Part shown: positions 1-60,962 of the stretch, one piece after another
How the letters are laid out: each line of letters starts with the position of its first letter
Position numbering within the stretch: position 1 is the stretch's first letter
Virus record (IMG/VR): IMGVR_UViG_3300045922_000164
Location: 1 to 60,962 of that record
Strand: one strand, 5' to 3'
From: a virus
Lineage: Duplodnaviria > Caudoviricetes
Length of the DNA stretch: 60,962 nucleotides
The notes under the pieces: model-generated
Databases searched by the model: none
What the model was told of the DNA's origin: nothing
What the model saw: the letters and a program-made list of their open reading frames with translations, nothing else
Program-made: the position numbers and the translations under genes

Positions 1-249
1 CTACTCTCCCGGCCGGCGCTGCTGGATCACCGTGATCACCAGCTCACGCAGAGACCGGATTTCGGTCATCAGTTGCGTGAACTGCGAGTCGCTGTGATCA
101 CGGCGAACGTACGTCTCGCTGACGTGACGCTCGAAGTTCGACAGCGAATCACGGTTGCGGAGGACCTGAGCCCATATCGCTGTCGCGACTCCTGACAAGA
201 CGATCCACAGCCCTGAGAGGACTGCCAAAGCTAGGTCTCTCCATTCCAC
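1..249 (-). CDS. Small membrane protein, holin-like (one N-terminal TM helix plus coiled tail)
   Basis: GTG start (alternatives at 252/255) after a G-rich RBS; LALAVLSGLWIVLSGVATAIW hydrophobic stretch; lies after the fibre cassette. Confidence 0.5.
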   Translation of the reverse strand: MEWRDLALAVLSGLWIVLSGVATAIWAQVLRNRDSLSNFERHVSETYVRRDHSDSQFTQLMTEIRSLRELVITVIQQRRPGE

Positions 250-265
250 CACCACACCCCCTACG

Positions 266-436
266 TTACGCGGCCTCGGGCTCGCCATCGTTCGTCTCGG
301 GCTTCTTCTCGGCAGCCTGCGCAACGAGCTGAGCCACGTAAGCTCGCAGCGCGAGCACTTCGCCCGTCAGGCGGCTGATCTCCGCGTTCAGCGTTTCGAT
401 GATGAACTTCGGTTCGAGATTGACTTGGTTCTGCAT
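266..436 (-). CDS. 56-aa hypothetical coiled-coil protein (MQNQVNLEPKFIIETLNAEISRL...)
   Basis: Manually translated, below the ORF-track cutoff; AGGAG RBS upstream of ATG at 436, stop at 266-268. Confidence 0.6.
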   Translation of the reverse strand: MQNQVNLEPKFIIETLNAEISRLTGEVLALRAYVAQLVAQAAEKKPETNDGEPEAA

Positions 437-458
437 GGTTGATCTCCTGTGGTTGGGT

Positions 459-483
459 GGGCCAGCCCAATGCGGGCTGGCCC
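459..483. other. Hairpin GGGCCAGCCC-aatgc-GGGCTGGCCC (possible terminator or processing stem)
   Basis: Perfect 10-bp arms, intergenic. Confidence 0.45.
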
Positions 484-2040
484 GGTCATTTTACTACGTC
501 GCGCCTGTCACGGTGATTGTGTCGCCCATGCTTGCTTAGATGAGGTGTTCGGCCTCGATCTGGTAGGTTCCGCTTGAGGCGACCGTATTACCGCCATCAA
601 GAGAGATTTCCATCAGAAGCGTCGAATTCAATACCGTTCCCGGGGTTGAAGCCGTAATTCCCCACTGCCGGGTCGTATTCAATTGCAGCCACGTGTTTAA
701 CGTACCTGACGGCGTAGCTCCGGATTGAAGGGTTGCCCTGACGTAGGCGTTCGGGTTCGAACCTTTCGTCCACCAGCGATGTTGAAAGAAGGTTCCTTGT
801 CCAGTGACTACCGTGTTAACGGTTCCGTCTGACGCAAACTGAAGGGTCACCGTTATGGCCGAGCCGGAGGAGTATTGGAAGAATCCGCCCGGCAGCGGGA
901 CGACAAGCCTCCCCCCGGACGGGGCCATCATCATGTTCATCATCCCCATTACGTCACGTCTCCCATAACGATCGCTTCGGTCGCGCTGTTGAACCAGATG
1001 GTCGCCATCCCGCGCGCTGCCAGCGTTCGGTTGCCGGTGTTAGACGTACCGGATTGCCGCAGCGTCAGGCCGGAGCCCTGCGTGAGCGTGATCGACGATG
1101 CGCTGTCGTTGTAGATGCTGAAGCTGTCGCCGGCAGCGTACGTATTGGCCGGGATCGTCACACCAGCAGTGACAGCGATGCACCGAGCGACTTTCGCGGT
1201 GTCCAGGGTGGTGTCGGTTGTTCTCGGAACACGACGGAAGCCGATTTCGTTATATCCCGCATCACTGGACGTATAACATTTTCCGTCTGTGTCTAGGAAT
1301 AGGCGCCCGACGTTATTTTGGAACAAACTAAATTGGTAATTATTTGAAACACCAATATACACAACATTACTAAATACGTGCCACGAATAGTTTGGGCCAG
1401 CGGTATTAAAAAAATAAAAACTGCCGTTATCTAACAATTCGGCAATTACGTATTCCAATCCGCTCACTCGTCTGCCGAACTGTAGCTTCCAACCCGTGTT
1501 ATCGCCGAACAGAATCCTGCCTGCTACAGGTGACGAGTAACCCGCCGCAATGGCGACGTTGTTCGAGGTAACCGTAGCTGGTAGACCTGTGGTGCTATTC
1601 ACCAGTATGCTGCCGCCGCTGGTGAATCCGCCGTTGATCGTGTGAGTGCCGGATGTGGGGGACGAAATCGTTACTTGACGGTTGTTGTTGGCGGAGATGA
1701 CACTGGTGTTGTTGACGTAAAAATTCCAGCCAGTAATGGTTGCCCCGCTACGGATAAGCTCAATTGCTGGCTGTGATGAGCTAAAATCATCAGTATATGC
1801 TCTTATATGAAAATTGCCGCCGATCGTAATTATATACCATGTTTTTGTGTCAACAGTTTGGTCTGGTGTTCTTATTTCAATTCCGCTAAAAGTGTCTCTA
1901 AATACACGAAAGTAGTCTCCACTGATTCCGTTTGTCCAGACACCATCTCCACGAAGGAACGTCGCGGCGTTGGCAGTCCCGCTACCAAGCCTCGCCGTCG
2001 GTACCGTACCGCTCGCGAGATTGGAGGCGTTCAGGTTGGT
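475..2040. repeat. Copy 1 of a ~1.55-kb duplicated tail-fibre cassette (copy 2 at ~58725-60295)
   Basis: 1493-1997 reads identical to 59746-60250; flanks are similar with variable patches. Confidence 0.95.
536..949 (-). CDS. Tail-fibre-associated small protein (putative distal tip/adhesin), copy 1
   Basis: 137 aa, translationally coupled to the fibre gene; paralogue at 58786-59199. Confidence 0.7.
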   Translation of the reverse strand: MGMMNMMMAPSGGRLVVPLPGGFFQYSSGSAITVTLQFASDGTVNTVVTGQGTFFQHRWWTKGSNPNAYVRATLQSGATPSGTLNTWLQLNTTRQWGITASTPGTVLNSTLLMEISLDGGNTVASSGTYQIEAEHLI

Positions 2041-2364
2041 GATGGCGGAGCCGTTACCTGAGAACGTCCCCGAGAACGTCCCCGACACTGTTCCGGAGAA
2101 GGAGGCTGAGGTTCCGGAGAGCGCTCCAGTAAGAGTGCCCCCGGAGAGCTTGAGGTAGCCGAGCGGCATCTCGACCCAGCTCGACCCATTCCATCTATCG
2201 AAGAACGTGGTCCCGGCGTTGTACCGCTTCGCCCCGGTAGGAACCGTCCCAGACAGGGTTTCACCTTCCAGCAGCTTCGAGAGGGCGGAAACGTGGTCCC
2301 TGACGTACGAGAGGACGGACGCGTACGCGGTGGTGGTTTGCGGTTGGTCGAAGTTGATCGGCAT
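949..2364 (-). CDS. Tail fibre protein 1
   Basis: Gly/Ser/Thr-rich, YLKLSGGTLTG and ATFLRGDG fibre motifs, position after tail genes. Confidence 0.85.
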   Translation of the reverse strand: MPINFDQPQTTTAYASVLSYVRDHVSALSKLLEGETLSGTVPTGAKRYNAGTTFFDRWNGSSWVEMPLGYLKLSGGTLTGALSGTSASFSGTVSGTFSGTFSGNGSAITNLNASNLASGTVPTARLGSGTANAATFLRGDGVWTNGISGDYFRVFRDTFSGIEIRTPDQTVDTKTWYIITIGGNFHIRAYTDDFSSSQPAIELIRSGATITGWNFYVNNTSVISANNNRQVTISSPTSGTHTINGGFTSGGSILVNSTTGLPATVTSNNVAIAAGYSSPVAGRILFGDNTGWKLQFGRRVSGLEYVIAELLDNGSFYFFNTAGPNYSWHVFSNVVYIGVSNNYQFSLFQNNVGRLFLDTDGKCYTSSDAGYNEIGFRRVPRTTDTTLDTAKVARCIAVTAGVTIPANTYAAGDSFSIYNDSASSITLTQGSGLTLRQSGTSNTGNRTLAARGMATIWFNSATEAIVMGDVT

Positions 2365-4649
2365 CAGACACCTACACCTTGCCAGCTAACCGTGCCAGTC
2401 GTCTGGGCTCCGTTCTGGTCGAACAGGTAGACCACGAACGACAGAGGGTACGGAGCATCCACAAAGTCTACTACCGGGATCTTCGGAGTGGTACCGGATG
2501 CTTGGACCAGGGGAGGCCCGAACAGGTCCACGAAGTAGGCGACCCCGAACCGGTAGGTCCCGCCGGATGATCCTTGGGTGGTGACCTGATTCAGCGTCAC
2601 CTGATTCGTTCCGATCGCGGTGATGACGGTCCCACCCTGAATCCCAGGTCCCTCGACAGACATCCCGACAGCTAGGTTGGTCGTGGAGATCGAGGTGATC
2701 GTGTTCTGGCCTGATGTGTTGTTCCCGGTTTTCACGAACTCGTTTCCGTCTGCCGTCAGGACGAACCTAGTCCCACCAACGCCAACGTTCCCGTAACCGC
2801 TCAGTCTCTTTTGCTTGGTGTTCAGCCTGACGTTCAGAGCTGACAGCGTGATGATGTCGCGGTCTGTGGTTGGTGATGCGTTGAACCTCACCCTGACGTA
2901 CCTGAACCCGGAGGGGACGAAGTACGAGTCACCTGTGAACGGACCAGTGTACGGATCTCCGATGTTGACCTTGTAGCTAATCTCGATGAAGTAAGAGGGT
3001 GATCCTGCGACCACAGAGTACGTCGGGGTGACGTTGATGGTGGTCGATGGGACCACAGCACCGTAATCGATCTCGATCTCGTAGTATCCAGAGCTTGGTG
3101 TTGGCTGGATGTAGATCGGGTAGTTGGCGTTGATCTGGTCTTGAGGTGACCCCCACGATCTCGACGTGAAGTGCTGTGCCCACGTCTCACTTGTGTTAAC
3201 CGGGAGGACGATTTTCTCAATCTCCCTGATCGCACTCGAAAGTGTCCCGACCGTCATTAGGCTGACGTTCAGGTCGCTGTAGAGAACGTAGTCGGGTGGC
3301 TGGTTGACGAACGCGGTCACGCTTCTTGCCTGACCAACGTTCCCTGCTGTATCTCTTGCCCTCACCCAGTAGGTGTAGGTCCCGGCGGCCTGCTCGAATA
3401 CCGTCGTGAACAGCCCGCTCTTGTCCCCAATCTGGCTTGCTGTGGGGAGGGTGTTGCCCTTCAGGATCTCGTAGGTCTCAATCGGCAGAGACCCAGTCGT
3501 TGGGGGCTGCCACCGCAGGAGGACGTTGTTGTCGATCACCTCAGAGGTGAGGCTAGCCACCATCCCTGGGGCCTGAACGGAGACATCGTAGAAAGATGGC
3601 GTCCCGAAGTTCCCTGCCACATCGACAGGCGTGACCCAGAACCTCTGATCACCGAGCCAGTCGGCCTTGATCTGGTGGTTTCTGGTGTACTCGTTGCCGA
3701 TCACGACGGCAGACGAGTACGTGGATCCACGACGGATCTCGTAGCGATCGATGGCAAACGATCCAGAACTCTCACTCCACGAGAGAATCAGGTTGGATCC
3801 AACGAACTGCGCCGAGATCGTGACATGGATCGGTGCGGAGATGACGACATCGACGGAGGCTGCTGTCCCAGAGTAGAAGCCGTAGATGTCTTTCGCTCTG
3901 ACCCAGAACCGGTATGTCCCGGCAACTTGGACCGGGTAGTTGAAGTAGGTCGTCTTGTGAAGGCCGAGGCTCTGAGCTGTCGCGTAGACGTTCCCGAGCC
4001 TGATCTCGTACCCGTCCAGATCCTCCTCGACGACCGGGTTCCACCTGAGCGTGATGACGAACTTGTCCAGGGAGTACGTCAGGTTCGTCACATCCCCAGG
4101 CTGCTTGCTGTCTGAAGTCCCGGAGATCGAGTTGAACGGCCCCTTCAGGTCGCTCTTGTTGATGAACCTGATCCAGTAGTAGACCCCAACACCACTGACG
4201 AACCCGTCCTCGTAGAACGATACGGTTGGGACGCTCGCGATCGCTGTCGCCAGAGAAAGGCTGTCGGAGGTATGCCTCCAGATCTCGGTGAACTGGTGGC
4301 CCTCGTAGGTTGGGGCATTCCACTCCAGACGCATCGCGTACGGCAGCCGCGTCACCGTAAGCCCCGTGGGGGCCGGCGGCGTCTGTAGGGTGGGCTCAGA
4401 AGGGGGATCGATCAGGCGGCCGGACACCTTCGGTGCCCTGACCGCGATCTTTGACTCGATGAGATCCCTGAAGGTGACAGCGCTGTCGAGGAGGGAGTCG
4501 TTGGTCTTCGCAACGTCGCCAGTCAGGACACCGATAGCCTCCGAGACCTTCTTCGCCCACCTGATGATCGTGCTGCTGTCGGTGGACTTGAGGTCGTCTA
4601 CGACCGGTCGGATGATCGGCCTGTCTCTCTTGACAACATCATCCGCCAC
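2364..4649 (-). CDS. Tail protein with fibronectin-III-like repeats (host-specificity/fibre attachment)
   Basis: Repeated L.W...D.YEIR.G and Y.FWVRA.D..GN FN3-like motifs. Confidence 0.75.
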   Translation of the reverse strand: MADDVVKRDRPIIRPVVDDLKSTDSSTIIRWAKKVSEAIGVLTGDVAKTNDSLLDSAVTFRDLIESKIAVRAPKVSGRLIDPPSEPTLQTPPAPTGLTVTRLPYAMRLEWNAPTYEGHQFTEIWRHTSDSLSLATAIASVPTVSFYEDGFVSGVGVYYWIRFINKSDLKGPFNSISGTSDSKQPGDVTNLTYSLDKFVITLRWNPVVEEDLDGYEIRLGNVYATAQSLGLHKTTYFNYPVQVAGTYRFWVRAKDIYGFYSGTAASVDVVISAPIHVTISAQFVGSNLILSWSESSGSFAIDRYEIRRGSTYSSAVVIGNEYTRNHQIKADWLGDQRFWVTPVDVAGNFGTPSFYDVSVQAPGMVASLTSEVIDNNVLLRWQPPTTGSLPIETYEILKGNTLPTASQIGDKSGLFTTVFEQAAGTYTYWVRARDTAGNVGQARSVTAFVNQPPDYVLYSDLNVSLMTVGTLSSAIREIEKIVLPVNTSETWAQHFTSRSWGSPQDQINANYPIYIQPTPSSGYYEIEIDYGAVVPSTTINVTPTYSVVAGSPSYFIEISYKVNIGDPYTGPFTGDSYFVPSGFRYVRVRFNASPTTDRDIITLSALNVRLNTKQKRLSGYGNVGVGGTRFVLTADGNEFVKTGNNTSGQNTITSISTTNLAVGMSVEGPGIQGGTVITAIGTNQVTLNQVTTQGSSGGTYRFGVAYFVDLFGPPLVQASGTTPKIPVVDFVDAPYPLSFVVYLFDQNGAQTTGTVSWQGVGV

Positions 4650-6297
4650 GGAACTCCCTCGTGTCGTTGGCGATCATCACCCGGGTCACCGTCACGTTCC
4701 CCTCAAGCTCGATCTCCCACCTCCTGCTTCTGAATCCAGAAGGCATCGAGAACTCAGCGTGATCTGTCACGGTTCTCGTGTGGCGAAGAAGCATCTGCCC
4801 GAAGGTTGGCGATGTCTTCACGTCGTCCGACGAGTAGACACGGATCGTCACAGGATAGGACTTCGCAGCGATCTTGCCCCACGAGTAGTTGATCCCTGGC
4901 TCGATCTCGTACTGCCTGCTCCTCCAGCGGTAGGTGTAAAGGGTGGTCTGGCCCTCGAACTTCACGATCTGCTTGTTCGGGAGGACGAGGAAGAGGGCAT
5001 CCCGTACGGGATCCGTGTACCCGGCCTCAGCCCACAGAGAGAGGAAGGAAAGAGGCTGAAGCTCAGCCTTCGGGTCGAAGATGAAACCCTGCTTCACACC
5101 GTTGTCGAAGAAGCAGACATACCTACCATTCCACGTGTAGGCGTGCATGGAGGCTGGGTTCAGCGATTGCCAGTACGACCTCTCGATCAGAGCCTCCGTG
5201 ACGAGCCTCGCCCCGGATGCGTCGACGGCGACGAGCCCGTTGTTGGAGGCGTACACCACGCCCCACCCCATCTCAACAATCGACCTCCTTGCGACGCACG
5301 CTTCATTGATGTCGAGGTTCTGGACGGTCATGTTGTCCGGGGAAGAACCCCAGATGATGGACGGCTTGCCGTTGGTGCAGATGACAGCGGTGTTCCCGAA
5401 GACGCCGATGCCCACCACAGGGTAGGGGACCGTCAGCACGTACTTCGACGGCCAAGCGTACGGCTTGAACGGCTCACAGAAGTAGATGTCGTTACCGACC
5501 GCTCCGATGATGATCCCGTTGGGCATGTTCCTGATGAAGCTCAGCCCAGCCGGAGGCATCTCGTAGTCGAGCGTGTTCAGGGTTCTCCCGAGGCTGCTTG
5601 AGGAAACGTTGTCGGCGAACGAGTTTGCGGTAGATGTGATCTCTGCGACGAACTGGTAGTCGGTGCCGGAGGAGGCCCCGAGGACAGTCCTGTAAATCCT
5701 GCGGCGGTTGATGTTGTGGTCAGATGGGGCGCTGTCGAAGAATGACAGGTTCACCGTCTGCCCGGGGATCACGTTGATCTCGAACGGGGGGCTTGGCTGA
5801 CCCTCCTCCCCATCTTCAGAGACGTACGTGTAGACGTAGGCGCGCGTCTCTATTGATCCCGACCCAGAACCGGACGCAGAACCAGAGCACGCGGTAGCTG
5901 GAGCGGGGATGCCGAGCTTCCTGCTCGCAATCGGGTAGTTCGTTCCGCCGCCGGTCAACGCCAGCGTGGAGTTGGTCCACCTCGGGTGGCCGAAGGCTGA
6001 GTCGCCGGTGAAGTAGGTCTTCTCTGCGGTGTCCCCGAAGATCTGACCCTTCACCACATCGACGACATCACTCCAGTGAAACCAATACTGAGTCTCGTCT
6101 GTGACGTTCTGCCCGAACCTGTAGATCGTCTTCGGGACTGGTGCCTTCGTCGTCGTCCAGACGTAGGAAGGCTGACGAAGGCCGCGAAGCGTTCCGTTGG
6201 AGAGAAAGCAGTCGACGGCAACCTGCGCCCCATGTGGGGGAAGGTTGACCGGATCGAGCTTCGGGTAGACGCCCCCGATAACCCTGATGTCGATCAT
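4639..6297 (-). CDS. Tail nozzle / stabilisation protein (beta-propeller-like)
   Basis: 552 aa beta-rich, FCEPFKPYAWP motif, podoviral gene order after the adaptor. Confidence 0.7.
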   Translation of the reverse strand: MIDIRVIGGVYPKLDPVNLPPHGAQVAVDCFLSNGTLRGLRQPSYVWTTTKAPVPKTIYRFGQNVTDETQYWFHWSDVVDVVKGQIFGDTAEKTYFTGDSAFGHPRWTNSTLALTGGGTNYPIASRKLGIPAPATACSGSASGSGSGSIETRAYVYTYVSEDGEEGQPSPPFEINVIPGQTVNLSFFDSAPSDHNINRRRIYRTVLGASSGTDYQFVAEITSTANSFADNVSSSSLGRTLNTLDYEMPPAGLSFIRNMPNGIIIGAVGNDIYFCEPFKPYAWPSKYVLTVPYPVVGIGVFGNTAVICTNGKPSIIWGSSPDNMTVQNLDINEACVARRSIVEMGWGVVYASNNGLVAVDASGARLVTEALIERSYWQSLNPASMHAYTWNGRYVCFFDNGVKQGFIFDPKAELQPLSFLSLWAEAGYTDPVRDALFLVLPNKQIVKFEGQTTLYTYRWRSRQYEIEPGINYSWGKIAAKSYPVTIRVYSSDDVKTSPTFGQMLLRHTRTVTDHAEFSMPSGFRSRRWEIELEGNVTVTRVMIANDTREFRGG

Positions 6298-6935
6298 CAG
6301 TTGTTAACTGGCTTCGTCTCAAGTTTGCCGGCCCTCTTCATGTCGCCGAGTTGGGCTGCCTCGATGGCACGCTCGAAGAGCGCACTGTAGCCTGTCGCGA
6401 GGTTCGGGTCGAACCAGGGCGCGCCCTTCATCGCCATGAGGCGGGCTTTCGCTCCGTGGCTGATTGACTCGCCCCACTTCTCGAAGATGAAGTCATCGAA
6501 CCCGGGAGCGCTCCTCTTCGGGGCGCGAAGGAATCTGGCCCTCAGTACCCCAGTTTGGGTGGTCGCCGGATTCGGAGCAACCCAGAACTTCCCGTCGTTC
6601 TCGACGGTCCAGTATTGAGGGGTACCAACCTGCGTCTTCCAGTCGGTAAACTCCCTCTCGATGAGCCACCCTGCTCTGTAGGTCAGCGGCTTGCCCTGAT
6701 AGTGGATCGCTTCGATGCGAACAAGACGGTTGTCGGTGCCGATCTCTGCGGTTGGGATCGACTGCTCTACCCCACCACCGGTGAGATCGAACGGTGCTGA
6801 TGTCTTTCGCATCAGCCCGCCGCGTGCGATGAAGTCGATGGCGGCGAGCTTGATGTGGTGCTCGACGAGTGACTGAGGGGGGTTCCCCTTCAGCTCGTAG
6901 AGGACATCGGGAACGAGATCTGCCCAGACTGCCAT
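6297..6935 (-). CDS. Head-tail adaptor / tail tubular protein A-like
   Basis: GTPQYW...WVAPNP motif, size and position. Confidence 0.7.
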   Translation of the reverse strand: MAVWADLVPDVLYELKGNPPQSLVEHHIKLAAIDFIARGGLMRKTSAPFDLTGGGVEQSIPTAEIGTDNRLVRIEAIHYQGKPLTYRAGWLIEREFTDWKTQVGTPQYWTVENDGKFWVAPNPATTQTGVLRARFLRAPKRSAPGFDDFIFEKWGESISHGAKARLMAMKGAPWFDPNLATGYSALFERAIEAAQLGDMKRAGKLETKPVNN

Positions 6936-7252
6936 CAGGTCGCTCCAGAGAACAGTTGGAAGAACGCGGCAGCGCGCTCCTGCACTGACGCGGAGTCATT
7001 TCTCCATTCCGCTCGCGCCGTCACGTAGTCTGCGAGGGGTTGCTCGTACGAATCGGGAAGCGGGATCGGGTCGGTCAGAGAATACTCGTTTGCAGGAAGC
7101 GTTATCCCGAAGAAAAGATCCGGGCGCGCCGACCGGAGAAGCTGTACAGCAACGTTGGCGTACTTCAGCAGTTGCGCGTCAGAGAACCTCGTGTTGTCAT
7201 CGTCATTGAGCGGAATCCTGGCGAGGTTGACAACATTCTGAAACGTTCTCAT
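6935..7252 (-). CDS. Putative head-completion/adaptor protein
   Basis: ARIPLND...RFSDAQLL.Y.N...RPDLF pattern typical of podoviral adaptors; coupled stop/start. Confidence 0.6.
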   Translation of the reverse strand: MRTFQNVVNLARIPLNDDDNTRFSDAQLLKYANVAVQLLRSARPDLFFGITLPANEYSLTDPIPLPDSYEQPLADYVTARAEWRNDSASVQERAAAFFQLFSGAT

Positions 7253-7255
7253 GAG

Positions 7256-7564
7256 TTACCCCTTCTTCGCCCTCTTCAGTTTGGCGACGAGCGCTCCCGT
7301 CGGCGTGTCCTCGGAGGCATCCTTCCCGAACAGACGCCTGTGCTCCGCGAGCAGCTCGTCCACCGTCATCTCGTCGTAGGAAGCTGGTGATTCCTCGAAC
7401 ACAGGTTGATCGTCAGGTGTGCGAACTGACAGGAACCAGCGCGCGTGCTCTTCGTTGTCGACGTTGCAGTAGCACGCTCCATTACCGGGGACGAACGTGT
7501 ACTCCACGCCTTCGATGACGTGCGTCACCGGAACCCTATAAGGCTCATTCAGCTTGATTCTCAT
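7256..7564 (-). CDS. Hypothetical protein in head cluster
   Basis: ORF with ATG fitting the operon. Confidence 0.65.
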   Translation of the reverse strand: MRIKLNEPYRVPVTHVIEGVEYTFVPGNGACYCNVDNEEHARWFLSVRTPDDQPVFEESPASYDEMTVDELLAEHRRLFGKDASEDTPTGALVAKLKRAKKG

Positions 7565-7570
7565 GTGGAA

Positions 7571-7598
7571 GAAGAGAGGGGGTTACCCCCCTCTCTCT
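7571..7598 (-). terminator. Probable intrinsic terminator after capsid/cement genes
   Basis: AGAGAGGGGG/CCCCCTCTCT stem directly after the stop of 7600-8028. Confidence 0.6.
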
Positions 7599-7599
7599 G

Positions 7600-8028
7600 T
7601 TACGCCGGCCGATACCAGAGCGTCATCCCGAGTTCGCCGTTACCGGTGCCTGCACCGGTGAAGACGACGCCTACAGGACGATCATTCACGTTGTCTACCG
7701 CAACACGGTCGACAGCGTTCGTCGTCCGTCGGCTGAACCCTGGGGACTGGACGTTCACGCCGGACATCCATGCGGTGCCGGAGATCGCGGTCAGCGCGCT
7801 GTTCAGGATCCCGACGTTCACGACGGCTGTCGAGCCGGTGTCGAGGTCGTCGTAATCCAGAGCGACATCGACCGGAACGCACCCAGCCGGCAGGAAGCCG
7901 AGAGCCAGAACATCGTTCGCCGCCATCGCGGGGACGGTGATGTTGAGGCGGATCGCCACAACGCCAGAGTCCGATGGCGTCGGCATCGGCTTGAGCCCTT
8001 TGGCGTAATCGTTGAGGTAGGTTGCCAT
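7600..8028 (-). CDS. Capsid cement/decoration protein
   Basis: 142 aa beta-rich, immediately after the MCP, shares a 17-nt RBS region with the MCP. Confidence 0.65.
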   Translation of the reverse strand: MATYLNDYAKGLKPMPTPSDSGVVAIRLNITVPAMAANDVLALGFLPAGCVPVDVALDYDDLDTGSTAVVNVGILNSALTAISGTAWMSGVNVQSPGFSRRTTNAVDRVAVDNVNDRPVGVVFTGAGTGNGELGMTLWYRPA

Positions 8029-8046
8029 AGCGTTCTCCTGTTCAGA

Positions 8047-9204
8047 TTAGTTCGGGTTCGCGGCAGCCGTATCGAGCGCGATGACACCGAAGTCGGCGTC
8101 AACGCCAGCGATCGTGAAGCGGGTCTTGCGGATGCCGAAGATCGAGGAGGTGCTGATGACAGCCATGTTCCCGTTGTCGCGGGACTCCTCGTGCCAGTCG
8201 AACCGCAGACCGGTCCCCGGCGACCCGAACGCGATCACGGCAGCCTGACGCCCCATGAAGAGGGCACGAGCCACGTTGACGGAGCCGGCGCCGCCGTCGG
8301 TGCGACGCAACACACCACGGTGCTTGTGCAGGATCACGTCGTTGTACATCCCGAGGCCGCCGCGGAAGATCGGGCTGTTCCGCCCTTCAGCACCGGCGGC
8401 CGCCTTCTGGATGTCCAGCCATTGGCCGGTCGACGTGTTCGCGCGCAGATCGAACTCCTGCCACGGGTGCATCACGATCACGTAGTGGTCGGCCCCCTCG
8501 ATCTTGATCGGCTCGATGGCGGGGATACCACTCGAACCTCCGCCCATCGTCGATGCGCGAGCGACCGCGCGATCGATCAGGGCGAGATCGAACTTGTGGT
8601 TCGCCGTCAGCGATCCGAACGATGTCGCTGGGACGCCGGACGCGGCACCGAACATCCAGTGATTCGAGTCGGGCGTGAAGAACGGGTTGTTCGCGAACCC
8701 GACGTAACCGTTCTGGAAGATGTAGTCGGTGTTGGCGAAGGTCGCCGCGCCCGAGGTGCCCGTGGTGCGGAAGCCGCCCGACAGGTACAGGAAGAACAGC
8801 TCGTCGAAGAGGCGAGCCCACCACTCACCCTGGCGAGCGCGAGCGATCCGACGCAGGTCGTGGATCGTCCGCTTGCGCGTCATCCGGCCGCCGGTGTTGA
8901 CGCCACCGCGAGCCTGATCGATGTACAGGGAGTCGGTGTAGAGCTTCAGATCCTCCTCTTTGCCTTCGAGGATGTTGTCACCCTCTACCGGCTGCATGCG
9001 AAGCTGCATGACCAGATCGTACGAGATCTGCTCACCAGCTTCACTTTCGAGGTGCGGAAGCATCTGGATGGGCGTCTGCGCCTCGACGCCAACGCCCATG
9101 AAGTTGCGGCTGAAGTAGGAAGTGCGTCCAACGTCGACAGCGAGGAATGCGCTGTAACGCTTGACGGCTTTCGGGTCGTTGAGACCAATGATCGTGCGTG
9201 CCAT
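8047..9204 (-). CDS. Major capsid protein, N4-gp56-like family
   Basis: LEGKEEDL, MTRKRTIHDLR, VMHPWQEFDLR, RNSPIFRGGLGMY motifs; AGGAG RBS. Confidence 0.9.
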   Translation of the reverse strand: MARTIIGLNDPKAVKRYSAFLAVDVGRTSYFSRNFMGVGVEAQTPIQMLPHLESEAGEQISYDLVMQLRMQPVEGDNILEGKEEDLKLYTDSLYIDQARGGVNTGGRMTRKRTIHDLRRIARARQGEWWARLFDELFFLYLSGGFRTTGTSGAATFANTDYIFQNGYVGFANNPFFTPDSNHWMFGAASGVPATSFGSLTANHKFDLALIDRAVARASTMGGGSSGIPAIEPIKIEGADHYVIVMHPWQEFDLRANTSTGQWLDIQKAAAGAEGRNSPIFRGGLGMYNDVILHKHRGVLRRTDGGAGSVNVARALFMGRQAAVIAFGSPGTGLRFDWHEESRDNGNMAVISTSSIFGIRKTRFTIAGVDADFGVIALDTAAANPN

Positions 9205-9257
9205 AGCGTTCTCCTAGGAGTTACACACGGCGCGCACTCTTGCGCGTGCCACCAAAG

Positions 9258-9449
9258 TCAAGACCGGAGCACGCCTTTCGCGGCCTCAGCCGCTCCAGAC
9301 GGAGGCTTCGGAGGCGGCACCACATTCACCGAAGGTGGTGCCACGATCCTCAACCTTGCCCTTCGTCCAGACTTCTCCTGTAAGGATACAGAAGTCTTGT
9401 CGATTTGCAAGGTCTGACCGACATCAAGGTCGACGTGGATGGTTTTCAC
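9258..9449 (-). CDS. CsrA/RsmA-like small protein
   Basis: LDVGQTLQID..VSLQEKSGRRARLRIVAPPSVNV resembles the CsrA pattern (GESI.I...V.V....G..VRIGI.AP..V); GTG start assumed. Confidence 0.5.
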   Translation of the reverse strand: MKTIHVDLDVGQTLQIDKTSVSLQEKSGRRARLRIVAPPSVNVVPPPKPPSGAAEAAKGVLRS

Positions 9450-9477
9450 AGAAAACGCGGCGCGGAAGCCCTCGACT

Positions 9478-10389
9478 TCAGTCGTGGGTAGTTGACCCCT
9501 CAAGGTACCTCTTCTGCTGCTCCGGCGTCATCCTTGCGATCGCCCGCTCCAACTCCAGCCCAGACAGCCCCTCCAGGAATGCGAACTCCGCGTCATCCGA
9601 CTCGGTGTCTGCGGCAGCGGGGGCGCGCGCCAGGTTCTTGACGTTCGCTTTGACCTCGCGGGCGCGGACGGCATTCCTGATCGATTCCGGGTCAGGCTGG
9701 GGAGCCTTCTGTTTCCGCTCGATCAGGCCGGCAATCTGCCGCACCTCGTCCATCGCCAGCTTGTGGCTCTCCGAAAGGAACCACTGGTACGACTTGTTGG
9801 AGTGCTCCGGCATCGCAGCGAGAGCCTTCATTTTCTGGTCCCAGATCCCCAGAAGGACCGGGTTGCTGTCGTAGTCGATGCCCTCGTTCTCGCGGACATT
9901 GCGCTTGAACTCCTCCAGCATCGCTGCCGCGCTCGCCGCCGCCAGACTGCGGTTGTAGGACTCGGTGAGAATCTGCCGGTCGTAGCGCCGGTCGAGCAGG
10001 GAGATCTTCTCGTTGATCTGGTCGAGCTGTTCGTCGTACTCGTCAGCCCCAATCTCACCTTCGCGATATCTCTGCCGGATGCGCTTGCGCTCTTCGAGGA
10101 GTGCGGAACGCTCGCTCTCGTAGTCCTCGATGCGGTCTTGATCTGGGGGAGAAAGCTGCGGGATGACAGGCATCTTTGCCTGGATTGCAGGCTCCTCCTC
10201 ATCTTTTTCTTCTGCCTTCTCTTCGGCCTTCTCTTCAGCCTTCGGCTCCTCCTTCTCCTCCGGCTCCTCATCCGGCTCATCTTCGCCGGCCACCTTCTTG
10301 AGGAGGTCAATCTCCTCGTCCTCGTCTTTCAGGGACTCGATCTCTTCCTTGCTCAGACCTTCGAGGTCTTTCTCGTTCATGTCACTCAT
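9478..10389 (-). CDS. Capsid scaffolding protein
   Basis: Highly acidic, helical, upstream of the MCP. Confidence 0.75.
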   Translation of the reverse strand: MSDMNEKDLEGLSKEEIESLKDEDEEIDLLKKVAGEDEPDEEPEEKEEPKAEEKAEEKAEEKDEEEPAIQAKMPVIPQLSPPDQDRIEDYESERSALLEERKRIRQRYREGEIGADEYDEQLDQINEKISLLDRRYDRQILTESYNRSLAAASAAAMLEEFKRNVRENEGIDYDSNPVLLGIWDQKMKALAAMPEHSNKSYQWFLSESHKLAMDEVRQIAGLIERKQKAPQPDPESIRNAVRAREVKANVKNLARAPAAADTESDDAEFAFLEGLSGLELERAIARMTPEQQKRYLEGSTTHD

Positions 10390-10574
10390 TGAGCCTCCTC
10401 TCCGACGACTTTCGCCAGATTCATCAGTTTGGATTTCGCGTACTCTTGGGCTGCCTTCAGACGCTTCGGATCCTTCTTGATCTGCTCAGCAGTCATCAGG
10501 GTGTCGCAGTCCATTGCGGCCTGCCAGTCGTACTTCATTGACTTCTCTGAGTCGTTCCTTGTCAGTCTTGCCAT
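10386..10574 (-). CDS. 62-aa hypothetical head-cluster protein
   Basis: ATG at 10574 with AGGA RBS; D..TL..AE.IKKDPKRLKAA motif. Confidence 0.7.
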   Translation of the reverse strand: MARLTRNDSEKSMKYDWQAAMDCDTLMTAEQIKKDPKRLKAAQEYAKSKLMNLAKVVGEEAQ

Positions 10575-10581
10575 GCTGTTC

Positions 10582-10750
10582 CTGCTATCAAAAACGTGCG
10601 CAATCATGCGCACCGTTCTCTTCCTGCCCCGACGCGTCCTGCTGACCGCATTCGTATCTGACAGGCGTGACTTTCCCGACTACGATGGGAACCATTCCCA
10701 CCGCAGTGCCGCCGTTGCCGGACGGGCTCGCCACGGGTAGGGCAGTTGCG
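10582..10750 (-). ncRNA. Probable TnpB omega/reRNA scaffold overlapping the tnpB 3' end
   Basis: Known TnpB architecture; hairpin GTGCGCA-tgat-TGCGCAC near the right end; boundaries approximate. Confidence 0.55.
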
Positions 10751-11928
10751 GTTGCCAGCCGTTTGAGATTGAGCGCTGCATTCACGTCCCTGTCGTGGTG
10801 TGCCCCACATTGCAGACACGTCCAGCTCCGATCCTTGAGCGCGAGCGCCTCGTTCTTCCAGCCGCAGACTGAACAGAGGCGGCTACTTGGGTACCAGCGA
10901 TCGGCAATGATCAGCCGGGTGCCGTAGCGTTTCGCCTTGCATTCGATCTGCCTGCGAAATATACCAAAGCCCACGTCGCTGATGGCACGGGCCAGTCTGT
11001 CGTTGGCCAGCATGCCCTTGACGCGCAAGTCCTCGATCACCACCGCTTGGTTTTCACGGCAAAGACGGGTCGTGAGCTTGTGGGTGAAATCCGCTCTGAC
11101 ATTGGCAATACGGGCGTGCAGCCTTGCCAATGCCGCAGAGGACTTCCTGCGGTTGTTGGAGACTGGAAGGCGGGTGCCTTTGGGTAGCCTGGCTTGCGGC
11201 GCGAATCCAGCGGCAGCCTTGGCGGCTTCGATCTTGCGACTTACGCGCCGGCTACGGATTCTCAACCGGCGCAACGCCGCTTTGAGCGGCGCGGGCGCTT
11301 CGATGCCTTCGCCGCTCGAAATGGTCGCTGCTGCTTTGACGCCAAGATCGACGCCGACGACGCCGTTTCCGGTGCGAGGGCGATGGAAGACGCGATCTGG
11401 AACTTCAACCTGAATCGCTACAAACCAACGGTCCGCAGTGCGTGATACCGTTGCACCGAGAATCTTGCCATCGAAGCGCAGCGCTTCGGTCATGGCGACT
11501 TCACCCACCTTGGGCAGACGAATCGTTTTGCCGTTGGCCCGAAACCTGTCGTTGGAAACGTAGAATCTGTCACGACAGCGGCCCTTCTTCTTAAATTGCG
11601 GCTCATGCGCAGGTTTCCCCGCCTTGATGTCAGCGAAGAAACGATTCCATGCCTTTTCAAGATTCGCAAAGGGCTGTGCGTGGGCGTCCCGATGGATGGT
11701 CTTGAGCCACGGCTGCCCGTTTGCATCCAGCCATTCAGGATCGCGGTACTTGATGGCGTTGAACTGCTTTTTGAGCGCCATCGCGTGGGGCTTTCGCCCG
11801 GCCGCGTACTGCCGCTTCCATTCCGCAAGCGCCCAGTTCCACACCCGCCGCGCGGTGCCGCAGGCGCGGCCGAGATACTCGGCCTGTTCTGGGGTTGGGC
11901 AGAGGGCAATCTTGTGGGTCAGTTGCAT
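10588..11928 (-). CDS. tnpB: RNA-guided endonuclease TnpB
   Basis: N-terminal HTH; RuvC GVDLG / VIEDL / DRDVNAA acidic triad intact; CSVC..CLQC zinc finger. Confidence 0.95.
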   Translation of the reverse strand: MQLTHKIALCPTPEQAEYLGRACGTARRVWNWALAEWKRQYAAGRKPHAMALKKQFNAIKYRDPEWLDANGQPWLKTIHRDAHAQPFANLEKAWNRFFADIKAGKPAHEPQFKKKGRCRDRFYVSNDRFRANGKTIRLPKVGEVAMTEALRFDGKILGATVSRTADRWFVAIQVEVPDRVFHRPRTGNGVVGVDLGVKAAATISSGEGIEAPAPLKAALRRLRIRSRRVSRKIEAAKAAAGFAPQARLPKGTRLPVSNNRRKSSAALARLHARIANVRADFTHKLTTRLCRENQAVVIEDLRVKGMLANDRLARAISDVGFGIFRRQIECKAKRYGTRLIIADRWYPSSRLCSVCGWKNEALALKDRSWTCLQCGAHHDRDVNAALNLKRLATATALPVASPSGNGGTAVGMVPIVVGKVTPVRYECGQQDASGQEENGAHDCARF

Positions 11929-11947
11929 GGTTTTATGCAAGCTGGCT

Positions 11948-13132
11948 TCAGTCCATTGCGAGGGCGACGATTGTCGCGAGATCGTACTCCGAAATCCCGT
12001 ATTCGGCGAGGAAGCCGTCCACGTATTCGGCCCCTACCTTGTCCCGGATTCCAACAGACTCGGAGATCCGGGCGTGGTAAACGTTCCCGGTCGGTTGTGC
12101 CTTGGGTTGGGCGGCAGGCGGAAGCGTGATGACGACGGGCTTCCTCTCAGCCTGTTTCCTCTCAGCCGGCTTCACTTCAGCCGGCTTCCTCCTCTTCCTG
12201 GATTCCAGAAGCTCGTAGAGCTGCCGGACGTACTTCTCTGTGACCTTCCCTCCGTAGTATCTCGACTCGGACGGGTAGGAGGAGAGATCGAGGATCCCGG
12301 AGGACTCGGCGACCGAGACGTTGGCGATCAGTTGCGCGCCAACGAGGTCGGCGACCGATGCGGCCTCGGAGACAGCCCTATCGTTGTCACTGACGTAGGT
12401 CGCGTCCTGGGAGTCCGATGCGGACGCCGACTCCTGAATGACCGCACCGGATGCTAATGCCGCATTCTGGGTATCCAAAACGGATGATGACTCCTGGACC
12501 GACGCCCCTACTGTTGCTGAGGCTGCCGCCGAATCTTGCGGTGCAGAAGTCTCGGCAACGGAAGCCTGAAATACCGCTGTCGCCGACTGACTGTCAGAGA
12601 TCGAAGCCTGCTCGGATACTGAGTCCTGTAGCCCACTTGGAGCGTCCGTGCTCTCTGAGATGGATGCGGTCTCGGAGACGGAAGCCTCCGTGACCAAGCT
12701 CGAAGACTGCTGGTCTGCTGAGGAAACAGATTCCGCAACCGAGGAGGACGTTGTCGCTTGCGCGCTCTGGGCGTCAGCGACCGATGCGGACTCGGATACG
12801 GAACCGGAGGCCGCCTGAGCGGAATCCTGAGCCTCCGAGACGGAAACCTGCTCCGATACCGACGCCTGAAGGACGGAGGCGGCCGTCTGGCTGTCGGAGG
12901 GAGAAACCTGCTCGGATACCGCCGACTGGAAGACTGCGGACGAAGACTGTGAGTCCGCTACCGCAGCAGCCTCAGCGATCGACGCGTTCGCGAGAAGCTG
13001 CGCCGAAAGCGATTCGAGCGCGCTCGCGCTCTCCTGAACGACTCCGGAGAGGGCGGAAACGCGCCCGAATGGGGCAACCCGCCTCCTCTTCGGACGCGGG
13101 AATAGAGGCGGCGGCCGCCTAAACAGCGGCAT
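11948..13132 (-). CDS. Ser/Ala-rich virion protein with ~20-aa repeats
   Basis: Periodic SV.E.AS.SD.Q repeats, about a dozen copies. Confidence 0.75.
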   Translation of the reverse strand: MPLFRRPPPLFPRPKRRRVAPFGRVSALSGVVQESASALESLSAQLLANASIAEAAAVADSQSSSAVFQSAVSEQVSPSDSQTAASVLQASVSEQVSVSEAQDSAQAASGSVSESASVADAQSAQATTSSSVAESVSSADQQSSSLVTEASVSETASISESTDAPSGLQDSVSEQASISDSQSATAVFQASVAETSAPQDSAAASATVGASVQESSSVLDTQNAALASGAVIQESASASDSQDATYVSDNDRAVSEAASVADLVGAQLIANVSVAESSGILDLSSYPSESRYYGGKVTEKYVRQLYELLESRKRRKPAEVKPAERKQAERKPVVITLPPAAQPKAQPTGNVYHARISESVGIRDKVGAEYVDGFLAEYGISEYDLATIVALAMD

Positions 13133-13135
13133 CGA

Positions 13136-13612
13136 TCACTCGCGTTCGAGGACCCAAAGTGTGCCGCTCAGCAGCAGTGCGTCCGCCGGGGCCTCTACAA
13201 GCTCTACGGTCGCTCTGCGCCCTGCGGGCAGCACGATTTGCTGAAGGTCAGAAAACACCTTGTCGAACCCAGCCCTTGGGTTGAACGCACCGGTCCAGTG
13301 GACGACGATGGTGCCGCCGCTGGCTTGGGTCGTGTCGTTGACGCGAGCAGTGAAGCTCGCTGCGCCCCCACCTCCAGTAGTGTTGACTGGGGTGGCGGAC
13401 CCTCCACCACTACCTGCTGTCGTCTGGCCGCTGCGGATTCTCAGCCGCAAAAGTTCTTCCTGAGCGTCGCCAGCGTCAGCCGTGCCGCCTCCGACACCGA
13501 GTTCAAAGCCAAGCAGAACGATTGCAGTGTTACTGGGTGCGACGACAGCGAAAAGGTCCTGCGCGGCCGAGACAGATACGCCATCGAAGCTGACTGTGTA
13601 GATGCCTGCCAT
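13136..13612 (-). CDS. Putative virion structural protein
   Basis: 158 aa Gly/Ala/Thr-rich, AGGAG RBS. Confidence 0.7.
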   Translation of the reverse strand: MAGIYTVSFDGVSVSAAQDLFAVVAPSNTAIVLLGFELGVGGGTADAGDAQEELLRLRIRSGQTTAGSGGGSATPVNTTGGGGAASFTARVNDTTQASGGTIVVHWTGAFNPRAGFDKVFSDLQQIVLPAGRRATVELVEAPADALLLSGTLWVLERE

Positions 13613-13621
13613 GACTCTCTC

Positions 13622-15607
13622 CTAAAAGTGCGAAAGCACGCCCATTGTAGGTTTCCTTCGGCGCGGGAATAGTGATCTGGGCGTTGGTGCGCCGAGCGTC
13701 AGTCTCGGCTGCTGCGTATAGCTGTCCAACGGGTTCGCGCCAGCGTAAACACGGAAGTCCCAGTAATCACCGTTGGCCGCCGGAGACTGTGTTTTCAGTG
13801 CCCACTCGACCTCCGTGTTCTGATCGGCCCCAAGGTCGAGCGAATCAGAGCCATTCTCGTCATCCCACCGGCGCCCGGTCAGAAACGTGCCGGTGCCGCC
13901 CGTCAAGCGTTGCGTCGTAGCCTCCCCGCCCGACGCAATGTTGGCGCTCGGAGCGACGTACAACTGGTTGACGACCTCCGGCACGCGCGAACGCATGACG
14001 AGGAACGCTGTCGGGCCTGAACCTGACGCGCTGATCGTGTAGGAATAGGTTGGCGCAACCGTGCCGCTGCCGCTACTGACAGGCACCGTATCGACGATGT
14101 GTCGGTGGTCGTTGCCGTTCGTGACCGCTGTGCTTGCTCGGTTCGTTAGCGTGCCGAACGTGATACCGCTTGCGGTGATGGACTTGTTGCTTTGCGTTCC
14201 TGAGTCGATGTTTTGCGCCACCGCGATCAGAACCAGCCTGTTGCTATCGAGCGTCACAGATGTTGTTGCTGTCGCGCTGTAGCTCGTATCGTTTGAGGTG
14301 TCCGCGCCGGTAGCAAGTTCCACGTCAAGCTCAGCACCAGCCGCAACCTCGATGCGGTGAATGGTGGCGCGCAGCGTGTTGTTGGTGTCCCCGGACAGGC
14401 TGACGGTGACGGTGCCGGTTTCCGATCCTGTCGTCACGTCCTTGATGAAGATGTCCACGCGCCGGGTGCCGGTATCGACACCCCAGGTGCCTGTTCCGCC
14501 CTCCAGTCCGCCGATGCGCGTCCACCCTGACGGCATGGTCGGCACGGTGTTGGCGGTGCTGCTGCGGCCGGTGACGACACAGATCAGCTTGGACGTACTC
14601 GCACTGATTCCTGACGGGTATGAAGGCGTGCAGCTTGTCGTACCGCTCGATCCGGTGCCGACGGCACCATAGGTCGGCTGCGACAGTTGCTCTGGCACAT
14701 TGGCTCCAACCGGCACAGCCACGTAACCGCCCGCACCGTTCTTCTGCGCACGCAGAGTCGGAGCGAACGATGCCGGATCACCGGAGGCTTGCAGCAGAAA
14801 GCGCAGCAGCACGGTGTCGCCGAGCGCTGCGTTGATGTTGGTGTTCTGCGCGGCCAGCCAGCCGTGCGTGGATTCAGAGCCGTCGTCTACGCCGAAGCGG
14901 AAGGCAGCCTGATTGACGGTCGCACTGGGTCCGCTGCTGAACGTGAAGACAAGCAGCGCAGCAGCCAAACCGTTGTTGCTAGTTATTCCAGCCGTGAAGC
15001 TCGCCGTGGTCGTCTTTGTCCCGGCGGCAGTCTCCTTCAGATGGCCTACCGCATGGCCGCGCCCATTTGCGCCAGCTTGCAACGTAGCATTGAGCGTGAG
15101 ATTGCTGTTCGCCCACGACCACGTAAAGTTGTCATCTTGGCCGCCCTGTTTCCAACCGACACACCCAATGAGTAGCTGGTCGCCAGCAGGAATGCTGCTT
15201 GTTGTTCCAGAGCTGATCGATGTGGCGTCGGCTGTGGCGCCGTTGTCGTTGCTGACTGCTGCCTCGAACGTCCATGTGCCTGATGCGTCGGCAGCGAACT
15301 CGGAGATCAGCAAAGCCTTCGTGTTGGACGTGCCGTCATCGACCTGTACGTTGGTCGGCTCGTTCGCGCCCGCGATCTTCGTCCAGACGACGAAGGTGCG
15401 ACGATAAGTAGTGTCTCCCTGGAGAATCGTGCGCGCTACACGCTGCGTCCAGCCGCTGCCGCTGATCGTGAAGTTCGCTGCGCTACCACCACTGCGGTCC
15501 GATGCCTGCGCGACAAGCAGGTTGCCCTCGATAGGCGTCGAGGCAAAGGTCGCACTTGCAGGATCACCCTGGTTGCTCGCTGACTGGACGTGGGAAAAGT
15601 TCGCCAT
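13622..15607 (-). CDS. Large Ser/Thr/Gly-rich virion surface protein (head fibre/decoration-like)
   Basis: 661 aa beta-sandwich-like repeats (PSGWTRI motif). Confidence 0.7.
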   Translation of the reverse strand: MANFSHVQSASNQGDPASATFASTPIEGNLLVAQASDRSGGSAANFTISGSGWTQRVARTILQGDTTYRRTFVVWTKIAGANEPTNVQVDDGTSNTKALLISEFAADASGTWTFEAAVSNDNGATADATSISSGTTSSIPAGDQLLIGCVGWKQGGQDDNFTWSWANSNLTLNATLQAGANGRGHAVGHLKETAAGTKTTTASFTAGITSNNGLAAALLVFTFSSGPSATVNQAAFRFGVDDGSESTHGWLAAQNTNINAALGDTVLLRFLLQASGDPASFAPTLRAQKNGAGGYVAVPVGANVPEQLSQPTYGAVGTGSSGTTSCTPSYPSGISASTSKLICVVTGRSSTANTVPTMPSGWTRIGGLEGGTGTWGVDTGTRRVDIFIKDVTTGSETGTVTVSLSGDTNNTLRATIHRIEVAAGAELDVELATGADTSNDTSYSATATTSVTLDSNRLVLIAVAQNIDSGTQSNKSITASGITFGTLTNRASTAVTNGNDHRHIVDTVPVSSGSGTVAPTYSYTISASGSGPTAFLVMRSRVPEVVNQLYVAPSANIASGGEATTQRLTGGTGTFLTGRRWDDENGSDSLDLGADQNTEVEWALKTQSPAANGDYWDFRVYAGANPLDSYTQQPRLTLGAPTPRSLFPRRRKPTMGVLSHF

Positions 15608-16459
15608 CTACAACTGCTCGCCCAGTGTTGCCTTGTTCGAGTTGAACCAGGTCGCAGTCTTTCCGGTGACGGAATCAGTGAGATCATCAACGCTGGTGAA
15701 GCCCGGCTTGAACCACCATCGAGCAGCCTGACCAGCGGACGTGACGATCTGATTCATGTTGGCCGCTTCGGACTGAATGTCTGTAAGCGATAGTTCAGCG
15801 TTGAAAATTTTCACCTGGCCAAGTGAGCCGCTGAGACGTTCGCTGCTGATGTTCCACGGTGCATCACCGAATACAAGTGCAGGTGTGCGAGATGATCCAC
15901 CATTCGGCGCGAACTGGTCGGCGCTGCCGTTGGGGCACTGATAAGTGATGACCCTGTTTGTGCTGACGGTCAGATTCCAGTAGAACGTGATGTGCGCAGC
16001 ATTGGTTGGCACACGCTTGGCCACACAGGCTTGCGTGTACCACTGTCCTTTCGTGACTACGGTCGAATTGCCGTTGTCGTCCGTGATGTCATCCTGTCCA
16101 TCGGTTGAAATCTCCCAATTGTGCGTAGTGCCACTTTCTCCACCAGGCGGATAGGGGTGGCAACCGTAATACGTTGTGTCGGCAGAAAATGCGTTGTCGT
16201 TCCAAGCGTGAAAGAAAGTCGTGTAATAGCCAGTTTGCTGAACCGGCTTGTAGCGCCAGATAATCGTCGCTGGTGTAGCCGGCACTAAGTTCGACCCGGT
16301 GAACTGAAATGCAACGATAGTGCTTTGAGGATTCTGTCCGTTGCTCGGGAATACAAGCGCATTCCCTGCGGTGCCTCCAGACGTGCGCACCTTCGCGCTG
16401 CTGACAGCGCCACGCCGCACGATTACTGTGCTGCGTCGGTAGTCTGCGCGCTTAACCAC
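15608..16459 (-). CDS. LamG/concanavalin-A-like domain protein
   Basis: GQWYTQACV...LSGSLGQVKIFNAELSLTDIQ LamG-like ending; GTG start after GGAGG. Confidence 0.65.
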   Translation of the reverse strand: MVKRADYRRSTVIVRRGAVSSAKVRTSGGTAGNALVFPSNGQNPQSTIVAFQFTGSNLVPATPATIIWRYKPVQQTGYYTTFFHAWNDNAFSADTTYYGCHPYPPGGESGTTHNWEISTDGQDDITDDNGNSTVVTKGQWYTQACVAKRVPTNAAHITFYWNLTVSTNRVITYQCPNGSADQFAPNGGSSRTPALVFGDAPWNISSERLSGSLGQVKIFNAELSLTDIQSEAANMNQIVTSAGQAARWWFKPGFTSVDDLTDSVTGKTATWFNSNKATLGEQL

Positions 16460-16605
16460 GCCTCCACCTCGTCCATGAGTTGGCCGAACCGAATGGTGTA
16501 CAGGTAGTATTCCCCGACGGGAGCTTTGGCGCGCGCCCTCCACGCATCGAGCACGCGCTTGAGCACGTCGAGCGGATCGTCACCCGGATCGAGCAGCATG
16601 TTCAA
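16423..16605 (-). CDS. Small hypothetical protein
   Basis: ORF track; fills the operon gap. Confidence 0.5.
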   Translation of the reverse strand: MNMLLDPGDDPLDVLKRVLDAWRARAKAPVGEYYLYTIRFGQLMDEVEAWLSAQTTDAAQ

Positions 16606-16834
16606 GCATCGCCATCAATCTCGCGTTCTTCTCGACAGCGTCTGCCAGAGCGCGATCACGATCCTGCGCGTACCGGACAAGCTCCTCGATGATCTGAGCA
16701 AGCCTCAGTGTCGCTCTTCGCTCGTAGATGTTCTTCCTCTGGCCAGCACTCCGGCGGATCGATTGCGCCTCAGCGAGCGCAGTCTCGATCAGGCTACGCA
16801 CGCTCAGTTGCGCTTCGTGCAGATCGCCATCCAT
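16580..16834 (-). CDS. Hypothetical coiled-coil protein
   Basis: ATG at 16834 within ORF 16580-16900. Confidence 0.5.
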   Translation of the reverse strand: MDGDLHEAQLSVRSLIETALAEAQSIRRSAGQRKNIYERRATLRLAQIIEELVRYAQDRDRALADAVEKNARLMAMLEHAARSG

Positions 16835-17406
16835 GTCCGCTCTTTGTTGACCGCGCAGTAGACAGTCGAGCCCACCACGTCGCGCGTGTCGCAGTAGCAC
16901 AAAGCATCCACTGTGGCGCGAGCAGTAGGTGTGGTGGCGCGCTTGCCGTCCTTGTAGGCGTACGCTGGACGTGTCGTGTACCCTGGATTAGGGGCGACCC
17001 TCCACGTCGGTTCCGGCGGCATCGATGCCATTAGGGCATCGTAAACGGCTTTGTACGTAGGCCACTGGTCATAAGGAATGATGGTACGTCCTTGTGCGTC
17101 TTTCTCAAACTTCTTGGTCGCGTACTTCTTGTGTGCCTCCGCCCAGTCTTCCGGCGTTCCTTTAGCCAGCAAATACGCGATGTTCTCCCAGTCAGGCACG
17201 AAGTCCGACAGGAGACCGCTGTAAATGACAGCTCTCGCTGGTTCGTACGGGCTCGGACACCACCATCCAAAAGCTCGCGCCTTGTCGTCGCTCTTGATGG
17301 TGAACCCTGCGCCGCTGCCGAACGGCGCAGGAATGCACGCCGGCTGAGCGGCGACCGACAAAGGCAACGCGATCAGCGCGCTAAGCCACCACCGGACCCG
17401 TACCAC
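16804..17406 (-). CDS. Secreted/periplasmic hypothetical protein
   Basis: Signal-peptide-like RVRWWLSALIALPLSVAA; GTG start after GGAGG. Confidence 0.6.
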   Translation of the reverse strand: MVRVRWWLSALIALPLSVAAQPACIPAPFGSGAGFTIKSDDKARAFGWWCPSPYEPARAVIYSGLLSDFVPDWENIAYLLAKGTPEDWAEAHKKYATKKFEKDAQGRTIIPYDQWPTYKAVYDALMASMPPEPTWRVAPNPGYTTRPAYAYKDGKRATTPTARATVDALCYCDTRDVVGSTVYCAVNKERTWMAICTKRN

Positions 17407-17761
17407 CTCCGCCTCCTTCGTCGAGCGGGTTGGCTGCAACCGCTTCCGCGAGTGAGTCGGTGTTGTCGCTGAGTTCTTGCGCGAGGTTGGCAAGCTCGTC
17501 AGCGACAGCCTGCCCTGCGGCAGCCTGCTGAGCAAGCTCCGCAATACGGGCCGCCATGTTCTCAATGAGAAGTTTGGCGCTCGCGGCCGCACCTTTGGCT
17601 TCTTCCACTTCTTGACGCATGCGCGCCATCGCTTGTTGGATGCTCATGATCTGCTCTCCTAATTTATCGACGCTCGACTTCAGACCGCTGACAGCAAGCA
17701 CAAGAGCGTCGAATTGTGCTTGCGTCGGTACATCAATCTCGTTGGTGACGAAGATCTTCAT
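17381..17761 (-). CDS. Coiled-coil hypothetical protein
   Basis: Heptad pattern ending in AVAANP. Confidence 0.65.
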   Translation of the reverse strand: MKIFVTNEIDVPTQAQFDALVLAVSGLKSSVDKLGEQIMSIQQAMARMRQEVEEAKGAAASAKLLIENMAARIAELAQQAAAGQAVADELANLAQELSDNTDSLAEAVAANPLDEGGGGGTGPVVA

Positions 17762-17966
17762 TGCGCCATCATCCTAGCCGGCTCCGGGAAGTAGAGGGCG
17801 CACGAGCGTGCGATCGACTCGTCGGTGATGACGTACATCGATGTGACGCCATGCACCGTCGCCCACCCAGGCAGTGGGGCGCGGCAGACCACCACACCAT
17901 CTTCCTCGGTGTGGTGCGTGCACTCAGAGCACCGCACTCAGCAGCCCTTTTTGCCTTTTCCCTTTT

Positions 17967-18110
17967 TCATTTCTTCCTCTTCTCCTTGTCGGCAGCCACG
18001 AACTCCTTCGCCACAGAAACCGGCACAGGAGGCTTCTTCGCGCCCGGAGGCTTCCACCCGTGCGCGACAGCCCGCATGAGGCGGGCTTGCTTTTCACTCT
18101 TGGATGGCAT
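17967..18110 (-). CDS. 47-aa basic protein (MPSKSEKQARLMRAVAH...)
   Basis: Manually translated; TGATG coupling with the upstream gene. Confidence 0.6.
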   Translation of the reverse strand: MPSKSEKQARLMRAVAHGWKPPGAKKPPVPVSVAKEFVAADKEKRKK

Positions 18111-18766
18111 CAGGTCAGACTCAGACTGTAGGTGACGTTGAGTTGGTCGGTCGCTGCGACCGTCTTGTTGCCACCGGTGAAGTCTCCCGCGCTGACGAGA
18201 ACTCCAGTCGTGTCGTCAACGGTCGCGGAGCCGCCGTTGTTCAGGAAAGCCCCCGCGACGGTACCGCTAGAGGTGAACGTGAAGGTCACCGCTGCGGATG
18301 TCTGCTTCGTTCCACCGGATGCCGCCGAGAAGGAGGGAGTTTTCCGTCCTCCGGAGTACGCTGGCGCGTTCGCTCCACCGACTTCGTCCCATCCACCGTG
18401 GGACGCCTGCGTGTCGCCGGCTGCGGCGGAACCGGTTCCCTTCAGGCCGATCCGGCAGGTCTGCGTGTAGGAGGAGCCGGACAGGTACTTGTCGAGGATG
18501 TCGTTCTTGCCGACCGTCGTCACCAGGTTGTGGAATCGGTCGGTGGCGACGACGAACCGCGGGATTGATGCGAGTTCGCGCTCGATGCCCTCGTCGTACT
18601 TCTCCCGAAGTCGCTCGATGAGCTTCATCGCCTTGTCGAGATACTCCGGCAGGACTCGCGTCAGGGTGGCCGAGTAGAGGCCGAAGGTGATGAGACCGTC
18701 TGAAATTCCGCGCGAGACGACCAGGGAGGCGCTCGCCGCGTCCTTCGCGTTCACGTTGTCATTCAT
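18110..18766 (-). CDS. Putative virion structural protein
   Basis: HNLVTTVGKN...FTFTSSGTVAG...LNVTYSL pattern; AGGAG RBS at ATG 18766. Confidence 0.7.
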   Translation of the reverse strand: MNDNVNAKDAASASLVVSRGISDGLITFGLYSATLTRVLPEYLDKAMKLIERLREKYDEGIERELASIPRFVVATDRFHNLVTTVGKNDILDKYLSGSSYTQTCRIGLKGTGSAAAGDTQASHGGWDEVGGANAPAYSGGRKTPSFSAASGGTKQTSAAVTFTFTSSGTVAGAFLNNGGSATVDDTTGVLVSAGDFTGGNKTVAATDQLNVTYSLSLT

Positions 18767-21308
18767 TCGACTGCTCCTTTCTGATGTCGACGACACGTTC
18801 GCCCATGTTATCCGAGATTTCCGCCACAAGTCGACCTCTGCCGGTGTTGATGACGATCCTTCTTGGCTTCTTGGCAGTACCATCGACGCGACCCGCGACC
18901 TCCTTCACGGAGTCTGCCTCCACGCTCTTCGCGACGATGGCGCTCTTGTCTTGGGACAGACCTGCGGCCAGGCCGTCGAGAGCTTTCGCGGTCGCCTGCT
19001 GGACGCTCACAATCTGGGCCGCCATCTGCTGCTGCGCAGCAAGCAGAGCGGAGAGCTGTTGCACGAACTCCGGCTGAATGGGTGAGGTCGCCACACCTCC
19101 CGAGGACGGCGGTGGAGGGATGGCACTCTGGGAGGGGGCGACCTCGTAGGTGGGTGGGGCCACGGCTCCGCTGGAAGGAGGAGGAGACACGGAGGGGACT
19201 GCGGACGTGGCCCCGGAAGGGGGTCCAAGTCGGGCACGGATGGCGTCCGCCTCCGCGTCCGTCTTGTCGGCTTTCGCTTCTTTCTCGGCGATCTCGGCGG
19301 CGGCCTTCCGCATGGCAAGCTGCCCCATCGCGGCTTCCGCTGCCGCCTGCTCCGGCGTCTTGTTCATGCCGCGCGCTTCCGCGATGAGGGCTCGCAAGCG
19401 GTTGACCATCTCGTCTTTCTTCGGGAAGTCGGCCATGTCGACCACGAGATCGAGCATGCTGATCGCGAACTGGGGAGCGAGCGGTGCGATGTCGGAGATC
19501 ATCTTGGACATCTGTTCGAACATCGCCTGCCGCATCGATGCGGTGTAGTCCTGGTCGTCGACGATGAAGTCCGCCTTCGATGCGGTGATGTCGTTCAGGA
19601 AACGAACTTTCCCGTCCGGGCCGATCTCGGGTTGGTTGATGCGGACCCACTCGATCGAATTCTGCGGGTTCGGGTTCGAGAACTCCGGGCTATCGATGGG
19701 CTCGCTCTTGTAGTTCGTGAGCCTGATGACCTTCGGCAGCGACATGAACTGCTCGCAGTTTGACAGCTTCTTCTCGCCGGACAGCGAGATTGCCAGACGA
19801 AGGTTCGAGAACGGCGTCATCGTGGTCAGCGTGCCCTGCTGCTGGCGCGCCATGATCGCCATCCCGCTGATCGCGTTCGTCTTCCGGCCGAGGAGTTCGT
19901 CGGTGACGCCGGATGCGGTCTGCATGAACTGCCGGTCCATCATCGCGATGTTCGACTGGACCGCGACCTCGTTGTAGTCGCGCCGGATCTCGAACCGCTT
20001 CGAGCCGTCGCGCATGACGAAAACACCGCTCGGGTTCGATGCGTTGTCGATCGCGTCCTGGAGGGTGTACTCGCCCTGCAGGTCGAACGCTCCGTACTCG
20101 GTGATGAGTTGGTTGACGGCGAGCAGGAAGAGCGACTTGCTCATCCGGTGGTTCAGGTCTTCCTGCGGATCCCGGAGATTGCGCACGAAGCCGTACGGCA
20201 TCCCGTCGCGGCCCCTGCGGTAGCACCAGATCGGGGTGAACGGGAACTCGTTGTGGCGGAATGGCGACGGCCCCTCGGCCAGCATCGCACCCTCGGTGAA
20301 GTAAGCGACCCGCATGCGCATGATCTTGGCCGGCACGATGTCGGCCTTGCCCTGCTGGATCGAGCGCTCCATCCCCTGGTGGCCCGGCTCGTAGATGAAG
20401 CCGTTGAAGGGTCCGCCTCGGACGACCTGCGCCTGCTCCGGCTTGCGGTACCAGCACTCGTAGATGCGAACGCGAGCCCGCTGGTTGTTCGGCTCCGCCG
20501 TCGTGGATCCCGCGTACGTGGTATCCCGCCAGACGCTCTCGTTCGTGTCGATCCGGTCGCCGATGTACCAAAGCTCGTCTTCAAGGCGCTGATCCAGGGA
20601 GTCCGCCCCTACGGCAGCGCTCCTGAGCACGTGCGCGCGATCCGGCCACATGGCGATCGCCACATCGAGGTCGATCGTGCGCCAGCGGATGATGTAGCGC
20701 ATGTCGCGCCCGAGGATGTCGCGCGAGTGCGAGTCGTGCAGGATGTTGCGCCAGCTTTCCCAGCCGCTGTAGATGAGTTCGCCGGTGGCGTCATCGGTGA
20801 GGCTGTCTTCGAGCCAGGAAAGCCCGCAGGTGACGGCTTCCTCGAAGGCCGCACTGCGCGCGTGGTGCGTGCGGTTCGCGTCGTCGACGTATTTCAGCAC
20901 CTTGGTCTTGACGACCGCGCCCTCGAAGTCGTCCTCCTCGCGCGGCAGAACTCTGTGGTCGATCCGGCTCTGGCGCTCGGTGCCTGTGATCCAGTTGATC
21001 TGGACCGCGATCTCGTTGTACACGAGCGGCTTCTGCCCTCGCGCTCTGACGGTCTCCGCTTCCTCCTGACCCCACTGGATGCCGTCCTTGAAGTCCTGGT
21101 CGATCGCCATCTGACGACGGTTCTCGGCCTGCCGCATCCGCTCGTGGTGCAGCCAGCTAAGGCAGCGGCGGTGGATGGCGCGCGCTTCCTCCCCGTCCAT
21201 CGGGTGATCGCTGATGGACGCCGAAGCCTCGACCGCCTTCCGCTCCTCCTGGGTGAGGCCGCCATCGAGCGTGTCCTCGCCGCGGTCGTGGATCGGGAAT
21301 GCGTCCAT
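18759..21308 (-). CDS. Portal protein (P22-like)
   Basis: 849 aa; DG.QW, GFVRNLRDPQEDLN, SG.AI.ARQQQG motifs; follows terL. Confidence 0.9.
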   Translation of the reverse strand: MDAFPIHDRGEDTLDGGLTQEERKAVEASASISDHPMDGEEARAIHRRCLSWLHHERMRQAENRRQMAIDQDFKDGIQWGQEEAETVRARGQKPLVYNEIAVQINWITGTERQSRIDHRVLPREEDDFEGAVVKTKVLKYVDDANRTHHARSAAFEEAVTCGLSWLEDSLTDDATGELIYSGWESWRNILHDSHSRDILGRDMRYIIRWRTIDLDVAIAMWPDRAHVLRSAAVGADSLDQRLEDELWYIGDRIDTNESVWRDTTYAGSTTAEPNNQRARVRIYECWYRKPEQAQVVRGGPFNGFIYEPGHQGMERSIQQGKADIVPAKIMRMRVAYFTEGAMLAEGPSPFRHNEFPFTPIWCYRRGRDGMPYGFVRNLRDPQEDLNHRMSKSLFLLAVNQLITEYGAFDLQGEYTLQDAIDNASNPSGVFVMRDGSKRFEIRRDYNEVAVQSNIAMMDRQFMQTASGVTDELLGRKTNAISGMAIMARQQQGTLTTMTPFSNLRLAISLSGEKKLSNCEQFMSLPKVIRLTNYKSEPIDSPEFSNPNPQNSIEWVRINQPEIGPDGKVRFLNDITASKADFIVDDQDYTASMRQAMFEQMSKMISDIAPLAPQFAISMLDLVVDMADFPKKDEMVNRLRALIAEARGMNKTPEQAAAEAAMGQLAMRKAAAEIAEKEAKADKTDAEADAIRARLGPPSGATSAVPSVSPPPSSGAVAPPTYEVAPSQSAIPPPPSSGGVATSPIQPEFVQQLSALLAAQQQMAAQIVSVQQATAKALDGLAAGLSQDKSAIVAKSVEADSVKEVAGRVDGTAKKPRRIVINTGRGRLVAEISDNMGERVVDIRKEQSNE

Positions 21309-21703
21309 CAGATCTCGCCCTCGTAGATGGTCTGCCCGTCGGCCTTGACCTCGACCTCACCGACTGCGGGCGGCTTCTCGGGGTCAGGCTCAGGAGGCAT
21401 TCTGAGCAGATCCGGCGCGAACCGCAAGATCGCGTCCGCGCACATGATGGCTGTCGCCCTGTCCAAGCGCCCCATGACTTCGGCGGCGGTCATGCCCTTT
21501 TCGATCACGGCCCGCCCGTCCACCTTGTCCGACTCGACGCATATCGAGTGGAGGGACTGTAGCGGGAGAACATATCCTGACCGCCTGTCGCCGGACAACG
21601 GAAACAAGATCATCGCGGGTTCGCCGTTCACCCACTGAAGGGAGACGCCGATGTCCCGGTACCGGTACACTTTCCAAGCCTTATCGCCGCCTACCAACAT
21701 CAC
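21308..21703 (-). CDS. Hypothetical protein between terL and portal
   Basis: Coupled ORF, 131 aa. Confidence 0.7.
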   Translation of the reverse strand: MMLVGGDKAWKVYRYRDIGVSLQWVNGEPAMILFPLSGDRRSGYVLPLQSLHSICVESDKVDGRAVIEKGMTAAEVMGRLDRATAIMCADAILRFAPDLLRMPPEPDPEKPPAVGEVEVKADGQTIYEGEI

Positions 21704-23142
21704 ATCCCCACGTAGATTTTGAGTTTGCGCTTGACCCCAACTGGCTGCGCGAACCTACGCATCATAAACGCATAACGGCTCGCAGAGATAACGTCCTCAC
21801 CGACTTTGACAATCTGCCCGTCTCTGCGGTGGTACGCGCGGAATTCTTTCAGCCAGAGTTCGCAAGTTCTGGAGACTTTCCAGCGCCCGGTTTTCATGCG
21901 TTCGAGCATCTGCATGATGCCGGCTTCCAGGCCACGCGACCCGTCTTCGAAGGTAGCGTGCTCCGGAAGCATTCTGAACCCGGCTTCCCGGTACGCCTGC
22001 GCAATCTGGATGCCGCTGCCTTTGTCCCGCTGGAGCCCGTCCTGCGGCCACGCCCACGGGATGTCGCCCCAGTTCTTGAGTCTGGGCCAGACCAGAGGGG
22101 GGATCGAGTCGACGCCGGTCGCGGAGAAGTCGCGCTCGACGTAGATCACGTCCTCGTCCCGGTCCCACATCAGGCGGACGGCCGCGAACGGGTGGTCGAT
22201 GCCGAAGTCCATCCCGCCGATGACGACCCAGTGGGCCGGCGGATCAGGCGGATCGCAGATGATCGCTTCCTCCTCGACCGGGAACACCCTCCCGGATCCG
22301 AGCACCGGGATGCCTCTCGTGCGGGCGGCGCGGACGTGCTCCGGGTACTCTGCGGCGATCTCCCGCTTTGTGGCTTCATCCAGATGGGGGACATCGTCCC
22401 ACGAGCACTGGACGAGATACCGCGAATCGTTGACCGGCCCCTCAATCAGGGTTCCCTCGCGCATGTAGCGCTGGACGACCTGGGTGACGCCACGCAGCGG
22501 GGTGAAGGTCAGCATCACGATCCCGCTGGTGGTCATCGTCCGGGTGACGCACTCCTCGTAGATCTCGATCGGAGGCTCCTCGTCCAGCACGATCGCGTCG
22601 ACCTCGGTGAACTGGAAGGCCTCCCGGCCCTGGTCATACGACTTGAAGTAGACCTGGGAGAGGCCGCCATCGCGGTGTCTGACGCGCACCCAGTCGAGGG
22701 CTTCCCCCTGCTTGATCTCGCGGGCATCGATCAGTTCGCCCGGCAGGATGCCGGTGCCGGGGTCGGACATCGGGCCGAGTAACTTTTCCTGAACACCCTC
22801 CCGGACGCTCTTGCTGGTGTCGCCGCAGACCCAGGCTTTGATCGGGCGGGTGAACCGCTTCCCGCGCCACCAGTCGGGGTAGATGCCGGTTAGGTGGCAG
22901 GTGACCTCGTAGAGGGCCGCCAGCGTCTTCCCGACCCGGTTGCCCGCCATGAAGGCCCGCTGCCGGTGGGTGGCCCCGGCGGCGAAGAAGGCCATCTGCT
23001 TGGGGTAGAGCTCCCGCCGCAGGGGGCCGTCGGGCGGAAAGAGCGACCCGAGCTTCCTCCTCCTCTGCCTCCACGCCACCTCCTCCGCCAGCACCAGCGC
23101 CTGCATGGCCGGCGGCATTGATTCCAGTTCTGCTAGCAGCAT
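21700..23142 (-). CDS. terL: Terminase large subunit
   Basis: Walker A AGNRVGKT, Walker B VLDEEP, TFTPL coupling motif, GMDFG nuclease motif. Confidence 0.95.
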   Translation of the reverse strand: MLLAELESMPPAMQALVLAEEVAWRQRRRKLGSLFPPDGPLRRELYPKQMAFFAAGATHRQRAFMAGNRVGKTLAALYEVTCHLTGIYPDWWRGKRFTRPIKAWVCGDTSKSVREGVQEKLLGPMSDPGTGILPGELIDAREIKQGEALDWVRVRHRDGGLSQVYFKSYDQGREAFQFTEVDAIVLDEEPPIEIYEECVTRTMTTSGIVMLTFTPLRGVTQVVQRYMREGTLIEGPVNDSRYLVQCSWDDVPHLDEATKREIAAEYPEHVRAARTRGIPVLGSGRVFPVEEEAIICDPPDPPAHWVVIGGMDFGIDHPFAAVRLMWDRDEDVIYVERDFSATGVDSIPPLVWPRLKNWGDIPWAWPQDGLQRDKGSGIQIAQAYREAGFRMLPEHATFEDGSRGLEAGIMQMLERMKTGRWKVSRTCELWLKEFRAYHRRDGQIVKVGEDVISASRYAFMMRRFAQPVGVKRKLKIYVGM

Positions 23143-23257
23143 CGCCTAAAAATCGCTTATCTCGCAACCAGCCATGGATAAAGTTTACTTTCGTGCTGCA
23201 CCGCAAGAGTGCTCGACTTTTGTTCTCGGTCGGCTTGCATTACTTTTCCTTAAGTGC

Positions 23258-23839
23258 TCACGAGGGCTGATTCACGATTTCTGAGTCTTCCAGCGCGCCC
23301 CGTGGCACCGCCATCAGCACCCGCCGCAGGCGCGACATGACCTCCTCATCAGGGAGATCACGTACGGTGGCCATCGTGACGCGCCGCTGGTCGACGATCA
23401 TGCCCTGCATCCTGGCGGCCAGGTCGATGGCTTTCAGGGCGGTGCTCGGCTCGACGTCTGCGCACGCCTCCACGATCCGGAGGGTGCGGTAGAGGAGGGC
23501 TTCCCGGGAGCCCATCGAGGCGATGTAGGCCCGCAGGGCGGCCATCTTCTCGGCGCTGATGGCTGCAACCTCCGGGATCGCGAGGGCCGCAACCTCTGCC
23601 GCGACCTTCTGGATCTTCTGCCCGCCCTCGATCACCGCCTGGACGGCCTGGTCGGCCTTCTGCTGCGTGTCCTCGATGGCCCGCTTGATGTCCGGCCGGG
23701 CTAGCAGCCGGAGCGACTTCCTGCTAGCAACCCTGCGGTCGGCGTCCGGCCAGACGGTCATGTAGGCCCCCACGGGGTCGCGGGTGGCCAGGTACTCCCG
23801 CACGAACCGGGCCTCTTCGTGACTTAGCGTGTGATCCAC
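23258..23839 (-). CDS. terS: Terminase small subunit
   Basis: FVREYL.....AY HTH-like N-terminus, upstream of terL. Confidence 0.8.
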   Translation of the reverse strand: MDHTLSHEEARFVREYLATRDPVGAYMTVWPDADRRVASRKSLRLLARPDIKRAIEDTQQKADQAVQAVIEGGQKIQKVAAEVAALAIPEVAAISAEKMAALRAYIASMGSREALLYRTLRIVEACADVEPSTALKAIDLAARMQGMIVDQRRVTMATVRDLPDEEVMSRLRRVLMAVPRGALEDSEIVNQPS

Positions 23840-24288
23840 GATGAGTGGTCCTCTGGCTTCGGAAGACGCATTCTAGGCTTCGGCGGCCCGTCGCGCCAGA
23901 AAGCGCCCCGGTGGTCGGTGACCTTGATGTGGCGCACGCAGTCGGCTCTGCCGCAGGTGGTGATGACGTACTCGGAGCGGTGGAGCGGGCGGCCCATATC
24001 GCGGGATGCGATCGCGCGCTGCAATGACTCGTGCGTGCGCAACCCGTCCGGGCGCATGCCCGTCTCGACCTGCGGCCTGCGCACCCGCGCGTGCGGGAAG
24101 ATCAGGCACCCGTTCTCCTCGACGCACTCCGCGAGCTTCCCCTCGATGAGTCGGCTGACTTCTGCGAGCCAGTCGACACCGTTGACTTTGCACCAGTTCC
24201 AGAACCGCTGGCCGGATGTCAGCTTCTTGGACTGACGCATGAGGCCACTGGTTCCGGTAAGTCCTTGACGTGGTTGCGTTTTTGTCAT
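23824..24288 (-). CDS. Degenerate HNH/His-Me-finger-like protein; start uncertain
   Basis: GCLIF...LQRAI...VITTCGRADCVRHI resembles the HNH zinc-finger pattern with non-canonical catalytic residues. Confidence 0.45.
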   Translation of the reverse strand: MTKTQPRQGLTGTSGLMRQSKKLTSGQRFWNWCKVNGVDWLAEVSRLIEGKLAECVEENGCLIFPHARVRRPQVETGMRPDGLRTHESLQRAIASRDMGRPLHRSEYVITTCGRADCVRHIKVTDHRGAFWRDGPPKPRMRLPKPEDHSSWITR

Positions 24289-24304
24289 TCGGTCTCAAAA
24301 GTGG

Positions 24305-24333
24305 TTGCGTTTTCCGAAAAAGTGTGATACGCT
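24305..24333 (+). promoter_or_regulatory. Sigma70-type promoter of the early operon
   Basis: TTGCGT-N17-TACGCT with extended TG at the divergence point. Confidence 0.65.
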
Positions 24334-24339
24334 GGATTT

Positions 24340-24675
24340 TATCGCGTGAGGCAAGTTGCCTCAATGGCCCTCTACCCGAGGGCACGGACTGCCGGGATGG
24401 CAGACCTGGAGCCGGGGCGTCTACCCCGGCGAGCCGACGGCGGGCTCTGAATCGTCGGACTCCGGAGGCCCCAATGGGGTCCCCCGCATGAGGGGGCGCA
24501 AGCGATGGGAAGGTTGACAGCCACCGCAAGAGTGGACAGCCGAGAGGAAAGGGGCGTCGCGAAGGAAGCGCCACACAGTGGTCCGGTCCGAGCCGCGCCC
24601 CACACAACCCTGGCCCCCGCGCAGGGGGCGCAGCAGTAAGCGCACTCGCGTGAGTGCGTTTACTCCTGTCAACCC
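24340..24675 (+). ncRNA. Large structured leader/ncRNA candidate
   Basis: About ten stem-loops plus long-range helix GGTTGACAG(24512-20)/CTGTCAACC(24666-74). Confidence 0.6.
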
Positions 24676-24688
24676 AGAGGAGGGAAGC

Positions 24689-24877
24689 ATGCGCTACGAG
24701 CAGGCAATCAAGACTGCGATCTCTCGCGCGAAGAGGCGCGGAGAAGAGATGTTCGTGATCTACGAGGACGGAGAGTACGAAGTCGCCGACAACTACGACC
24801 TCGAAACATGGTACTTGGGGCAAGACCCCATCGGGGTCGCCACCCCCGAAGGCATGTACGAGTCGTTCCGGAGATAA
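24689..24877 (+). CDS. Early hypothetical protein
   Basis: GAGGAGG RBS, ATG at 24689. Confidence 0.7.
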   Translation: MRYEQAIKTAISRAKRRGEEMFVIYEDGEYEVADNYDLETWYLGQDPIGVATPEGMYESFRR

Positions 24878-24880
24878 ATC

Positions 24881-25072
24881 ATGATGTCAAGCATCCAAAG
24901 AAAACGTGCTGAGCGGCTGTTCAAGCAGGACCGCCGCGATCGCGATGCGAAGCTGCGGCAGAAGCACGCCGCGCACGCGAAGATGAACGCGATCGCCTGC
25001 CCGGACGTGGACTACGTGGGGCTGTCGTGGTTTGTCAGGTGGGCATGCCCGCACTGCGGGTGGAAACGTTGA
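24881..25072 (+). CDS. Early hypothetical protein (CPHCG motif)
   Basis: ORF track, GGAG RBS. Confidence 0.55.
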   Translation: MMSSIQRKRAERLFKQDRRDRDAKLRQKHAAHAKMNAIACPDVDYVGLSWFVRWACPHCGWKR

Positions 25073-25087
25073 CAACAGGAGGGAACG

Positions 25088-25270
25088 ATGGACGTGAAAA
25101 AACTGCGTGACTGGGAGATCAAAGACATGCTCCGCAGGGGCGTAGACCCCGCAATCGCTACCGTGCTCCGCACCGAACTGGAGCGCCGCTACAAGCTCCG
25201 CAGGGAGCGGGAGTCCGCCAAATGGCGGCAATGGTGCTCACTTGAGGCGCGTGCGCGCCTAGTGGGGTGA
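25088..25270 (+). CDS. Early hypothetical protein
   Basis: AGGAGG RBS. Confidence 0.65.
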   Translation: MDVKKLRDWEIKDMLRRGVDPAIATVLRTELERRYKLRRERESAKWRQWCSLEARARLVG

Positions 25271-25273
25271 GCT

Positions 25274-25549
25274 ATGACGATGATCACTACCAGATACATC
25301 CCCGCGACCACCACGCGCGGAGCCCGTATCGCTGTTTCAGCGTACGGCACAAAAGCTAGGCTCTACGTCCCGTACGACTACGAGCTGATCTCATTCGAAA
25401 ACCACGTGGCGGCGGCCAACGCTTACGTCAGGTACGCCAAATTGAATCGGTCAACTGGCGTGCATGAGGGTGAGTACGCTGTGACCGAGTCGAAGCGCGG
25501 CTACACATTCATTTTCATCGGCGAAACCGAATATCTCGGAGCAGAGTAG
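25274..25549 (+). CDS. Early hypothetical protein
   Basis: I.TRY.P.T.TRGARI...GY.F.F pattern seen in phage early genes. Confidence 0.7.
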   Translation: MTMITTRYIPATTTRGARIAVSAYGTKARLYVPYDYELISFENHVAAANAYVRYAKLNRSTGVHEGEYAVTESKRGYTFIFIGETEYLGAE

Positions 25550-25801
25550 ATGTACAGGCCAAGTCTTGTCAAAACCGGAAAGTCGTTCGTGTTCGTTGGC
25601 CACATTCCTATGGAGCTTGCCTACAAGGTGGAGTTGTACACCGAGGAGCAGCTTCTCCAAGCGTGGCGTGGCGCGCGGAAATACCCGCCTTTGAGGACCT
25701 TCAAGACCGAGGGGGAAGCCATCGAGGCGGCGATGGCAGCCGGGTGCGAAAGCGTCAGCCTCCCCGGAGGAAGAATCGTCCACTTCAAGGGTGCAGCATG
25801 A
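25550..25801 (+). CDS. Early hypothetical protein
   Basis: ORF track, GGAG RBS. Confidence 0.65.
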   Translation: MYRPSLVKTGKSFVFVGHIPMELAYKVELYTEEQLLQAWRGARKYPPLRTFKTEGEAIEAAMAAGCESVSLPGGRIVHFKGAA

Positions 25802-26020
25802 CCATGATGACATTCGATGGGGTTATCGACACACGCGCGCGTGAGGCGAAAACGCCGACCGTGGCACGGTATATCGATGTACCTGGCGAAGTGCAGTACG
25901 TGGTGGTGGCACCAAGTATGGCTGCCTGCGCGACATCCACGGCAGTGTGCGCACGTGGCGCTCCTACAGCGGTGCGCGGCGCGCAGCAAAGCGATGGCTT
26001 CAAATGTGGGGAGAAATGGC

Positions 26021-26203
26021 ATGAACATCGAATCGGTAGCTGCCGCGATCTATGCGGCCAGGCCAGCGGAAGGCATGAGCGACGAGTTCAAGCGTGGTGC
26101 CGACTCTGCACGCTGGGAGGTCACGTACTTTCTGGCCAGCAAGTACGAAAACGAAGACCCGAATTTCAACGTGCGCGCCTTTCTCAAGGCGTGCGGTTTT
26201 TAA
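26021..26203 (+). CDS. Early hypothetical protein
   Basis: GGAG RBS at ATG 26021; DPNFNVRAFLKACG ending. Confidence 0.65.
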   Translation: MNIESVAAAIYAARPAEGMSDEFKRGADSARWEVTYFLASKYENEDPNFNVRAFLKACGF

Positions 26204-26222
26204 CAGAAGGAGAGCAGACTAA

Positions 26223-27209
26223 ATGAACTGGACGAACGTTCTCAAAAATTGTGTGCAAGCTCAGGTCCCGGTGATCCTCTGGGGTCCACCGGGAGTCGGC
26301 AAGACCGCCCGGGTGGGCCAGTTGGCGGAAGAAATGGGCCTGCCTCTGGAGGTGGTTGTGCTCTCGTTGCGCGACCCCACCGATGTCGCAGGACTCCCCG
26401 TCGTGACGAATGACGGGGTGGTCCTGTCCCCGCCCGCGTGGGCGAAGCGGCTGGCTCAGGCCGGGAGGGGGATCCTCTTCTTGGATGAGTTTTCGTGCGC
26501 TGCACCATCGTTGCAGGCGGCCGCGCTCCGCATCCTCTCCGAGAGGGTCATCGGTGACACGCCGCTTCCCGACGGGGTGGCGATCGTCCTGGCCGCCAAC
26601 CCTGCGGACCAGGCCGCAGGCGGGTTCGACCTGTCCGCACCGGCGGCGAACCGCTTCCTGCACCTGTACGTGACCGCCGAGCCCGCAGAGTGGGCGACGT
26701 GGGCGGCAGGGAAATCTCGCGAGCATGCCCTTGTGGCCGGCTTCATCTCCCGCCGTCCGGAGCTTCTGTGCAAGGTCCCGAATGACGCTGAGTCGGCCGG
26801 AAAAGCGTGGCCCAGCCCGCGCTCGTGGGATTTGGGTGCGCGCGCCGTCCTCGCAGGGGTGCCGCGCGATGCCGCGTACCCGGCTGCGGTCGGGGATGGG
26901 GCTGCGTTGGAATTCCTGACTTGGGTCAGGGAGGCCGACCTGCCTGATCCCGAGGGCATCCTTGCCGACCCGGATTCCGCCACGTTCCCCAAGCGTGGGG
27001 ACATGATCCATGCGGTCATGCTGTCGGTGGCGTCCGCTGTCGCATCGAACCCGACTTCAGAGCGGTGGAGTGCTGCCTGGAAGTACATCGGGCGGTCCCC
27101 GGTCCTCGATGTCGTGGTCCCGGCTGCCCGCACTCTGGTGGCCGTGCGGAAGAAGGTGCCTTCGCTGCCGCTTCCTCTGGAGGCTGCGAAGCTTGGGGAG
27201 GTGTTGTGA
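26223..27209 (+). CDS. MoxR-like AAA+ ATPase
   Basis: Walker A GPPGVGKT, Walker B ILFLDE, AANP sensor, ANRF Arg finger, PSPRSW. Confidence 0.9.
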   Translation: MNWTNVLKNCVQAQVPVILWGPPGVGKTARVGQLAEEMGLPLEVVVLSLRDPTDVAGLPVVTNDGVVLSPPAWAKRLAQAGRGILFLDEFSCAAPSLQAAALRILSERVIGDTPLPDGVAIVLAANPADQAAGGFDLSAPAANRFLHLYVTAEPAEWATWAAGKSREHALVAGFISRRPELLCKVPNDAESAGKAWPSPRSWDLGARAVLAGVPRDAAYPAAVGDGAALEFLTWVREADLPDPEGILADPDSATFPKRGDMIHAVMLSVASAVASNPTSERWSAAWKYIGRSPVLDVVVPAARTLVAVRKKVPSLPLPLEAAKLGEVL

Positions 27210-27613
27210 CGACCGAGGAACTCGAAGCAGCGTGGTCGCAATTCAGAAGGCTTACCGAAGCGAGTCAAAAACTCATTCAGTTGACCAACGCATCAAGGAT
27301 TGAAGTGCGCACCAAGATGTTTCGGGTGCGCACCACAGGGGAAGAAATAGTCATCAATGCGATGTTCGCCACACTCCATCACCCGAAGGTAAACGGGCCA
27401 GTCTATGTGTCTGGCTACGGTCTCAACAGCTTCGCGAGAATGATGGAGAAGATGAGCGTTCGGGAGTTAGCCACCTTTATGGCAACCATTGACAAGGCCA
27501 CCTCGTGGTGTCTCGACAGAATCGAAGGACTCAAGCGCGCCGAATACAACGCCCGCTTGGGTCCGTCTGGGAGACAGGTTGCTGCACGGGTGGCGATGGA
27601 GAAGATGCCATGA
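27206..27613 (+). CDS. Hypothetical protein between AAA and VWA genes
   Basis: GTGA and ATGA overlaps at both ends. Confidence 0.7.
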   Translation: MTTEELEAAWSQFRRLTEASQKLIQLTNASRIEVRTKMFRVRTTGEEIVINAMFATLHHPKVNGPVYVSGYGLNSFARMMEKMSVRELATFMATIDKATSWCLDRIEGLKRAEYNARLGPSGRQVAARVAMEKMP

Positions 27614-28836
27614 CTGACATCCGTTTACAGAAGGCTAGGGTGCGTGCGATGAGCACCCACCCCTATCTCGCCACAGCCCTGATGGCGCTTCAGCCTGTGG
27701 AAAAGCCCATCGGCACGATGGCGGTCGACTCCGGGTGGAGGTTGTACTACGACCCGGCGCAGGTAGAGACGTGGGGGACCGACAAGTCAGCCGGTGTGCT
27801 GATTCACGAGGTCGCCCACTTGCTCCGCCGGCACGCTGAAAGGCGCGGTCAACGTGATCCGCGCACGTGGAACATCGCGTGCGACGCCGAGATCAACGAC
27901 GATCTCGTGCAGGAGGTTGACCTGCCGGCGGAAGGCATCCTGCCGCAGACCCTTGGTCTCAGGGAGGGGCTGACTGCCGAGGAGTATTACAAGATCATCG
28001 AGGCGCAGCAGTCCGCCGCACACTGGTCGGGCGAGCAATCCCCCGGCGGCGACGGCGACGGCTCCTGCGGCGGTACAGGCGAAGGCGACAGCGATGCCCC
28101 CTCCGCCCAAGGCCGCAGCCCCTCGGTGACCGCAGGCGACTGCGGGTCGTGCGCGGACGGGGTGAAGCGTGAGTATGAGCTTCCCGCCGACGACGCTGAC
28201 GCACCAGGGATCACTGAGGCGGAAGCGAAAGCCATCGCACGCTCTGTCGCTCGTCAGATCGAGAGCGCCAAAGAGCGCGGCACGGTCCCGGGCGGGTGGC
28301 GCAGGTGGGCGAGCGAGCAGCTTGCGCCCCCCAGGGTTCCCTGGCAGCAGGTTCTTGCGGCCACCGTGCGTCGGACTGCGCAGACTGCGGCGGGTGTGGG
28401 GGACTACACGTACGCCCGTCCAAGCAGGCGCGGCGTCAAGGGGGTGATCCTCCCGGCGAGCCGTCGTCCGATTCCGGCGGTGTCCGTGGTCGCGGACACG
28501 TCCGGCTCGATGTCTGGCTCGGACATTGCGTCGATTCTCAGCGAGATCGACGGCATCTGCCGCACGGTCGGGCGCGTGAGGTGGATCGCAGCGGACGCCA
28601 AGATTCAGGGCAGCGGGGTCGCTACCAACGCCAAAGGCGTGCGTCTGACCGGCGGTGGAGGGACCGACCTCCGTCCTGCGATCGCGGAGGCGGACAAGGG
28701 GGCGGACGTGATCGTAGTCCTCACGGACTGCTACACGCCGTGGCCCCTCAAGCCAACGCGAGCGCACATGATCGTCTGCGCCACCCCAGGATCCACAACG
28801 TCACCCGCTTGGGCACGTAGGGTGGAGATCAGCTAA
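27610..28836 (+). CDS. Metallopeptidase-like plus VWA domain protein (DUF2201-type MoxR partner)
   Basis: HEVAHLLRRH and WNIACDAEIN; MIDAS DTSGSM, GGGGTD, LTD. Confidence 0.9.
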   Translation: MTDIRLQKARVRAMSTHPYLATALMALQPVEKPIGTMAVDSGWRLYYDPAQVETWGTDKSAGVLIHEVAHLLRRHAERRGQRDPRTWNIACDAEINDDLVQEVDLPAEGILPQTLGLREGLTAEEYYKIIEAQQSAAHWSGEQSPGGDGDGSCGGTGEGDSDAPSAQGRSPSVTAGDCGSCADGVKREYELPADDADAPGITEAEAKAIARSVARQIESAKERGTVPGGWRRWASEQLAPPRVPWQQVLAATVRRTAQTAAGVGDYTYARPSRRGVKGVILPASRRPIPAVSVVADTSGSMSGSDIASILSEIDGICRTVGRVRWIAADAKIQGSGVATNAKGVRLTGGGGTDLRPAIAEADKGADVIVVLTDCYTPWPLKPTRAHMIVCATPGSTTSPAWARRVEIS

Positions 28837-28840
28837 CGGT

Positions 28841-29137
28841 TCGGCTTGCCGCCACCAGAGTGCCCGCTGCCCCGGCGGACTGCACGATGACGGTGGCGGA
28901 ATACCGAGGGCTCACGCTTCGCAAGGAGACCTCCGGTCTCAACTTGCTCGCGTTCGCCTTCACGCGACCGTTTCTCTCGATTGGCTCCAGTGCGTAGCGC
29001 CCGACGCTCCGTCGGACCGCGCGATGACCGCACGGACAACATGCCGAAGTTTCTAGGCTTCTGCGCTTCGCTTCGCTGCCTTGGGGCGCTCCGCTCAGCT
29101 TGCGAAGCCTACAAACTTCACACGCAACGAGGCTCTC
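28841..29137 (+). ncRNA. Structured ncRNA upstream of RT (retron msr/msd-like candidate)
   Basis: Five stem-loops fill the gap, including a duplicated covarying 32-nt motif and a long terminal hairpin at 29046-29119. Confidence 0.75.
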
Positions 29138-30244
29138 ATGCTGTATTACATCGACACAAACTCCTTCTATCCTGGTCTGATTCGACCTGCCTACACGATC
29201 AAAACGATCAGGAATGGGGGGAAGGAGCGCAAGCTCTACATCTCGTCCGACATTGTGAGCAGGAAAAACCTGCGCGTTATGGCAGCCAGATTGGCGAAGC
29301 ACATCGACGAACGCAGGTACATGCACGACCACGGCTTCCGCGGTGGCCGCTCTCCGGTGACGTGCGCTGCTTCACTGAGGGGCAGGAGGTACTACCTGTC
29401 CGCCGACCTCCAGGACTGTTTCCCCTCCACGACTCGTGAGATGGTGAGGCGCGGCCTGAACTTGGCCGGTGCGTCGATAGACGACGACCTGCTGGAGATC
29501 ATCACGCCAGATGGCGCTCCACAGCAAGGCATCCCGACGAGCCCGATCCTTGTGGCGATCGCCCTCAAGGCTCTCGACATGGAGATCGTGAAGCGGTGGC
29601 CTGGGGTGCTCTACTCGCGGTATGCGGACGACCTGAACTTCGCGACAGACTCGCTTGAGGTGGCGCGCGAGATCAGGCGCGAGCTTCCTGGGATCGCCGA
29701 CCGTCTCGGGTGGAAAGTGAACCCGAGGAAGTGGCAGATGACCGACTCGAAGGTGTGCCGGCCGGTCATCTGTGGCGTCGTGCTTGACGGGAATAGAACG
29801 CGCCCGACGCGCGAGTTCCGCAAGGTGCTTCGCGCAGCCGAGCATGCAGGATCAGACTCCTACCGCACGAGAGGATTGCACGGGTGGACCGCTACCGCAG
29901 TCCGTGAACTTCCTCCACACGGCCGTCCTGTGCGCGCTGATAATAGGGGGTGGGACATCACTTACCGAGGGGTGAGTCTGAAGGCTGTACTCATCAAGGG
30001 TGACTGGTACTACGAGGCGCCATCCGGACCACGCTCACCGCTGACGCTTGCCAAGCACCCAAGGATTCTGATCCCCTCTCTGTATCGGGCGTTCCACTTC
30101 GACGGTGGGTTCATGCTCGACAGGATAGACAGGGTGTGGAGGCTGTGGTCGCACAACAACGTGATAGAGAAATGGGAATCGCGACCGAAGTGGGATTACG
30201 TAAAGTCGTTGATTGCAATCAGGAAGCTAGAGAGGGAACTGTGA
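29138..30244 (+). CDS. Retron-like reverse transcriptase fused to an unknown C-terminal domain (368 aa)
   Basis: HGFRGGRS, ADLQDCFPS, PQQGIPTSP, YSRYADDL, VNPRK, VICGV; GAGG RBS before ATG 29138. Confidence 0.9.
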   Translation: MLYYIDTNSFYPGLIRPAYTIKTIRNGGKERKLYISSDIVSRKNLRVMAARLAKHIDERRYMHDHGFRGGRSPVTCAASLRGRRYYLSADLQDCFPSTTREMVRRGLNLAGASIDDDLLEIITPDGAPQQGIPTSPILVAIALKALDMEIVKRWPGVLYSRYADDLNFATDSLEVAREIRRELPGIADRLGWKVNPRKWQMTDSKVCRPVICGVVLDGNRTRPTREFRKVLRAAEHAGSDSYRTRGLHGWTATAVRELPPHGRPVRADNRGWDITYRGVSLKAVLIKGDWYYEAPSGPRSPLTLAKHPRILIPSLYRAFHFDGGFMLDRIDRVWRLWSHNNVIEKWESRPKWDYVKSLIAIRKLEREL

Positions 30245-30606
30245 GCTTGCCTCCATACGGCAAGATCATCATAAAGATCGGCGACAACAGGTGGAGCATC
30301 TGTTGGAGAGGCATCCCGATGGAAGCTGAACGCAGGGACGGAGAGTGGAGGTACTACCACACAAACCCATCATTACGAAAACAAACCTTCGGACGAACGC
30401 CGCGATATGTGGCCCAGAATATTAGTCGAGAGATTCACATCGACAGAGAGTTTCGCCTTGTGCGGTGGCATGGCATGTACGGGAGCTGGTACCTGTACAT
30501 GGGAAATGGCTATCACGCATCGGTTATCAAGGCTTGGGAGAAGAGACCAAAGCGCAATGAGTTGTTGGCCACCATCGCGATGGCAAAGCTAGAGAGGAAA
30601 CCGTGA
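30241..30606 (+). CDS. Stand-alone paralogue 1 of the RT C-terminal domain
   Basis: LPPYG...W.I.WRGI.M...W.Y...TPR...WEKRP...IAMAKLER; GTGA overlap. Confidence 0.8.
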   Translation: MSLPPYGKIIIKIGDNRWSICWRGIPMEAERRDGEWRYYHTNPSLRKQTFGRTPRYVAQNISREIHIDREFRLVRWHGMYGSWYLYMGNGYHASVIKAWEKRPKRNELLATIAMAKLERKP

Positions 30607-30974
30607 GAAAGCCGCCGCACGGGCGTGTCGTTGGAAGAGTGAACGACACGACGTGGAGAATCCTCTGGAGAGGAATCCAGATGGAGGCCGCCGCTGAACA
30701 CCACAGGTGGGTTTACCGGTGCGACGACCCAATACGCGCCAACGGGACGGCTGGCTATACGCCACGTGAAGCGGTCAAGTATTGCGGCAGGGTAATTGAG
30801 CTTGGCGGCGGATTCAGTCTCGTCAGGCTGTGCGGCATGTACGGATACTGGTATCTGTACAAAGGATCGCGCTACTCGAAGTTCAGTCGCATGGTCTGTC
30901 AGTGGGGAAAAAGGCCGCCACGCAGCGTAGTGTTGTCAACCATCGCACTGGAGAAGCTGGAGGAAAGCACATGA
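30603..30974 (+). CDS. Stand-alone paralogue 2 of the RT C-terminal domain
   Basis: KPPHG...WRILWRGIQM...TPR...GMYGYWYLY...WGKRP...IALEKLE; GTGA overlap. Confidence 0.8.
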   Translation: MRKPPHGRVVGRVNDTTWRILWRGIQMEAAAEHHRWVYRCDDPIRANGTAGYTPREAVKYCGRVIELGGGFSLVRLCGMYGYWYLYKGSRYSKFSRMVCQWGKRPPRSVVLSTIALEKLEEST

Positions 30975-31159
30975 GATCGGAGGAAGAGCACTACTTGGAC
31001 GAGAAATACTTCATCTCCAAGAGGAAGACAAACGATGGTGAGGAATGGATCCTATGCAGGAACGGATTGACGTTTGCATGGATCCTGCACAGGTGGAAGG
31101 ATAAGCCGTCCATAGAGGAAGCGATGGCGACAGTTGCCATATTGAAATTGGGAGCATAG
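30971..31159 (+). CDS. Half-length paralogue 3 (C-terminal half of the same domain)
   Basis: HYLDEKYFI...W...WKDKP...ATVAILKL; ATGA overlap. Confidence 0.65.
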   Translation: MRSEEEHYLDEKYFISKRKTNDGEEWILCRNGLTFAWILHRWKDKPSIEEAMATVAILKLGA

Positions 31160-31161
31160 CG

Positions 31162-31440
31162 ATGGGTTGGATTGAAGACTCGAAGAGAACGATGGAGCGC
31201 TGGCTGGAAGACGGGGACACATGGATCGGTGTCTTCCAGAACAGAGACCTTTCGAGCAGCGATTGCGGGCGCACGATTGCGCTCCCGTTCTCGCTGAGCG
31301 ACGGGTCGTACGAGAAGGCCGAAGTAGGCAAGTCGCGAGCGCCGGACACGAGTGCCGGTCTCGGATGGCGGTACATCCTCATCGGTAAGGCCACGAGTGC
31401 CGACGAGGCAATTTCTTTCTTCAACACGGAGGGCAAATGA
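31162..31440 (+). CDS. Hypothetical protein
   Basis: GGAG RBS, coupled to the next gene. Confidence 0.7.
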   Translation: MGWIEDSKRTMERWLEDGDTWIGVFQNRDLSSSDCGRTIALPFSLSDGSYEKAEVGKSRAPDTSAGLGWRYILIGKATSADEAISFFNTEGK

Positions 31441-32504
31441 AAGGTGGAATGGAACTGAAAGATCTGGCGGCTGAAATCAGGCGGCGTGCAGAGAGCAAGC
31501 GTGATCTGCTTGCTCCTGTGTCGAAGCTCGTCATGGAGGGTGGTGGCCAGCTTTCAGTCATCAACGGGAAGCTGGAGCGGTACCTCGTCAACGAGATCGC
31601 GCACGAGCAGATCGCCGACTACACCGGCATCCCCATGGGGTACTACCGGAGAATGCTCGCCGACGAGAGCGCGATCCTGGCGACGAACGTCAACCACTGG
31701 TTCGGCCGCAAGGAGAATGACCGCAGGCTGGTCAGGACGCTGGACGGGAAGGTCCGCGCGTTCCTGTCGGACAAGTACCGGCCGCTGGAGCATGAGGATC
31801 TGGCTGAGGCTGTCCTGCCGATCATCGGTCAGGCGCGGATGCAGATCGTCTCCGCCTACATCACCGACCGCAAGCTGTACATCAAGGCGATCGAACCGAG
31901 CACGCTCCGCTCGGTGCCGACCGGCAAGAAGGTTGGGGCGTCGGTCGAGCATCAGCAGGTCTGCCCTGCGGTCGTCATCTCGAACTCCGAGGTCGGGCAT
32001 GGCGCGCTCCAGATCCTCTCCGGGGTCTACACGCAGCGCGATCACCTGATGACGATGGGTGCGAGCCTGCGCAAGTACCACACGGGGGCGCGCGCAGACA
32101 TCTCCGACGAAGTGTACGAGATGCTGTCGGACGATACCAAGCGCGCCACCGATGTGGCCCTCTGGAAGCAGGTGCAGGACATCGTGCGGTCAGCGGTCGA
32201 CGAGGCGAAGTTTGAGGCGATCTGCGCCAAGCTCGGTGAGGCTGCGGCCGACGTGATCCTGCCTGAGCAGGCGGTCGAGGTCGTCGAGAGGTTCGCCCGC
32301 CGGTACACCCTGCAGGACTCCGAGAAGAAGGGTGTGCTGGCCGCACTCATCGAGGGCGGAGATCTCACCAGGTTCGGGCTGTCGGCTGCGGTCTGCAGGC
32401 ACTCCGAGTTTGTGGACGACTACGACCGGGCGAGCGAGATGGAGCGGACCGCCGGAGAGATCATCGAGCTGTCCAGGAGCCAGTGGCGCGACCTGGTGAA
32501 CTAA
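31437..32504 (+). CDS. DUF932-like phage/plasmid protein
   Basis: RRLVRTLDGKVRAFLSDKYRPL, ISNSEVG.G motifs. Confidence 0.75.
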   Translation: MKGGMELKDLAAEIRRRAESKRDLLAPVSKLVMEGGGQLSVINGKLERYLVNEIAHEQIADYTGIPMGYYRRMLADESAILATNVNHWFGRKENDRRLVRTLDGKVRAFLSDKYRPLEHEDLAEAVLPIIGQARMQIVSAYITDRKLYIKAIEPSTLRSVPTGKKVGASVEHQQVCPAVVISNSEVGHGALQILSGVYTQRDHLMTMGASLRKYHTGARADISDEVYEMLSDDTKRATDVALWKQVQDIVRSAVDEAKFEAICAKLGEAAADVILPEQAVEVVERFARRYTLQDSEKKGVLAALIEGGDLTRFGLSAAVCRHSEFVDDYDRASEMERTAGEIIELSRSQWRDLVN

Positions 32505-32506
32505 AC

Positions 32507-32535
32507 TGGTGGGGCGCAATGCCCCACTATTTTTT
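32507..32535 (+). terminator. Intrinsic terminator
   Basis: GTGGGGC-gcaat-GCCCCAC followed by a T-tract. Confidence 0.8.
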
Positions 32536-32548
32536 GCATGGAGCAAAC

Positions 32549-32890
32549 ATGAAAGCACTCATTGCATCCGCACTTCTGACAATCTCGCTGAGCGCGCACG
32601 CCGGAAGCACATTCTTCATCTCCGGGAACAAGCTGCTCGAATGGTGCGAAAACGAGCGTTTGTCTCCAATGTGCTACGGATACGTAGTCGGGGTGGCAGA
32701 CTCGAAGATGAAGCACTGCCCGATGCCTGGTGTAACGGTCAAGCAGATGGGGAACACGGTGATCAAGTACGCGAAGATGATGCCGGAAAACCTTCATGGT
32801 CCGGCAGACGTGCTCGTTCACGCGATACTGAGCTACGCATTCAACTGCGAGATCGAAAACAAAAAAGATGGAGCGCTGAGGATGATGTAA
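32549..32890 (+). CDS. Rap1a/Tai-like immunity-family secreted protein
   Basis: Signal peptide; GNKLLEWC...CYGYVVGVAD...C.....T..Q...V..Y...P......A..LV...L..AF.C pattern. Confidence 0.7.
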   Translation: MKALIASALLTISLSAHAGSTFFISGNKLLEWCENERLSPMCYGYVVGVADSKMKHCPMPGVTVKQMGNTVIKYAKMMPENLHGPADVLVHAILSYAFNCEIENKKDGALRMM

Positions 32891-33354
32891 TGCACAAGCA
32901 AGAAGTAATCAGAACCGGGGACATCACCCTCTACATCGACTACGGCATCAACGAGGTGGGCGGGCATCAGAGGTTCTTCATCCTTGGTGTCCTGTACGAC
33001 GGCTTCAAGCTCGTTGAGAGCGGGAAAATATTCGACACCATCAGGAAGCTGGCACCCGGGAAGTACGACGACCTGATGGCGCTCCATCAGTGCGACATCA
33101 ATGGTGCGCACGTCAACAGCAGGAAGCTGGCGTGGATCCTCGTGAAACGCATCCTCAGAAAAGACCTGTGGGCAGAGCGAGAGAACAACATCGAAGATCT
33201 ACGCAGGATCCTGCGCGCTACCGATGAGGAGGTGAACGAACTCATCGAACGGTGCCAGAAAGAGGGTGGTGCTCCAATCGATGAATACCTGAGCCGGAAG
33301 ATTCCGCTATGGAAGGCGGAAGCTGCTCTGGCTCGAATCAACCACGGACTGTGA
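32890..33354 (+). CDS. Hypothetical protein
   Basis: TAATG coupling; LHQCDING.H motif. Confidence 0.65.
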   Translation: MHKQEVIRTGDITLYIDYGINEVGGHQRFFILGVLYDGFKLVESGKIFDTIRKLAPGKYDDLMALHQCDINGAHVNSRKLAWILVKRILRKDLWAERENNIEDLRRILRATDEEVNELIERCQKEGGAPIDEYLSRKIPLWKAEAALARINHGL

Positions 33355-33364
33355 CGGAGGAAAC

Positions 33365-33556
33365 ATGAAGGAGTCGTATCTGCAAAAGCTGAAAGAGCAA
33401 TACAGGCTGCGCGACAAGACCTACAAGGCACTCAAGATGGTGCTCGTCGACGGTCGAAGCTGGAGGGATGCAGAGCGCACGACAGGTGTCGCGCGCTCGA
33501 CAATCTTCAGATCCCTCCAGAGGATCGGGATCCTCAAGAAGGTGACGCACTTGTAG
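33365..33556 (+). CDS. Small HTH DNA-binding protein
   Basis: SWRDAERTTGVARSTIFRSL helix-turn-helix; GGAGG RBS. Confidence 0.7.
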   Translation: MKESYLQKLKEQYRLRDKTYKALKMVLVDGRSWRDAERTTGVARSTIFRSLQRIGILKKVTHL

Positions 33557-34139
33557 GGGTGGCGTCAGGGATCTTCTCAAAGAACGACGGGGGCGGGGTG
33601 ATTCCGCCCTCGATCATCGGTGCCACTACCTCTGCGATGTATCGCTGGCAGGCTTGCAGTTGCCTGACTGCTCGATCTGCTCGATCGGCTTCCCGGACAA
33701 GAAACTCTCGATCCGGCAGAGGAAGTTGGCTTCGGTCGGCTTCATAATCCCGGCAGGTGGAGGGGGCAGCTTCGGCTGGGAGGAGGGGACGGGCGGCGGC
33801 TTGCTGGCGCAGCCGCTCAATGACAGCGCGATAACGGCGACAATCATTCTCAATGATCTGCTCATACTCCCTCCTGATCTTCTCGTTCGCTGCTCTCGCC
33901 TCCTCCTCTACCTTCCTCGCCCTCTCTTCGGCTTCACGTAGCTGCTCTGCGTACTGAAGCTCCCGCTCGCTCCATCTCTTCCCCCACTTGTCTTCGTTCT
34001 GCAAGACAGCCTGCTTGACCCTCTCGTTCGCATCACTGCATCCGTACAGGTAGCCCGAGATGCCGCTCACGATGATGGCCAGAGCTACCATCGACATCAA
34101 ACGGGGTGACGCAAGACCAAGCACGAACCACCCGATCAC
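33534..34139 (-). CDS. Inner-membrane spanin (Rz-like)
   Basis: N-terminal TM, coiled coil, QLQACQRYI. Confidence 0.8.
   Translation of the reverse strand: MIGWFVLGLASPRLMSMVALAIIVSGISGYLYGCSDANERVKQAVLQNEDKWGKRWSERELQYAEQLREAEERARKVEEEARAANEKIRREYEQIIENDCRRYRAVIERLRQQAAARPLLPAEAAPSTCRDYEADRSQLPLPDREFLVREADRADRAVRQLQACQRYIAEVVAPMIEGGITPPPSFFEKIPDATPTSASPS
33626..33865 (-). CDS. Outer-membrane spanin lipoprotein (Rz1-like), embedded in Rz
   Basis: Lipobox LSGC and Pro-rich segment in an alternative frame. Confidence 0.8.
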   Translation of the reverse strand: MSRSLRMIVAVIALSLSGCASKPPPVPSSQPKLPPPPAGIMKPTEANFLCRIESFLSGKPIEQIEQSGNCKPASDTSQR

Positions 34140-34384
34140 TTCTTCCTGCTCTTGATGAATGCAATCGTCCTGTCGAGAAAGTAGATCGCGATCCCGACGC
34201 TCATCAACAGAAGCTCTGGGTGCGATTGCTCATCCATCACAGCACCGATCGTTGCAATTCCACCGATCGACATCAGAACGAACGCTGCAAACTGTAGCCA
34301 CGTGTCATGGTAGTGAACGTAGAAGACTGCGGCAACGCATACGATGACGACAAATGACAACGCAACAACGGTGATTGCATCCAT
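34136..34384 (-). CDS. Holin/antiholin-like membrane protein
   Basis: Three hydrophobic segments, basic C-terminus, lysis cassette. Confidence 0.65.
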   Translation of the reverse strand: MDAITVVALSFVVIVCVAAVFYVHYHDTWLQFAAFVLMSIGGIATIGAVMDEQSHPELLLMSVGIAIYFLDRTIAFIKSRKK

Positions 34385-34391
34385 GTTCTTC

Positions 34392-34736
34392 TCACTTTGG
34401 TGGGAGTCCGAGGAAGCGGCGCACCACAGCACGCAACCACTCTGCAAGCTCCTCACCGTTGATGACATCGATCACCGACATCAGCTTCATCATCAGCGCA
34501 ACCCCGAAGCTGCCGACGAGAAATCCGACAGCCCCAGACATCTTCGGCTTGCCAAGCCAATCGACCAACGGCTCGGTGAGGAATGCGGCCATCAGTGCGC
34601 CGCAGACAAACGTCGTGAAAACTACGATAGCAGGCTTCCTGCTGGCGATCGCGGCCGCGGCAGCAACCAGAGCGCCAGCGATGCCTGAGGCTACAGCCTT
34701 CCAGGTTGCCGAAAGCCACCCGTGAAAATCGTCCAC
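34392..34736 (-). CDS. Holin-like membrane protein
   Basis: Multiple TM segments directly after the endolysin. Confidence 0.7.
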   Translation of the reverse strand: MDDFHGWLSATWKAVASGIAGALVAAAAAIASRKPAIVVFTTFVCGALMAAFLTEPLVDWLGKPKMSGAVGFLVGSFGVALMMKLMSVIDVINGEELAEWLRAVVRRFLGLPPK

Positions 34737-34745
34737 TCCCTTCTC

Positions 34746-35390
34746 CTACGCTTGCAATGCACGAGAAAACAGGGCCAGACGGTTTTCGATGTCCATCCTG
34801 GACCCAGTGATACGCCTGACCAGAAGGCGGAAGCTGATCGCCAGCAGGTCGTTGCCGCCGATCTTGTCCCAGAACCAGCCGGCTGAGTCTGCCGCGTACC
34901 GTGGCTCAGACAGCATGTCGGGCCTCTCGGTTGCAGGCACCCCTGTGGCGGCCTCGTAGGCCGCGTAGTTCGATTTCCCGGTCAGTTGGAACAATCCCCT
35001 TCCCCGGTACTTCCAGCCGTCTCCTGAGCCCTGTGGGCCGTTCCCAAGCCTATTCGCGTACACGAGGTCGGCAAGCTCCATCGGACGGTTGACGTAGAGC
35101 AGCGGGTTCCTCTTCCCATCTGGCAGCGGGTCCATCAGGGTCTCCCCCTCCGACGGCATCCGGAAGATCGAGAACACCTCCACCAGCCTCTCCGGAGTTC
35201 GGTAACTGAGGTTCTCCTCGGTACGGGTGAACATCCAGCTCTCCCTGGCCGCGTTCGCCACGAATGCGGCCACCTGCTCCTCGGTGACGATCCCCCACTT
35301 GAAGCACGCCTCATCGATGTGTGGGGCGAACCGCTCCGCATCCTGGAGCCTGCACCCTGTCGCAGAAACCAGCCACCGAGCGTCGATCAT
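34746..35390 (-). CDS. Endolysin, glycoside hydrolase family 19
   Basis: RES...EENLSY, YANRLGNG, DGWKYRGRGLFQLTGKSNY; likely start MIDAR at 35390. Confidence 0.9.
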   Translation of the reverse strand: MIDARWLVSATGCRLQDAERFAPHIDEACFKWGIVTEEQVAAFVANAARESWMFTRTEENLSYRTPERLVEVFSIFRMPSEGETLMDPLPDGKRNPLLYVNRPMELADLVYANRLGNGPQGSGDGWKYRGRGLFQLTGKSNYAAYEAATGVPATERPDMLSEPRYAADSAGWFWDKIGGNDLLAISFRLLVRRITGSRMDIENRLALFSRALQA

Positions 35391-35408
35391 TCCCACATCG
35401 TAGCACGC

Positions 35409-35437
35409 TTGACATGGGACAGAAAGCGTGAGAATAT
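35409..35437 (+). promoter_or_regulatory. Promoter candidate firing into the intergenic structured region
   Basis: TTGACA-N17-GAATAT, overlapped by inverted repeat CACGCTT/AAGCGTG; divergent TG-C-TACGAT -10 for the endolysin. Confidence 0.5.
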
Positions 35438-35442
35438 TCGCC

Positions 35443-35850
35443 CGCCTCCGAGACCCACCCGGGGTTTTCAGGAGTGCTGCCCAGCCGCGACACCTCGCGC
35501 CCTGTCGCGATCCTGCATCTGACCAATGCCTTGGGGCGGCACCCCTGAGTACCCTCGGTGGGCCGGGGGCAGGTCCTGACTCGTCGGTCGAGATGACGGC
35601 GGGAGTCAGGATACAACGGGGAACCGTGGGGCAGGGCTGAAACATCCCCATGCGATGGCGAAGGCAGCGTCGCAAGCCCGAAAAGGCTGCCGGGTGAAGT
35701 GCCTTGGCTCCATACGGCAGTGAGCCTGGCCTCTGAAGGAAACCCTGCGCTACAGGGCTAGAGGCTGGGCTCGTCCTTTCACCACCAGCAGTGGATGGGA
35801 GGACGCTGCATCGTAGCGTTGTGACGACATCTCCACAACGCGAGATATCC
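35443..35850 (+). ncRNA. Large highly structured ncRNA candidate (~410 nt)
   Basis: Nested long helices with G-U pairs in + sense, GGAA tetraloop, possible terminal pseudoknot. Confidence 0.65.
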
Positions 35851-35880
35851 CGAAAACCTAACCCCAAAAAAACGCCAAGT

Positions 35881-35976
35881 GGGGGGAAGGGTGAGGGGAA
35901 GTAGGGAAAGGGGGTGCGGGGGAAAGGGAGAAGGGGAGAGGGGAGGGTGCCCGAAAATGTTAGTGGCACTAACATT
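35881..35976 (+). other. Purine-rich tract of ten G-runs followed by a perfect 21-bp palindrome
   Basis: G3-G6 runs at 35881-35947; AATGTTAGTG-G-CACTAACATT at 35956-35976. Confidence 0.8.
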
Positions 35977-35978
35977 CC

Positions 35979-36269
35979 CTAGAGGTTGCGTTTCTCGCAT
36001 AGCATCCTTGTCTCCTCGACCGCCCTCCTGAAAGCTCTCATCACGTCCGCCCTGCTCAGGTGCGGAACCCTCCTTCTCCAGTCGAGAACATCGTGGCAGG
36101 CGGCGCAAGCGAACGCGCCCCAGTTGTCGTCCGCCTTGATCCCCATCCCCTTGCCGTGCTTCAGTTGATTCGAGTGCGCTAGCACGGTCGTCTCAGTGCC
36201 ACCGAGACAGACGCCCGGCAGCCTCATCGTGCAGGGCATCCCTCTGGCGGCCTCACGTATTTTCGTCAT
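35979..36269 (-). CDS. DUF1364-like zinc-binding nuclease-family protein
   Basis: C..RLPGVC....ETTVLAH...GMGIKADD...ACAACHD. Confidence 0.8.
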   Translation of the reverse strand: MTKIREAARGMPCTMRLPGVCLGGTETTVLAHSNQLKHGKGMGIKADDNWGAFACAACHDVLDWRRRVPHLSRADVMRAFRRAVEETRMLCEKRNL

Positions 36270-36750
36270 GCTGGATGAGCGCCGAGTACGGGATCCTGAT
36301 GTCGCGATGGAAGGCTTCCTTCGCGCTCTCCACGTGGTCGATGTCTGCCCGCGATGAGACTCCCAGGTGGATCCGCATCATCTCAGCAACAACCTCCTCG
36401 TCCGTCGGCTTCACGTCGTCACGAAGAAGGTTCAGGAGGGCGCGCTCGCGAAGGTGACTGAATCTGGCGAAGAACCACGTCCTGAAGTGCTCTGTGGCGC
36501 ACCAGCGTCCTGCAAGCACCGACAGAGGACCGCCCTTTCTTTCCTGCGCGACCGGCATCTCGTCGTCGCCGATCTCCACCATCACGCACGCAAGACGCTG
36601 ACCGGCGACCTTGCCGTGCTTCACCGTCATCCGCTTGAACACCTCAAGCTGCTCCGGATCGGAAAGCAGCAGCGTGATCTGCGCTCCACCGCTGTGGGTT
36701 TCCCTCCAGCCGAGCAGCATCACCTCACCCTGAAACGCCACGTTTTCCAT
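36253..36750 (-). CDS. Hypothetical protein
   Basis: Coupled to dnaB. Confidence 0.7.
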   Translation of the reverse strand: MENVAFQGEVMLLGWRETHSGGAQITLLLSDPEQLEVFKRMTVKHGKVAGQRLACVMVEIGDDEMPVAQERKGGPLSVLAGRWCATEHFRTWFFARFSHLRERALLNLLRDDVKPTDEEVVAEMMRIHLGVSSRADIDHVESAKEAFHRDIRIPYSALIQHDENT

Positions 36751-38054
36751 CAGAACGAACTCCTCTTCGGTTTCACGTTGATCGGCAGCTTCTCGCTCTC
36801 CTCGAACCTGGAGAACTCAGGAGAAAACTTCAGCGGGATCTCTCCGACCGGACCGTTCCTGTGCTTCCTCACGAGAACCTCAGCGTACCCCTTGAGAGAG
36901 TGGTCGTCAGGCATGTACACCTCCGGCCTGTGGATGAACATCACCACGTCCGCGTCCTGCTCGATCTCTCCGGAATCTCTGAGGTCAGAAAGCATCGGCC
37001 GCTTGTCTGGCCTCTTCTCCGGATCCCGGTTCAACTGGGCCAGGAGAAGCACCGGGGCGTCGAGTTCGCGAGCGAGAGCCTTCATCGCCCTGGAGATCGA
37101 GCCGACTTCCTGCGCCCTCGTCTCACCTGTGCCTCCAGACATGAGGCCCAAGTAGTCGACCACCACAAGATCCAGCCCGTGCTTCCTCTTGTGTCTGACG
37201 CACTTCACCCTGATGTCGGCGGCAGACTGCGCTGGCGTGTCGTCGACCCACAGGTTCATCTTCTCGATCGAGGCGACAGCGTCAACAAACCTGCGCCACC
37301 CGTCGTCCGCCATCTGGGACGGATACTGCATCAGGTGGCTGTAGATCCTGCCCTCTGAAGCGATCGCCCTCTCGATCAGTTCGTGCGCACCCATCTCCAT
37401 CGAGAACACGAGAACGCTCCCCCATCTGGCCACGTTTGACGCGATCGCCATCGCGAGGGATGTTTTCCCCATCGAAGGTCGGCCTGCAAGCACCACCAGG
37501 TTCTGCTTCCTGAGTCCGCCCGCCAGGGCGCGATCGATGAGTCCCGTCCTCACCCTGTCGGTTACCCCATCCTTCCTGCGCTGGATCTCGGTCGCGACAG
37601 CGGTCACGATCTCTCTCACGGAAACTGGACCGCCTGCGTGCGTTGACACGACAAGCTCCGAAATCCTGTCGTGCAGTCTTCCGAGAATCTCTGTCGCGCT
37701 CCCGGCGGATTCGGTCGCTTCCCTGAATGCGGCCGCCGCCTTCCTGAGCAGCGATCTGTCTCTGACGGTTTCCGCGTACCTCGCGATCAGAGAAGACCCA
37801 GGGACGGATGACGCAAGCTCGTTGAGCTTCGCGAGAAGATCGCGATCTTGATTCCCAAGCGAGCGCGCCCTCTCGAAGACGGTGATGATGTCGACCTTCT
37901 CTCCATCAAGGATCATCCGCCTGATGGTCGAGAAGATGAACCTGTATTCGGCGACGAAGAAGTCGTCGTCGTTCAGGCTGATGAGATCGAACGACTGTGG
38001 GTCGTTCAGAAGACACCCGAGTACCGCTGCCTCAGACTCAGGCGACTCACGCAT
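36750..38054 (-). CDS. dnaB: Replicative DNA helicase
   Basis: AGRPSMGKT, VDYLGL, AQLNR, LSDLRDSGEIEQDAD, RNGP. Confidence 0.95.
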   Translation of the reverse strand: MRESPESEAAVLGCLLNDPQSFDLISLNDDDFFVAEYRFIFSTIRRMILDGEKVDIITVFERARSLGNQDRDLLAKLNELASSVPGSSLIARYAETVRDRSLLRKAAAAFREATESAGSATEILGRLHDRISELVVSTHAGGPVSVREIVTAVATEIQRRKDGVTDRVRTGLIDRALAGGLRKQNLVVLAGRPSMGKTSLAMAIASNVARWGSVLVFSMEMGAHELIERAIASEGRIYSHLMQYPSQMADDGWRRFVDAVASIEKMNLWVDDTPAQSAADIRVKCVRHKRKHGLDLVVVDYLGLMSGGTGETRAQEVGSISRAMKALARELDAPVLLLAQLNRDPEKRPDKRPMLSDLRDSGEIEQDADVVMFIHRPEVYMPDDHSLKGYAEVLVRKHRNGPVGEIPLKFSPEFSRFEESEKLPINVKPKRSSF

Positions 38055-38913
38055 TGTCAGGATCCATGTCAGCGAGCCTGCCCCTCTCAGTCAGCCGGAC
38101 AGTCCCCTCTTCATCGAAATGCCACAGCCGGAACCAGTTCTCCTTGATGGTCCGCAGGAATACCGCTCTCCAGTCGATGTACTTCTTCCTGCGGTGCGGC
38201 TCACCGTAGAGGTAGCGGTTCCTGAAGTAGCGCGCGTGGAGGTTGATCATGTCCTCCGTCAGCCCGATCGATGCAGCGAACTGATACAGGGGCGGCCACC
38301 CTCTGTAGAACGGCTCCCCCCTTCGTTCGAGTTCTTCCATGTACTCGGCGAACGTACACATCGCCCCGGTGCCCCTGCCCAGATTTTTGTTGGGCACCTC
38401 CTCCATCAGGGCAAGCTGCTCGACGATGTTGAGTCGCCCGGAAAGCTCGTGCTCTATCACTGCATCGACATACCGTGGTGCCGTCTTCTTGTTCTTGCCG
38501 ATCCCCTGCTGGCGCTTCTCTCTCCACCTCCTCACTGCCTGCCTGAGCGCCTCCCTCTTCTCGTCAGAGACGTGCGCTGACGTGTAATCGAACGACCTGT
38601 GGACCATGATTTCGTAGTGCATCTCGGACCGCTGGAAGAGATACCTCCCTCCTGCTGGGCCGTTCGGGTTCTCGTAGTCCTCCTGGCACAGGACCTTCAG
38701 AGCGTGCCTGACATCGTACTCGTCTGTGCCGACGATGGCAGCGATCTTGGTGGGATCCATCTCCACCATGACCCTGCTTTCTTCGTCAGGGCGCGCGTGC
38801 GCTATCGCGTACATCCAGACGGCGAACACGGTAGGCCCCTGCCCCAGAAGTGGGCCGCTGAAAATCGCAGGCTGAACGATGGCAATCCATTCATGGTAGG
38901 CGGGTGAACTCAT
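38047..38913 (-). CDS. Putative replication initiator protein
   Basis: Upstream of dnaB; initiator-like layout (N-terminal wHTH, RQAVRRWRE linker, KYIDWRAVF..W C-terminus). Confidence 0.6.
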   Translation of the reverse strand: MSSPAYHEWIAIVQPAIFSGPLLGQGPTVFAVWMYAIAHARPDEESRVMVEMDPTKIAAIVGTDEYDVRHALKVLCQEDYENPNGPAGGRYLFQRSEMHYEIMVHRSFDYTSAHVSDEKREALRQAVRRWREKRQQGIGKNKKTAPRYVDAVIEHELSGRLNIVEQLALMEEVPNKNLGRGTGAMCTFAEYMEELERRGEPFYRGWPPLYQFAASIGLTEDMINLHARYFRNRYLYGEPHRRKKYIDWRAVFLRTIKENWFRLWHFDEEGTVRLTERGRLADMDPDNA

Positions 38914-39151
38914 AGTTGCATGATCTGCATCGGATCTTTTGCGGAATGAGCCTTTGGTCGAATGGCTCTTTCGTGTTGGCGAGGATGATGTAGGTGCCGA
39001 CGGTTGCCGCGATCTTCGGATGCGGCACCCCGATCGGGACCATCGAGATGTGGCCGCACTTCGTGCAGCCGAATGGCACAAGCTCGAACTCGTCAGGCTT
39101 CTCAGGCCACTCAAGCACCTGCCATGTCTTGTATTCGCCTGGTGACGGCAT
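38891..39151 (-). CDS. Small zinc-ribbon protein
   Basis: CTKC and CRSC pairs. Confidence 0.55.
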   Translation of the reverse strand: MPSPGEYKTWQVLEWPEKPDEFELVPFGCTKCGHISMVPIGVPHPKIAATVGTYIILANTKEPFDQRLIPQKIRCRSCNYEFTRLP

Positions 39152-39154
39152 AGA

Positions 39155-39180
39155 CAAAATCGGGGGCCGAAGCCCCCGTA
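39155..39180 (-). terminator. Intrinsic terminator
   Basis: CGGGGGC-TTCG-GCCCCCG then ATTTT on the minus strand. Confidence 0.7.
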
Positions 39181-39196
39181 GATGTGTTGTCAGGTG

Positions 39197-39412
39197 TCAG
39201 ACCTCGGCGTGAGCGCTCTTCCTCCCGCGAGGGCGCGCCTCCACATCCTCGATCTCGACGCCGCTGCGAGCCAGCTCGTAGATTTCCTCCGGCTTCGCAA
39301 CCTCAGCCACGATCGAGGTGCGGGCTGCGTGACTGACCGCAGCCTGCTGATTGTAGGCCCGGACGAGCCGGGGACCGTCGGAAGTCAGAACCTTGTAGAT
39401 CCTCAAGTTCAT
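39197..39412 (-). CDS. Small hypothetical protein
   Basis: RLVRA..QQAAV.H pattern; GAGGTG RBS. Confidence 0.7.
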   Translation of the reverse strand: MNLRIYKVLTSDGPRLVRAYNQQAAVSHAARTSIVAEVAKPEEIYELARSGVEIEDVEARPRGRKSAHAEV

Positions 39413-39446
39413 GTGTCACCTCACAAAAGCACGGCTGACGCTGCCG

Positions 39447-39686
39447 TTAGCGTTCGACTTTCGCCGAAATCCTCCGCCTGCGCGCTGCCGCGATCTGCTC
39501 CACAGAGATGTCTCCGCACCCGCAGCGCTTCCAGCTAACCACGATACGCACCGCCAGAGACAGCGATGGTGTCGAGTGACCGCGCACGATCTTGCTGAGG
39601 TAAGCCTCAGTCGTGCCGGCCATCTCGGCGATCTTCCTGCGCGTTGCGCGCGGCAGTCGCATGTACGAGCGGTGCAGCCTGTTCAC
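39447..39686 (-). CDS. Cro/CI-type HTH regulator, probably leaderless
   Basis: RKIAEMAGTTEAYLSKIVRGHSTPS; GTG 6 nt after a TACAAT -10. Confidence 0.75.
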   Translation of the reverse strand: MNRLHRSYMRLPRATRRKIAEMAGTTEAYLSKIVRGHSTPSLSLAVRIVVSWKRCGCGDISVEQIAAARRRRISAKVER

Positions 39687-39692
39687 TCGGGC

Positions 39693-39758
39693 ATTGTACC
39701 TATTCGGTACAAGAGAAGTCAACACCCCGCTTGACAGATTGTCCTCAATTGGTACAAT
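39693..39758. promoter_or_regulatory. Back-to-back sigma70 promoters with two related operators
   Basis: Minus TTGACT-N18-TACAAT; plus TTGACA-N16-TACAAT; TTGTACC-N5-GGTACAA (39694-712) and TTGTCCT-N5-GGTACAA (39739-757). Confidence 0.85.
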
Positions 39759-39781
39759 CGGACACCCATAGCGGAGGGATC

Positions 39782-40861
39782 ATGTTTAAACCAGCAACGA
39801 ACTCGATGGCATACCTCAAGGCCGGGATCATGGGGTTCCAGGGGTCCGGCAAGACCCACACCTCTGTCGCGATCGCGGTCGGCCTCATGCTCCACATGCG
39901 GGAGCGCAAGCTCGAAGCGGGCATGCGCCCGGTGTTCTTTCTCGATACCGAGACGGGGTCGGATTGGGTCAAGCCCCTGTTCGACGAGCACGGGATCGAG
40001 CTTCAGGTCGCGAAGACGCGAGCGTTCGATGACCTGATTCCCGCCGTCAACGAGGCGGAGAAGGCCGGCAGCGTCCTCATCATCGACTCCATCACCCACT
40101 TCTGGCGCGACCTCACCGAGAGCTACGCGCGCGCCAAGAACCGGTTCAGGCTTCAGTTCGAGGACTGGGCCTACCTCAAGAAGCGGTGGGGCGAGTACAC
40201 CGACCGCTACGTCAACTCCTGGGTCCACATCATCATGGCGGGCCGGGCCGGGTACGAGTACGACTTCTTCGAGGACGAGGAGACCAAGAAGAAGGAGCTT
40301 GAGAAGACCGGCATCAGGATGAAGGCCGAAGGCGAGACCGGCTTCGAGCCGAGCCTGCTCATCCTGATGGAGCGGAAGATGGACATCTCCGGCGATGTCC
40401 CGAAAATGCACTTCGAGGCGCACGTCCTGAAGGACCGCAGCCGACGCATCGACGGGAAAACGTTCATCTTCGACCACAACACGCCGCTGCTCGACACCTA
40501 CTCGAAGTTTGCCCCCCACATCGAGTACCTGAACCTCGGCGGGCAGCACTTCGGTGTGGACACCTCCCGCACCACCGACATCCCGGACGACAAGAGCAAG
40601 AGGGACTGGAGGTGGCGTGAGCAGCAGCGCGCCATCATCCTCGACCGCATCAAGGCCGCCTTCGTCGAGGCCGGCATGGACGGGAACTCGGCTGACGTGA
40701 AGAAGCGCCGGATCGAGCTTCTGCGCGAGTGCTTCAAGACCAATAGCTGGATCGAGATCGAGTCGCGTCTGGCCCTCGAAGAGATCGAGGAGGGCCACGA
40801 CAGACTCATCCTGGCATTGCATCCGGAGAAGGCGAAGGAGCCTGAGGAGGCTGTGAAGTGA
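39782..40861 (+). CDS. AAA-family ATPase, Sak4-like recombination protein
   Basis: GFQGSGKT, FLDTE, LIIDSITH; GGAGG RBS. Confidence 0.75.
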   Translation: MFKPATNSMAYLKAGIMGFQGSGKTHTSVAIAVGLMLHMRERKLEAGMRPVFFLDTETGSDWVKPLFDEHGIELQVAKTRAFDDLIPAVNEAEKAGSVLIIDSITHFWRDLTESYARAKNRFRLQFEDWAYLKKRWGEYTDRYVNSWVHIIMAGRAGYEYDFFEDEETKKKELEKTGIRMKAEGETGFEPSLLILMERKMDISGDVPKMHFEAHVLKDRSRRIDGKTFIFDHNTPLLDTYSKFAPHIEYLNLGGQHFGVDTSRTTDIPDDKSKRDWRWREQQRAIILDRIKAAFVEAGMDGNSADVKKRRIELLRECFKTNSWIEIESRLALEEIEEGHDRLILALHPEKAKEPEEAVK

Positions 40862-40928
40862 GATTGATCATCTGGAGCGTGCTCATCATCATCGTTCTGG
40901 GTTGGCTGCTTGCATTCTCGGGTGCGCT

Positions 40929-41087
40929 GTGATCGACCGCGACTACATCCGGGATGTCCTTGAGAAGCTGGCCGCGCTCGCAATGCACAAGCACTCTGAT
41001 GTCTCTGTCGCGGATGAGGCGATCGAGGTGATCTGTCAACTGATGGAGGTTATCGATGGCAAGGACGAGCATCGAGAAAACTGCTGA
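40929..41087 (+). CDS. Small hypothetical protein
   Basis: GTG start within ORF 40902-41087. Confidence 0.5.
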   Translation: MIDRDYIRDVLEKLAALAMHKHSDVSVADEAIEVICQLMEVIDGKDEHRENC

Positions 41088-41433
41088 GCGGGTGATGCTG
41101 GCGCACAAGATCCCCGCGTGGCGTGTGGAGTTCGCGTTCGCCAGGCCGCGCCGCTGGAGGTTCGACTTCGCGTGGCCCGAGCAGATGGTCGCCCTCGAAG
41201 TGGAGGGCGGAATCTGGGTAGCAGGAAGGCACAGCAGGCCGACCGGGTACGCGGCCGACTGCGAGAAGTACAACGAGGCGGCCATCCGTGGGTGGAAGGT
41301 GATCCGGGCCACCGGAGATCACGTCAAGAGCGGGGAGTTCGTGGGATGGGTGAAGAGAGCACTTGGCTTAGAACAGTCGGGTACTACGGGCCGGAGCTTC
41401 GCGTCTGGTCGGCGGTCACGGTCGCAGCGGTGA
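41056..41433 (+). CDS. PD-(D/E)XK endonuclease (DUF559/Vsr-like)
   Basis: RRWRFDFAWP...ALEVEGG...DCEKYN...GW.VIR. Confidence 0.8.
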   Translation: MARTSIEKTAERVMLAHKIPAWRVEFAFARPRRWRFDFAWPEQMVALEVEGGIWVAGRHSRPTGYAADCEKYNEAAIRGWKVIRATGDHVKSGEFVGWVKRALGLEQSGTTGRSFASGRRSRSQR

Positions 41434-41630
41434 TCTTCGCGGTCGTCGCGTTCGGCCCGCTCCAGTGGTACTACACCAGCGTCGGGGCGGCTGAAGCTCG
41501 TGCGGCAGAGCACGCGAGACGGAACGAGGCGATCAGGAAGTGCGGTAAAGGTTCTGTGGCCTACATCGAAGCGAAGTCGGGCAACGTGTTGTGTGCTGGC
41601 AAATGGTTGAATGCGGAGAGCAAACAATGA
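41346..41630 (+). CDS. Membrane-anchored hypothetical protein
   Basis: Single TM segment; ATG at 41346. Confidence 0.5.
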   Translation: MGEESTWLRTVGYYGPELRVWSAVTVAAVIFAVVAFGPLQWYYTSVGAAEARAAEHARRNEAIRKCGKGSVAYIEAKSGNVLCAGKWLNAESKQ

Positions 41631-41858
41631 ATGAATACCCGGTGAAAGAACTAAACAGGTGTGAAGACTCTCTCTGTAGACGATGTAATCTGCGCTCTTT
41701 TTATCATAACATCGAAATATGAAAGTACATGTAATGACAGTAGCGTTCTGAAGCATATTGTTGAAGCTGGCAACCACCTTATCTTTGCGGTTGAGAAAAT
41801 CAAAGCCGCGAAGAGGATACTTAATGGCGAATTGCAATGAATGTCTGGGTAGTACCGT

Positions 41859-42131
41859 ATGAAGAATGACTTTGACGAGTTTGTCAGGAAGACTGTCAGC
41901 AAATCGATAAGGCTTGAAAGAGAGAAAGCTGGACCTGTGACTTGCGTGGTGAGCAGGACTCGCACTACTGAAGGTTTCGCGGAAATCGAGCTGGTGATTG
42001 ATAATCGAGTGGTGCTGAGGTTTTCTAACGACACTTACGGGGACAGCTATGAAATTGTGGCAAGGCGCGTTGCTGAGTTGATCCTTGATGTGGCGAGCAA
42101 CCCATGCTCGTTGAATGGTCTCAGGGGGTAA
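41859..42131 (+). CDS. Hypothetical protein (lower GC)
   Basis: ORF track. Confidence 0.55.
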   Translation: MKNDFDEFVRKTVSKSIRLEREKAGPVTCVVSRTRTTEGFAEIELVIDNRVVLRFSNDTYGDSYEIVARRVAELILDVASNPCSLNGLRG

Positions 42132-42133
42132 CT

Positions 42134-42628
42134 ATGAGTCCGCTGAGAATCGTCTTTCAGTTCCTCTTTGAGCTTCTGTGCATTCCTTTGGCAGTTGTAG
42201 GCGTGCCGATTGTGGTGCTGTTCGCCAAATGGGACGACTACGAGACCGATTTCTCTGGTGGTTGTGCCCCCAACGGCCCGCCGGCGATCCGTGGCGATCT
42301 GCCCAAGTGGGCCGCCTGGTTCGGAACCTTTGACGAGCGGCTGCCTGGAGGCATGTACGAACCGTCGGTAGCTCGCGTCTACCAGAAATACGGCCGCTAT
42401 GTCTGCTCGCTGTACTGGCTGATTGTCAGGAACCGAATGTTCGGCTTGATGAAGTTCCTATTTGGAAAGCCAGCTGAACGGCATGAGCAAAGCGAGTTCG
42501 TCATGCACGAGGTCGGTCCATTCATGATTGGATGGGGTACGAAGGTCTACCGCGCCACCCCGACCGCTCACTGGAGAGACGGGCCTTTCGTTCGTTGCCC
42601 GTCGGTGACGATCCGATTGAAGCGATGA
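42134..42628 (+). CDS. Hypothetical membrane-associated protein
   Basis: LPKWAAWF.T.D..LPG...WL.RN motif. Confidence 0.65.
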   Translation: MSPLRIVFQFLFELLCIPLAVVGVPIVVLFAKWDDYETDFSGGCAPNGPPAIRGDLPKWAAWFGTFDERLPGGMYEPSVARVYQKYGRYVCSLYWLIVRNRMFGLMKFLFGKPAERHEQSEFVMHEVGPFMIGWGTKVYRATPTAHWRDGPFVRCPSVTIRLKR

Positions 42629-42795
42629 AGTCGAGCAACTACTACGTCAGGTTCCCGAGGAGCTTGCGGGAGGCTGAGCATCGTGTCTACATGCACACCG
42701 AACAGGTAATGACGGCGCGCACGATGCTCAGGTATCCTGTGCGCGCCTACCGCAGACCCATCGATAACATCTTCAGACTACTGGGGTTCTCATGA
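42625..42795 (+). CDS. Small hypothetical protein
   Basis: ATGA overlaps at both ends; RFPRSLREA. Confidence 0.55.
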   Translation: MKSSNYYVRFPRSLREAEHRVYMHTEQVMTARTMLRYPVRAYRRPIDNIFRLLGFS

Positions 42796-43187
42796 TCTTT
42801 CTCGACAGACCAGACGGCGACTGGATTGCTCGCGCTCTTGAGGACGGAACGTTCGAGTTCAACCCGAACATACCTGATGCGAAAGAGAGATTCCTTGCGG
42901 CCAACCCGACGCTCGGGAAGGCGATCGTCGCAGGTGTGGACGCGAAGGCAGAGCTGTCGGAAATCAGAAAGGCTTCCACCCAAACTGAGGCGGAGGCAGA
43001 GCTGTCGAGGCTGCGTGACGTAGACAACAGACTGAAGATTGTGCTCGGCGCGCTCAGGTTCATCGTCTACCAGTATTCGATTGAGAAGACAGATGAGTCG
43101 ATGAGGGCTATCGGCAAGATGTTCGGCCAGAATCTTGTCGATCTCATCTACCAGGAGCCAAGGCCACCTAGGGAGACTCGGCAATGA
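42792..43187 (+). CDS. Hypothetical protein
   Basis: ATGA-coupled ORF. Confidence 0.65.
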   Translation: MIFLDRPDGDWIARALEDGTFEFNPNIPDAKERFLAANPTLGKAIVAGVDAKAELSEIRKASTQTEAEAELSRLRDVDNRLKIVLGALRFIVYQYSIEKTDESMRAIGKMFGQNLVDLIYQEPRPPRETRQ

Positions 43188-43378
43188 GAGCAATCGTCTT
43201 CGCTGTTCTGCTCGCCTTCTCGACCGCATCCGAGGCAGCGACAGCGTTCTTGGTTCGGTGCGACATCGGTATGTCGGTGACGGGTCGCACCATCTACATC
43301 GGCACCTACCAGTACGCAGGCAGATACTTCAAGGTGTCGTTCGATCACTACTGCCCGCCGACGATCGAGGTCTACTGA
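43184..43378 (+). CDS. Small secreted protein
   Basis: Signal peptide, two Cys. Confidence 0.65.
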   Translation: MRAIVFAVLLAFSTASEAATAFLVRCDIGMSVTGRTIYIGTYQYAGRYFKVSFDHYCPPTIEVY

Positions 43379-43773
43379 TGATCAACAAGGTGATTCTGGT
43401 TGGACGGGTTGGCAAGGACCCGGTGCTCAAGAGCACGAAGAACGGTTATGACGTGTGCGCGATCACGCTCGCCACGACGGAGCGCTGGAAGGACTCGAAG
43501 GGAGACAAGCAGGAGGCGACCGAGTGGCACTACGTCAAGTTCTACGGCAAGGTGTCGAGGATCATCGCAGACTACGTGCGCAAGGGCTCCATGCTCTATG
43601 TCGAGGGGAAGATCCACACCGTGAAGGCGGACGACAAATACTTCACCGAGATCGTCTGCGACAGGTTCCAGTTCCTCCCAGACGGCAAGACCAACGGGAG
43701 GTCCAGGGAGGAGCCCAAGGCGGAGTCCAATCAGGCTGGCATCGAGTCCATTGAGGACGACATCCCGTGGTGA
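43378..43773 (+). CDS. ssb: Single-stranded DNA-binding protein
   Basis: NKVILVGRVGKDP, TEWH, KGSMLYVEG, acidic tail DDIPW. Confidence 0.95.
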   Translation: MINKVILVGRVGKDPVLKSTKNGYDVCAITLATTERWKDSKGDKQEATEWHYVKFYGKVSRIIADYVRKGSMLYVEGKIHTVKADDKYFTEIVCDRFQFLPDGKTNGRSREEPKAESNQAGIESIEDDIPW

Positions 43774-44054
43774 AGAACTACCTCGTTGACGAGGAGAGAG
43801 AGCGCCGGCTCAGGGCACAGGTCGAGTCTGCCCTGCGCCGGATCCCTCCTGAAGTCGTCAACGGCGGAGTGATGAGGGCGCAAGCCTACAAGCGGTGGGC
43901 TGAGGAAGCCATCAGGATCCTGAAGAACCCGAAATCTGTGCCTGGGCAGTTCGAGTCGCTCATGTTCCACCTGAACTACCTGTGCAGCGACGAGTTCATG
44001 GTCGCACCTTCTCGGCCGTCTTCTTCGCCTCCTCCCGAAGACGATCAACCCTGA
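43767..44054 (+). CDS. Hypothetical protein
   Basis: ORF track; overlaps the 3' end of the giant gene. Confidence 0.55.
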   Translation: MVKNYLVDEERERRLRAQVESALRRIPPEVVNGGVMRAQAYKRWAEEAIRILKNPKSVPGQFESLMFHLNYLCSDEFMVAPSRPSSSPPPEDDQP

Positions 44055-47000
44055 CCTGCACCCTGCGGTCGAACTCCTCCTGCGTGATCCCACGGCGGGC
44101 AAGCTGCCGGGCGAGACCACGGATCTCCTCCTCCGTGCGCTCTTTGTAAGCCTTGAACTCCTGCACAGCCCTGAGCCTCATCTCGTCAGGCGGGTAGGAC
44201 TTGATCTTCACCCCGACGGATGACGCGAGAGCCTGACCAAGGCTCACTTCTCGCCCGAACGGGTCGAGCTTGCCTCTCAACGCAGACTCGATGGCCGTCC
44301 AGCTCCACGTCTGGAAATGGCCGGTCTCCGCCATCGGGATGACGTACCCCGGTCCGGGAAGAGGCAGGTTCGGCATCATCGCTTTGAAGAACCAGTCGCC
44401 GAACTTGATCGCCCGCTCAAGAGGGGTGTCGTTCTCGTCGATGATGGGCTTCCCTGTGAACTGGGACTTGTTGACGAAGAACTCCGCCATCAGGGACAGG
44501 GGGCCGCCAACGGAGAGCCAGTCAGGAACCGGGATGATTGCCTGGCTGGATTGCACGTCGAAGACGCTCCCACCTGGGACCCAACGGCGCACGTCGAGGA
44601 ATACCGGGGAGCCGTGCCGGTCGTTCCATGGCAGCCTGATCATCCTCGGGAAGATGCCGAAGACCCGACCGGAAAGCTCTTCCGGCATCAGCCTGCGCTC
44701 GCGCTCCTCGTCGCCGTCCGCACCAAGCAGGGAGTACGCGAGCGAGTTGAGGACGCTGGCGATCGTCCAGTATTTGGCGATCTTCCACGGCTTCTTGAAT
44801 GCCGTCTCGATCATCAGCGGGATCGCCCGGTAGCTGAACGCGATGAACGGGAGCCCGGTCCTACGGGCGGCCTGAACCCAGGGAGCGTTGATGTCGTAGT
44901 TCAGGAACGCATCACGTGCGGCCTTCCCGGCTTCGATGTCGCTCTTGCCGGCGTCGATCTCGCGCATGAACTTCGCCAGACGGAAGACCGAATCCTCCTG
45001 CTGGTAGAGGGAAACGAGAGTGTCGAACGGAAGTCTTCCTCTGCTCAAGAGAGACTTCGTGGCGTCCATGTTGCCCTTGAGCGACATCCAGACAAGCTGC
45101 ATGACCGATATCTTGCTGATGTCGGACTCGTTCAGGCTGCCCTCGATCTGCTTCAGGATCGGGCTGATGAACTCCTCGTTGATATCTGCGGCCACGAAGC
45201 TGCCGTACTCCGCTCCGCTGTCCTCGTAGCGGTTCATCAGGGCGACAGCCTGCGGGTCTCCCTTCTTCGCCTTGATGATGACGTTGAGCGCACCGATGAT
45301 GTCCCTCACGCGAACGTCGGCAACGTCCGCCATGATGAAGTTGGACATCACGTTGTTCATGTGGACCGACGGGCTGAGTGCGGTCTTGCTCTTCTTCCAG
45401 AACCTCAGCGTGCTGTCCCACAACTGGGAGAGCTCGCCCTCCGGGACAGCCATCGCGGTCCGGATGTCGTTCCAGATGACGCCGGGGAGAGCGCGACCAG
45501 CCAGAGCGCCATACTTGTGGATCTTCGTCCCCTGCACGTAGGTGCTTGGCACGATGACCCACTCGTCCCTGCCGTAGGTCTTGGTCGTGACGAATCCCTC
45601 TGAGGCCGGGACGATGTTGTCGACCTCCTTCGGATCCTTCGCGTACTCCCTGTTCACCCACGCCAGGAACCTTGCTGTCTCCACGTCGCGGACGGCAGCG
45701 ATGACCGTCTTCGCGAACGCGTACTTGACTTCCTCGATCTCTCCCAGTCGCTCCCGCTCCTCCTTCGTGAGGTCGCGCCACATGCCGACCTGGTTGTTCT
45801 TGTCGAAGAAGCGGGCCTCCCAGATCCCCTCGGCCTGATGCCCAGGCGGGTGGACACCAGCTTGCGCGGCCTGGAGCGGGACGTACTCGACGCTCCTGAG
45901 CCTGCCAGCTTCATCTCTGCGCTCGAACCGGACGAACAGGTCGCCCTTGTTCACCTCGTCGGTGTACTTGATCAGGGCATCATCCTTCACGTCGTCCCTG
46001 AGTCCGCGACCCCTGAAGTTCTCGGCGCGGATCGCGGCAGACCGCTTGAAGGACTTCATGAGCGTGCTGCCTTTGTCCATCAGGTGGCGAGCGTAAGTCC
46101 TGTGCAGGTACGCCATCAGGTTGCGGTTGTAGCTCTCCTCCGAGAGAAGACCCAGAGCGACAGCCTCCCGCCCAAGCTCATCCACGAGCTCCTTCATCTT
46201 GAGCAGGTGTTGCCGGCTGTCCTCAGGCAACCTGGCCATGAGACGCCTTTCAAGCTCGGTGTCAGGCTTCTCGGACATCCACAGGTACGCGATCCTGCTT
46301 TCCTCCTTCGTGAGGTTGGCAAGGTGGTCGAGGAGATTCTTCGACTCCCTGAGCCTGCGGTTGATGTGCGCCCGCTTCACGATCTTCGCGTCAAGGTAGG
46401 GCTCAGGCAGACCGTAGTCAGCGATCAGGCCGTGCGCCGCCTTCTCAAGAAGCGGGTGCTTAACTGTCTCCATCCGGCCTACGGCATGCAGCTTGTCCCA
46501 GATCGGAGACGTGATGTGCTTGGCCAGAAGCTCGAAGCCAGCCTTCTTGAAGACGAGATCGATGAGGCCGGAGTGTCCCTCGGTCGTCATCTGGGGGGCG
46601 ACCGAGTAGAACGGCTTCGGGGCCAGGTTCAGGGTGCTCTCGCGGATGAGCTTCGTGACAGCGTTCGTCCTCTCATTCTCGTCCTCGATGTTCACCGCGT
46701 CAGCCAGCTTCCCGGCCTGATCGAGCCTCAGGAGAGCCTCCGTGATCGCGACCCTTGAGATCGTCCTGTTGCCTGCGGCGACGATGTACGGGTTGACACT
46801 GGTGGTCGGCTCCGCCCTCTGTGTCTCCCCCTCCACCTTGACCCTGGCCAAAGCCTCATCGAACGCCGGCTCGTTGTAGAGGGACATCACGTCCCTGAGC
46901 CAGATCGCCATCGAGCCGACGGTGTGTTCTACGTTGTCACGGTAGATCCTGAGTCCGGCGTCATACTGGTTGGCATGCAGGCCGACGTGGTCCGTTTTCC

Positions 47001-50000
47001 CCTCGCGCAAGATCGAGTTCAGGGTGGCCTCAGCCCTCCTGATGAGAGCCCTGTCGCTCAGGCCGAACGGGTCGCCGACGAACCTCCTGTTCGTCGCCGC
47101 CGCCCACTTCATGATTGCCTGATAGATCAACGCCCCATCGGTCACGTTCTGCGTGAGGCCGATCATGTTGGCGACAGCAGTCTTGTCGTCGAAGTAGACG
47201 GTGGCTTGCGCAGTCCTCGGGATGCTGTCAGGCGGCTCACCGCGCTCAGCGGACAGCTTTCTGATCTGCTCGTCTGTGAGCTTGACCTCGATGTCCCACT
47301 TGCTGTGGGGCTGGAACGACGCGACGCCATTGAGGCTGAGGGTTGGTGACGCCTCCTGGTACGCGAACATCTCTCTGGCTGCCCGCAGAACAGGCGACTT
47401 CGTTGCTGTGATTTTTCCTCCAGACGCCTGCGTGAGGATCTTGTTCAGGTCTGAAGACTTGACGATCTTGTAGTCGAACAGCTTCCTGTTCTTCGCGAAC
47501 GCAAGGAGAGCAGCGCCAACACGAGCCTCCGTGGCTGCGCTCCGTTTGTCTCTCAGCTTCTTCGTGTCCTTGTAGACCCCAGGAACAATGTCCCCGGGGT
47601 ACTCGACGATGATGTTCGAGATGTCGCCCTCGTCGAGTCCGTCACCGTAGTCAGGCTGCTCTCCGAAGATCTCGGTCTCGATCCACTGGTCCTCCCCGGA
47701 TGTGGAGAAGAGTGGCACTGTGCGCGACATGAACTTCTGCATCATGTCGTCCGTGATGTCGAACCCCAATTGGGTTGACTCTTCGCCGTCGTAGTACGTG
47801 AAGACCTGTTTTACTCGATCTCCACCGAGCTTCTTCAGCACATCTTCGGCAACCATCGGGACGATCTTGTCGTAGAACTCAAGCATCCCTGTTCCGCCGA
47901 ATGATTCATCGACTTGAATATCTACGGCGTCGTTTTTCTTCTTTGCTTCATCTAGGGCAGAGAGAATTTTTTTGGTAAGCTCTTTGCCGAACAACTCATG
48001 CACGCCAAGTTTTTTTGCAACGTATGCAGAAGGTCCGTGCGTAACCATAAACATTGTGTTGTTGTTTTCAAGAACTCCCGATAGAACTGTGTAATGTTTT
48101 TGTGATAACCAAACGAGTCCAGTCTGAGTCACCCTGATTTTGTCAACAGCCTTCCTGAGATTATATCTATAAGCCTGCTGTGTGCCGGTTGTCCATGCAA
48201 CCTTGCGCGCTCCGCGCACGATTGCCTGATTGATCGCTGACTTGAGCGCCAAAGAAACCCAAGACTTGGTTTCTTGGATAAATGGCCCAGAAGGCGTGTA
48301 CTGGTACGACTTGAGGCGACCTAGCTCTTGCCTTGTCTTTTCTATCTCAGATTGAAGGAGTTCACTGTCGTCTTTAGATGATCTCGCAATCAGATCATCA
48401 AGCTCTTTCTTAAGCCTGAAATACGACTGCCCCTTCCTGTAGTCTTGTGCCCAGTCGCTCTGAATTTCCTGTATGAAGAATACAGGCTGACCGTCCTGAC
48501 CCTTCCTTATGTCATAACGCAAATGGAAGATTCTGTTTTTCTCGATGCCACCGAACATCCTGTGTGTAATTAGCACTTTGTAATTGATTTCTCCTGTGGC
48601 TGGTTCCCCAGCGTCGAGCGCAAGAATGCCGGCTTCAGATATACGATCCTTGGACAGTTCGTAGTCTGTGTATTGTATGAATGGGACGCTCTCAATAGAT
48701 TCGAACTCTTTGTAGTCAGCAGCGCTCTTTGCTATTTGAGTAGCCTCATTCACGGCTCGCTCAATAAGACCCTCACGTGGCCAGTAATCACTCAGATTGT
48801 ACTCGGTTATCTTCCTGTTTGTTCCCCAAACAAATACCTTGTCTTTCTTCACTACTACATACCCGGCTCCTGCCGGACCATACGCAACGAAAGCGTTCTT
48901 TGACACCCATCCGGCTCGTCTACCTGTATAGATCGCCTGCCTTTCTTTGATGTACTCTGCGCCCTCGATTGCACTAAGCACATCTTCCTTCGTGAGCTTT
49001 TTCTTCTTTTCTTTTGCGAGCTCGATGACCTCCCTGACTCCGGTCCACGCGATCTCGTCCTCTTTCACCCCCTTGTTCTTCAGGCCGTTGATGATGTTCT
49101 CCCACTGGTCTGCGGGTGCGGAGTTGACCTTCAGGTCCCTGACAGCCTTATGGAGTGGGCTGTAGGCCCACCAGGGGATGCTGGTGCTGAACTTGACCCG
49201 GCTCTGGACCGGGACTGAGGTGTGCTTGCGCCCGATCAGGACTGCCGCCCCCGAGCGCCCGAACTCGCGGGTGAGGTAGCCGTCGAAGCCGGCCTCGATG
49301 ACCGCCCTCTCGAAAGCGTTCCTGTCCTTGCTGACGAGGTTCAGCGGGTCGGCGTCAGCGTCATAGAGGTTGCGCAGCCTGACGGTATGCTCTTGGCTGC
49401 CGACGACAGACTCAGGGTGGATCCCTGAGCCGGTGTCGAAGTAGAAGTAGATCCGGTGGCTTAGCTCTGGGTCTGACTTGACCCGCTCCCACTCGTCTCC
49501 CCTGTGGTTGCGTCCGTAGTAGGCTCCGTTGAGGAACTGCCTCCGCTCGCCGGAGAAGTGGTGGCCGACGACTTCGACGGAGTGCTCTCGCGGCTCCCCG
49601 TAGACGGCTGAAGTTTCCTCTCCAGCGCTCGCCTCAGTTGCTCTTCCGCGCCCGCCATCGGGTCGCTCGAACTGGGCGACCCACCCTTCGAGCCTTTTCT
49701 GGGCGTACGCACGAAGGCGGTCGGCATCAGCACGCCTGCTCCCCCGAACACCTTCTCGTCCGGCCCCAGTTCCCTCCACGACCTGATTGCCATACCTCGT
49801 TCCCTCCAAGTAGGCTTCCGCGCTCCCTGGCTCGATCCAGTCGGAGCGGAAGCGTTTGACTCCGACATCGTACTCCTGATCCTCCGACGCGAGCGCGCTC
49901 CTGATGGCGCTCAGGAACGAGTCGTCGGAGGCGTTGGTGAAGTTCCCGATAATGAGGTGGCCGTCCTTCACCGAGTACCCAATCGGCGAGTTCACCGCGG

Positions 50001-53000
50001 ACGACACCCTGTCCACCATCCTCCCGAAGAGTTCCTCAGCCTCCGCAGGCGAGATGCCGCCGTCCTTCGTGATCGTGACGAACGAGGTGACACCATTACC
50101 CTCGGTGACGGACTCGTCGTACGCGATCATCGCCTTCTGATCGAAGATGTAGCCGAGAACCTTAGCCACCTCAACTGCATCATCAATCGACGACTTCGGC
50201 AGGTGGACGATGAAGTTCGGAGACGACTCGTTCATGAAGCCGCCGACGGAGTGCTCGATCCTGAACGGGATGCCCATGTCGTTCAGAACACGAGGCACGA
50301 TAGAGCGAGCCACCGACTCGCTGATGAGCTTCAGCGCGCGCTTCGGGAGAGCGGTCAGCCGCTCTTTGAGCTGTCCTTCTCCTGGGACGACTTCTGCGTA
50401 GACCCCCGTGTCCTCTCTTTGCTTCGGTGCAACAGAGTACGAATGAGATCCCAGTTCGGGTTCCAGTCCAGAATCGGGATATCCTTCTCCACGATCCTGT
50501 TCCTCTCTTCGAACAAGTCCTCTTTTCTCGGCATAACGTGTCACCTCCGTTCCGTAATCGGTGAGCAGCTTCCTGTCGGTCCTCGCACCGAGACGTTGGT
50601 AATAGATCTTCTCCGGGTACCAGAGAAGGGCTTGCAGGTCGGCGACCTCAAGGTCGTACCCGCGCTTGCGCATCCTCCCAAGGAGGTTGTTCATCACGCG
50701 TCGGATGAAGTCGCGCTGGGCCGCGCTACGTGGCGCGTCACGCAGGGGGCTTCTCTGCCCGAGTTCGTCCTCGAAGTCGACGACCTCCTTCTCCGGAAGC
50801 AGGATGTCGCCAGTCAGCCGACCGATGGTGCGCATCAACCACTGATCGATGGTCAGGAACTCGTACCTGCCCATCAAGTTCGGGAAGAATCCGGCCCCAA
50901 CCTTCGACCCGAAGATGACAGCAACAGGCAGCTCGGCGTCGACAAGCTCCTTGATGTTCTTCAGACCGAATGCCTGCTTCGTGATCGAGACGGGCTGGAC
51001 CTCCAACATTCTCTGGACGAACCCGTCCACCCCATAGTGCCTGATGATCGCGTTCGCGCGAGCGAACGAGTTCACCATCTGGCGAGCTCTGACGACAGGT
51101 TTCGCTCCCGGGTACATGACGATGTAGCTCTTGTCCTCGGGGAGCTTTCTGTTCTGCTCGTAGTACCCGTAGACCTCGAACGCTGTCCTCACGTTGTCGG
51201 ACACGCTCAGTCCTGGAGACGTGATCGCCAGGATGAACGCGAACATCGCCCGCCCATCAGGTGTGCCGATGCTCGGGTAGACCTTCGCCGCCATCTGCAT
51301 GGCGGTCTCAAGGTTCTTCCGGTACCAGTCGATCGCGTTGTCCGGGTCGTCCATCGCGTGGATGGCCTCAGCCTCCAGGATCTCCGCGATGAAGTTCACC
51401 GCCTCATCATCGAAGCTCTTCAGAGGACCGCCGAAGGTCTTCCTGTAGTTCTCTTCGAGGAACCTGCCGATGGCTTTGAGACCGGTCTTCTCGTCGTCTG
51501 AGTTCGTGACCCTGACGTTCTGCTTGAGATCTTGGTCTCCGTAGACGACATCGATGAGCGAGACCGCACGCTGTTTGTCGGTGAGCTTCGGTGGGGCGAC
51601 GCTGTATGCGGCAGCCCTCCTTCTGGTGTCAGCGATGTCTTGCGGCGAGATTGTCAGCGTCTCCCTGCCGCTCTCGGTTTGAACGGAAACCGTCCTACTA
51701 TTCTTCCCGCCTCCCTTGAGCATTCCGCGAAGACGCTCGACTTCCTTCTTCGGGATAAAGAGCAGTCTTCCGTTGTACGCCTCATCAAGGACGTGAGCTG
51801 CGCTCGCGTGCTTGCCGTAGAGGGTCGCGACCTGAATGACCTTGTTGACTGGGCCGTCGCCATTCCTGAGGTTGCCCTTCTCAAGAACGGCAAGCAGTGG
51901 GTGACCTTCTGGAGAGATGGCCGGCAGGATGACGCTTACCCTCTTCGCCTCATTGAAGTTCTTCACCGGGACGCCATTCTCATTCCTTGGGTCCAGGATG
52001 GCCCTGGGCTGCATCGCGAGAAGTTCTGGCAGGGCACCGATGATGTTCGAGTCGATGCCTTCTGTGCCATGACGCTCGCGGATGTGTTCCACCGTGCCGC
52101 GATGAAGGGTTACCGGCGCGTTCGTGGAGACGCCGGCAAATCCGTATTCCCTTGGTAGCGACCGCGCAATCGTCACCTCGGGGAAGCGCTCTTGAACATC
52201 TCCTACGTTTTCAACCCAGTTCTTTAGCAATGTGGAGTATTTGGTGCCCTCAGCAGGCTTTCTGACCTCTCCGGTCGATCTTCCGGAGATAGCCCTGATG
52301 AGACCGAACGCTTCAGCGTCAGAGATATCGCTGACATCGCGACCGGTGACGCGCTTGATGTAGTGCTTGACCCTGTTGGCGAACCGCTTGATCGCTGCGA
52401 TGATGCCGGGCTTGAATTGGTCTGGAACCTCCAGACCGTACCGCATCCGGATGGCGTCCGTCCTCCCTGTGCGGATCGCAGCCTCAAGCTCTGCTCCAGC
52501 CTCCTCGATGGCTTGCGTCATCGCGACTGCGGCTCTCGCGTCGCCGGCAGCCCTCTCCTCCATGATCCTCGTCGCGAGGTCTCGGATGAACCTGTTGCGT
52601 CCGAGTTCGGCGATGTCGGCCTTGTAGCCCTCGCTCTCCCTGACAGCCTTCCCGCGATGGAAGAGTTCGTGCCACGCCACCCAGGCGGCGCGCTCTTCCG
52701 CCGTCATCAGGACTTTTCCAGTCCTCGAAACGACCGGTCGGATCCGGTCAGCGAAGATGGTCAGGGTGTCTGTGGCGTCGTCGTACTGGGCCTCAACACC
52801 TTCCGGCACGGAGGAGAAGAGGCGGCCCTGCTGGTCAACCTGGTCGGCGCGCGCAACCTTGATCCTCTTGGCGCGCTCTGCGCCCACTCCTCTCGCCACG
52901 ACTCTGGCGACAGCGCGAGACAGGAGGCCGCCCTCCTCCTCGAACATCCTGATCTGCTTCTCAAGGTCGGCCTTCTCCAGTTTGGCGGCCTGTACTGCCT

Positions 53001-55773
53001 CCTCCTTGGATCCGATTCCTGGGATCCCGAGTTGTTGCGGAGCCTGCTGAGGTTGGACCTGCTGTGGCTGAGCCTGCTGAGGCTGCTGTGGCTGCGGTTG
53101 CTGAGGCTGAACCCTCCCCTGCTGCTCTTCAGCCTGCCAAACCTCCTCCGGTGTTGGAGGCCACCCGCCCTCTTGGATTCGACGCTCAAACCCTTGCGCC
53201 AGCATCTCCATTGAGGGTTCGGGAGCGGCAGGAGCAGGTTGAGCGGCGGCTTGCTGTGGAGCAGGCCGAACCTGGGGAGCAGGCGGAACCTGTGGAGCAG
53301 GCTGAGCCTGTGGAGCAAGCTGGGCCTGCGGAGCAGGCTGAACCTGGGGAGCGGGCTGAATCTGTGGAACGGCCTCCTGCTCGCCCATGACCACAGCGGG
53401 TGTCTGAGGCCACGTCCCCTCATCAATCCTGGACTTCCACTCGTCAGCAATCGTCTGAGGGATCCTAGGCTCCTGAATCGGCGGGAGAGCTGCCTGAGTG
53501 GGAACGGCTTCCTCAGTTGGTTGTGCCGCCCGAGGTGGTGCCACCTGCTCAGTTGGTTGTACCGTCTGCTCAGGGAACACTGGCCCGAGAACCTCCTCAG
53601 CGGGGATTGGTTCTCCGCGCAGCCTCGCTGCCTCCCGTCTGAGCTCTTCCGCCTTCTCGCTGAGCGGGCTTTTCTGAGCCTCAGGGGTCGCCGCAGGCTT
53701 CTGGTCGGCAGGCTTGACCATCTGCTCAGCGGCGGCATCCGCAGCGTTGATACCAATAGCCCTGATACTCTGCGGGGCTATGGTTGCTGTTCCAATCGGG
53801 TGGCCAGCAAGATACCCGAGAGTTGCTGACTCGATATAATCCCAGATTTTTTCTTTCGTGAGAACTTCGTCTCCACGCCCAGTAAGCAACTGCACTAGGT
53901 CGGTAATGAGCTGCTGAGCAACCTCTTCTGTTGCCTCACCTACACCAACCTTCGCCCCCTCTTTTATTGCGTACTTTGCGGCAGCTCCCTTGCTTGTTAT
54001 TGCAGCTAGTTTTTGCGCAGCATCCTTCGCCCTTAATCCAACAAGCGATCTGATTAGCTCAGGCGTTACGCCTAATCCCCTTTCTACAAGACCGTAGAAC
54101 AATGATGCAGGAGCAACATATTTGCCTGCCTCACGCAGGTTGTTTCTGATTTTTTCTATGTCATACGGCTTGTCTTCAGGCGTATAAACGCCGAGAGCAG
54201 ACGGCCGCAAAAGCCCGCCCTCTCCAGGCCATTCTTTGTTTTGAATTGCTGAGTTGATTGCGTTTTGTGTGATTTCTGCAGCGCCCTGTGCTGCAGCACC
54301 AACAACAGAGGCAGATCCAGCAACCGTTTCTGGCATGCTGGCAAGCCTTGCGGCTATCGCTCTTTTCGTTGCTGCATCAATGGCAGCTTTGTCAAGAGCC
54401 TTCATCGCCGCGCCCCTTGCTATCAAAGCGCCGCCACCAGACATCAATGTTGCAACGGCAAGAGGAGCTGAGCTTGCCAATGCGGAAGGCCAGCTAAACG
54501 AGAGCCACTTAGAGAAATCGTCAAGGTTTTTTACATCACCAAGCTCAGGTACATCTCCCCTAAGCCTACGCATCTCTCCTAGATATTCAAAGTATTTTTG
54601 CAGAGCATCATCAACAAACTTGTCTGATTTTGCTAAGGCATTGGCAAGCCTGCTCTTGATTTCTGCTCGCTTTTCTGGAGATGATTGCCAGTATTCATTT
54701 GCCTCAAGCCACTGGTCGTTGTTGACCTTGAGGTCTTTGATATTCTTCCCGCTATCGATCTGGTCGTAGATGTTGGCGAGAGTTCTATTTCGCTCATAGT
54801 CAGCTACCGCTGCAGCGGCAGCTAGCGATTTCTTTACACCCTCTGTTGCCCCACGGAACCCTGACTCCAGTCCCCTCGTAACTACTGAAGGCTTTTGCTC
54901 CTCTCCGGGCTGCTGCACATACGTCGGATCGCCGACAGACACCGATGGGAGGCTCTCTGCGCTTCCAGCCTGCTGCTCTTGCGTGCTTGGACGAGGAACA
55001 TCGACCACGGGAACGTCTGTCACGTCGCCAGCGGTCGTCCGCATCCCCTCCGCACCGGTGGCCTGCGGCATCGTCGTGTCTGGCTTGCCCTTCGGGAGCA
55101 TGGAGGCGAGCCTGTCGATGATGCCTGGTGCGGTCTCCTCGTCGAACAGCTTCCTCGCTGGGGCGATCTCCTCGGTCTTCAGTTGCGGGATGACAACCTC
55201 CTTGAAGTAGAGGTTGCGCATCGCTTCCCGCGTGTCGAAGTCGGCGTTCTGGTATTCGGGGGTGGCCTTGACCTCATCCCAAGTCATCGGCCTCACCGAT
55301 GGCTTGGTTTCTCCGGTCTTCTGGAGCTTCTCCAGCACGTCCGTCATGTAGCTGGAGACATCCTTCCCGTTCGAGTCCTTCAGGTTCCTGCGGTAGGGCG
55401 GGCCGTCTCCGAGGTTGACGTTGCCCTCGCCGGAGAAGTAGCCGACCGCAATCTTGGCCGGATCCGCACCGAACTTCTCGGAAAGCCGCTTGATCTCCCT
55501 GATCCCGGCTCTGGCCTGCTGAACTGGGTCTCCGGTGTCCGGCTCACCCATGACCCGCTGGTAGGTGGCAGGCATGACCTGCATCGGGCCACGGGCTCCG
55601 TCGACCGATGTCTTGACGTTTCTGCCTGAAGATGTCTCCTGTTCGTAGATTGCCTTGATGACAGGCGCAAGATCGTCCGCGCCCTCTTCCTTGATGAGGG
55701 AGTCGATGTCGATCTGAGCCGAAACCGAGCTTCGCTTCGGCAGCGGAAACGGAGACTCGTCAAACAGACTCAT
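43996..55773 (-). CDS. Giant polyvalent ejection protein (DarB-like, ~3,925 aa)
   Basis: N-terminal lytic transglycosylase (QETSSG, GPMQVMP), HELFH metallopeptidase, further putative nuclease-, glycosylase- and ADP-ribosyltransferase-like domains; GGAGG RBS. Confidence 0.85.
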   Translation of the reverse strand: MSLFDESPFPLPKRSSVSAQIDIDSLIKEEGADDLAPVIKAIYEQETSSGRNVKTSVDGARGPMQVMPATYQRVMGEPDTGDPVQQARAGIREIKRLSEKFGADPAKIAVGYFSGEGNVNLGDGPPYRRNLKDSNGKDVSSYMTDVLEKLQKTGETKPSVRPMTWDEVKATPEYQNADFDTREAMRNLYFKEVVIPQLKTEEIAPARKLFDEETAPGIIDRLASMLPKGKPDTTMPQATGAEGMRTTAGDVTDVPVVDVPRPSTQEQQAGSAESLPSVSVGDPTYVQQPGEEQKPSVVTRGLESGFRGATEGVKKSLAAAAAVADYERNRTLANIYDQIDSGKNIKDLKVNNDQWLEANEYWQSSPEKRAEIKSRLANALAKSDKFVDDALQKYFEYLGEMRRLRGDVPELGDVKNLDDFSKWLSFSWPSALASSAPLAVATLMSGGGALIARGAAMKALDKAAIDAATKRAIAARLASMPETVAGSASVVGAAAQGAAEITQNAINSAIQNKEWPGEGGLLRPSALGVYTPEDKPYDIEKIRNNLREAGKYVAPASLFYGLVERGLGVTPELIRSLVGLRAKDAAQKLAAITSKGAAAKYAIKEGAKVGVGEATEEVAQQLITDLVQLLTGRGDEVLTKEKIWDYIESATLGYLAGHPIGTATIAPQSIRAIGINAADAAAEQMVKPADQKPAATPEAQKSPLSEKAEELRREAARLRGEPIPAEEVLGPVFPEQTVQPTEQVAPPRAAQPTEEAVPTQAALPPIQEPRIPQTIADEWKSRIDEGTWPQTPAVVMGEQEAVPQIQPAPQVQPAPQAQLAPQAQPAPQVPPAPQVRPAPQQAAAQPAPAAPEPSMEMLAQGFERRIQEGGWPPTPEEVWQAEEQQGRVQPQQPQPQQPQQAQPQQVQPQQAPQQLGIPGIGSKEEAVQAAKLEKADLEKQIRMFEEEGGLLSRAVARVVARGVGAERAKRIKVARADQVDQQGRLFSSVPEGVEAQYDDATDTLTIFADRIRPVVSRTGKVLMTAEERAAWVAWHELFHRGKAVRESEGYKADIAELGRNRFIRDLATRIMEERAAGDARAAVAMTQAIEEAGAELEAAIRTGRTDAIRMRYGLEVPDQFKPGIIAAIKRFANRVKHYIKRVTGRDVSDISDAEAFGLIRAISGRSTGEVRKPAEGTKYSTLLKNWVENVGDVQERFPEVTIARSLPREYGFAGVSTNAPVTLHRGTVEHIRERHGTEGIDSNIIGALPELLAMQPRAILDPRNENGVPVKNFNEAKRVSVILPAISPEGHPLLAVLEKGNLRNGDGPVNKVIQVATLYGKHASAAHVLDEAYNGRLLFIPKKEVERLRGMLKGGGKNSRTVSVQTESGRETLTISPQDIADTRRRAAAYSVAPPKLTDKQRAVSLIDVVYGDQDLKQNVRVTNSDDEKTGLKAIGRFLEENYRKTFGGPLKSFDDEAVNFIAEILEAEAIHAMDDPDNAIDWYRKNLETAMQMAAKVYPSIGTPDGRAMFAFILAITSPGLSVSDNVRTAFEVYGYYEQNRKLPEDKSYIVMYPGAKPVVRARQMVNSFARANAIIRHYGVDGFVQRMLEVQPVSITKQAFGLKNIKELVDAELPVAVIFGSKVGAGFFPNLMGRYEFLTIDQWLMRTIGRLTGDILLPEKEVVDFEDELGQRSPLRDAPRSAAQRDFIRRVMNNLLGRMRKRGYDLEVADLQALLWYPEKIYYQRLGARTDRKLLTDYGTEVTRYAEKRGLVRREEQDRGEGYPDSGLEPELGSHSYSVAPKQREDTGVYAEVVPGEGQLKERLTALPKRALKLISESVARSIVPRVLNDMGIPFRIEHSVGGFMNESSPNFIVHLPKSSIDDAVEVAKVLGYIFDQKAMIAYDESVTEGNGVTSFVTITKDGGISPAEAEELFGRMVDRVSSAVNSPIGYSVKDGHLIIGNFTNASDDSFLSAIRSALASEDQEYDVGVKRFRSDWIEPGSAEAYLEGTRYGNQVVEGTGAGREGVRGSRRADADRLRAYAQKRLEGWVAQFERPDGGRGRATEASAGEETSAVYGEPREHSVEVVGHHFSGERRQFLNGAYYGRNHRGDEWERVKSDPELSHRIYFYFDTGSGIHPESVVGSQEHTVRLRNLYDADADPLNLVSKDRNAFERAVIEAGFDGYLTREFGRSGAAVLIGRKHTSVPVQSRVKFSTSIPWWAYSPLHKAVRDLKVNSAPADQWENIINGLKNKGVKEDEIAWTGVREVIELAKEKKKKLTKEDVLSAIEGAEYIKERQAIYTGRRAGWVSKNAFVAYGPAGAGYVVVKKDKVFVWGTNRKITEYNLSDYWPREGLIERAVNEATQIAKSAADYKEFESIESVPFIQYTDYELSKDRISEAGILALDAGEPATGEINYKVLITHRMFGGIEKNRIFHLRYDIRKGQDGQPVFFIQEIQSDWAQDYRKGQSYFRLKKELDDLIARSSKDDSELLQSEIEKTRQELGRLKSYQYTPSGPFIQETKSWVSLALKSAINQAIVRGARKVAWTTGTQQAYRYNLRKAVDKIRVTQTGLVWLSQKHYTVLSGVLENNNTMFMVTHGPSAYVAKKLGVHELFGKELTKKILSALDEAKKKNDAVDIQVDESFGGTGMLEFYDKIVPMVAEDVLKKLGGDRVKQVFTYYDGEESTQLGFDITDDMMQKFMSRTVPLFSTSGEDQWIETEIFGEQPDYGDGLDEGDISNIIVEYPGDIVPGVYKDTKKLRDKRSAATEARVGAALLAFAKNRKLFDYKIVKSSDLNKILTQASGGKITATKSPVLRAAREMFAYQEASPTLSLNGVASFQPHSKWDIEVKLTDEQIRKLSAERGEPPDSIPRTAQATVYFDDKTAVANMIGLTQNVTDGALIYQAIMKWAAATNRRFVGDPFGLSDRALIRRAEATLNSILREGKTDHVGLHANQYDAGLRIYRDNVEHTVGSMAIWLRDVMSLYNEPAFDEALARVKVEGETQRAEPTTSVNPYIVAAGNRTISRVAITEALLRLDQAGKLADAVNIEDENERTNAVTKLIRESTLNLAPKPFYSVAPQMTTEGHSGLIDLVFKKAGFELLAKHITSPIWDKLHAVGRMETVKHPLLEKAAHGLIADYGLPEPYLDAKIVKRAHINRRLRESKNLLDHLANLTKEESRIAYLWMSEKPDTELERRLMARLPEDSRQHLLKMKELVDELGREAVALGLLSEESYNRNLMAYLHRTYARHLMDKGSTLMKSFKRSAAIRAENFRGRGLRDDVKDDALIKYTDEVNKGDLFVRFERRDEAGRLRSVEYVPLQAAQAGVHPPGHQAEGIWEARFFDKNNQVGMWRDLTKEERERLGEIEEVKYAFAKTVIAAVRDVETARFLAWVNREYAKDPKEVDNIVPASEGFVTTKTYGRDEWVIVPSTYVQGTKIHKYGALAGRALPGVIWNDIRTAMAVPEGELSQLWDSTLRFWKKSKTALSPSVHMNNVMSNFIMADVADVRVRDIIGALNVIIKAKKGDPQAVALMNRYEDSGAEYGSFVAADINEEFISPILKQIEGSLNESDISKISVMQLVWMSLKGNMDATKSLLSRGRLPFDTLVSLYQQEDSVFRLAKFMREIDAGKSDIEAGKAARDAFLNYDINAPWVQAARRTGLPFIAFSYRAIPLMIETAFKKPWKIAKYWTIASVLNSLAYSLLGADGDEERERRLMPEELSGRVFGIFPRMIRLPWNDRHGSPVFLDVRRWVPGGSVFDVQSSQAIIPVPDWLSVGGPLSLMAEFFVNKSQFTGKPIIDENDTPLERAIKFGDWFFKAMMPNLPLPGPGYVIPMAETGHFQTWSWTAIESALRGKLDPFGREVSLGQALASSVGVKIKSYPPDEMRLRAVQEFKAYKERTEEEIRGLARQLARRGITQEEFDRRVQVRVDRLREEAKKTAEKVRP
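49461..49793 (-). CDS. Candidate nested out-of-frame gene (110 aa) inside the giant gene
   Basis: GGAGGGAACGAGGT directly before ATG. Confidence 0.4.
   Translation of the reverse strand: MAIRSWRELGPDEKVFGGAGVLMPTAFVRTPRKGSKGGSPSSSDPMAGAEEQLRRALERKLQPSTGSRESTPSKSSATTSPASGGSSSTEPTTDATTGETSGSGSSQTQS
50355..50534 (-). CDS. Candidate nested out-of-frame gene (59 aa) inside the giant gene
   Basis: GGAGGTGA-N6-ATG; MPRKEDLFEERNRIVEKDIPILDWNPNWDLIRTLL... Confidence 0.45.
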   Translation of the reverse strand: MPRKEDLFEERNRIVEKDIPILDWNPNWDLIRTLLHRSKERTRGSTQKSSQEKDSSKSG

Positions 55774-57152
55774 CACTTCCTCCACGGAGTGGGGATTTCC
55801 TTCTGCTGCGTAACTCCTGGGACGGCTGGCTTGCCTCCACCTCCTGTCGCCTTCTCAATTTCATTCTGCCTGATGTATTCATCGTAAGCCTTCTGCGCTG
55901 CGGCGGCAGGAGGCATGCCTGCTCTGATGTACACCTCAACGTTGGCCATGATCTGCGGAAGATTTTTCGCGTGATCTCCGCCGCTGATGATGTTGCCAAG
56001 CTGGTCTCTCGTTACGCCAAGAGCTGTTTCGACAATTGTTCTTGCCTTATTCAAACTGGACAGAAGGTCTGACTCTTTTGGTCCACCTTTTGCAATCGGT
56101 TTTAGCGTTTGCGTTCTCGGGTCCATGACGTAAGCGTCCTCTCCTGGACCCACCTTGATTACTTCAGGTTTCGATCCGTAATACTGGTTGTACAAGCCCT
56201 CCAAAGCGTCCCTTGGAATGGCTGAAATTCCTCCGCCTTTCGCTTTCAATGGGTTACCATCCTTGTCAAGGATCAGCATGTACTCCTTGCCCTTGTCATC
56301 CTTTTTGAATCCGTCTCTAGTAATCTCACCCCTGACAAAGCGTATCGCGCTAGGCTCTCCCTGAAATTCTCCGCTATTCCTTAAGAATCTAACTGCCTCA
56401 TCGCCCATTCCCAGCGACGCAAGCCTGTACACACCAGCAAGCCCCTTCGCAAGGATCTCACCTCCAAGAAGATTGGCCAAGCCGATTTTGTTTCTCTGCT
56501 CGACAGGAAGAGTCTCAAGATCGCCAGAAATCTTCGCCTTCTCATATTGCGTTCTGATTGGCATAATCTCTCTCGCGTAGAACGCTTCGAGCCTGCCCAT
56601 TTCGTTTCTGAGATCTGCGGCTTCATCCTGATTTACTTGGCGAACCAGGTGTCCCCTTCCACTCTTGATGAGGAAATCGCGGGCTTTATCGTAGAACGAC
56701 CGGTCGTACACCCTCTTTGGCTCCTGGCCGGCAGAGGTCTGCGGTGTTGTCTGTGGCTGCTGTGATGGCTGCTGACTGGTCGGCTGTACCCCTTGCTGGG
56801 CGATAGCAACAGGAGGCAGGGGAGACTCTGGGGCCGGAACGGACGTGACAGGGATTGCCTCTGCCCTGTACAGGCTTGGGTTGGCTATGTCGTTCTCAGG
56901 CGGCTCCTGCCTTGCAGACTCGACCCCTGATGCGGCCATCTGTGCTGCCGTGGAGGCTGGGGCTTGCGCGTTCGCGTACGCAGCGTTCAGGGCATCCCTG
57001 TCCTCCTTTTCCTGCAGTTGCCTTTGCAGCTCCGCCTGAAGAAGCTCGCGCCTCGTCTTCATGGACTGGCGCTGCTCCTCGTCCATCTGCGCTCTGGCGA
57101 ACCCGGTAACGCCGTGGGAGAGTGCTATCGCAAGACCTCTGAGTGCGCTCAT
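55773..57152 (-). CDS. Internal virion/ejection protein
   Basis: Ala/Gln-rich, in the GNAT-ejection-giant gene order. Confidence 0.7.
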   Translation of the reverse strand: MSALRGLAIALSHGVTGFARAQMDEEQRQSMKTRRELLQAELQRQLQEKEDRDALNAAYANAQAPASTAAQMAASGVESARQEPPENDIANPSLYRAEAIPVTSVPAPESPLPPVAIAQQGVQPTSQQPSQQPQTTPQTSAGQEPKRVYDRSFYDKARDFLIKSGRGHLVRQVNQDEAADLRNEMGRLEAFYAREIMPIRTQYEKAKISGDLETLPVEQRNKIGLANLLGGEILAKGLAGVYRLASLGMGDEAVRFLRNSGEFQGEPSAIRFVRGEITRDGFKKDDKGKEYMLILDKDGNPLKAKGGGISAIPRDALEGLYNQYYGSKPEVIKVGPGEDAYVMDPRTQTLKPIAKGGPKESDLLSSLNKARTIVETALGVTRDQLGNIISGGDHAKNLPQIMANVEVYIRAGMPPAAAAQKAYDEYIRQNEIEKATGGGGKPAVPGVTQQKEIPTPWRK

Positions 57153-57158
57153 GTCACC

Positions 57159-58013
57159 CTACCTTCCAAAAAGCTTTGCCCCCAATGCTCCGCCGAACGG
57201 ACCACCCATCATGTAGCCGATGCCTGTGCCGAGGGCGGCAAACAGGGAGTCCTGAGACTGCTGTGATGCCTGCCACCCGGCAAGCTGGTTGGCGTACTGG
57301 GCATTCAGGATGCCTGCGGCGCTCTGGTTGGCTCCGATCGCTCCACCGTATCCAGCCATCATCCGGCCCGCTGCGGCAGCGTTCAATGCCAGAGGAGTCT
57401 GTGCGGTACCGAGCATTGCCCCGCCTGAAGCAACGCCTGCCTGACTCGCCGCGAGCGCAGTACCAGGAAGGCCACGACCGATCTGTGCTGCGTCCTGACG
57501 GAGCGCGATCCCTCGCACCCTCTCGTTCTCTCTCGCAGCCGTCATCGCCCCAGCCCTCGCGGCAGCGTTCATCACCTCGGTGGCACGGCTCATCCCTGCG
57601 AACCTGCCGCTGTTCGGGTTGATCCCCATCTGGGCGAGAGCTTGAGCGTTCGCCTCACGCGCGATGTCTGCGGCCCTCTGGGCGTCAATCCCCGCCCTCG
57701 CGGCGGCAGCCTCCTGCTCCTGCTGAGACCCTGCCTGCAAAGCCTCCCTGAAATACTGCTGCTCGACCGGCCTGACTGTTGTCTCGTAGTCTTCCCTCGA
57801 CTTCCTGGCCAACTCCATCTGGAGGTCAGCCATGCTGGCTTGGCCGGAGAGAACCCTATCAATCAGCGGCCTGAGTTCCTCAATCTGCCTCTGCTCGAAC
57901 CCCCACTGCTCTTTGGCAAACGCAAGCTGCTCCCTGCCGAGCGCGATATTCTCAAGAGCAGCCTGCCCAATCGCCGGGTCTGGCGGAGGGGGAGATGGTG
58001 CTCTACCACACAT
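57159..58013 (-). CDS. Internal virion/DNA-transfer protein
   Basis: MGINPNSGRF motif, Gly/Ala-rich C-terminal hydrophobic tail. Confidence 0.75.
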   Translation of the reverse strand: MCGRAPSPPPPDPAIGQAALENIALGREQLAFAKEQWGFEQRQIEELRPLIDRVLSGQASMADLQMELARKSREDYETTVRPVEQQYFREALQAGSQQEQEAAAARAGIDAQRAADIAREANAQALAQMGINPNSGRFAGMSRATEVMNAAARAGAMTAARENERVRGIALRQDAAQIGRGLPGTALAASQAGVASGGAMLGTAQTPLALNAAAAGRMMAGYGGAIGANQSAAGILNAQYANQLAGWQASQQSQDSLFAALGTGIGYMMGGPFGGALGAKLFGR

Positions 58014-58014
58014 T

Positions 58015-58467
58015 TCAGACTCCCTTGTAGAACACGGTGGATACAGGTGTGAACCCGGCCCTCTTCAGCAGAGGGCTGATGTCATGGGTGAGTTTAGATG
58101 TCATCACGATCCCAGAGCAACCAGATTCTTTCAGGTCATTCGTCGCGAATCTGAGAAGACGGATAGCAGTGAACCCCTTCCTGAACTGCGGGAGGAGATA
58201 GAAATATTCCTCAACAGCATTCGTTTTTCCTGTGTGCCTGCTCTGATAAAGAAGGAATGCTAGATGACCAACAAGGCTTCCATTGTGTCTTGCAGTGTAA
58301 ACAGAAATCTGCCCGCTTTTCTCAAGTCGAAGACCTTCTTCTATGTCTGGCGACACGCCTTCCTTCTCACGGTAAGCCTCAGTCTCACGCCAATGGAGAA
58401 GCCACAGAACCCTAGCCTCATCAGCTACGTCCTGAAACTTCTCTTTGGCGAAGACGACATCCATCAC
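58015..58467 (-). CDS. GNAT-family acetyltransferase-like protein
   Basis: YFYLLPQFRKG...LLKRAGF; typical position before ejection genes. Confidence 0.75.
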   Translation of the reverse strand: MMDVVFAKEKFQDVADEARVLWLLHWRETEAYREKEGVSPDIEEGLRLEKSGQISVYTARHNGSLVGHLAFLLYQSRHTGKTNAVEEYFYLLPQFRKGFTAIRLLRFATNDLKESGCSGIVMTSKLTHDISPLLKRAGFTPVSTVFYKGV

Positions 58468-58694
58468 TCATCCTTTTTCGCTTCGGCAATCGCACGCTCG
58501 ATCTTCGCTTTCTCTTCCTCTTCAGCACGCTTACGGTCGCATTCCATGACTTGATTCTCAAGCCATACCATCAGGCGAGCTAGTTCGCTTGATGTCTGCT
58601 GAGTCGGCGCTGCCTTGAGGGCGAGCGCGATCGCTGCGTGGAGTTTGTCAACGGTTTGTTGGTCTAAGCTGATCTGGTACATAGTTATATTCAA
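58464..58694 (-). CDS. Small hypothetical protein (start may be ATG at 58682)
   Basis: ORF track; ATGA overlap with the GNAT gene. Confidence 0.6.
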   Translation of the reverse strand: MNITMYQISLDQQTVDKLHAAIALALKAAPTQQTSSELARLMVWLENQVMECDRKRAEEEEKAKIERAIAEAKKDE

Positions 58695-58724
58695 AGTTCT
58701 TTCGAATGGTTAAGGAAAAGCGTT

Positions 58725-60295
58725 GGCTGGCCTGGCTATTTTACTAAGTCGCGCCTGTCACGGTGATTGTGTCGCCCATGCTTGCTTAGATGAGGTGTTC
58801 GGCCTCGATCTGGTAGGTTCCGCTTGAGGCGACCGTATTACCGCCATCAAGAGAGATTTGTATCAGAAGCGCCGAATATCTTACTTGTCCAGGGGATGAA
58901 GCCGTAATTCCCCACTGCCTGGTCGTATTCAGTTGCAGCCAAGCGTTCAATGTGCCTGATGGTGTGTCTCCGGATTGAAGCGTTGCCCTGACGTATGCGT
59001 TCGGGTTCGAACCTTTCGTCCACCAACGATGTGCAAAGGTGGTTCCATAACCTGTTGCTACACTATTTACAGTTCCATCTGACGCGAACTGAAGGGTTAC
59101 CGTTATGGCCGAGCCAGAGGAGTATTGGAAGAATTCGCCCGGCAGCGGAATGACGAGCCTGCCCCCAGACGGGGCCATCATCATGTTCATCATCCCCATT
59201 ACGTCACGTCTCCCATAACAATGGCCTCGGTCGCGCTGTTGAACCAGATGGTCGCCATTCCGCGCGCTGCCAGCGTTCGGTTGCCGGTGTTCGTAGTGCC
59301 CGATTGCCGCAACGTGAGGCCGGAGCCCTGCGTGATTGTGATCTGCGATGAGCTATCGTTGTAGATGCTGAAGCTGTCTCCGGCAGCGTACGTATTGGCA
59401 GGGATCGTCACGCCCGCAGTGACAGCGATGCACTGAGCGACTTTTGCGGTGTTCAGAGTGGTGTCTGTCGTCCTTGGAACACGACGGAAGCCGATTTCGT
59501 TCGTCATGCCGTCAACAACGACGTACGTTTTTGCGTCTGTATCTAGAATTAAACGAATATTCCCATTTTGGAATAGAGAAAATCTGTAGCTGTTAGAGTA
59601 AGACCCAATGACTACATGATCCTGATATACGTGCCATGAATAGGTCACACCAGCAGTATTAAAAATATAAATATTGCCGTTATCTACCAATTCGGCGATT
59701 ACGCTTTCCGATCCGCCGTTTCGTCTGCCGAACTGTAACTTCCAGCCCGTGTTATCGCCGAACAGAATCCTGCCTGCTACAGGTGACGAGTAACCCGCCG
59801 CAATGGCGACGTTGTTCGAGGTAACCGTAGCTGGTAGACCTGTGGTGCTATTCACCAGTATGCTGCCGCCGCTGGTGAATCCGCCGTTGATCGTGTGAGT
59901 GCCGGATGTGGGGGACGAAATCGTTACTTGACGGTTGTTGTTGGCGGAGATGACACTGGTGTTGTTGACGTAAAAATTCCAGCCAGTAATGGTTGCCCCG
60001 CTACGGATAAGCTCAATTGCTGGCTGTGATGAGCTAAAATCATCAGTATATGCTCTTATATGAAAATTGCCGCCGATCGTAATTATATACCATGTTTTTG
60101 TGTCAACAGTTTGGTCTGGTGTTCTTATTTCAATTCCGCTAAAAGTGTCTCTAAATACACGAAAGTAGTCTCCACTGATTCCGTTTGTCCAGACACCATC
60201 TCCACGAAGGAACGTCGCGGCGTTGGCAGTCCCGCTACCAAGCCTCGCCGCCGGCACCGTACCGCTCGCGAGATTGGAGGCGTTCAGGTTGGTCA
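58725..60295. repeat. Copy 2 of the duplicated tail-fibre cassette
   Basis: Aligns with 475-2040 at offset 58250/58253. Confidence 0.95.
58786..59199 (-). CDS. Tail-fibre-associated small protein, copy 2
   Basis: 137-aa paralogue of 536-949. Confidence 0.7.
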   Translation of the reverse strand: MGMMNMMMAPSGGRLVIPLPGEFFQYSSGSAITVTLQFASDGTVNSVATGYGTTFAHRWWTKGSNPNAYVRATLQSGDTPSGTLNAWLQLNTTRQWGITASSPGQVRYSALLIQISLDGGNTVASSGTYQIEAEHLI

Positions 60296-60962
60296 GGTTG
60301 GCGCCGCTGACTGCTGGGAGGGTTGCCGGGAACCGCGCATCCGGCACCGTACCGCTCGCGAGATTGGAGGCGTTCAGGTTGGTCAGGTTGGCGCCGCTGA
60401 CTGCTGGGAGGGTTGCCGGGAATCGCGCGTCCGGCACCGTACCGCTGGCGAGATTGGAGGCGTTCAGGTTGGTCAGGTTGGCGCCGCTGACTGCTGGGAG
60501 GGTTGCCGGGAATCGCGCGTCCGGCACCGTACCGCTCGCGAGATTGGAGGCGTTCAGGTTGGTCAGGTTGGCGCCGCTGATCGCCGGGAGCGCGGACGGA
60601 AACCGAGCATCAGGCACCGTTCCGCTCGCGAGATTGCTCGCGTTCAGGTTCGTGAGGTTGGCGCCGCTGCCCGAGAACGCCCCGGTGGCTGATACGTCAC
60701 CAGTGACTGACAAACCCGTCGCCGAGAACGTCGCTCGCAGGACCCCTTGAATCGAGACCGAGATTTGCCCGGCGGCCGGTCGGTAGAGGCCGCTCGAAGT
60801 CTCCGAATTGAACGAGATGGACGGGGTGCCAACCGTGCCGTCGGTGGCGCGGAAAGGTCCTGTCATCCCGCCTGCGCCGTTACGCGCGAGCGAGTTCGTG
60901 ATCTCCGCCGCTACGTCGTTCAGGGTGTTGTTCGCCCACGACGCCTGAATCAGCGTGTTGGG
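59199..60962 (-). CDS. Tail fibre protein 2 (5' end beyond the window)
   Basis: Frame stays open to the window edge (…ASWANNTLNDVAAEITNSLARNG…); C-terminal half shared with fibre 1. Confidence 0.85.
   Translation of the reverse strand, partial: PNTLIQASWANNTLNDVAAEITNSLARNGAGGMTGPFRATDGTVGTPSISFNSETSSGLYRPAAGQISVSIQGVLRATFSATGLSVTGDVSATGAFSGSGANLTNLNASNLASGTVPDARFPSALPAISGANLTNLNASNLASGTVPDARFPATLPAVSGANLTNLNASNLASGTVPDARFPATLPAVSGANLTNLNASNLASGTVPDARFPATLPAVSGANLTNLNASNLASGTVPAARLGSGTANAATFLRGDGVWTNGISGDYFRVFRDTFSGIEIRTPDQTVDTKTWYIITIGGNFHIRAYTDDFSSSQPAIELIRSGATITGWNFYVNNTSVISANNNRQVTISSPTSGTHTINGGFTSGGSILVNSTTGLPATVTSNNVAIAAGYSSPVAGRILFGDNTGWKLQFGRRNGGSESVIAELVDNGNIYIFNTAGVTYSWHVYQDHVVIGSYSNSYRFSLFQNGNIRLILDTDAKTYVVVDGMTNEIGFRRVPRTTDTTLNTAKVAQCIAVTAGVTIPANTYAAGDSFSIYNDSSSQITITQGSGLTLRQSGTTNTGNRTLAARGMATIWFNSATEAIVMGDVT
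60251..60670. repeat. 90-bp (30-aa) tandem repeat, ~4.7 copies, in fibre 2
   Basis: AGATTGGAGGCGTTCAGGTTGGTCAGGTTG at 60271, 60361, 60451, 60541 and a variant at 60631. Confidence 0.95.

What the first reader, a model, noticed from the sequence alone, without database searches (positions are those of the whole stretch)
28841..31159. Candidate new phage RT system: structured ncRNA + divergent retron-like RT fused to a domain that is tandemly amplified downstream
Seen: a 368-aa RT with intact YADD sits in a phage early operon. It is preceded by a fully structured ~300-nt non-coding gap and followed by three translationally coupled paralogues of its own C-terminal domain. Known: retron RTs carry NAxxH (region X) and VTG (region Y) and lie downstream of msr-msd. 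The equivalent positions here read CAASL and ICG, so the enzyme is retron-like but deviates at both signatures. I recognise no retron effector, DGR accessory gene or intron domain. Inference: a phage-encoded ncRNA/RT/paralogue-array system that makes ssDNA, possibly for counter-defence (decoy), inter-phage competition or host takeover.
Basis: partly seen in the sequence, partly recalled or inferred. Interest (0 to 1): 0.93.

Follow-up and report, generated by a model that had tools for sequence, protein, structure and literature searches.

The report
Phage retron-like RT with amplified tail domain
A hot-spring phage carries a retron-like reverse transcriptase behind a conserved folded RNA leader, and the enzyme's unusual C-terminal domain is repeated as three small downstream genes, an arrangement seen nowhere else so far and of unknown purpose.

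Summary
At 29138-30244 there is a 368-aa RT with intact YADD. A 301-nt non-coding leader (28837-29137) precedes it. Three start/stop-overlapping small genes follow: p1 30241-30606, p2 30603-30974, p3 30971-31159. p1 and p2 are full copies of the RT's C-terminal domain (CTD). p3 is only its C-terminal half.

The contig is a 98%-complete tailed-phage genome. I found no tyrosine integrase or serine recombinase.

By sequence and predicted fold the RT is closest to retron RTs. It fails NCBI's curated retron cut-off (71 vs 235 bits). It has lost the N and H of NAxxH, and reads ICG where retrons have VTG.

The CTD is basic, beta-rich and has no known family. A profile search of 1.84 billion proteins found four true relatives outside the window. 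None of 79 other viral RT loci has it.

The leader is under nucleotide-level constraint. A sister phage shows 0 differences in 130 nt, a fully compensated hairpin swap, and a duplicated hairpin module with covarying pairs.

My best reading is a retron-derived RT/RNA/nucleic-acid-binding-protein cassette used by a lytic-looking phage. cDNA synthesis and retron-style priming remain unshown. Verdict: a new variant of a known kind, interest 0.6.

The parts
28837..29137 (+). Non-coding structured leader, the candidate cognate RNA of the RT
   Evidence: There is no conserved reading frame, because the indels against L001 break frame. The gap has 18 differences in 301 nt: 10 sit in one hairpin and none in 29008-29137.
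28849..28899 (+). Hairpin module 1: outer stem, AGA/GAUGAC internal loop, 4-bp stem, 3-nt bulge, 6-bp stem, triloop
   Evidence: Fold energy -29.8 kcal/mol, z -3.5. It is a direct repeat of module 2.
28921..28948 (+). Variable hairpin, with its stem swapped wholesale in the sister phage
   Evidence: The window has GAGACC/GGUCUC and L001 has AGCCCC/GGGGCU, while the flanks are identical. Both versions fold.
28990..29033 (+). Hairpin module 2, a paralogue of module 1
   Evidence: 79% identical to module 1. Two pairs changed on both sides and one on one side, and 40 of 40 cells are paired. The motif occurs only at these two sites in the genome.
29046..29119 (+). Long hairpin C, ending 18 nt before the RT start codon
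   Evidence: 16-nt arms 94% complementary. Fold energy -32.6 kcal/mol, z -3.85. 100% identical in L001. One habitat variant has 22 nt left out within 29053-29097.
28916..28925 (+). Candidate a1 arm, followed by G28926
   Evidence: It forms a 10-bp perfect Watson-Crick helix with 29099-29108. 11 of 300 dinucleotide shuffles give a helix as long. It competes with local hairpins.
29099..29108 (+). Candidate a2 arm
   Evidence: Same evidence as for the a1 arm. It lies inside the 3' arm region of hairpin C, so the two folds exclude each other.
29138..29905 (+). RT polymerase part (fingers, palm, thumb) with YADD
   Evidence: RVT_1 7e-15. PADLOC RT_IX 2.9e-26. The AF2 model's 17 best listed PDB matches are all retron RTs. 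dN/dS 0.16.
29906..30244 (+). RT C-terminal domain (CTD): basic, beta-rich, of no known family
   Evidence: Beta strands from residue 263 and a C-terminal helix at 352-367. pI 10.1. Paralogous to p1 and p2. dN/dS 0.22.
30241..30606 (+). p1, a free full copy of the CTD (121 aa)
   Evidence: GTGA overlap with the RT stop. BLASTP 6e-17 to the CTD. dN/dS 0.37. pI 10.2.
30603..30974 (+). p2, a free full copy of the CTD (123 aa)
   Evidence: GTGA overlap. BLASTP 8e-31 to p1. AF2 pLDDT 87. dN/dS 0.40.
30971..31159 (+). p3, a free copy of the C-terminal half of the domain (62 aa)
   Evidence: ATGA overlap. Profile built without p3 scores it 17.9 bits, E 1.2e-7. dN/dS 0.22. One habitat variant replaces 30919-31160 with 50 nt.
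31162..31440 (+). orf92, a small acidic protein starting 2 nt after p3; membership of the cassette is unknown
   Evidence: pI 4.7. dN/dS 0.06. No family hit. It is retained in the variant that lacks p3.

Best explanation
This is a retron-derived reverse-transcriptase cassette on the genome of a tailed phage that looks virulent. It has three parts: (1) a roughly 300-nt structured leader RNA, (2) an active RT fused to a new basic, beta-rich C-terminal domain (CTD), and (3) two full free copies and one half copy of that domain, made in step with the RT through start/stop-overlapping genes.

Proposed working, all of it inferred. The leader is the RT's cognate RNA. The RT binds it and copies part of it into a small structured cDNA, retron fashion. 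The candidate priming site is the G after the 28916-28925 arm, and the candidate template runs leftwards from 29098. The CTD and its free copies are nucleic-acid-binding modules. They sit on the repeated hairpin modules and/or on the cDNA, building a multi-subunit RNA/DNA-protein particle.

The CTD copies evolve several times faster at replacement sites than their neighbours and differ among close relatives. I therefore read the cassette as a conflict device of the phage, aimed at host immunity or at competing phages, rather than as part of replication.

Shown: the anatomy, the retron affinity of the RT, the paralogy, purifying selection on all parts, and sequence and structure constraint on the leader. 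Inferred: cDNA synthesis, the template, binding, and the role.
For: RT identity:
- All 25 PADLOC hits shown (of 52 families matched) are retron RT models, the best being RT_IX at 2.9e-26.
- The best PDB sequence hits are the Retron-Kva2 RT at 6.5e-13 and Ec86 at about 3e-10.
- In the Foldseek search with the AF2 model, the 17 best listed matches are retron RTs (5e-14 to 9e-11). Group II, DRT2, DRT9 and DGR RTs come after them.
- NCBIfam scores run retron 71 bits, group II 45 bits, Drt3a 17 bits.
- Catalytic motifs are intact and dN/dS is 0.16.

Lineage:
- The five CTD-bearing RTs form one clade (SH-aLRT 99) on a long stem of 1.42 among 66 retron-like RTs. This is the quick tree; the careful search did not finish.

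Paralogy and coupling. The RT/p1 and p1/p2 junctions are themselves a DNA repeat.

The paralogues are real genes:
- dN/dS is 0.22-0.40, against 0.06-0.08 for the flanking genes.
- The array is kept in L001.

Nucleic-acid binding is plausible:
- The CTD, p1 and p2 have pI 9.9-10.2 and are rich in W and Y.
- The C-terminal half folds as a beta-sheet plus helix. Its best, sub-threshold matches are the AcrIF24 N-domain (Z 6.2) and an integrase arm-type DNA-binding domain (Z 5.2).

Leader:
- There are 0 differences in 29008-29137 against L001, while the 11,153-nt aligned block is 94.1% identical. By my own arithmetic about 7.7 differences would be expected, giving a Poisson P of about 5e-4.
- All 18 gap differences lie in predicted loops or unpaired stretches, or preserve pairing.
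- In the variable hairpin, 4 of 6 stem pairs changed on both sides when the two stems are put in structural register. That register is my own reading. The MAFFT/RNAalifold alignment counts only 2.
- The two hairpin modules keep 40 of 40 cells paired, with 2 pairs changed on both sides. Slid controls pair only 15-45%.
- The module occurs nowhere else in the genome.
- The leader lies on the same strand as the RT and immediately upstream, as in retrons (layout as in Mestre 2020, PMC7736814, passages read).
Against: - No retron msr or other RNA family is matched.
- The histidine of NAxxH, described as the most conserved residue of region X and possibly needed for initiation (PMC7736814), is a leucine here. 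At least 90% of the 66 aligned RTs keep it.
- The a1/a2 candidate is only marginal: 11 of 300 shuffles do as well. It is mutually exclusive with hairpin C and with the local hairpin.
- In L001 the base after the a1 arm is A, not G.
- Folding energy does not pick the strand. The minus strand gives z -2.9 and the plus strand z -2.3. Only one U-G to C-G change and co-orientation with the RT favour the plus strand.
- Covariation rests on two phages plus one internal duplication.
- No read data can show an RNA or a cDNA. All laid runs are DNA contigs.
- The CTD has no significant structural relative, so nucleic-acid binding is a guess from charge and a weak fold resemblance.
- A weak terminator-like hairpin at 28948-28967 could mean that the 5' part of the leader belongs to the upstream transcript.
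Confidence: 0.5

Rival explanations
1. The leader is only an mRNA element, such as a processing site, an attenuator or terminator, or a translational control of the RT. On this view the RT copies some other RNA of phage or host, or works without a dedicated template.
For: - Hairpin C ends 18 nt before the start codon, and the Shine-Dalgarno sequence lies just after it.
- A weak terminator-like site lies at 28948-28967.
- The cassette sits inside a co-oriented gene block bracketed by terminator-like sites at 26172-26195 and 32507-32529.
- No msr family is matched.
- The H of NAxxH is lost.
- The strand is not resolved by folding energy.
Against: - 130 nt without a single change, next to genes that differ at 5-15% of positions, is more than a shape-only element needs.
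- The duplicated module keeps the unpaired GAUGAC and bulge sequences as well as the pairs, which suggests specific recognition.
- The module occurs only here in the genome. A general phage processing or termination signal would be expected at other gene junctions too.
Confidence: 0.2
2. It is an ordinary retron-type abortive-infection or superinfection-exclusion system that happens to ride on a phage. RT plus msDNA would hold a toxic effector, the CTD and p1-p3, in check until a rival phage triggers it.
For: - The RT has retron affinity.
- Several retron types carry the effector fused to the RT C-terminus (PADLOC model names RT-Toprim, RT-DUF3800, RT-Protease, RT-TIR; Mestre 2020, PMC7736814).
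- The CTD copies evolve faster than their neighbours and have lower GC3.
- One habitat variant lacks p3.
Against: - No integrase or serine recombinase is found in a 98%-complete genome. There is therefore no obvious lysogen to protect.
- The cassette is translationally chained into a conserved phage gene block rather than standing alone.
- The CTD shows no enzymatic or membrane signature and matches no defence model.
Confidence: 0.15
3. It is a decaying or selfish remnant: a captured RT gene with recent junk duplications and no function for the phage.
For: - The family is tiny: four true relatives outside the window in 1.84 billion representatives.
- p3 is a half copy.
- The array is variable among habitat contigs.
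Against: - All ORFs are intact in both phages, with dN/dS 0.16-0.40.
- The copies are old: they share 33-42% identity.
- The RT-CTD fusion is kept in a relative only 40% identical (P0069).
- The leader is more conserved than the coding DNA.
Confidence: 0.05
4. It is a diversity-generating retroelement or a group II intron RT.
For: Both kinds occur in phages. Group II RTs are the next-best matches after retron RTs.
Against: - No template/variable repeat pair involves the locus.
- No intron RNA is found.
- No maturase, endonuclease or Avd-like partner is present.
- Scores are lower than for retron RTs.
Confidence: 0.02

Closest known systems
Retrons (msr-msd ncRNA + RT + effector), e.g. Ec86 and type IX Retron-Kva2/Yin1
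   Same: The RT core is closest to retron RTs by profile, PDB sequence and predicted fold. A structured non-coding region lies directly upstream on the same strand. Accessory proteins are encoded next to the RT. In type IX, msDNA scaffolds a multi-subunit assembly with a nucleic-acid-binding partner (abstracts of 10.64898/2026.07.14.737667 and 10.64898/2026.07.14.738597; section 8 of the latter).
   Different: It fails the curated retron model, at 71 vs 235 bits. NAxxH reads CAASL and VTG reads ICG. There is no HEPN, KH-HTH/WH or any other known effector. The partner proteins are copies of the RT's own C-terminal domain. It sits in a phage with no tyrosine integrase or serine recombinase found. 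An msr-msd fold and msDNA are unproven.
Retron types with an effector fused to the RT C-terminus (I-C Toprim, VII-A1 DUF3800, XI protease, XII TIR)
   Same: The architecture is an RT plus a C-terminal extra domain (model names).
   Different: Here the fused domain belongs to no known family. It is also present as free, translationally coupled copies. None of 51 other viral RT loci with a tail of at least 50 aa has a neighbour paralogous to its tail.
Viral retron-like RT clusters from metagenome surveys (RTC3/RTC5 in PMC13681634)
   Same: These are retron-like RTs on viral contigs, with roles in interference with host defence proposed but untested (passages read).
   Different: That survey, as far as I read it, describes RT clades only. 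It does not describe this C-terminal domain, its array or the leader. Its supplementary tables were not seen, so I cannot say whether this RT is in its lists.
ncRNA-dependent defence RTs of the UG/Abi lineage (DRT2, DRT9)
   Same: An RT works with a dedicated structured ncRNA encoded beside it. These RTs appear as weaker structural matches.
   Different: They are a different RT lineage: Drt3a scores 17 bits and the DRT structures rank below all retron RTs. No homology of the RNA or of the partners is seen.

Membership tests
Retron | RT closer to retron RTs than to any other RT class | tested here: met
   All 25 PADLOC hits shown are retron RT models. The 17 best listed Foldseek PDB matches are retron RTs. 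NCBIfam scores run retron 71, group II 45, Drt3a 17 bits.
Retron | RT passes a curated retron RT model | tested here: not met
   NF038233 retron_St85_RT scores 71.3 bits against a cut-off of 235. NF038237 scores 52.4 against 450. The best PADLOC model gives only 90 bits.
Retron | [quoted passage not shown] | tested here: not met
   CAASL aligns to NATPH of Ec86. H is kept in at least 90% of the 66 aligned RTs but not in this clade. The 40%-identical relative P0069 keeps H, reading AALAH.
Retron | [quoted passage not shown] | tested here: inconclusive
   It reads ICG. G is kept and invariant in the 66-sequence alignment, while V and T are replaced. The type IX Kva2 RT also deviates, reading VHG in the alignment.
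Retron | Adjacent msr-msd ncRNA with terminal inverted repeats a1/a2 and a branching G | tested here: inconclusive
   A structured, conserved leader is present. One 10-bp candidate a1/a2 pair is followed by G in the window but by A in L001. 11 of 300 shuffles give a helix as long. It competes with other helices. There is no Rfam hit.
Retron | Production of msDNA with a 2'-5' branch | not testable with these tools
   Only DNA contigs were available for laying.
Retron | Known effector partner of one of the 13 types | tested here: not met
   The paralogues give 0 hits: p1-p3 in Pfam and PADLOC, p1-p2 in PHROGs and NCBIfam.
Retron type IX | HEPN RNase plus KH-HTH/WH subunit next to the RT | tested here: not met
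   No such domains occur in 26-33.5 kb. The RT_IX model scores only 90 bits.
Diversity-generating retroelement | Template/variable repeat pair and an accessory Avd-like gene | tested here: not met
   No direct repeat links the locus to another gene. The search used a 12-nt seed and a 30-nt minimum length, so very divergent pairs could be missed.
Group II intron | Intron RNA domains and a maturase (X) domain | tested here: not met
   No Rfam intron hit at E up to 1 in 27000-33000. TIGR04416 scores 45 bits against a cut-off of 300.
UG/Abi/DRT reverse transcriptases | RT matches a UG/Abi/DRT model better than other classes | tested here: not met
   Drt3a scores 16.9 bits against a cut-off of 200. 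No DRT or Abi model is among the 25 PADLOC hits shown. DRT structures rank below all listed retron RTs.

The most novel reading that the evidence does not exclude
A virulent phage has turned retron machinery into a weapon of its own. During infection the RT copies its leader RNA into a structured cDNA, and the RT's CTD and its free copies polymerise on the repeated hairpin modules and the cDNA. The resulting particle would act as a decoy or sponge for host nucleases or nucleic-acid-sensing immunity, or would exclude rival phages. This would be the first offensive, phage-side use of retron-type reverse transcription. It would also define a new nucleic-acid-binding domain family that spread by in-place amplification.
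Probability: 0.2. Interest if true: 0.85.

Novelty: new variant of a known kind. Interest (0 to 1): 0.6.

Why it matters
Retrons are understood as bacterial defence devices. What retron-like RTs do on phage genomes is an open question, raised but not answered by metagenome surveys (PMC13681634).

This cassette is a compact, testable case with four useful properties. The RT is active-looking. The candidate cognate RNA has clear comparative support. The partner protein is a domain of the RT itself, released as free copies. The phage context shows no integrase.

If the RT does make cDNA from its leader, three things follow:
- It would show how a phage uses reverse transcription during lytic growth.
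- It would add a new RNA- or DNA-binding fold.
- It would offer a thermophile-derived RT/ncRNA pair of possible use for in-cell DNA production.

Tried and rejected
Tools and searches that gave nothing:
No earlier notes were seen.
- DNA similarity of 26001-34000 to 50,697 phage records: no match. tblastn of the RT found only 3 weak hits, at most 33% identity over the RT core.
- Scans for relatives of the RT: metagenome contigs found none and genome contigs found none. Viral contigs returned only one other contig, IMGVR_UViG_3300045136_000341, fetched as L001, L002, L005, L006 and L086. Queries with P0069 and P0066 gave nothing useful.
- Rfam at E up to 1 over 27000-33000: only a chance HOTAIR_2 match at E 0.49, and no msr, intron or other family.
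- Covariance model of the hairpin module over 81 sources (699,667 nt): only the four training copies scored well. L071 scored E 0.0037 on the opposite strand and L012 scored E 0.16. I treat both as chance.

Fold of p2:
- Foldseek PDB gave no match at E up to 0.001, and BFVD gave none.
- The ESM Atlas gave no usable hit.
- The best VIA-align result was Z 6.2, below the tool's own noise guide of about 8.

Other attempts:
- Complex prediction of RT with p1 gave no verdict. I use it neither for nor against binding.
- Sequencing runs: no RNA holder was listed. All four laid runs are DNA contigs, so they cannot show RNA ends, cDNA or expression. Several 'joints' in the array have 'between: not known' and I did not use them to count copies.
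- Synteny checks in Faecalibacterium phage Roos, Mycobacterium phage Typha and Thermus phage phiFa did not show whether the cassette is an insertion. phiFa_26 is not homologous to orf355.
- I considered the idea that the hairpins are N4-type promoters for a virion RNA polymerase. The 3929-aa ORF gives only a marginal vRNAP hit (E 8.7e-4, 17 bits), and the module occurs nowhere else in the genome. I did not pursue it.
- An alternative-frame ORF at 28981-29439 is rejected. By my count from the translations, it collects about 10 amino-acid changes against L001 where the RT frame has 5 over the same stretch.
- Searches failed on a size limit and on frame. They were corrected.
- The careful tree search did not finish, so the quick tree is reported.
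Apart from that field and this line, the report is unchanged.
Full report
**What the window is.** The 60,962-nt window is a whole virus record. CheckV rates it 98% complete. It encodes a major head protein, portal, large and small terminase, tail fibres, internal virion proteins, a DnaB-type helicase, an endolysin and an Rz-like spanin. No tyrosine integrase (PF00589) or serine recombinase (PF00239) was found, so it looks virulent. The runs that hold the stretch are labelled hot-spring and microbial-mat metagenomes.

**The observation.**
- The RT ORF runs 29081-30244. The ATG at 29138 has GAGG 5 nt upstream and gives 368 aa.
- Pfam RVT_1 scores 7e-15, and YADD is intact.
- The upstream gene, a DUF2201/VWA-like protein, stops at 28836, leaving 301 nt of gap.
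- Downstream, p1 (30241-30606), p2 (30603-30974) and p3 (30971-31159) each start inside the previous stop codon (GTGA, GTGA, ATGA). Each has its own Shine-Dalgarno sequence.
- The RT's last 110 or so residues are homologous to p1 (BLASTP 6e-17), and p1 is homologous to p2 (8e-31).
- p3 gives no BLASTP hit to p2. It does match the C-terminal half of a profile built without it, at 17.9-19.2 bits and E about 1e-7; the best of 1000 shuffles scores 10.1. So the array is two full copies and one half copy.
- The RT/p1 and p1/p2 junctions are themselves a 37-nt DNA repeat, as expected of tandem duplication.

**The RT.**
- All 25 PADLOC hits shown, of 52 families matched, are retron RT models. The best is RT_IX at 2.9e-26 and 90 bits.
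- Against PDB sequences the best hits are the type IX Retron-Kva2 RT (6.5e-13) and Ec86 (about 3e-10), ahead of a group II intron RT (1.2e-7).
- An AlphaFold model built on 66 sequences has mean pLDDT 80. Its 17 best listed Foldseek matches are all retron RTs (5e-14 to 9e-11). Group II, DRT2, G2L4, DRT9 and DGR enzymes follow.
- Even so, the RT fails NCBI's curated retron models: 71 vs 235 bits for retron_St85_RT.
CAASL aligns with NATPH of Ec86, and ICG aligns with VTG.
- Mestre et al. 2020 (PMC7736814, passages read) name H as the most conserved residue of region X and G as the most conserved residue of region Y. Here H is lost and G is kept. In the 66-sequence alignment H is kept in at least 90% of rows, and the 40%-identical relative P0069 still has it.
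- The nearest database RTs, at most 41% identical, do not fit any one retron type either. Ten that I tested score 83-161 bits spread over many types.
- In a quick maximum-likelihood tree of the 66 sequences, the five CTD-bearing RTs form one clade (SH-aLRT 99) on a long stem of 1.42 (the careful search did not finish).

**The C-terminal domain and its copies.**
- The domain matches nothing in Pfam or PADLOC (p1-p3) or in PHROGs or NCBIfam (p1-p2).
- A profile of the eight copies from the two phages, run against 1.84 billion representatives, gave nine proteins at E up to 0.001. Two are the window's own p2 and p3. Three are repetitive proteins that I judge false. Four are true relatives: P0002 (an RT, 80% identical), P0065 (123 aa), P0066 (120 aa) and P0069 (a 336-aa RT-CTD fusion, 40% identical).
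- P0065 and P0002 share the same longest-contig length, 12,687 nt, which suggests they lie on one contig.
- Among 63 RT homologues from the word-indexed search, only 2 carry the domain.
- In 79 other viral loci with related RTs (the best 80 of 314 confirmed), the domain profile hits nothing.
- None of the 51 loci whose RT has a tail of at least 50 aa has a neighbour paralogous to that tail. The other 28 loci were dropped for a short tail or for lack of a clear RT ORF.
- The AF2 model of p2 (pLDDT 87) shows an N-terminal four-strand meander, then a beta-sheet-plus-helix subdomain at residues 61-123. p3 corresponds to that second subdomain.
- Foldseek finds nothing for it in PDB or BFVD.
- VIA-align's best matches, all for residues 61-123, are the AcrIF24 N-domain (Z 6.2, rmsd 2.0 over 53 residues) and an integrase arm-type DNA-binding domain (Z 5.2). 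Both lie below the tool's noise guide.
- The CTD, p1 and p2 are strongly basic (pI 9.9-10.2) and rich in aromatic residues. p3 is near neutral.
- Against the sister phage, dN/dS is 0.22 (CTD), 0.37 (p1), 0.40 (p2) and 0.22 (p3). The RT core gives 0.16 and the flanking genes 0.06-0.08. These are real genes under purifying selection, but they change faster than their neighbours.
- Their GC3 (0.66-0.69) is below that of the RT core and the upstream genes (0.79).

**The leader.**
- L001, from an IMG/VR contig whose RT is 92% identical, keeps the whole layout.
- The gap differs at 18 of 301 positions. Ten of these fall in one hairpin (28926-40), and none falls in 29008-29137. The surrounding 11,153-nt alignment is 94.1% identical.
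- The indels of 1, 2 and 1 nt break every frame.
- The variable hairpin reads GAGACC-UCC-GGUCUC in the window and AGCCCC-U-GGGGCU in L001. Both fold. Put in structural register, which is my own reading, four of the six pairs changed on both sides.
- A 33-nt direct repeat (28859-28891 and 28996-29028, 79% identical) turns out to be a duplicated hairpin module. Each copy has an outer stem, an internal loop with an invariant 3' GAUGAC (GACGAC in L001 module 1), a 4-bp stem, a 3-nt bulge, a 6-bp stem and a triloop.
- Over the four copies, 40 of 40 cells pair. Two pairs changed on both sides and one on one side. Sliding the partner by 1-3 columns drops pairing to 15-45%.
- The module occurs only at these two places in the genome and in no other viral contig than the sister's.
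- Hairpin C (29046-29119; z -3.85) is identical in both phages. In one diverged habitat contig, 22 nt are left out within 29053-29097. The same contig replaces 28772-28944 with 170 unlike letters.

**Is it a retron ncRNA?** This is undecided.
- The best long-range helix is 28916-28925 with 29099-29108: ten perfect pairs, followed by G28926. That would fit the a1/a2-plus-branching-G layout.
- However, 11 of 300 dinucleotide shuffles do as well.
- The helix excludes hairpin C and the local extension of the variable hairpin.
- L001 has A at the position after the arm.
- Rfam gives nothing.
- Folding energy does not choose the strand: z is -2.3 for plus and -2.9 for minus. A single U-G to C-G change and co-orientation with the RT favour plus.

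**How I think it works.**
- Shown: an active-looking RT of retron descent; a neighbouring RNA element under sequence and structure constraint; and a new basic domain present once on the RT and 2.5 times free, made in fixed proportion by translational coupling.
- Inferred: the leader is the RT's cognate RNA and at least partly its template. The CTD copies bind the repeated modules and/or the cDNA. The particle serves the phage in a conflict with host immunity or with other phages.
- The type IX retron structures make such a particle plausible. There, msDNA scaffolds a large assembly with a nucleic-acid-binding partner (abstracts; section 8 of the Kva2 preprint). None of the type IX partner proteins is present here.

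**Novelty.** Retron-like RTs on viral contigs are already reported at survey level (PMC13681634, passages read).
- My literature searches for phage-encoded retrons (listings and abstracts only, beyond the papers named above) turned up no description of an RT whose C-terminal domain is repeated as neighbouring genes, and none of this leader.
- Supplementary tables were not seen, so prior listing of the RT itself cannot be excluded.
- I rate it a new variant of a known kind.

Noticed in passing
window 475-774 vs 58725-59024; 1374-1673 vs 59627-59926: The two ends of the contig share 300-nt stretches at 90-93% identity with a constant spacing of about 58,253 nt. This is either paralogous tail-fibre genes at both ends, or an assembly that wraps round a roughly 58.25-kb genome and joins two strains.
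   Followed up: no
window 60246-60695: There are four to five tandem copies of a 90-nt unit inside the last large minus-strand ORF. A related 71-nt piece lies at 1990-2060. This looks like a repeat-built fibre protein.
   Followed up: no
window 43996-55785 (-): This is a single 3929-aa ORF. Its N-terminus resembles lytic transglycosylase or endolysin families. There is only a marginal hit to N4-type virion RNA polymerase (E 8.7e-4, 17 bits). tblastn with the DUF2201-family (VWA-like) gene product next to the AAA ATPase gene finds records of about 74-78 kb that I recall as N4-like (Acinetobacter, Pseudomonas) and Thermus phage phiFa. The phage may therefore be a distant N4-like virus.
   Followed up: partly
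window 10588-11940 (-): A transposase-family gene (phrog_506, 2.4e-108) sits in the middle of the structural gene block.
   Followed up: no
window 28857-28859 with 28886-28891, and 28995-28996 with 29023-29028: The internal loop of module 1 has AGA on one strand and GAUGAC on the other, closed by a C-G pair. From my recollection of the kink-turn consensus (a 3-nt bulge followed by tandem G-A pairs), it fits that motif. Module 2 fits less well (UA on the short strand). No tool tested this.
   Followed up: no
window 26172-26195 and 32507-32529 (+): Two good terminator-like hairpins with T-runs bracket the co-oriented block from the AAA ATPase gene to orf355. The RT cassette therefore seems to lie inside one transcription unit. 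These are consensus matches only.
   Followed up: no
window 32483-32890 (+): orf135 is a small protein with a hydrophobic signal-like N-terminus (phrog_3870). It is the fastest-changing gene in the block: 77% nt identity to L001, 44 of 135 residues changed, dN/dS 0.44.
   Followed up: no
window 29891-31159: The CTD and p1-p3 have lower GC (0.48-0.58) and lower GC3 (0.66-0.69) than the RT core and the upstream genes (GC3 0.79). This could reflect a different origin or faster turnover of this part of the cassette.
   Followed up: partly
window 53218-53375 and 53033-53116 (inside the 3929-aa ORF): There are runs of 18-nt and 24-30-nt tandem repeats. They suggest a low-complexity, repeat-built segment in the giant protein.
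   Followed up: no

What the first reader, a model, noticed from the sequence alone, without database searches (positions are those of the whole stretch)
35409..35850. Orphan ~410-nt highly structured RNA with its own promoter, opposite to flanking genes
Seen after TTGACA (35409): nested helices GCCTCCG/CGGGGGC (35444/35564), CCCACC/GGTGGG, TCAGG/CCTGA, GTGCTGCCC/GGGCGGCAC and CGCGACA/TGTCGCG. These are followed by TCCTGACTC/GAGTCAGGA, ACGG-GGAA-CCGT, a 14-bp GAGCCTGGCCTCTG/TAGAGGCTGGGCTC inside GGTGAAG/TTTCACC, and GCGTTGTG/CACAACGC whose loop (ATCTC) can pair with downstream GAGAT. G-U wobbles work only in + sense. I do not recognise tRNA, tmRNA, RNase P or intron signatures. Inference: an undescribed large phage ncRNA; possible roles are a replication pre-primer, a protein sponge or a second RT substrate.
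Basis: partly seen in the sequence, partly recalled or inferred. Interest (0 to 1): 0.8.

Follow-up and report, generated by a model that had tools for sequence, protein, structure and literature searches.

The report
Known phage RNA motif, larger than catalogued
The structured RNA is real and reads on the + strand, but its middle third is a catalogued motif of unknown function (Rfam Betaproteobacteria-1), which turns out to be a larger, single-copy RNA that phages keep beside their DNA-replication genes.

Summary
The observation mostly holds. A sigma-70-like promoter (35409-35438, +) is followed by a highly structured stretch, opposite to both flanking genes (endolysin 34746-35393 and YbcO nuclease 35979-36269, both -). 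It is not an orphan. Positions 35573-35695 (+) match Rfam RF02932 (Betaproteobacteria-1 RNA) at 84 bits against a cut-off of 49.4.

In more than 150 distinct copies from phage contigs, metagenomes and mostly betaproteobacterial genomes, I found features the 120-nt Rfam model does not hold:
- three co-varying tertiary pairings inside the core;
- a conserved ~95-nt 3' domain (window 35691-35804);
- a ~25-nt imperfect direct repeat in that domain whose variable part changes in step between phages;
- an AT/TA-rich, C-poor tail after it.

The RNA is single-copy per phage and sits in the replication and early module. The window's 5' hairpin domain (35444-35570) and its last hairpins were found only in the window and one 98%-identical contig.

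Function is not shown. My best reading, at about 35%, is an origin-associated or primer transcript. Rivals are a cis-acting leader, a protein-binding RNA and an antisense role. The reverse-transcriptase-substrate idea fails: 0 of 30 other carriers encode an RT.

The parts
35409..35438 (+). sigma-70-like promoter (TTGACA, 18 nt, AATATT); the predicted start is about 35444-35447
   Evidence: 10 of 12 matches, the only site in 1.8 kb, 0.2 expected. The sequence is identical in L294.
35444..35570 (+). 5' domain: a long irregular hairpin with a two-hairpin tip. Found only in the window and L294/L002.
   Evidence: -76.3 kcal/mol, z -5.56; the one substitution against L294 (35567 G>A) turns a U-G pair into U-A in the outer helix. 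Found by none of my pattern searches in other lineages. Other lineages carry different long hairpins at this place (L290; the L306 type).
35573..35695 (+). Core = Rfam RF02932 Betaproteobacteria-1.
- P1: 35573-35582 with 35603-35612.
- P2: 35618-35622 with 35645-35649.
- Junction UGGCGAAG: 35656-35663.
- P3: 35663-35668 with 35686-35691.
- Tail CGGGU: 35691-35695.
- Tertiary pairing PKc: 35596-35599 with 35624-35627.
- Tertiary pairing PKb: 35634-35638 with 35675-35679.
- Tertiary pairing PKa: 35652-35655 with 35670-35673.
   Evidence: 84 bits against a cut-off of 49.4, E 5e-14, model positions 1-120. The tertiary pairings come from mutual information and pair counts on 81 sequences: PKa 96.9%, PKb 87.7% and PKc 97.5% of cells paired, with changes on both sides in 4 of 4, 5 of 5 and 3 of 4 pairs.
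35691..35804 (+). Conserved 3' domain that is not in the Rfam model.
- P4: 35700-35703 with 35716-35719.
- Repeat copy 1: GGCUCC + X, 35706-35722, in the P4 loop.
- UGAAGG: 35734-35739.
- P5-equivalent long helix: 35722-35734 with 35760-35772, with an inner hairpin at 35743-35757.
- Repeat copy 2: UCACC + X', 35779-35794.
   Evidence: Model R1 was built from 80 homologues without the window. It gives one hit in the whole window, here: 18.8 bits, E about 0.004. It gives 36 hits in 43 independent loci. P4 is 92.4% paired in A1 and 89.8% in A6, with 5 of 5 pairs covarying in each. The direct repeat is tested.
35773..35846 (+). 3' hairpins found only in the window and L294: about 35773-35805, 35805-35819, and 35816-35841 followed by GAGAU
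   Evidence: One search gives the fold; three substitutions against L294 (35799, 35803, 35808) keep the pairs through G-U/A-U exchange, and one more (35811) lies in a loop. Not seen in other homologues.
35857..35949 (+). An A-rich stretch, then a 69-nt G/A tract (35881-35949) with many G runs on the RNA-sense strand. Whether it is transcribed with the RNA is unknown.
   Evidence: One search gives the sequence; the 180-nt stretch 35796-35975, which holds the tract, has 11 GGG+ runs against 3 CCC+ runs; this excess is equalled by one, and exceeded by none, of the 676 windows of the genome. This is not a family feature: only 3 of 58 GC-rich loci are in their own top 5%.
35956..35976 (.). A perfect 10-nt inverted repeat abutting the stop codon of the YbcO gene
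   Evidence: read directly. Not followed up.

Best explanation
What it is (about 97% sure): a promoter-driven, + strand, non-coding RNA that is a divergent member of Rfam family RF02932.

The family unit is not the 120-nt motif. It is an RNA of about 215 nt, made of:
- three hairpins knitted together by three long-range pairings;
- a 3' domain of two helices, P4 and P5;
- a ~25-nt imperfect direct repeat in that domain. One copy sits in the P4 hairpin loop and the other about 50 nt further on. Its variable part (X/X') differs between phages but matches within each phage;
- an AT/TA-rich, C-poor stretch that follows.

This phage adds its own 5' hairpin domain, extra 3' hairpins and a G-run tract.

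How it most likely works (about 35%, inferred, none of it shown): it is an origin-associated transcript.
1. Host RNA polymerase starts at 35409-35438.
2. The knotted core folds and presents loop X.
3. X has the same sequence as the non-template strand at X', so it can pair with the template strand there while the polymerase passes.
4. That helps the nascent RNA stay hybridised in the easily melted or C-poor stretch downstream.
5. The hybrid opens the duplex, or is trimmed to a primer, for the phage replication proteins encoded next door.
For: Identity:
- Rfam hit of 84 bits on the + strand only.
- 16 of 16 sampled pattern-derived loci and 30 of 30 virus records exceed the Rfam cut-off.

Structure (81 sequences under 93% identical):
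- 87.0% of cells are paired, against 62.8% in shuffles.
- The covariation score is 0.61, against 0.19 in shuffles and 0.09-0.11 with slid partners.
- The 3' domain is confirmed by a model built without the window.

Direct repeat:
- 49 distinct X/X' pairs share 7.73 of 9 positions, against 5.76 for swapped partners (highest of 200 shuffles 6.08).
- Over the whole unit, 147 pairs share 21.6 identical positions, against 18.7 (highest of 30 shuffles 18.99).
- The base after CGGGU equals the base after AGGU in 89% of sequences.

For the origin reading:
- There is one copy per phage record. 28 of 30 records have one hit. The 2 double hits lie at contig ends or 35.2 kb apart with identical score.
- It sits among replication genes. 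The upstream neighbour is a DNA primase in 17 of 97 distinct proteins and a Cro-like repressor in 24 of 97. The downstream neighbour is a replication-initiation or primosomal protein in 9 of 90, plus helicases.
- In the one locus of the L281-L301 group that I annotated (L283), the order is promoter, RNA, HNH, primase/helicase.
- In the window, DnaB lies about 0.8 kb away.
- Its position is flexible: own promoter, intergenic, followed by a clean terminator (L241, L253), or antisense to its neighbours as here. So it does not serve one downstream gene.
- The 60 nt after X' are more AT-rich than other ORF-free windows of the same loci (0.66 against 0.55, median percentile 0.96). They are also C-poor (0.14 against 0.22, percentile 0.00) and TA-rich (percentile 0.98).
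- No iteron array that would mark a classical origin lies in 35300-39300.

Precedent: ColE1 RNA II opens an origin through a persistent RNA-DNA hybrid that depends on the RNA's fold (PMC5043065, passages of section 10).
Against: - No transcript, hybrid or origin activity has been measured. No RNA run was available.
- AT-rich, C-poor sequence after the RNA could simply be a 5' UTR or promoter region for the next gene.
- G-run enrichment downstream, the clearest R-loop signature in the window, is not a family trait (3 of 58 loci).
- The mismatch pattern between X and X' did not show the asymmetry expected if RNA X pairs with template DNA at X'. G/A mismatches outnumber A/G by 99 to 25, but U/C against C/U is 4 to 17.
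- In 64 of the 89 copies with both neighbours called, the RNA is co-oriented with both, and 84 of 96 downstream genes are on its strand. That also fits a cis-acting leader.
- The GC-skew profile follows gene orientation and says nothing about an origin.
- A primed origin with a conserved, pseudoknotted RNA is not, to my knowledge, described for dsDNA phages.
Confidence: 0.35

Rival explanations
1. It is a cis-acting leader or elongation-control element, such as a processive antiterminator, a Rho-resistant insulator or a riboswitch-like switch. It is transcribed with the early or replication operon and sets how much polymerase or ribosome traffic reaches the genes behind it. The two repeat copies would give alternative pairings.
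For: - It is co-oriented with both neighbours in 64 of 89 copies, and the downstream gene is on the same strand in 84 of 96.
- 24 of 97 upstream neighbours are Cro-like repressors. That is the place where lambdoid phages keep their antitermination sites (recalled).
- Several lineages have a promoter ending about 7 nt before P1, or a long hairpin with a U tract just before the core.
- No terminator-like site follows within 170 nt in 147 of 163 copies.
- The C-poor tail would resist Rho.
- The identity of the base after CGGGU and the base after AGGU allows an alternative helix with the 5' strand of P5: 70.5% paired against 62.9% in shuffles, and mean run 4.67 against 4.33.
Against: - In the window no co-directional gene follows. 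The only + strand ORF after it (35791-35904) is frame-shifted by the 2-nt indel in L294.
- Downstream genes are very diverse (49 clusters among 83), and the distance to them ranges from -28 to +586 nt.
- Some copies are followed by a clean terminator.
- There is one copy per genome, not one per early operon.
- The alternative pairing of the P4 5' strand with the distal copy is no better than chance: 4.24 against 4.33.
- The support for the alternative helix is weak.
Confidence: 0.25
2. It is a self-contained, trans-acting RNA that binds a host or phage protein, as a sponge, scaffold or RNP component. A dimeric or repeated protein would read the two repeat copies, and its specificity would differ between phages.
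For: - The compact core with three tertiary pairings and invariant junction bases resembles protein- or ligand-binding folds.
- It stands alone with its own promoter and against the neighbouring genes in the window.
- It is a discrete unit with a terminator in L241 and L253.
- No complement of X lies within 1.2 kb in 49 loci or anywhere in the window above chance. So the repeat is more likely read by a protein than by an RNA.
Against: - Most copies have no terminator of their own.
- No partner protein is consistently encoded next to it.
- Nothing was tested about binding.
Confidence: 0.2
3. This one is specific to this phage. The rightward RNA acts as an antisense or collision barrier between the leftward replication genes and the lysis genes. 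It would time lysis by interfering with read-through from YbcO into the endolysin gene.
For: - The RNA gene fills the 585-nt gap through which any leftward transcript must pass to reach the endolysin.
- No - strand promoter-like site lies in 34600-36400.
- The - strand copy of the G/A tract is C-rich and G-poor. That is the composition Rho prefers (recalled).
Against: - In most homologues the RNA is co-directional with its neighbours, so this cannot be the family's function.
- It would not explain the conserved fold.
- It is untested.
Confidence: 0.1
4. It is a self-processing ribozyme that cuts the polycistronic transcript.
For: It has a pseudoknotted core with invariant junction nucleotides, and it sits in intergenic positions within phage operons.
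Against: It matches no known ribozyme family in Rfam, even at E up to 10. No cleavage site can be inferred.
Confidence: 0.05
5. It is a template or primer for the phage's reverse transcriptase.
For: The window encodes an RT at 29255-29743.
Against: 0 of 30 other RNA-bearing virus records have an RVT_1 match, including 0 of 13 that are at least 90% complete. The RT lies 6 kb away.
Confidence: 0.02

Closest known systems
Rfam RF02932, Betaproteobacteria-1 RNA (Weinberg et al. 2017 survey, PMC5737381)
   Same: It is a full-length match on the + strand with the same three hairpins, the UGGCGAAG junction and the CGGGU tail. Genome hits are mostly Burkholderiales and other Betaproteobacteria.
   Different: - The window copy scores at the low end of the family (84 bits; sampled relatives give 56-110).
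- It has one extra A before the 3' strand of P3.
- It has a rearranged P5, with UGAAGG inside the long helix.
- It has a 127-nt 5' domain and extra 3' hairpins.
- It lies against its neighbours.
- The Rfam model lacks the 3' domain, the tertiary pairings and the direct repeat. Whether the original supplement drew any of them I could not see.
ColE1 RNA II (plasmid origin primer transcript)
   Same: It is a promoter-driven, folded, non-coding transcript whose structure decides whether a persistent RNA-DNA hybrid forms and replication starts (PMC5043065). From recall, not checked in a call: an upstream RNA segment pairs with downstream template DNA, which requires a direct repeat in the DNA.
   Different: - There is no sequence or model similarity.
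- No antisense-RNA promoter was found.
- The host is a phage that encodes its own helicase and, in relatives, its own primase.
- Nothing has been shown experimentally.
HK022 put RNAs and other processive antitermination RNAs
   Same: They are cis-acting folded RNAs in phage early operons. From recall, one lies just after cro, as in 24 of 97 copies of this family.
   Different: This RNA is single-copy, about three times larger, and pseudoknotted. In the window it is not followed by genes on its strand.
P4 CI RNA and P1/P7 c4 RNA immunity systems (recalled)
   Same: They are phage RNAs flanked by short direct repeats that co-vary between related phages.
   Different: In those systems the repeats are complementary to a loop of the RNA. 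Here no complement of X was found within 1.2 kb or in the window.
Rfam RF03052, RAGATH-28
   Same: They share a hairpin followed by GAUGGCGAAG.
   Different: The match is 16.7 bits against a cut-off of 45.3, E 2.1. That is not significant, and I make no claim of kinship.

Membership tests
Rfam RF02932 Betaproteobacteria-1 RNA | Covariance-model score at or above the curated gathering score | tested here: met
   84 bits against 49.4, E 5.2e-14, + strand, model positions 1-120.
Rfam RF02932 Betaproteobacteria-1 RNA | Three hairpins with the conserved junction UGGCGAAG and the 3' tail CGGGU | tested here: met
   cmscan alignment. Both strings are invariant in the 81-sequence alignment A1.
Rfam RF02932 Betaproteobacteria-1 RNA | Tertiary pairings PKa, PKb and PKc (defined here, not part of the Rfam model) | tested here: met
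   The window can form 4, 5 and 4 pairs at the homologous places, read. In the family they are 96.9%, 87.7% and 97.5% paired, with covariation.
Rfam RF02932 Betaproteobacteria-1 RNA | 3' domain (P4, UGAAGG, P5, repeat copies), defined here | tested here: met
   Model R1, built without the window, gives a single hit at 35691-35804: 18.8 bits, E about 0.004 with rough calibration. The match is weak because P5 is rearranged.
Rfam RF02932 Betaproteobacteria-1 RNA | Occurrence in Betaproteobacteria or their phages | not testable with these tools
   The window is an unnamed metagenomic virus record. About 29 of 41 genome hits carry betaproteobacterial names, by my own reading of the titles.
ColE1 RNA II-type origin primer | Sequence or structure homology to RNA II | tested here: not met
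   No Rfam match other than RF02932 at gathering, and none relevant at E up to 10. Any likeness is functional analogy only.
ColE1 RNA II-type origin primer | Persistent RNA-DNA hybrid, RNase H processing and origin activity | not testable with these tools
   This needs experiments. Only composition is available.
ColE1 RNA II-type origin primer | Antisense regulator RNA from the opposite strand | tested here: not met
   No - strand promoter-like site in 34600-36400. This was a consensus scan only.
Processive antitermination RNA (put-like) | Lies promoter-proximal and co-directional in the operon it acts on | tested here: not met
   In the window both neighbours are on the opposite strand. In the family, 64 of 89 copies are co-oriented with both neighbours.
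Processive antitermination RNA (put-like) | Binds and modifies the transcribing RNA polymerase | not testable with these tools
   None.
Riboswitch / cis-regulatory leader | An aptamer followed by an expression platform upstream of a regulated gene | tested here: inconclusive
   In the window no gene follows. The alternative-helix support is weak, and one alternative pairing was rejected.
Retron / DGR RNA (RT substrate) | Co-occurrence with a reverse transcriptase | tested here: not met
   The window has an RT, but 0 of 30 other carriers do.
Known self-cleaving ribozyme classes | Match to a ribozyme model | tested here: not met
   None. Cleavage itself is not testable here.

The most novel reading that the evidence does not exclude
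The family is a new kind of phage replication origin defined by an RNA. A knotted transcript presents a phage-specific 'address' loop (X) that pairs with the template strand at the identical downstream site (X'). That pairing seeds a persistent R-loop in the AT-rich or C-poor stretch, and replication starts there. The co-varying direct repeat would be the footprint of that RNA-DNA contact.
Probability: 0.2. Interest if true: 0.85.

Novelty: new variant of a known kind. Interest (0 to 1): 0.5.

Why it matters
RF02932 has sat in Rfam as a 120-nt 'sRNA' with no function. I found no paper that discusses it: a search for the name returned 3 unrelated papers, and a search for the accession returned none.

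It also carries a co-varying direct repeat, which ordinary RNA-structure constraints do not produce. That gives the family a concrete, testable hypothesis and clear mutational targets (X against X').

If the origin reading holds, it would give a sequence signature for finding origins in hundreds of uncultured phages and Burkholderiales prophages. If not, the repeat still points to a phage-specific recognition step worth finding.

Tried and rejected
- blastn of 35380-35980 against 50,697 phage records gave no match.
- Relatives of the endolysin: 1 of the first 20 loci scanned (of 40 found) carried the RNA, and that one is the near-identical L002. So the RNA does not travel with this endolysin.
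- A first, loose DNA pattern gave mostly chance hits: 1 of 47 records searched had the family, and 3 records were not held.
- Sequencing runs: no RNA holder was listed.
- A third copy or reverse complement of X: none placed consistently within 1.2 kb in 49 loci. In the window there were 17 near-matches against 19 expected.
- Alternative pairing of the P4 5' strand with the distal repeat copy was rejected: 4.24 against 4.33 for swapped partners.
- The alternative helix of CGGGU-N-C with the P5 5' strand is only weakly above controls.
- The mismatch-asymmetry test for RNA-DNA pairing was inconclusive.
- G-run enrichment as a family trait was rejected: 3 of 58 loci.
- GC skew follows gene orientation.
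- Iterons in the replication genes: only two-copy families were found.
- The 409-aa ORF on the - strand across the gap (34746-35975) is taken as spurious. Endolysin relatives align from residues 1-8 of the 215-aa form, and the extension overlies the Rfam hit.
- The 37-aa + strand ORF (35791-35904) is broken by the indel in L294.
- RNAalifold on the 3' domain alone recovered only P4, because the 5' strand of P5 aligns poorly. P5 support therefore rests on the anchored test (6.18 against 4.93) and on A6 (69.2% paired).
- Rows dropped by eye as chance pattern hits inside coding sequence: L174, L287, L307, L311, L317.
Full report
**What is at the coordinates**

The window is a whole virus record of 60,962 bases, estimated 98% complete. 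The finding lies in a 585-nt gap between two genes on the - strand:
- a GH19-type endolysin at 34746-35393 (PHROG endolysin, E 1.4e-55);
- a YbcO/HNH-type nuclease at 35979-36269 (Pfam YbcO, E 2.6e-21).

A DnaB helicase lies further along the - strand, at 36750-38054.

On the + strand a consensus scan finds one sigma-70-like site: TTGACA, 18 nt, AATATT, at 35409-35438, with 10 of 12 matches. Shuffles of the 1.8-kb region give 0.2 +/- 0.5 such sites. No terminator-like site was found.

The stretch 35409-35850 folds far better than shuffles (z -4.66), but so does its complement (z -4.85). Energy therefore shows structure but not strand. The 5' third alone has z -5.56.

**It is not an orphan**

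A scan of the window against all 4,227 Rfam families gives exactly one match at gathering level. RF02932, Betaproteobacteria-1 RNA, matches 35573-35695 on the + strand at 84 bits against a cut-off of 49.4, E 5e-14, over model positions 1-120.

A permissive scan of 35300-36050 adds only two insignificant matches: RAGATH-28 at 16.7 bits and a mammalian lncRNA.

The family comes from the 224-motif survey, PMC5737381. I saw only passages of that paper. Its main text does not name this motif, and its supplements were closed.

A full-text search for the family name returned 3 papers. By title and start of abstract, none concerns the RNA. A search for the accession returned none.

**Collecting relatives**

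| Search | Result |
|---|---|
| blastn against phage records | nothing |
| Endolysin relatives | RNA in 1 of the first 20 loci scanned, the near-identical L002 |
| First loose DNA pattern | mostly chance: 1 of 47 records had the family |
| Variant pattern that fits the window, viral contigs | 21 hits |
| Combined pattern, bacterial genomes | 41 stretches |
| Narrower pattern, metagenome contigs | 13 stretches |

I dropped five hits by eye as chance matches inside coding sequence: L174, L287, L307, L311 and L317.

Rfam confirms the rest. 16 of 16 sampled loci score 56-110 bits, and 30 of 30 virus records exceed the cut-off. About 29 of the 41 genome titles name Burkholderiales, Rhodocyclales, Neisseriales or 'Betaproteobacteria'. 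That count is my own reading of the titles.

**The family is bigger and more knotted than the Rfam model**

I aligned 81 sequences that are under 93% identical (A1). On this alignment the structure P1-P5 plus three long-range pairings gives:
- 87.0% of 3,530 cells paired, against 62.8% in shuffles;
- 918 cells changed on both sides, against 302;
- a covariation score of 0.61, against 0.19 in shuffles and 0.09-0.11 with slid partners.

The three long-range pairings first appeared as top mutual-information pairs:

| Pairing | Partners | Cells paired | Pairs with changes on both sides |
|---|---|---|---|
| PKa | bases 5' of UGGCGAAG with the P3 loop | 96.9% | 4 of 4 |
| PKb | P2 loop with P3 loop | 87.7% | 5 of 5 |
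| PKc | P1 loop with P2 loop | 97.5% | 3 of 4 |

The window can form all three: 35652-35655 with 35670-35673, 35634-35638 with 35675-35679, and 35596-35599 with 35624-35627.

**A conserved 3' domain**

The RNA continues past the last Rfam position (CGGGU) with these elements, in order:
1. helix P4;
2. a loop that holds GGCUCC plus a variable stretch X;
3. UGAAGG;
4. hairpin P5;
5. YCACC plus a stretch X'.

P4 is 92.4% paired with 5 of 5 pairs covarying.

I built a covariance model of this domain from 80 homologues, leaving the window out. It finds one hit in the whole window, at 35691-35804 (+), with 18.8 bits and E about 0.004 under rough calibration. That hit abuts the Rfam match. In loci not used to build the model, it finds 36 hits in 43. 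On those hits P4 is 89.8% paired with 5 of 5 pairs covarying. P5 is 69.2% paired, because its register varies. An anchored test of P5 gives a mean run of 6.18 pairs, against 4.93 for swapped partners (highest of 200 shuffles 5.19).

In the window P5 is rearranged. The conserved GGCUGGG pairs with a strand that lies before UGAAGG rather than after it.

**The unexplained feature: a co-varying direct repeat**

X and X' are nearly the same within each phage but differ between phages.
- For 49 distinct pairs, the best 9-mer shares 7.73 positions, against 5.76 for swapped partners (highest of 200 shuffles 6.08).
- The likeness extends upstream to a ~25-nt unit, GGU-N-C...CC-X. For 147 pairs it covers 21.6 identical positions, against 18.7 (highest of 30 shuffles 18.99).
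- The base after CGGGU equals the base after AGGU in 89% of sequences.

In the window the two copies are 35706-35722 and 35779-35794.

RNA pairing normally produces complementary covariation, not identical covariation, so I tested several explanations:
- A shared complement was not found, either within 1.2 kb in 49 loci or in the window.
- Pairing of the P4 5' strand with the distal copy is no better than chance.
- An alternative helix of CGGGU-N-C with the P5 5' strand is only weakly above controls.
- The mismatch spectrum does not cleanly favour RNA X pairing with template DNA at X'.

The repeat is real. Its cause is open.

**Context across the family**

The RNA is present once per phage record. 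28 of 30 records have one hit. The two double hits lie at contig ends or 35.2 kb apart with identical score, which suggests assembly repeats.

Orientation among the 110 distinct copies:

| Strand of neighbours relative to the RNA (upstream, downstream) | Copies |
|---|---|
| same, same | 64 |
| opposite, same | 14 |
| same, opposite | 8 |
| opposite, opposite | 3 |
| one neighbour missing at a contig end | 21 |

The window belongs to the rare class with both neighbours opposite.

The neighbours are early and replication genes:
- Upstream, among 97 distinct proteins: 24 Cro-like repressors, 17 DNA primases, 6 PAPS-reductase-like proteins and 4 RusA-like resolvases.
- Downstream, among 90 distinct proteins: 9 replication-initiation or primosomal proteins, plus methyltransferases, ParB-like proteins and helicases. 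Otherwise they are very diverse, with 49 clusters among 83 proteins.

The RNA's place in the transcription unit varies between lineages:
- One lineage has a terminator, then a promoter ending about 7 nt before P1, then the RNA. In the one locus of this lineage that I annotated (L283), a small HNH protein and a primase/helicase follow.
- Others have a long hairpin between a promoter-like site and the core (L290; the L306 type). This parallels the window's 5' domain in position, not in sequence.
- A few copies end in a clean terminator about 50 nt after X' (L241, L253).
- Most do not: 16 of 163 have a terminator-like site within 170 nt.

The 60 nt after X' are unusually AT-rich, TA-rich and C-poor. 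This holds against all windows of each locus (median percentiles 0.97, 0.98 and 0.03). It also holds against ORF-free windows only (0.96, 0.98 and 0.00).

**Parts found only in the window**

The 5' domain (35444-35570) and the terminal hairpins (35773-35846) were found only in the window and its 98%-identical relative, L002/L294.

Across 591 aligned bases the two differ by 8 substitutions and one 2-nt indel:
- 5 substitutions fall in predicted helices: the outer helix of the 5' domain, P1, and three in the terminal hairpins. All are G-U/A-U exchanges that keep the pair only in the + sense.
- 2 fall in loops.
- 1 falls in the G tract.

That is modest support from a single comparison.

The G/A tract at 35881-35949 lies in the stretch 35796-35975, whose excess of G runs over C runs is equalled by one, and exceeded by none, of the 676 windows of the genome. 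It is not a family trait: only 3 of 58 GC-rich loci are in their own top 5%.

**Mechanism**

Nothing about function is shown. No RNA run was listed.

The reading I rank first, at about 35%, is an origin-associated or primer transcript. It accounts for:
- the single copy per genome;
- the replication-gene neighbourhood in four different architectures;
- the indifference to orientation and to the identity of the downstream gene;
- the easily melted or C-poor stretch right after X';
- possibly the direct repeat, since a loop identical to downstream non-template DNA can pair with the template strand there.

The precedent is ColE1 RNA II (PMC5043065, passages of section 10). The detail of an upstream RNA segment pairing with downstream template is recalled, not checked in a call.

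The weaknesses of this reading are given in full in the Against line.

The rivals are:
- a cis-acting leader or elongation-control element (25%);
- a trans-acting protein-binding RNA (20%);
- an antisense barrier role specific to this phage (10%);
- a ribozyme (5%);
- an RT substrate (2%). The window has an RT, but 0 of 30 other carriers do.

**Verdict**

The claim of a wholly undescribed RNA is wrong for the core. It is right in spirit for the larger architecture, which the catalogued model does not hold.

I rate it a new variant of a known kind, with interest 0.5.

Noticed in passing
L306:600-780 and relatives (L176, L190, L211, L244, L314, L318, L337): In the lineage where a Cro-like gene lies upstream, the ~170 nt before the core form their own conserved structure. 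A promoter-like TATACT is followed by a small element, and 7-8 nt of that element are complementary to a bulge in a ~100-nt hairpin that ends in a U tract. The two sides co-vary between phages. It looks like an attenuator or antisense-style control module placed in front of the RF02932 core.
   Followed up: partly
window 35881-35949: A 69-nt G/A tract with ten or more G runs on the + strand, which is C-rich and G-poor on the - strand. In the excess of G runs over C runs, the 180-nt stretch that holds it is equalled by one, and exceeded by none, of the 676 windows of the genome. It could be R-loop- or G-quadruplex-prone on the + strand, or a Rho loading site for leftward transcripts heading into the lysis genes.
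   Followed up: partly
window 34746-35975 (-): A 409-aa ORF runs without a stop codon from the G/A tract through the whole RNA into the endolysin gene. The first 194 residues are low-complexity and overlie the Rfam hit. Endolysin relatives align only from the internal start at 35393. An automatic gene caller could mis-annotate a long endolysin here.
   Followed up: partly
window 29081-30244 (+) and 43996-55785 (-): A reverse transcriptase gene (RVT_1, 57 bits), and a single ORF of 3,929 aa. I examined neither further.
   Followed up: no
many homologues, just 5' of UGAAGG (for example L184, L225, L239, L281): In GC-rich members the 3' strand of P4 often ends in AUG, GUG or UUG directly followed by the UGA of UGAAGG. 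That is a start-stop pair a few bases after the purine-rich X. In some members X' lies 4-8 nt before the start codon of the next gene, like a ribosome-binding site (L186, L236, L252). The pattern is not consistent across lineages.
   Followed up: no
L281-L301, L344-L355, about 60-160 nt upstream of the core: Two copies of GTTTAAAC bracket a short GC-rich segment. One of them lies in the loop of the upstream terminator. This recurs in nearly every member of that lineage.
   Followed up: no
window 35570-35664 (+): A weak, non-significant likeness to Rfam RAGATH-28 (16.7 bits, E 2.1), centred on a hairpin followed by GAUGGCGAAG. It may be chance or a distant relationship.
   Followed up: no
L289:1008-1100: One family member lacks repeat copy 1 altogether, because P4 has a 2-nt loop, yet it keeps copy 2. 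It is a natural test case for what the repeat is needed for.
   Followed up: no
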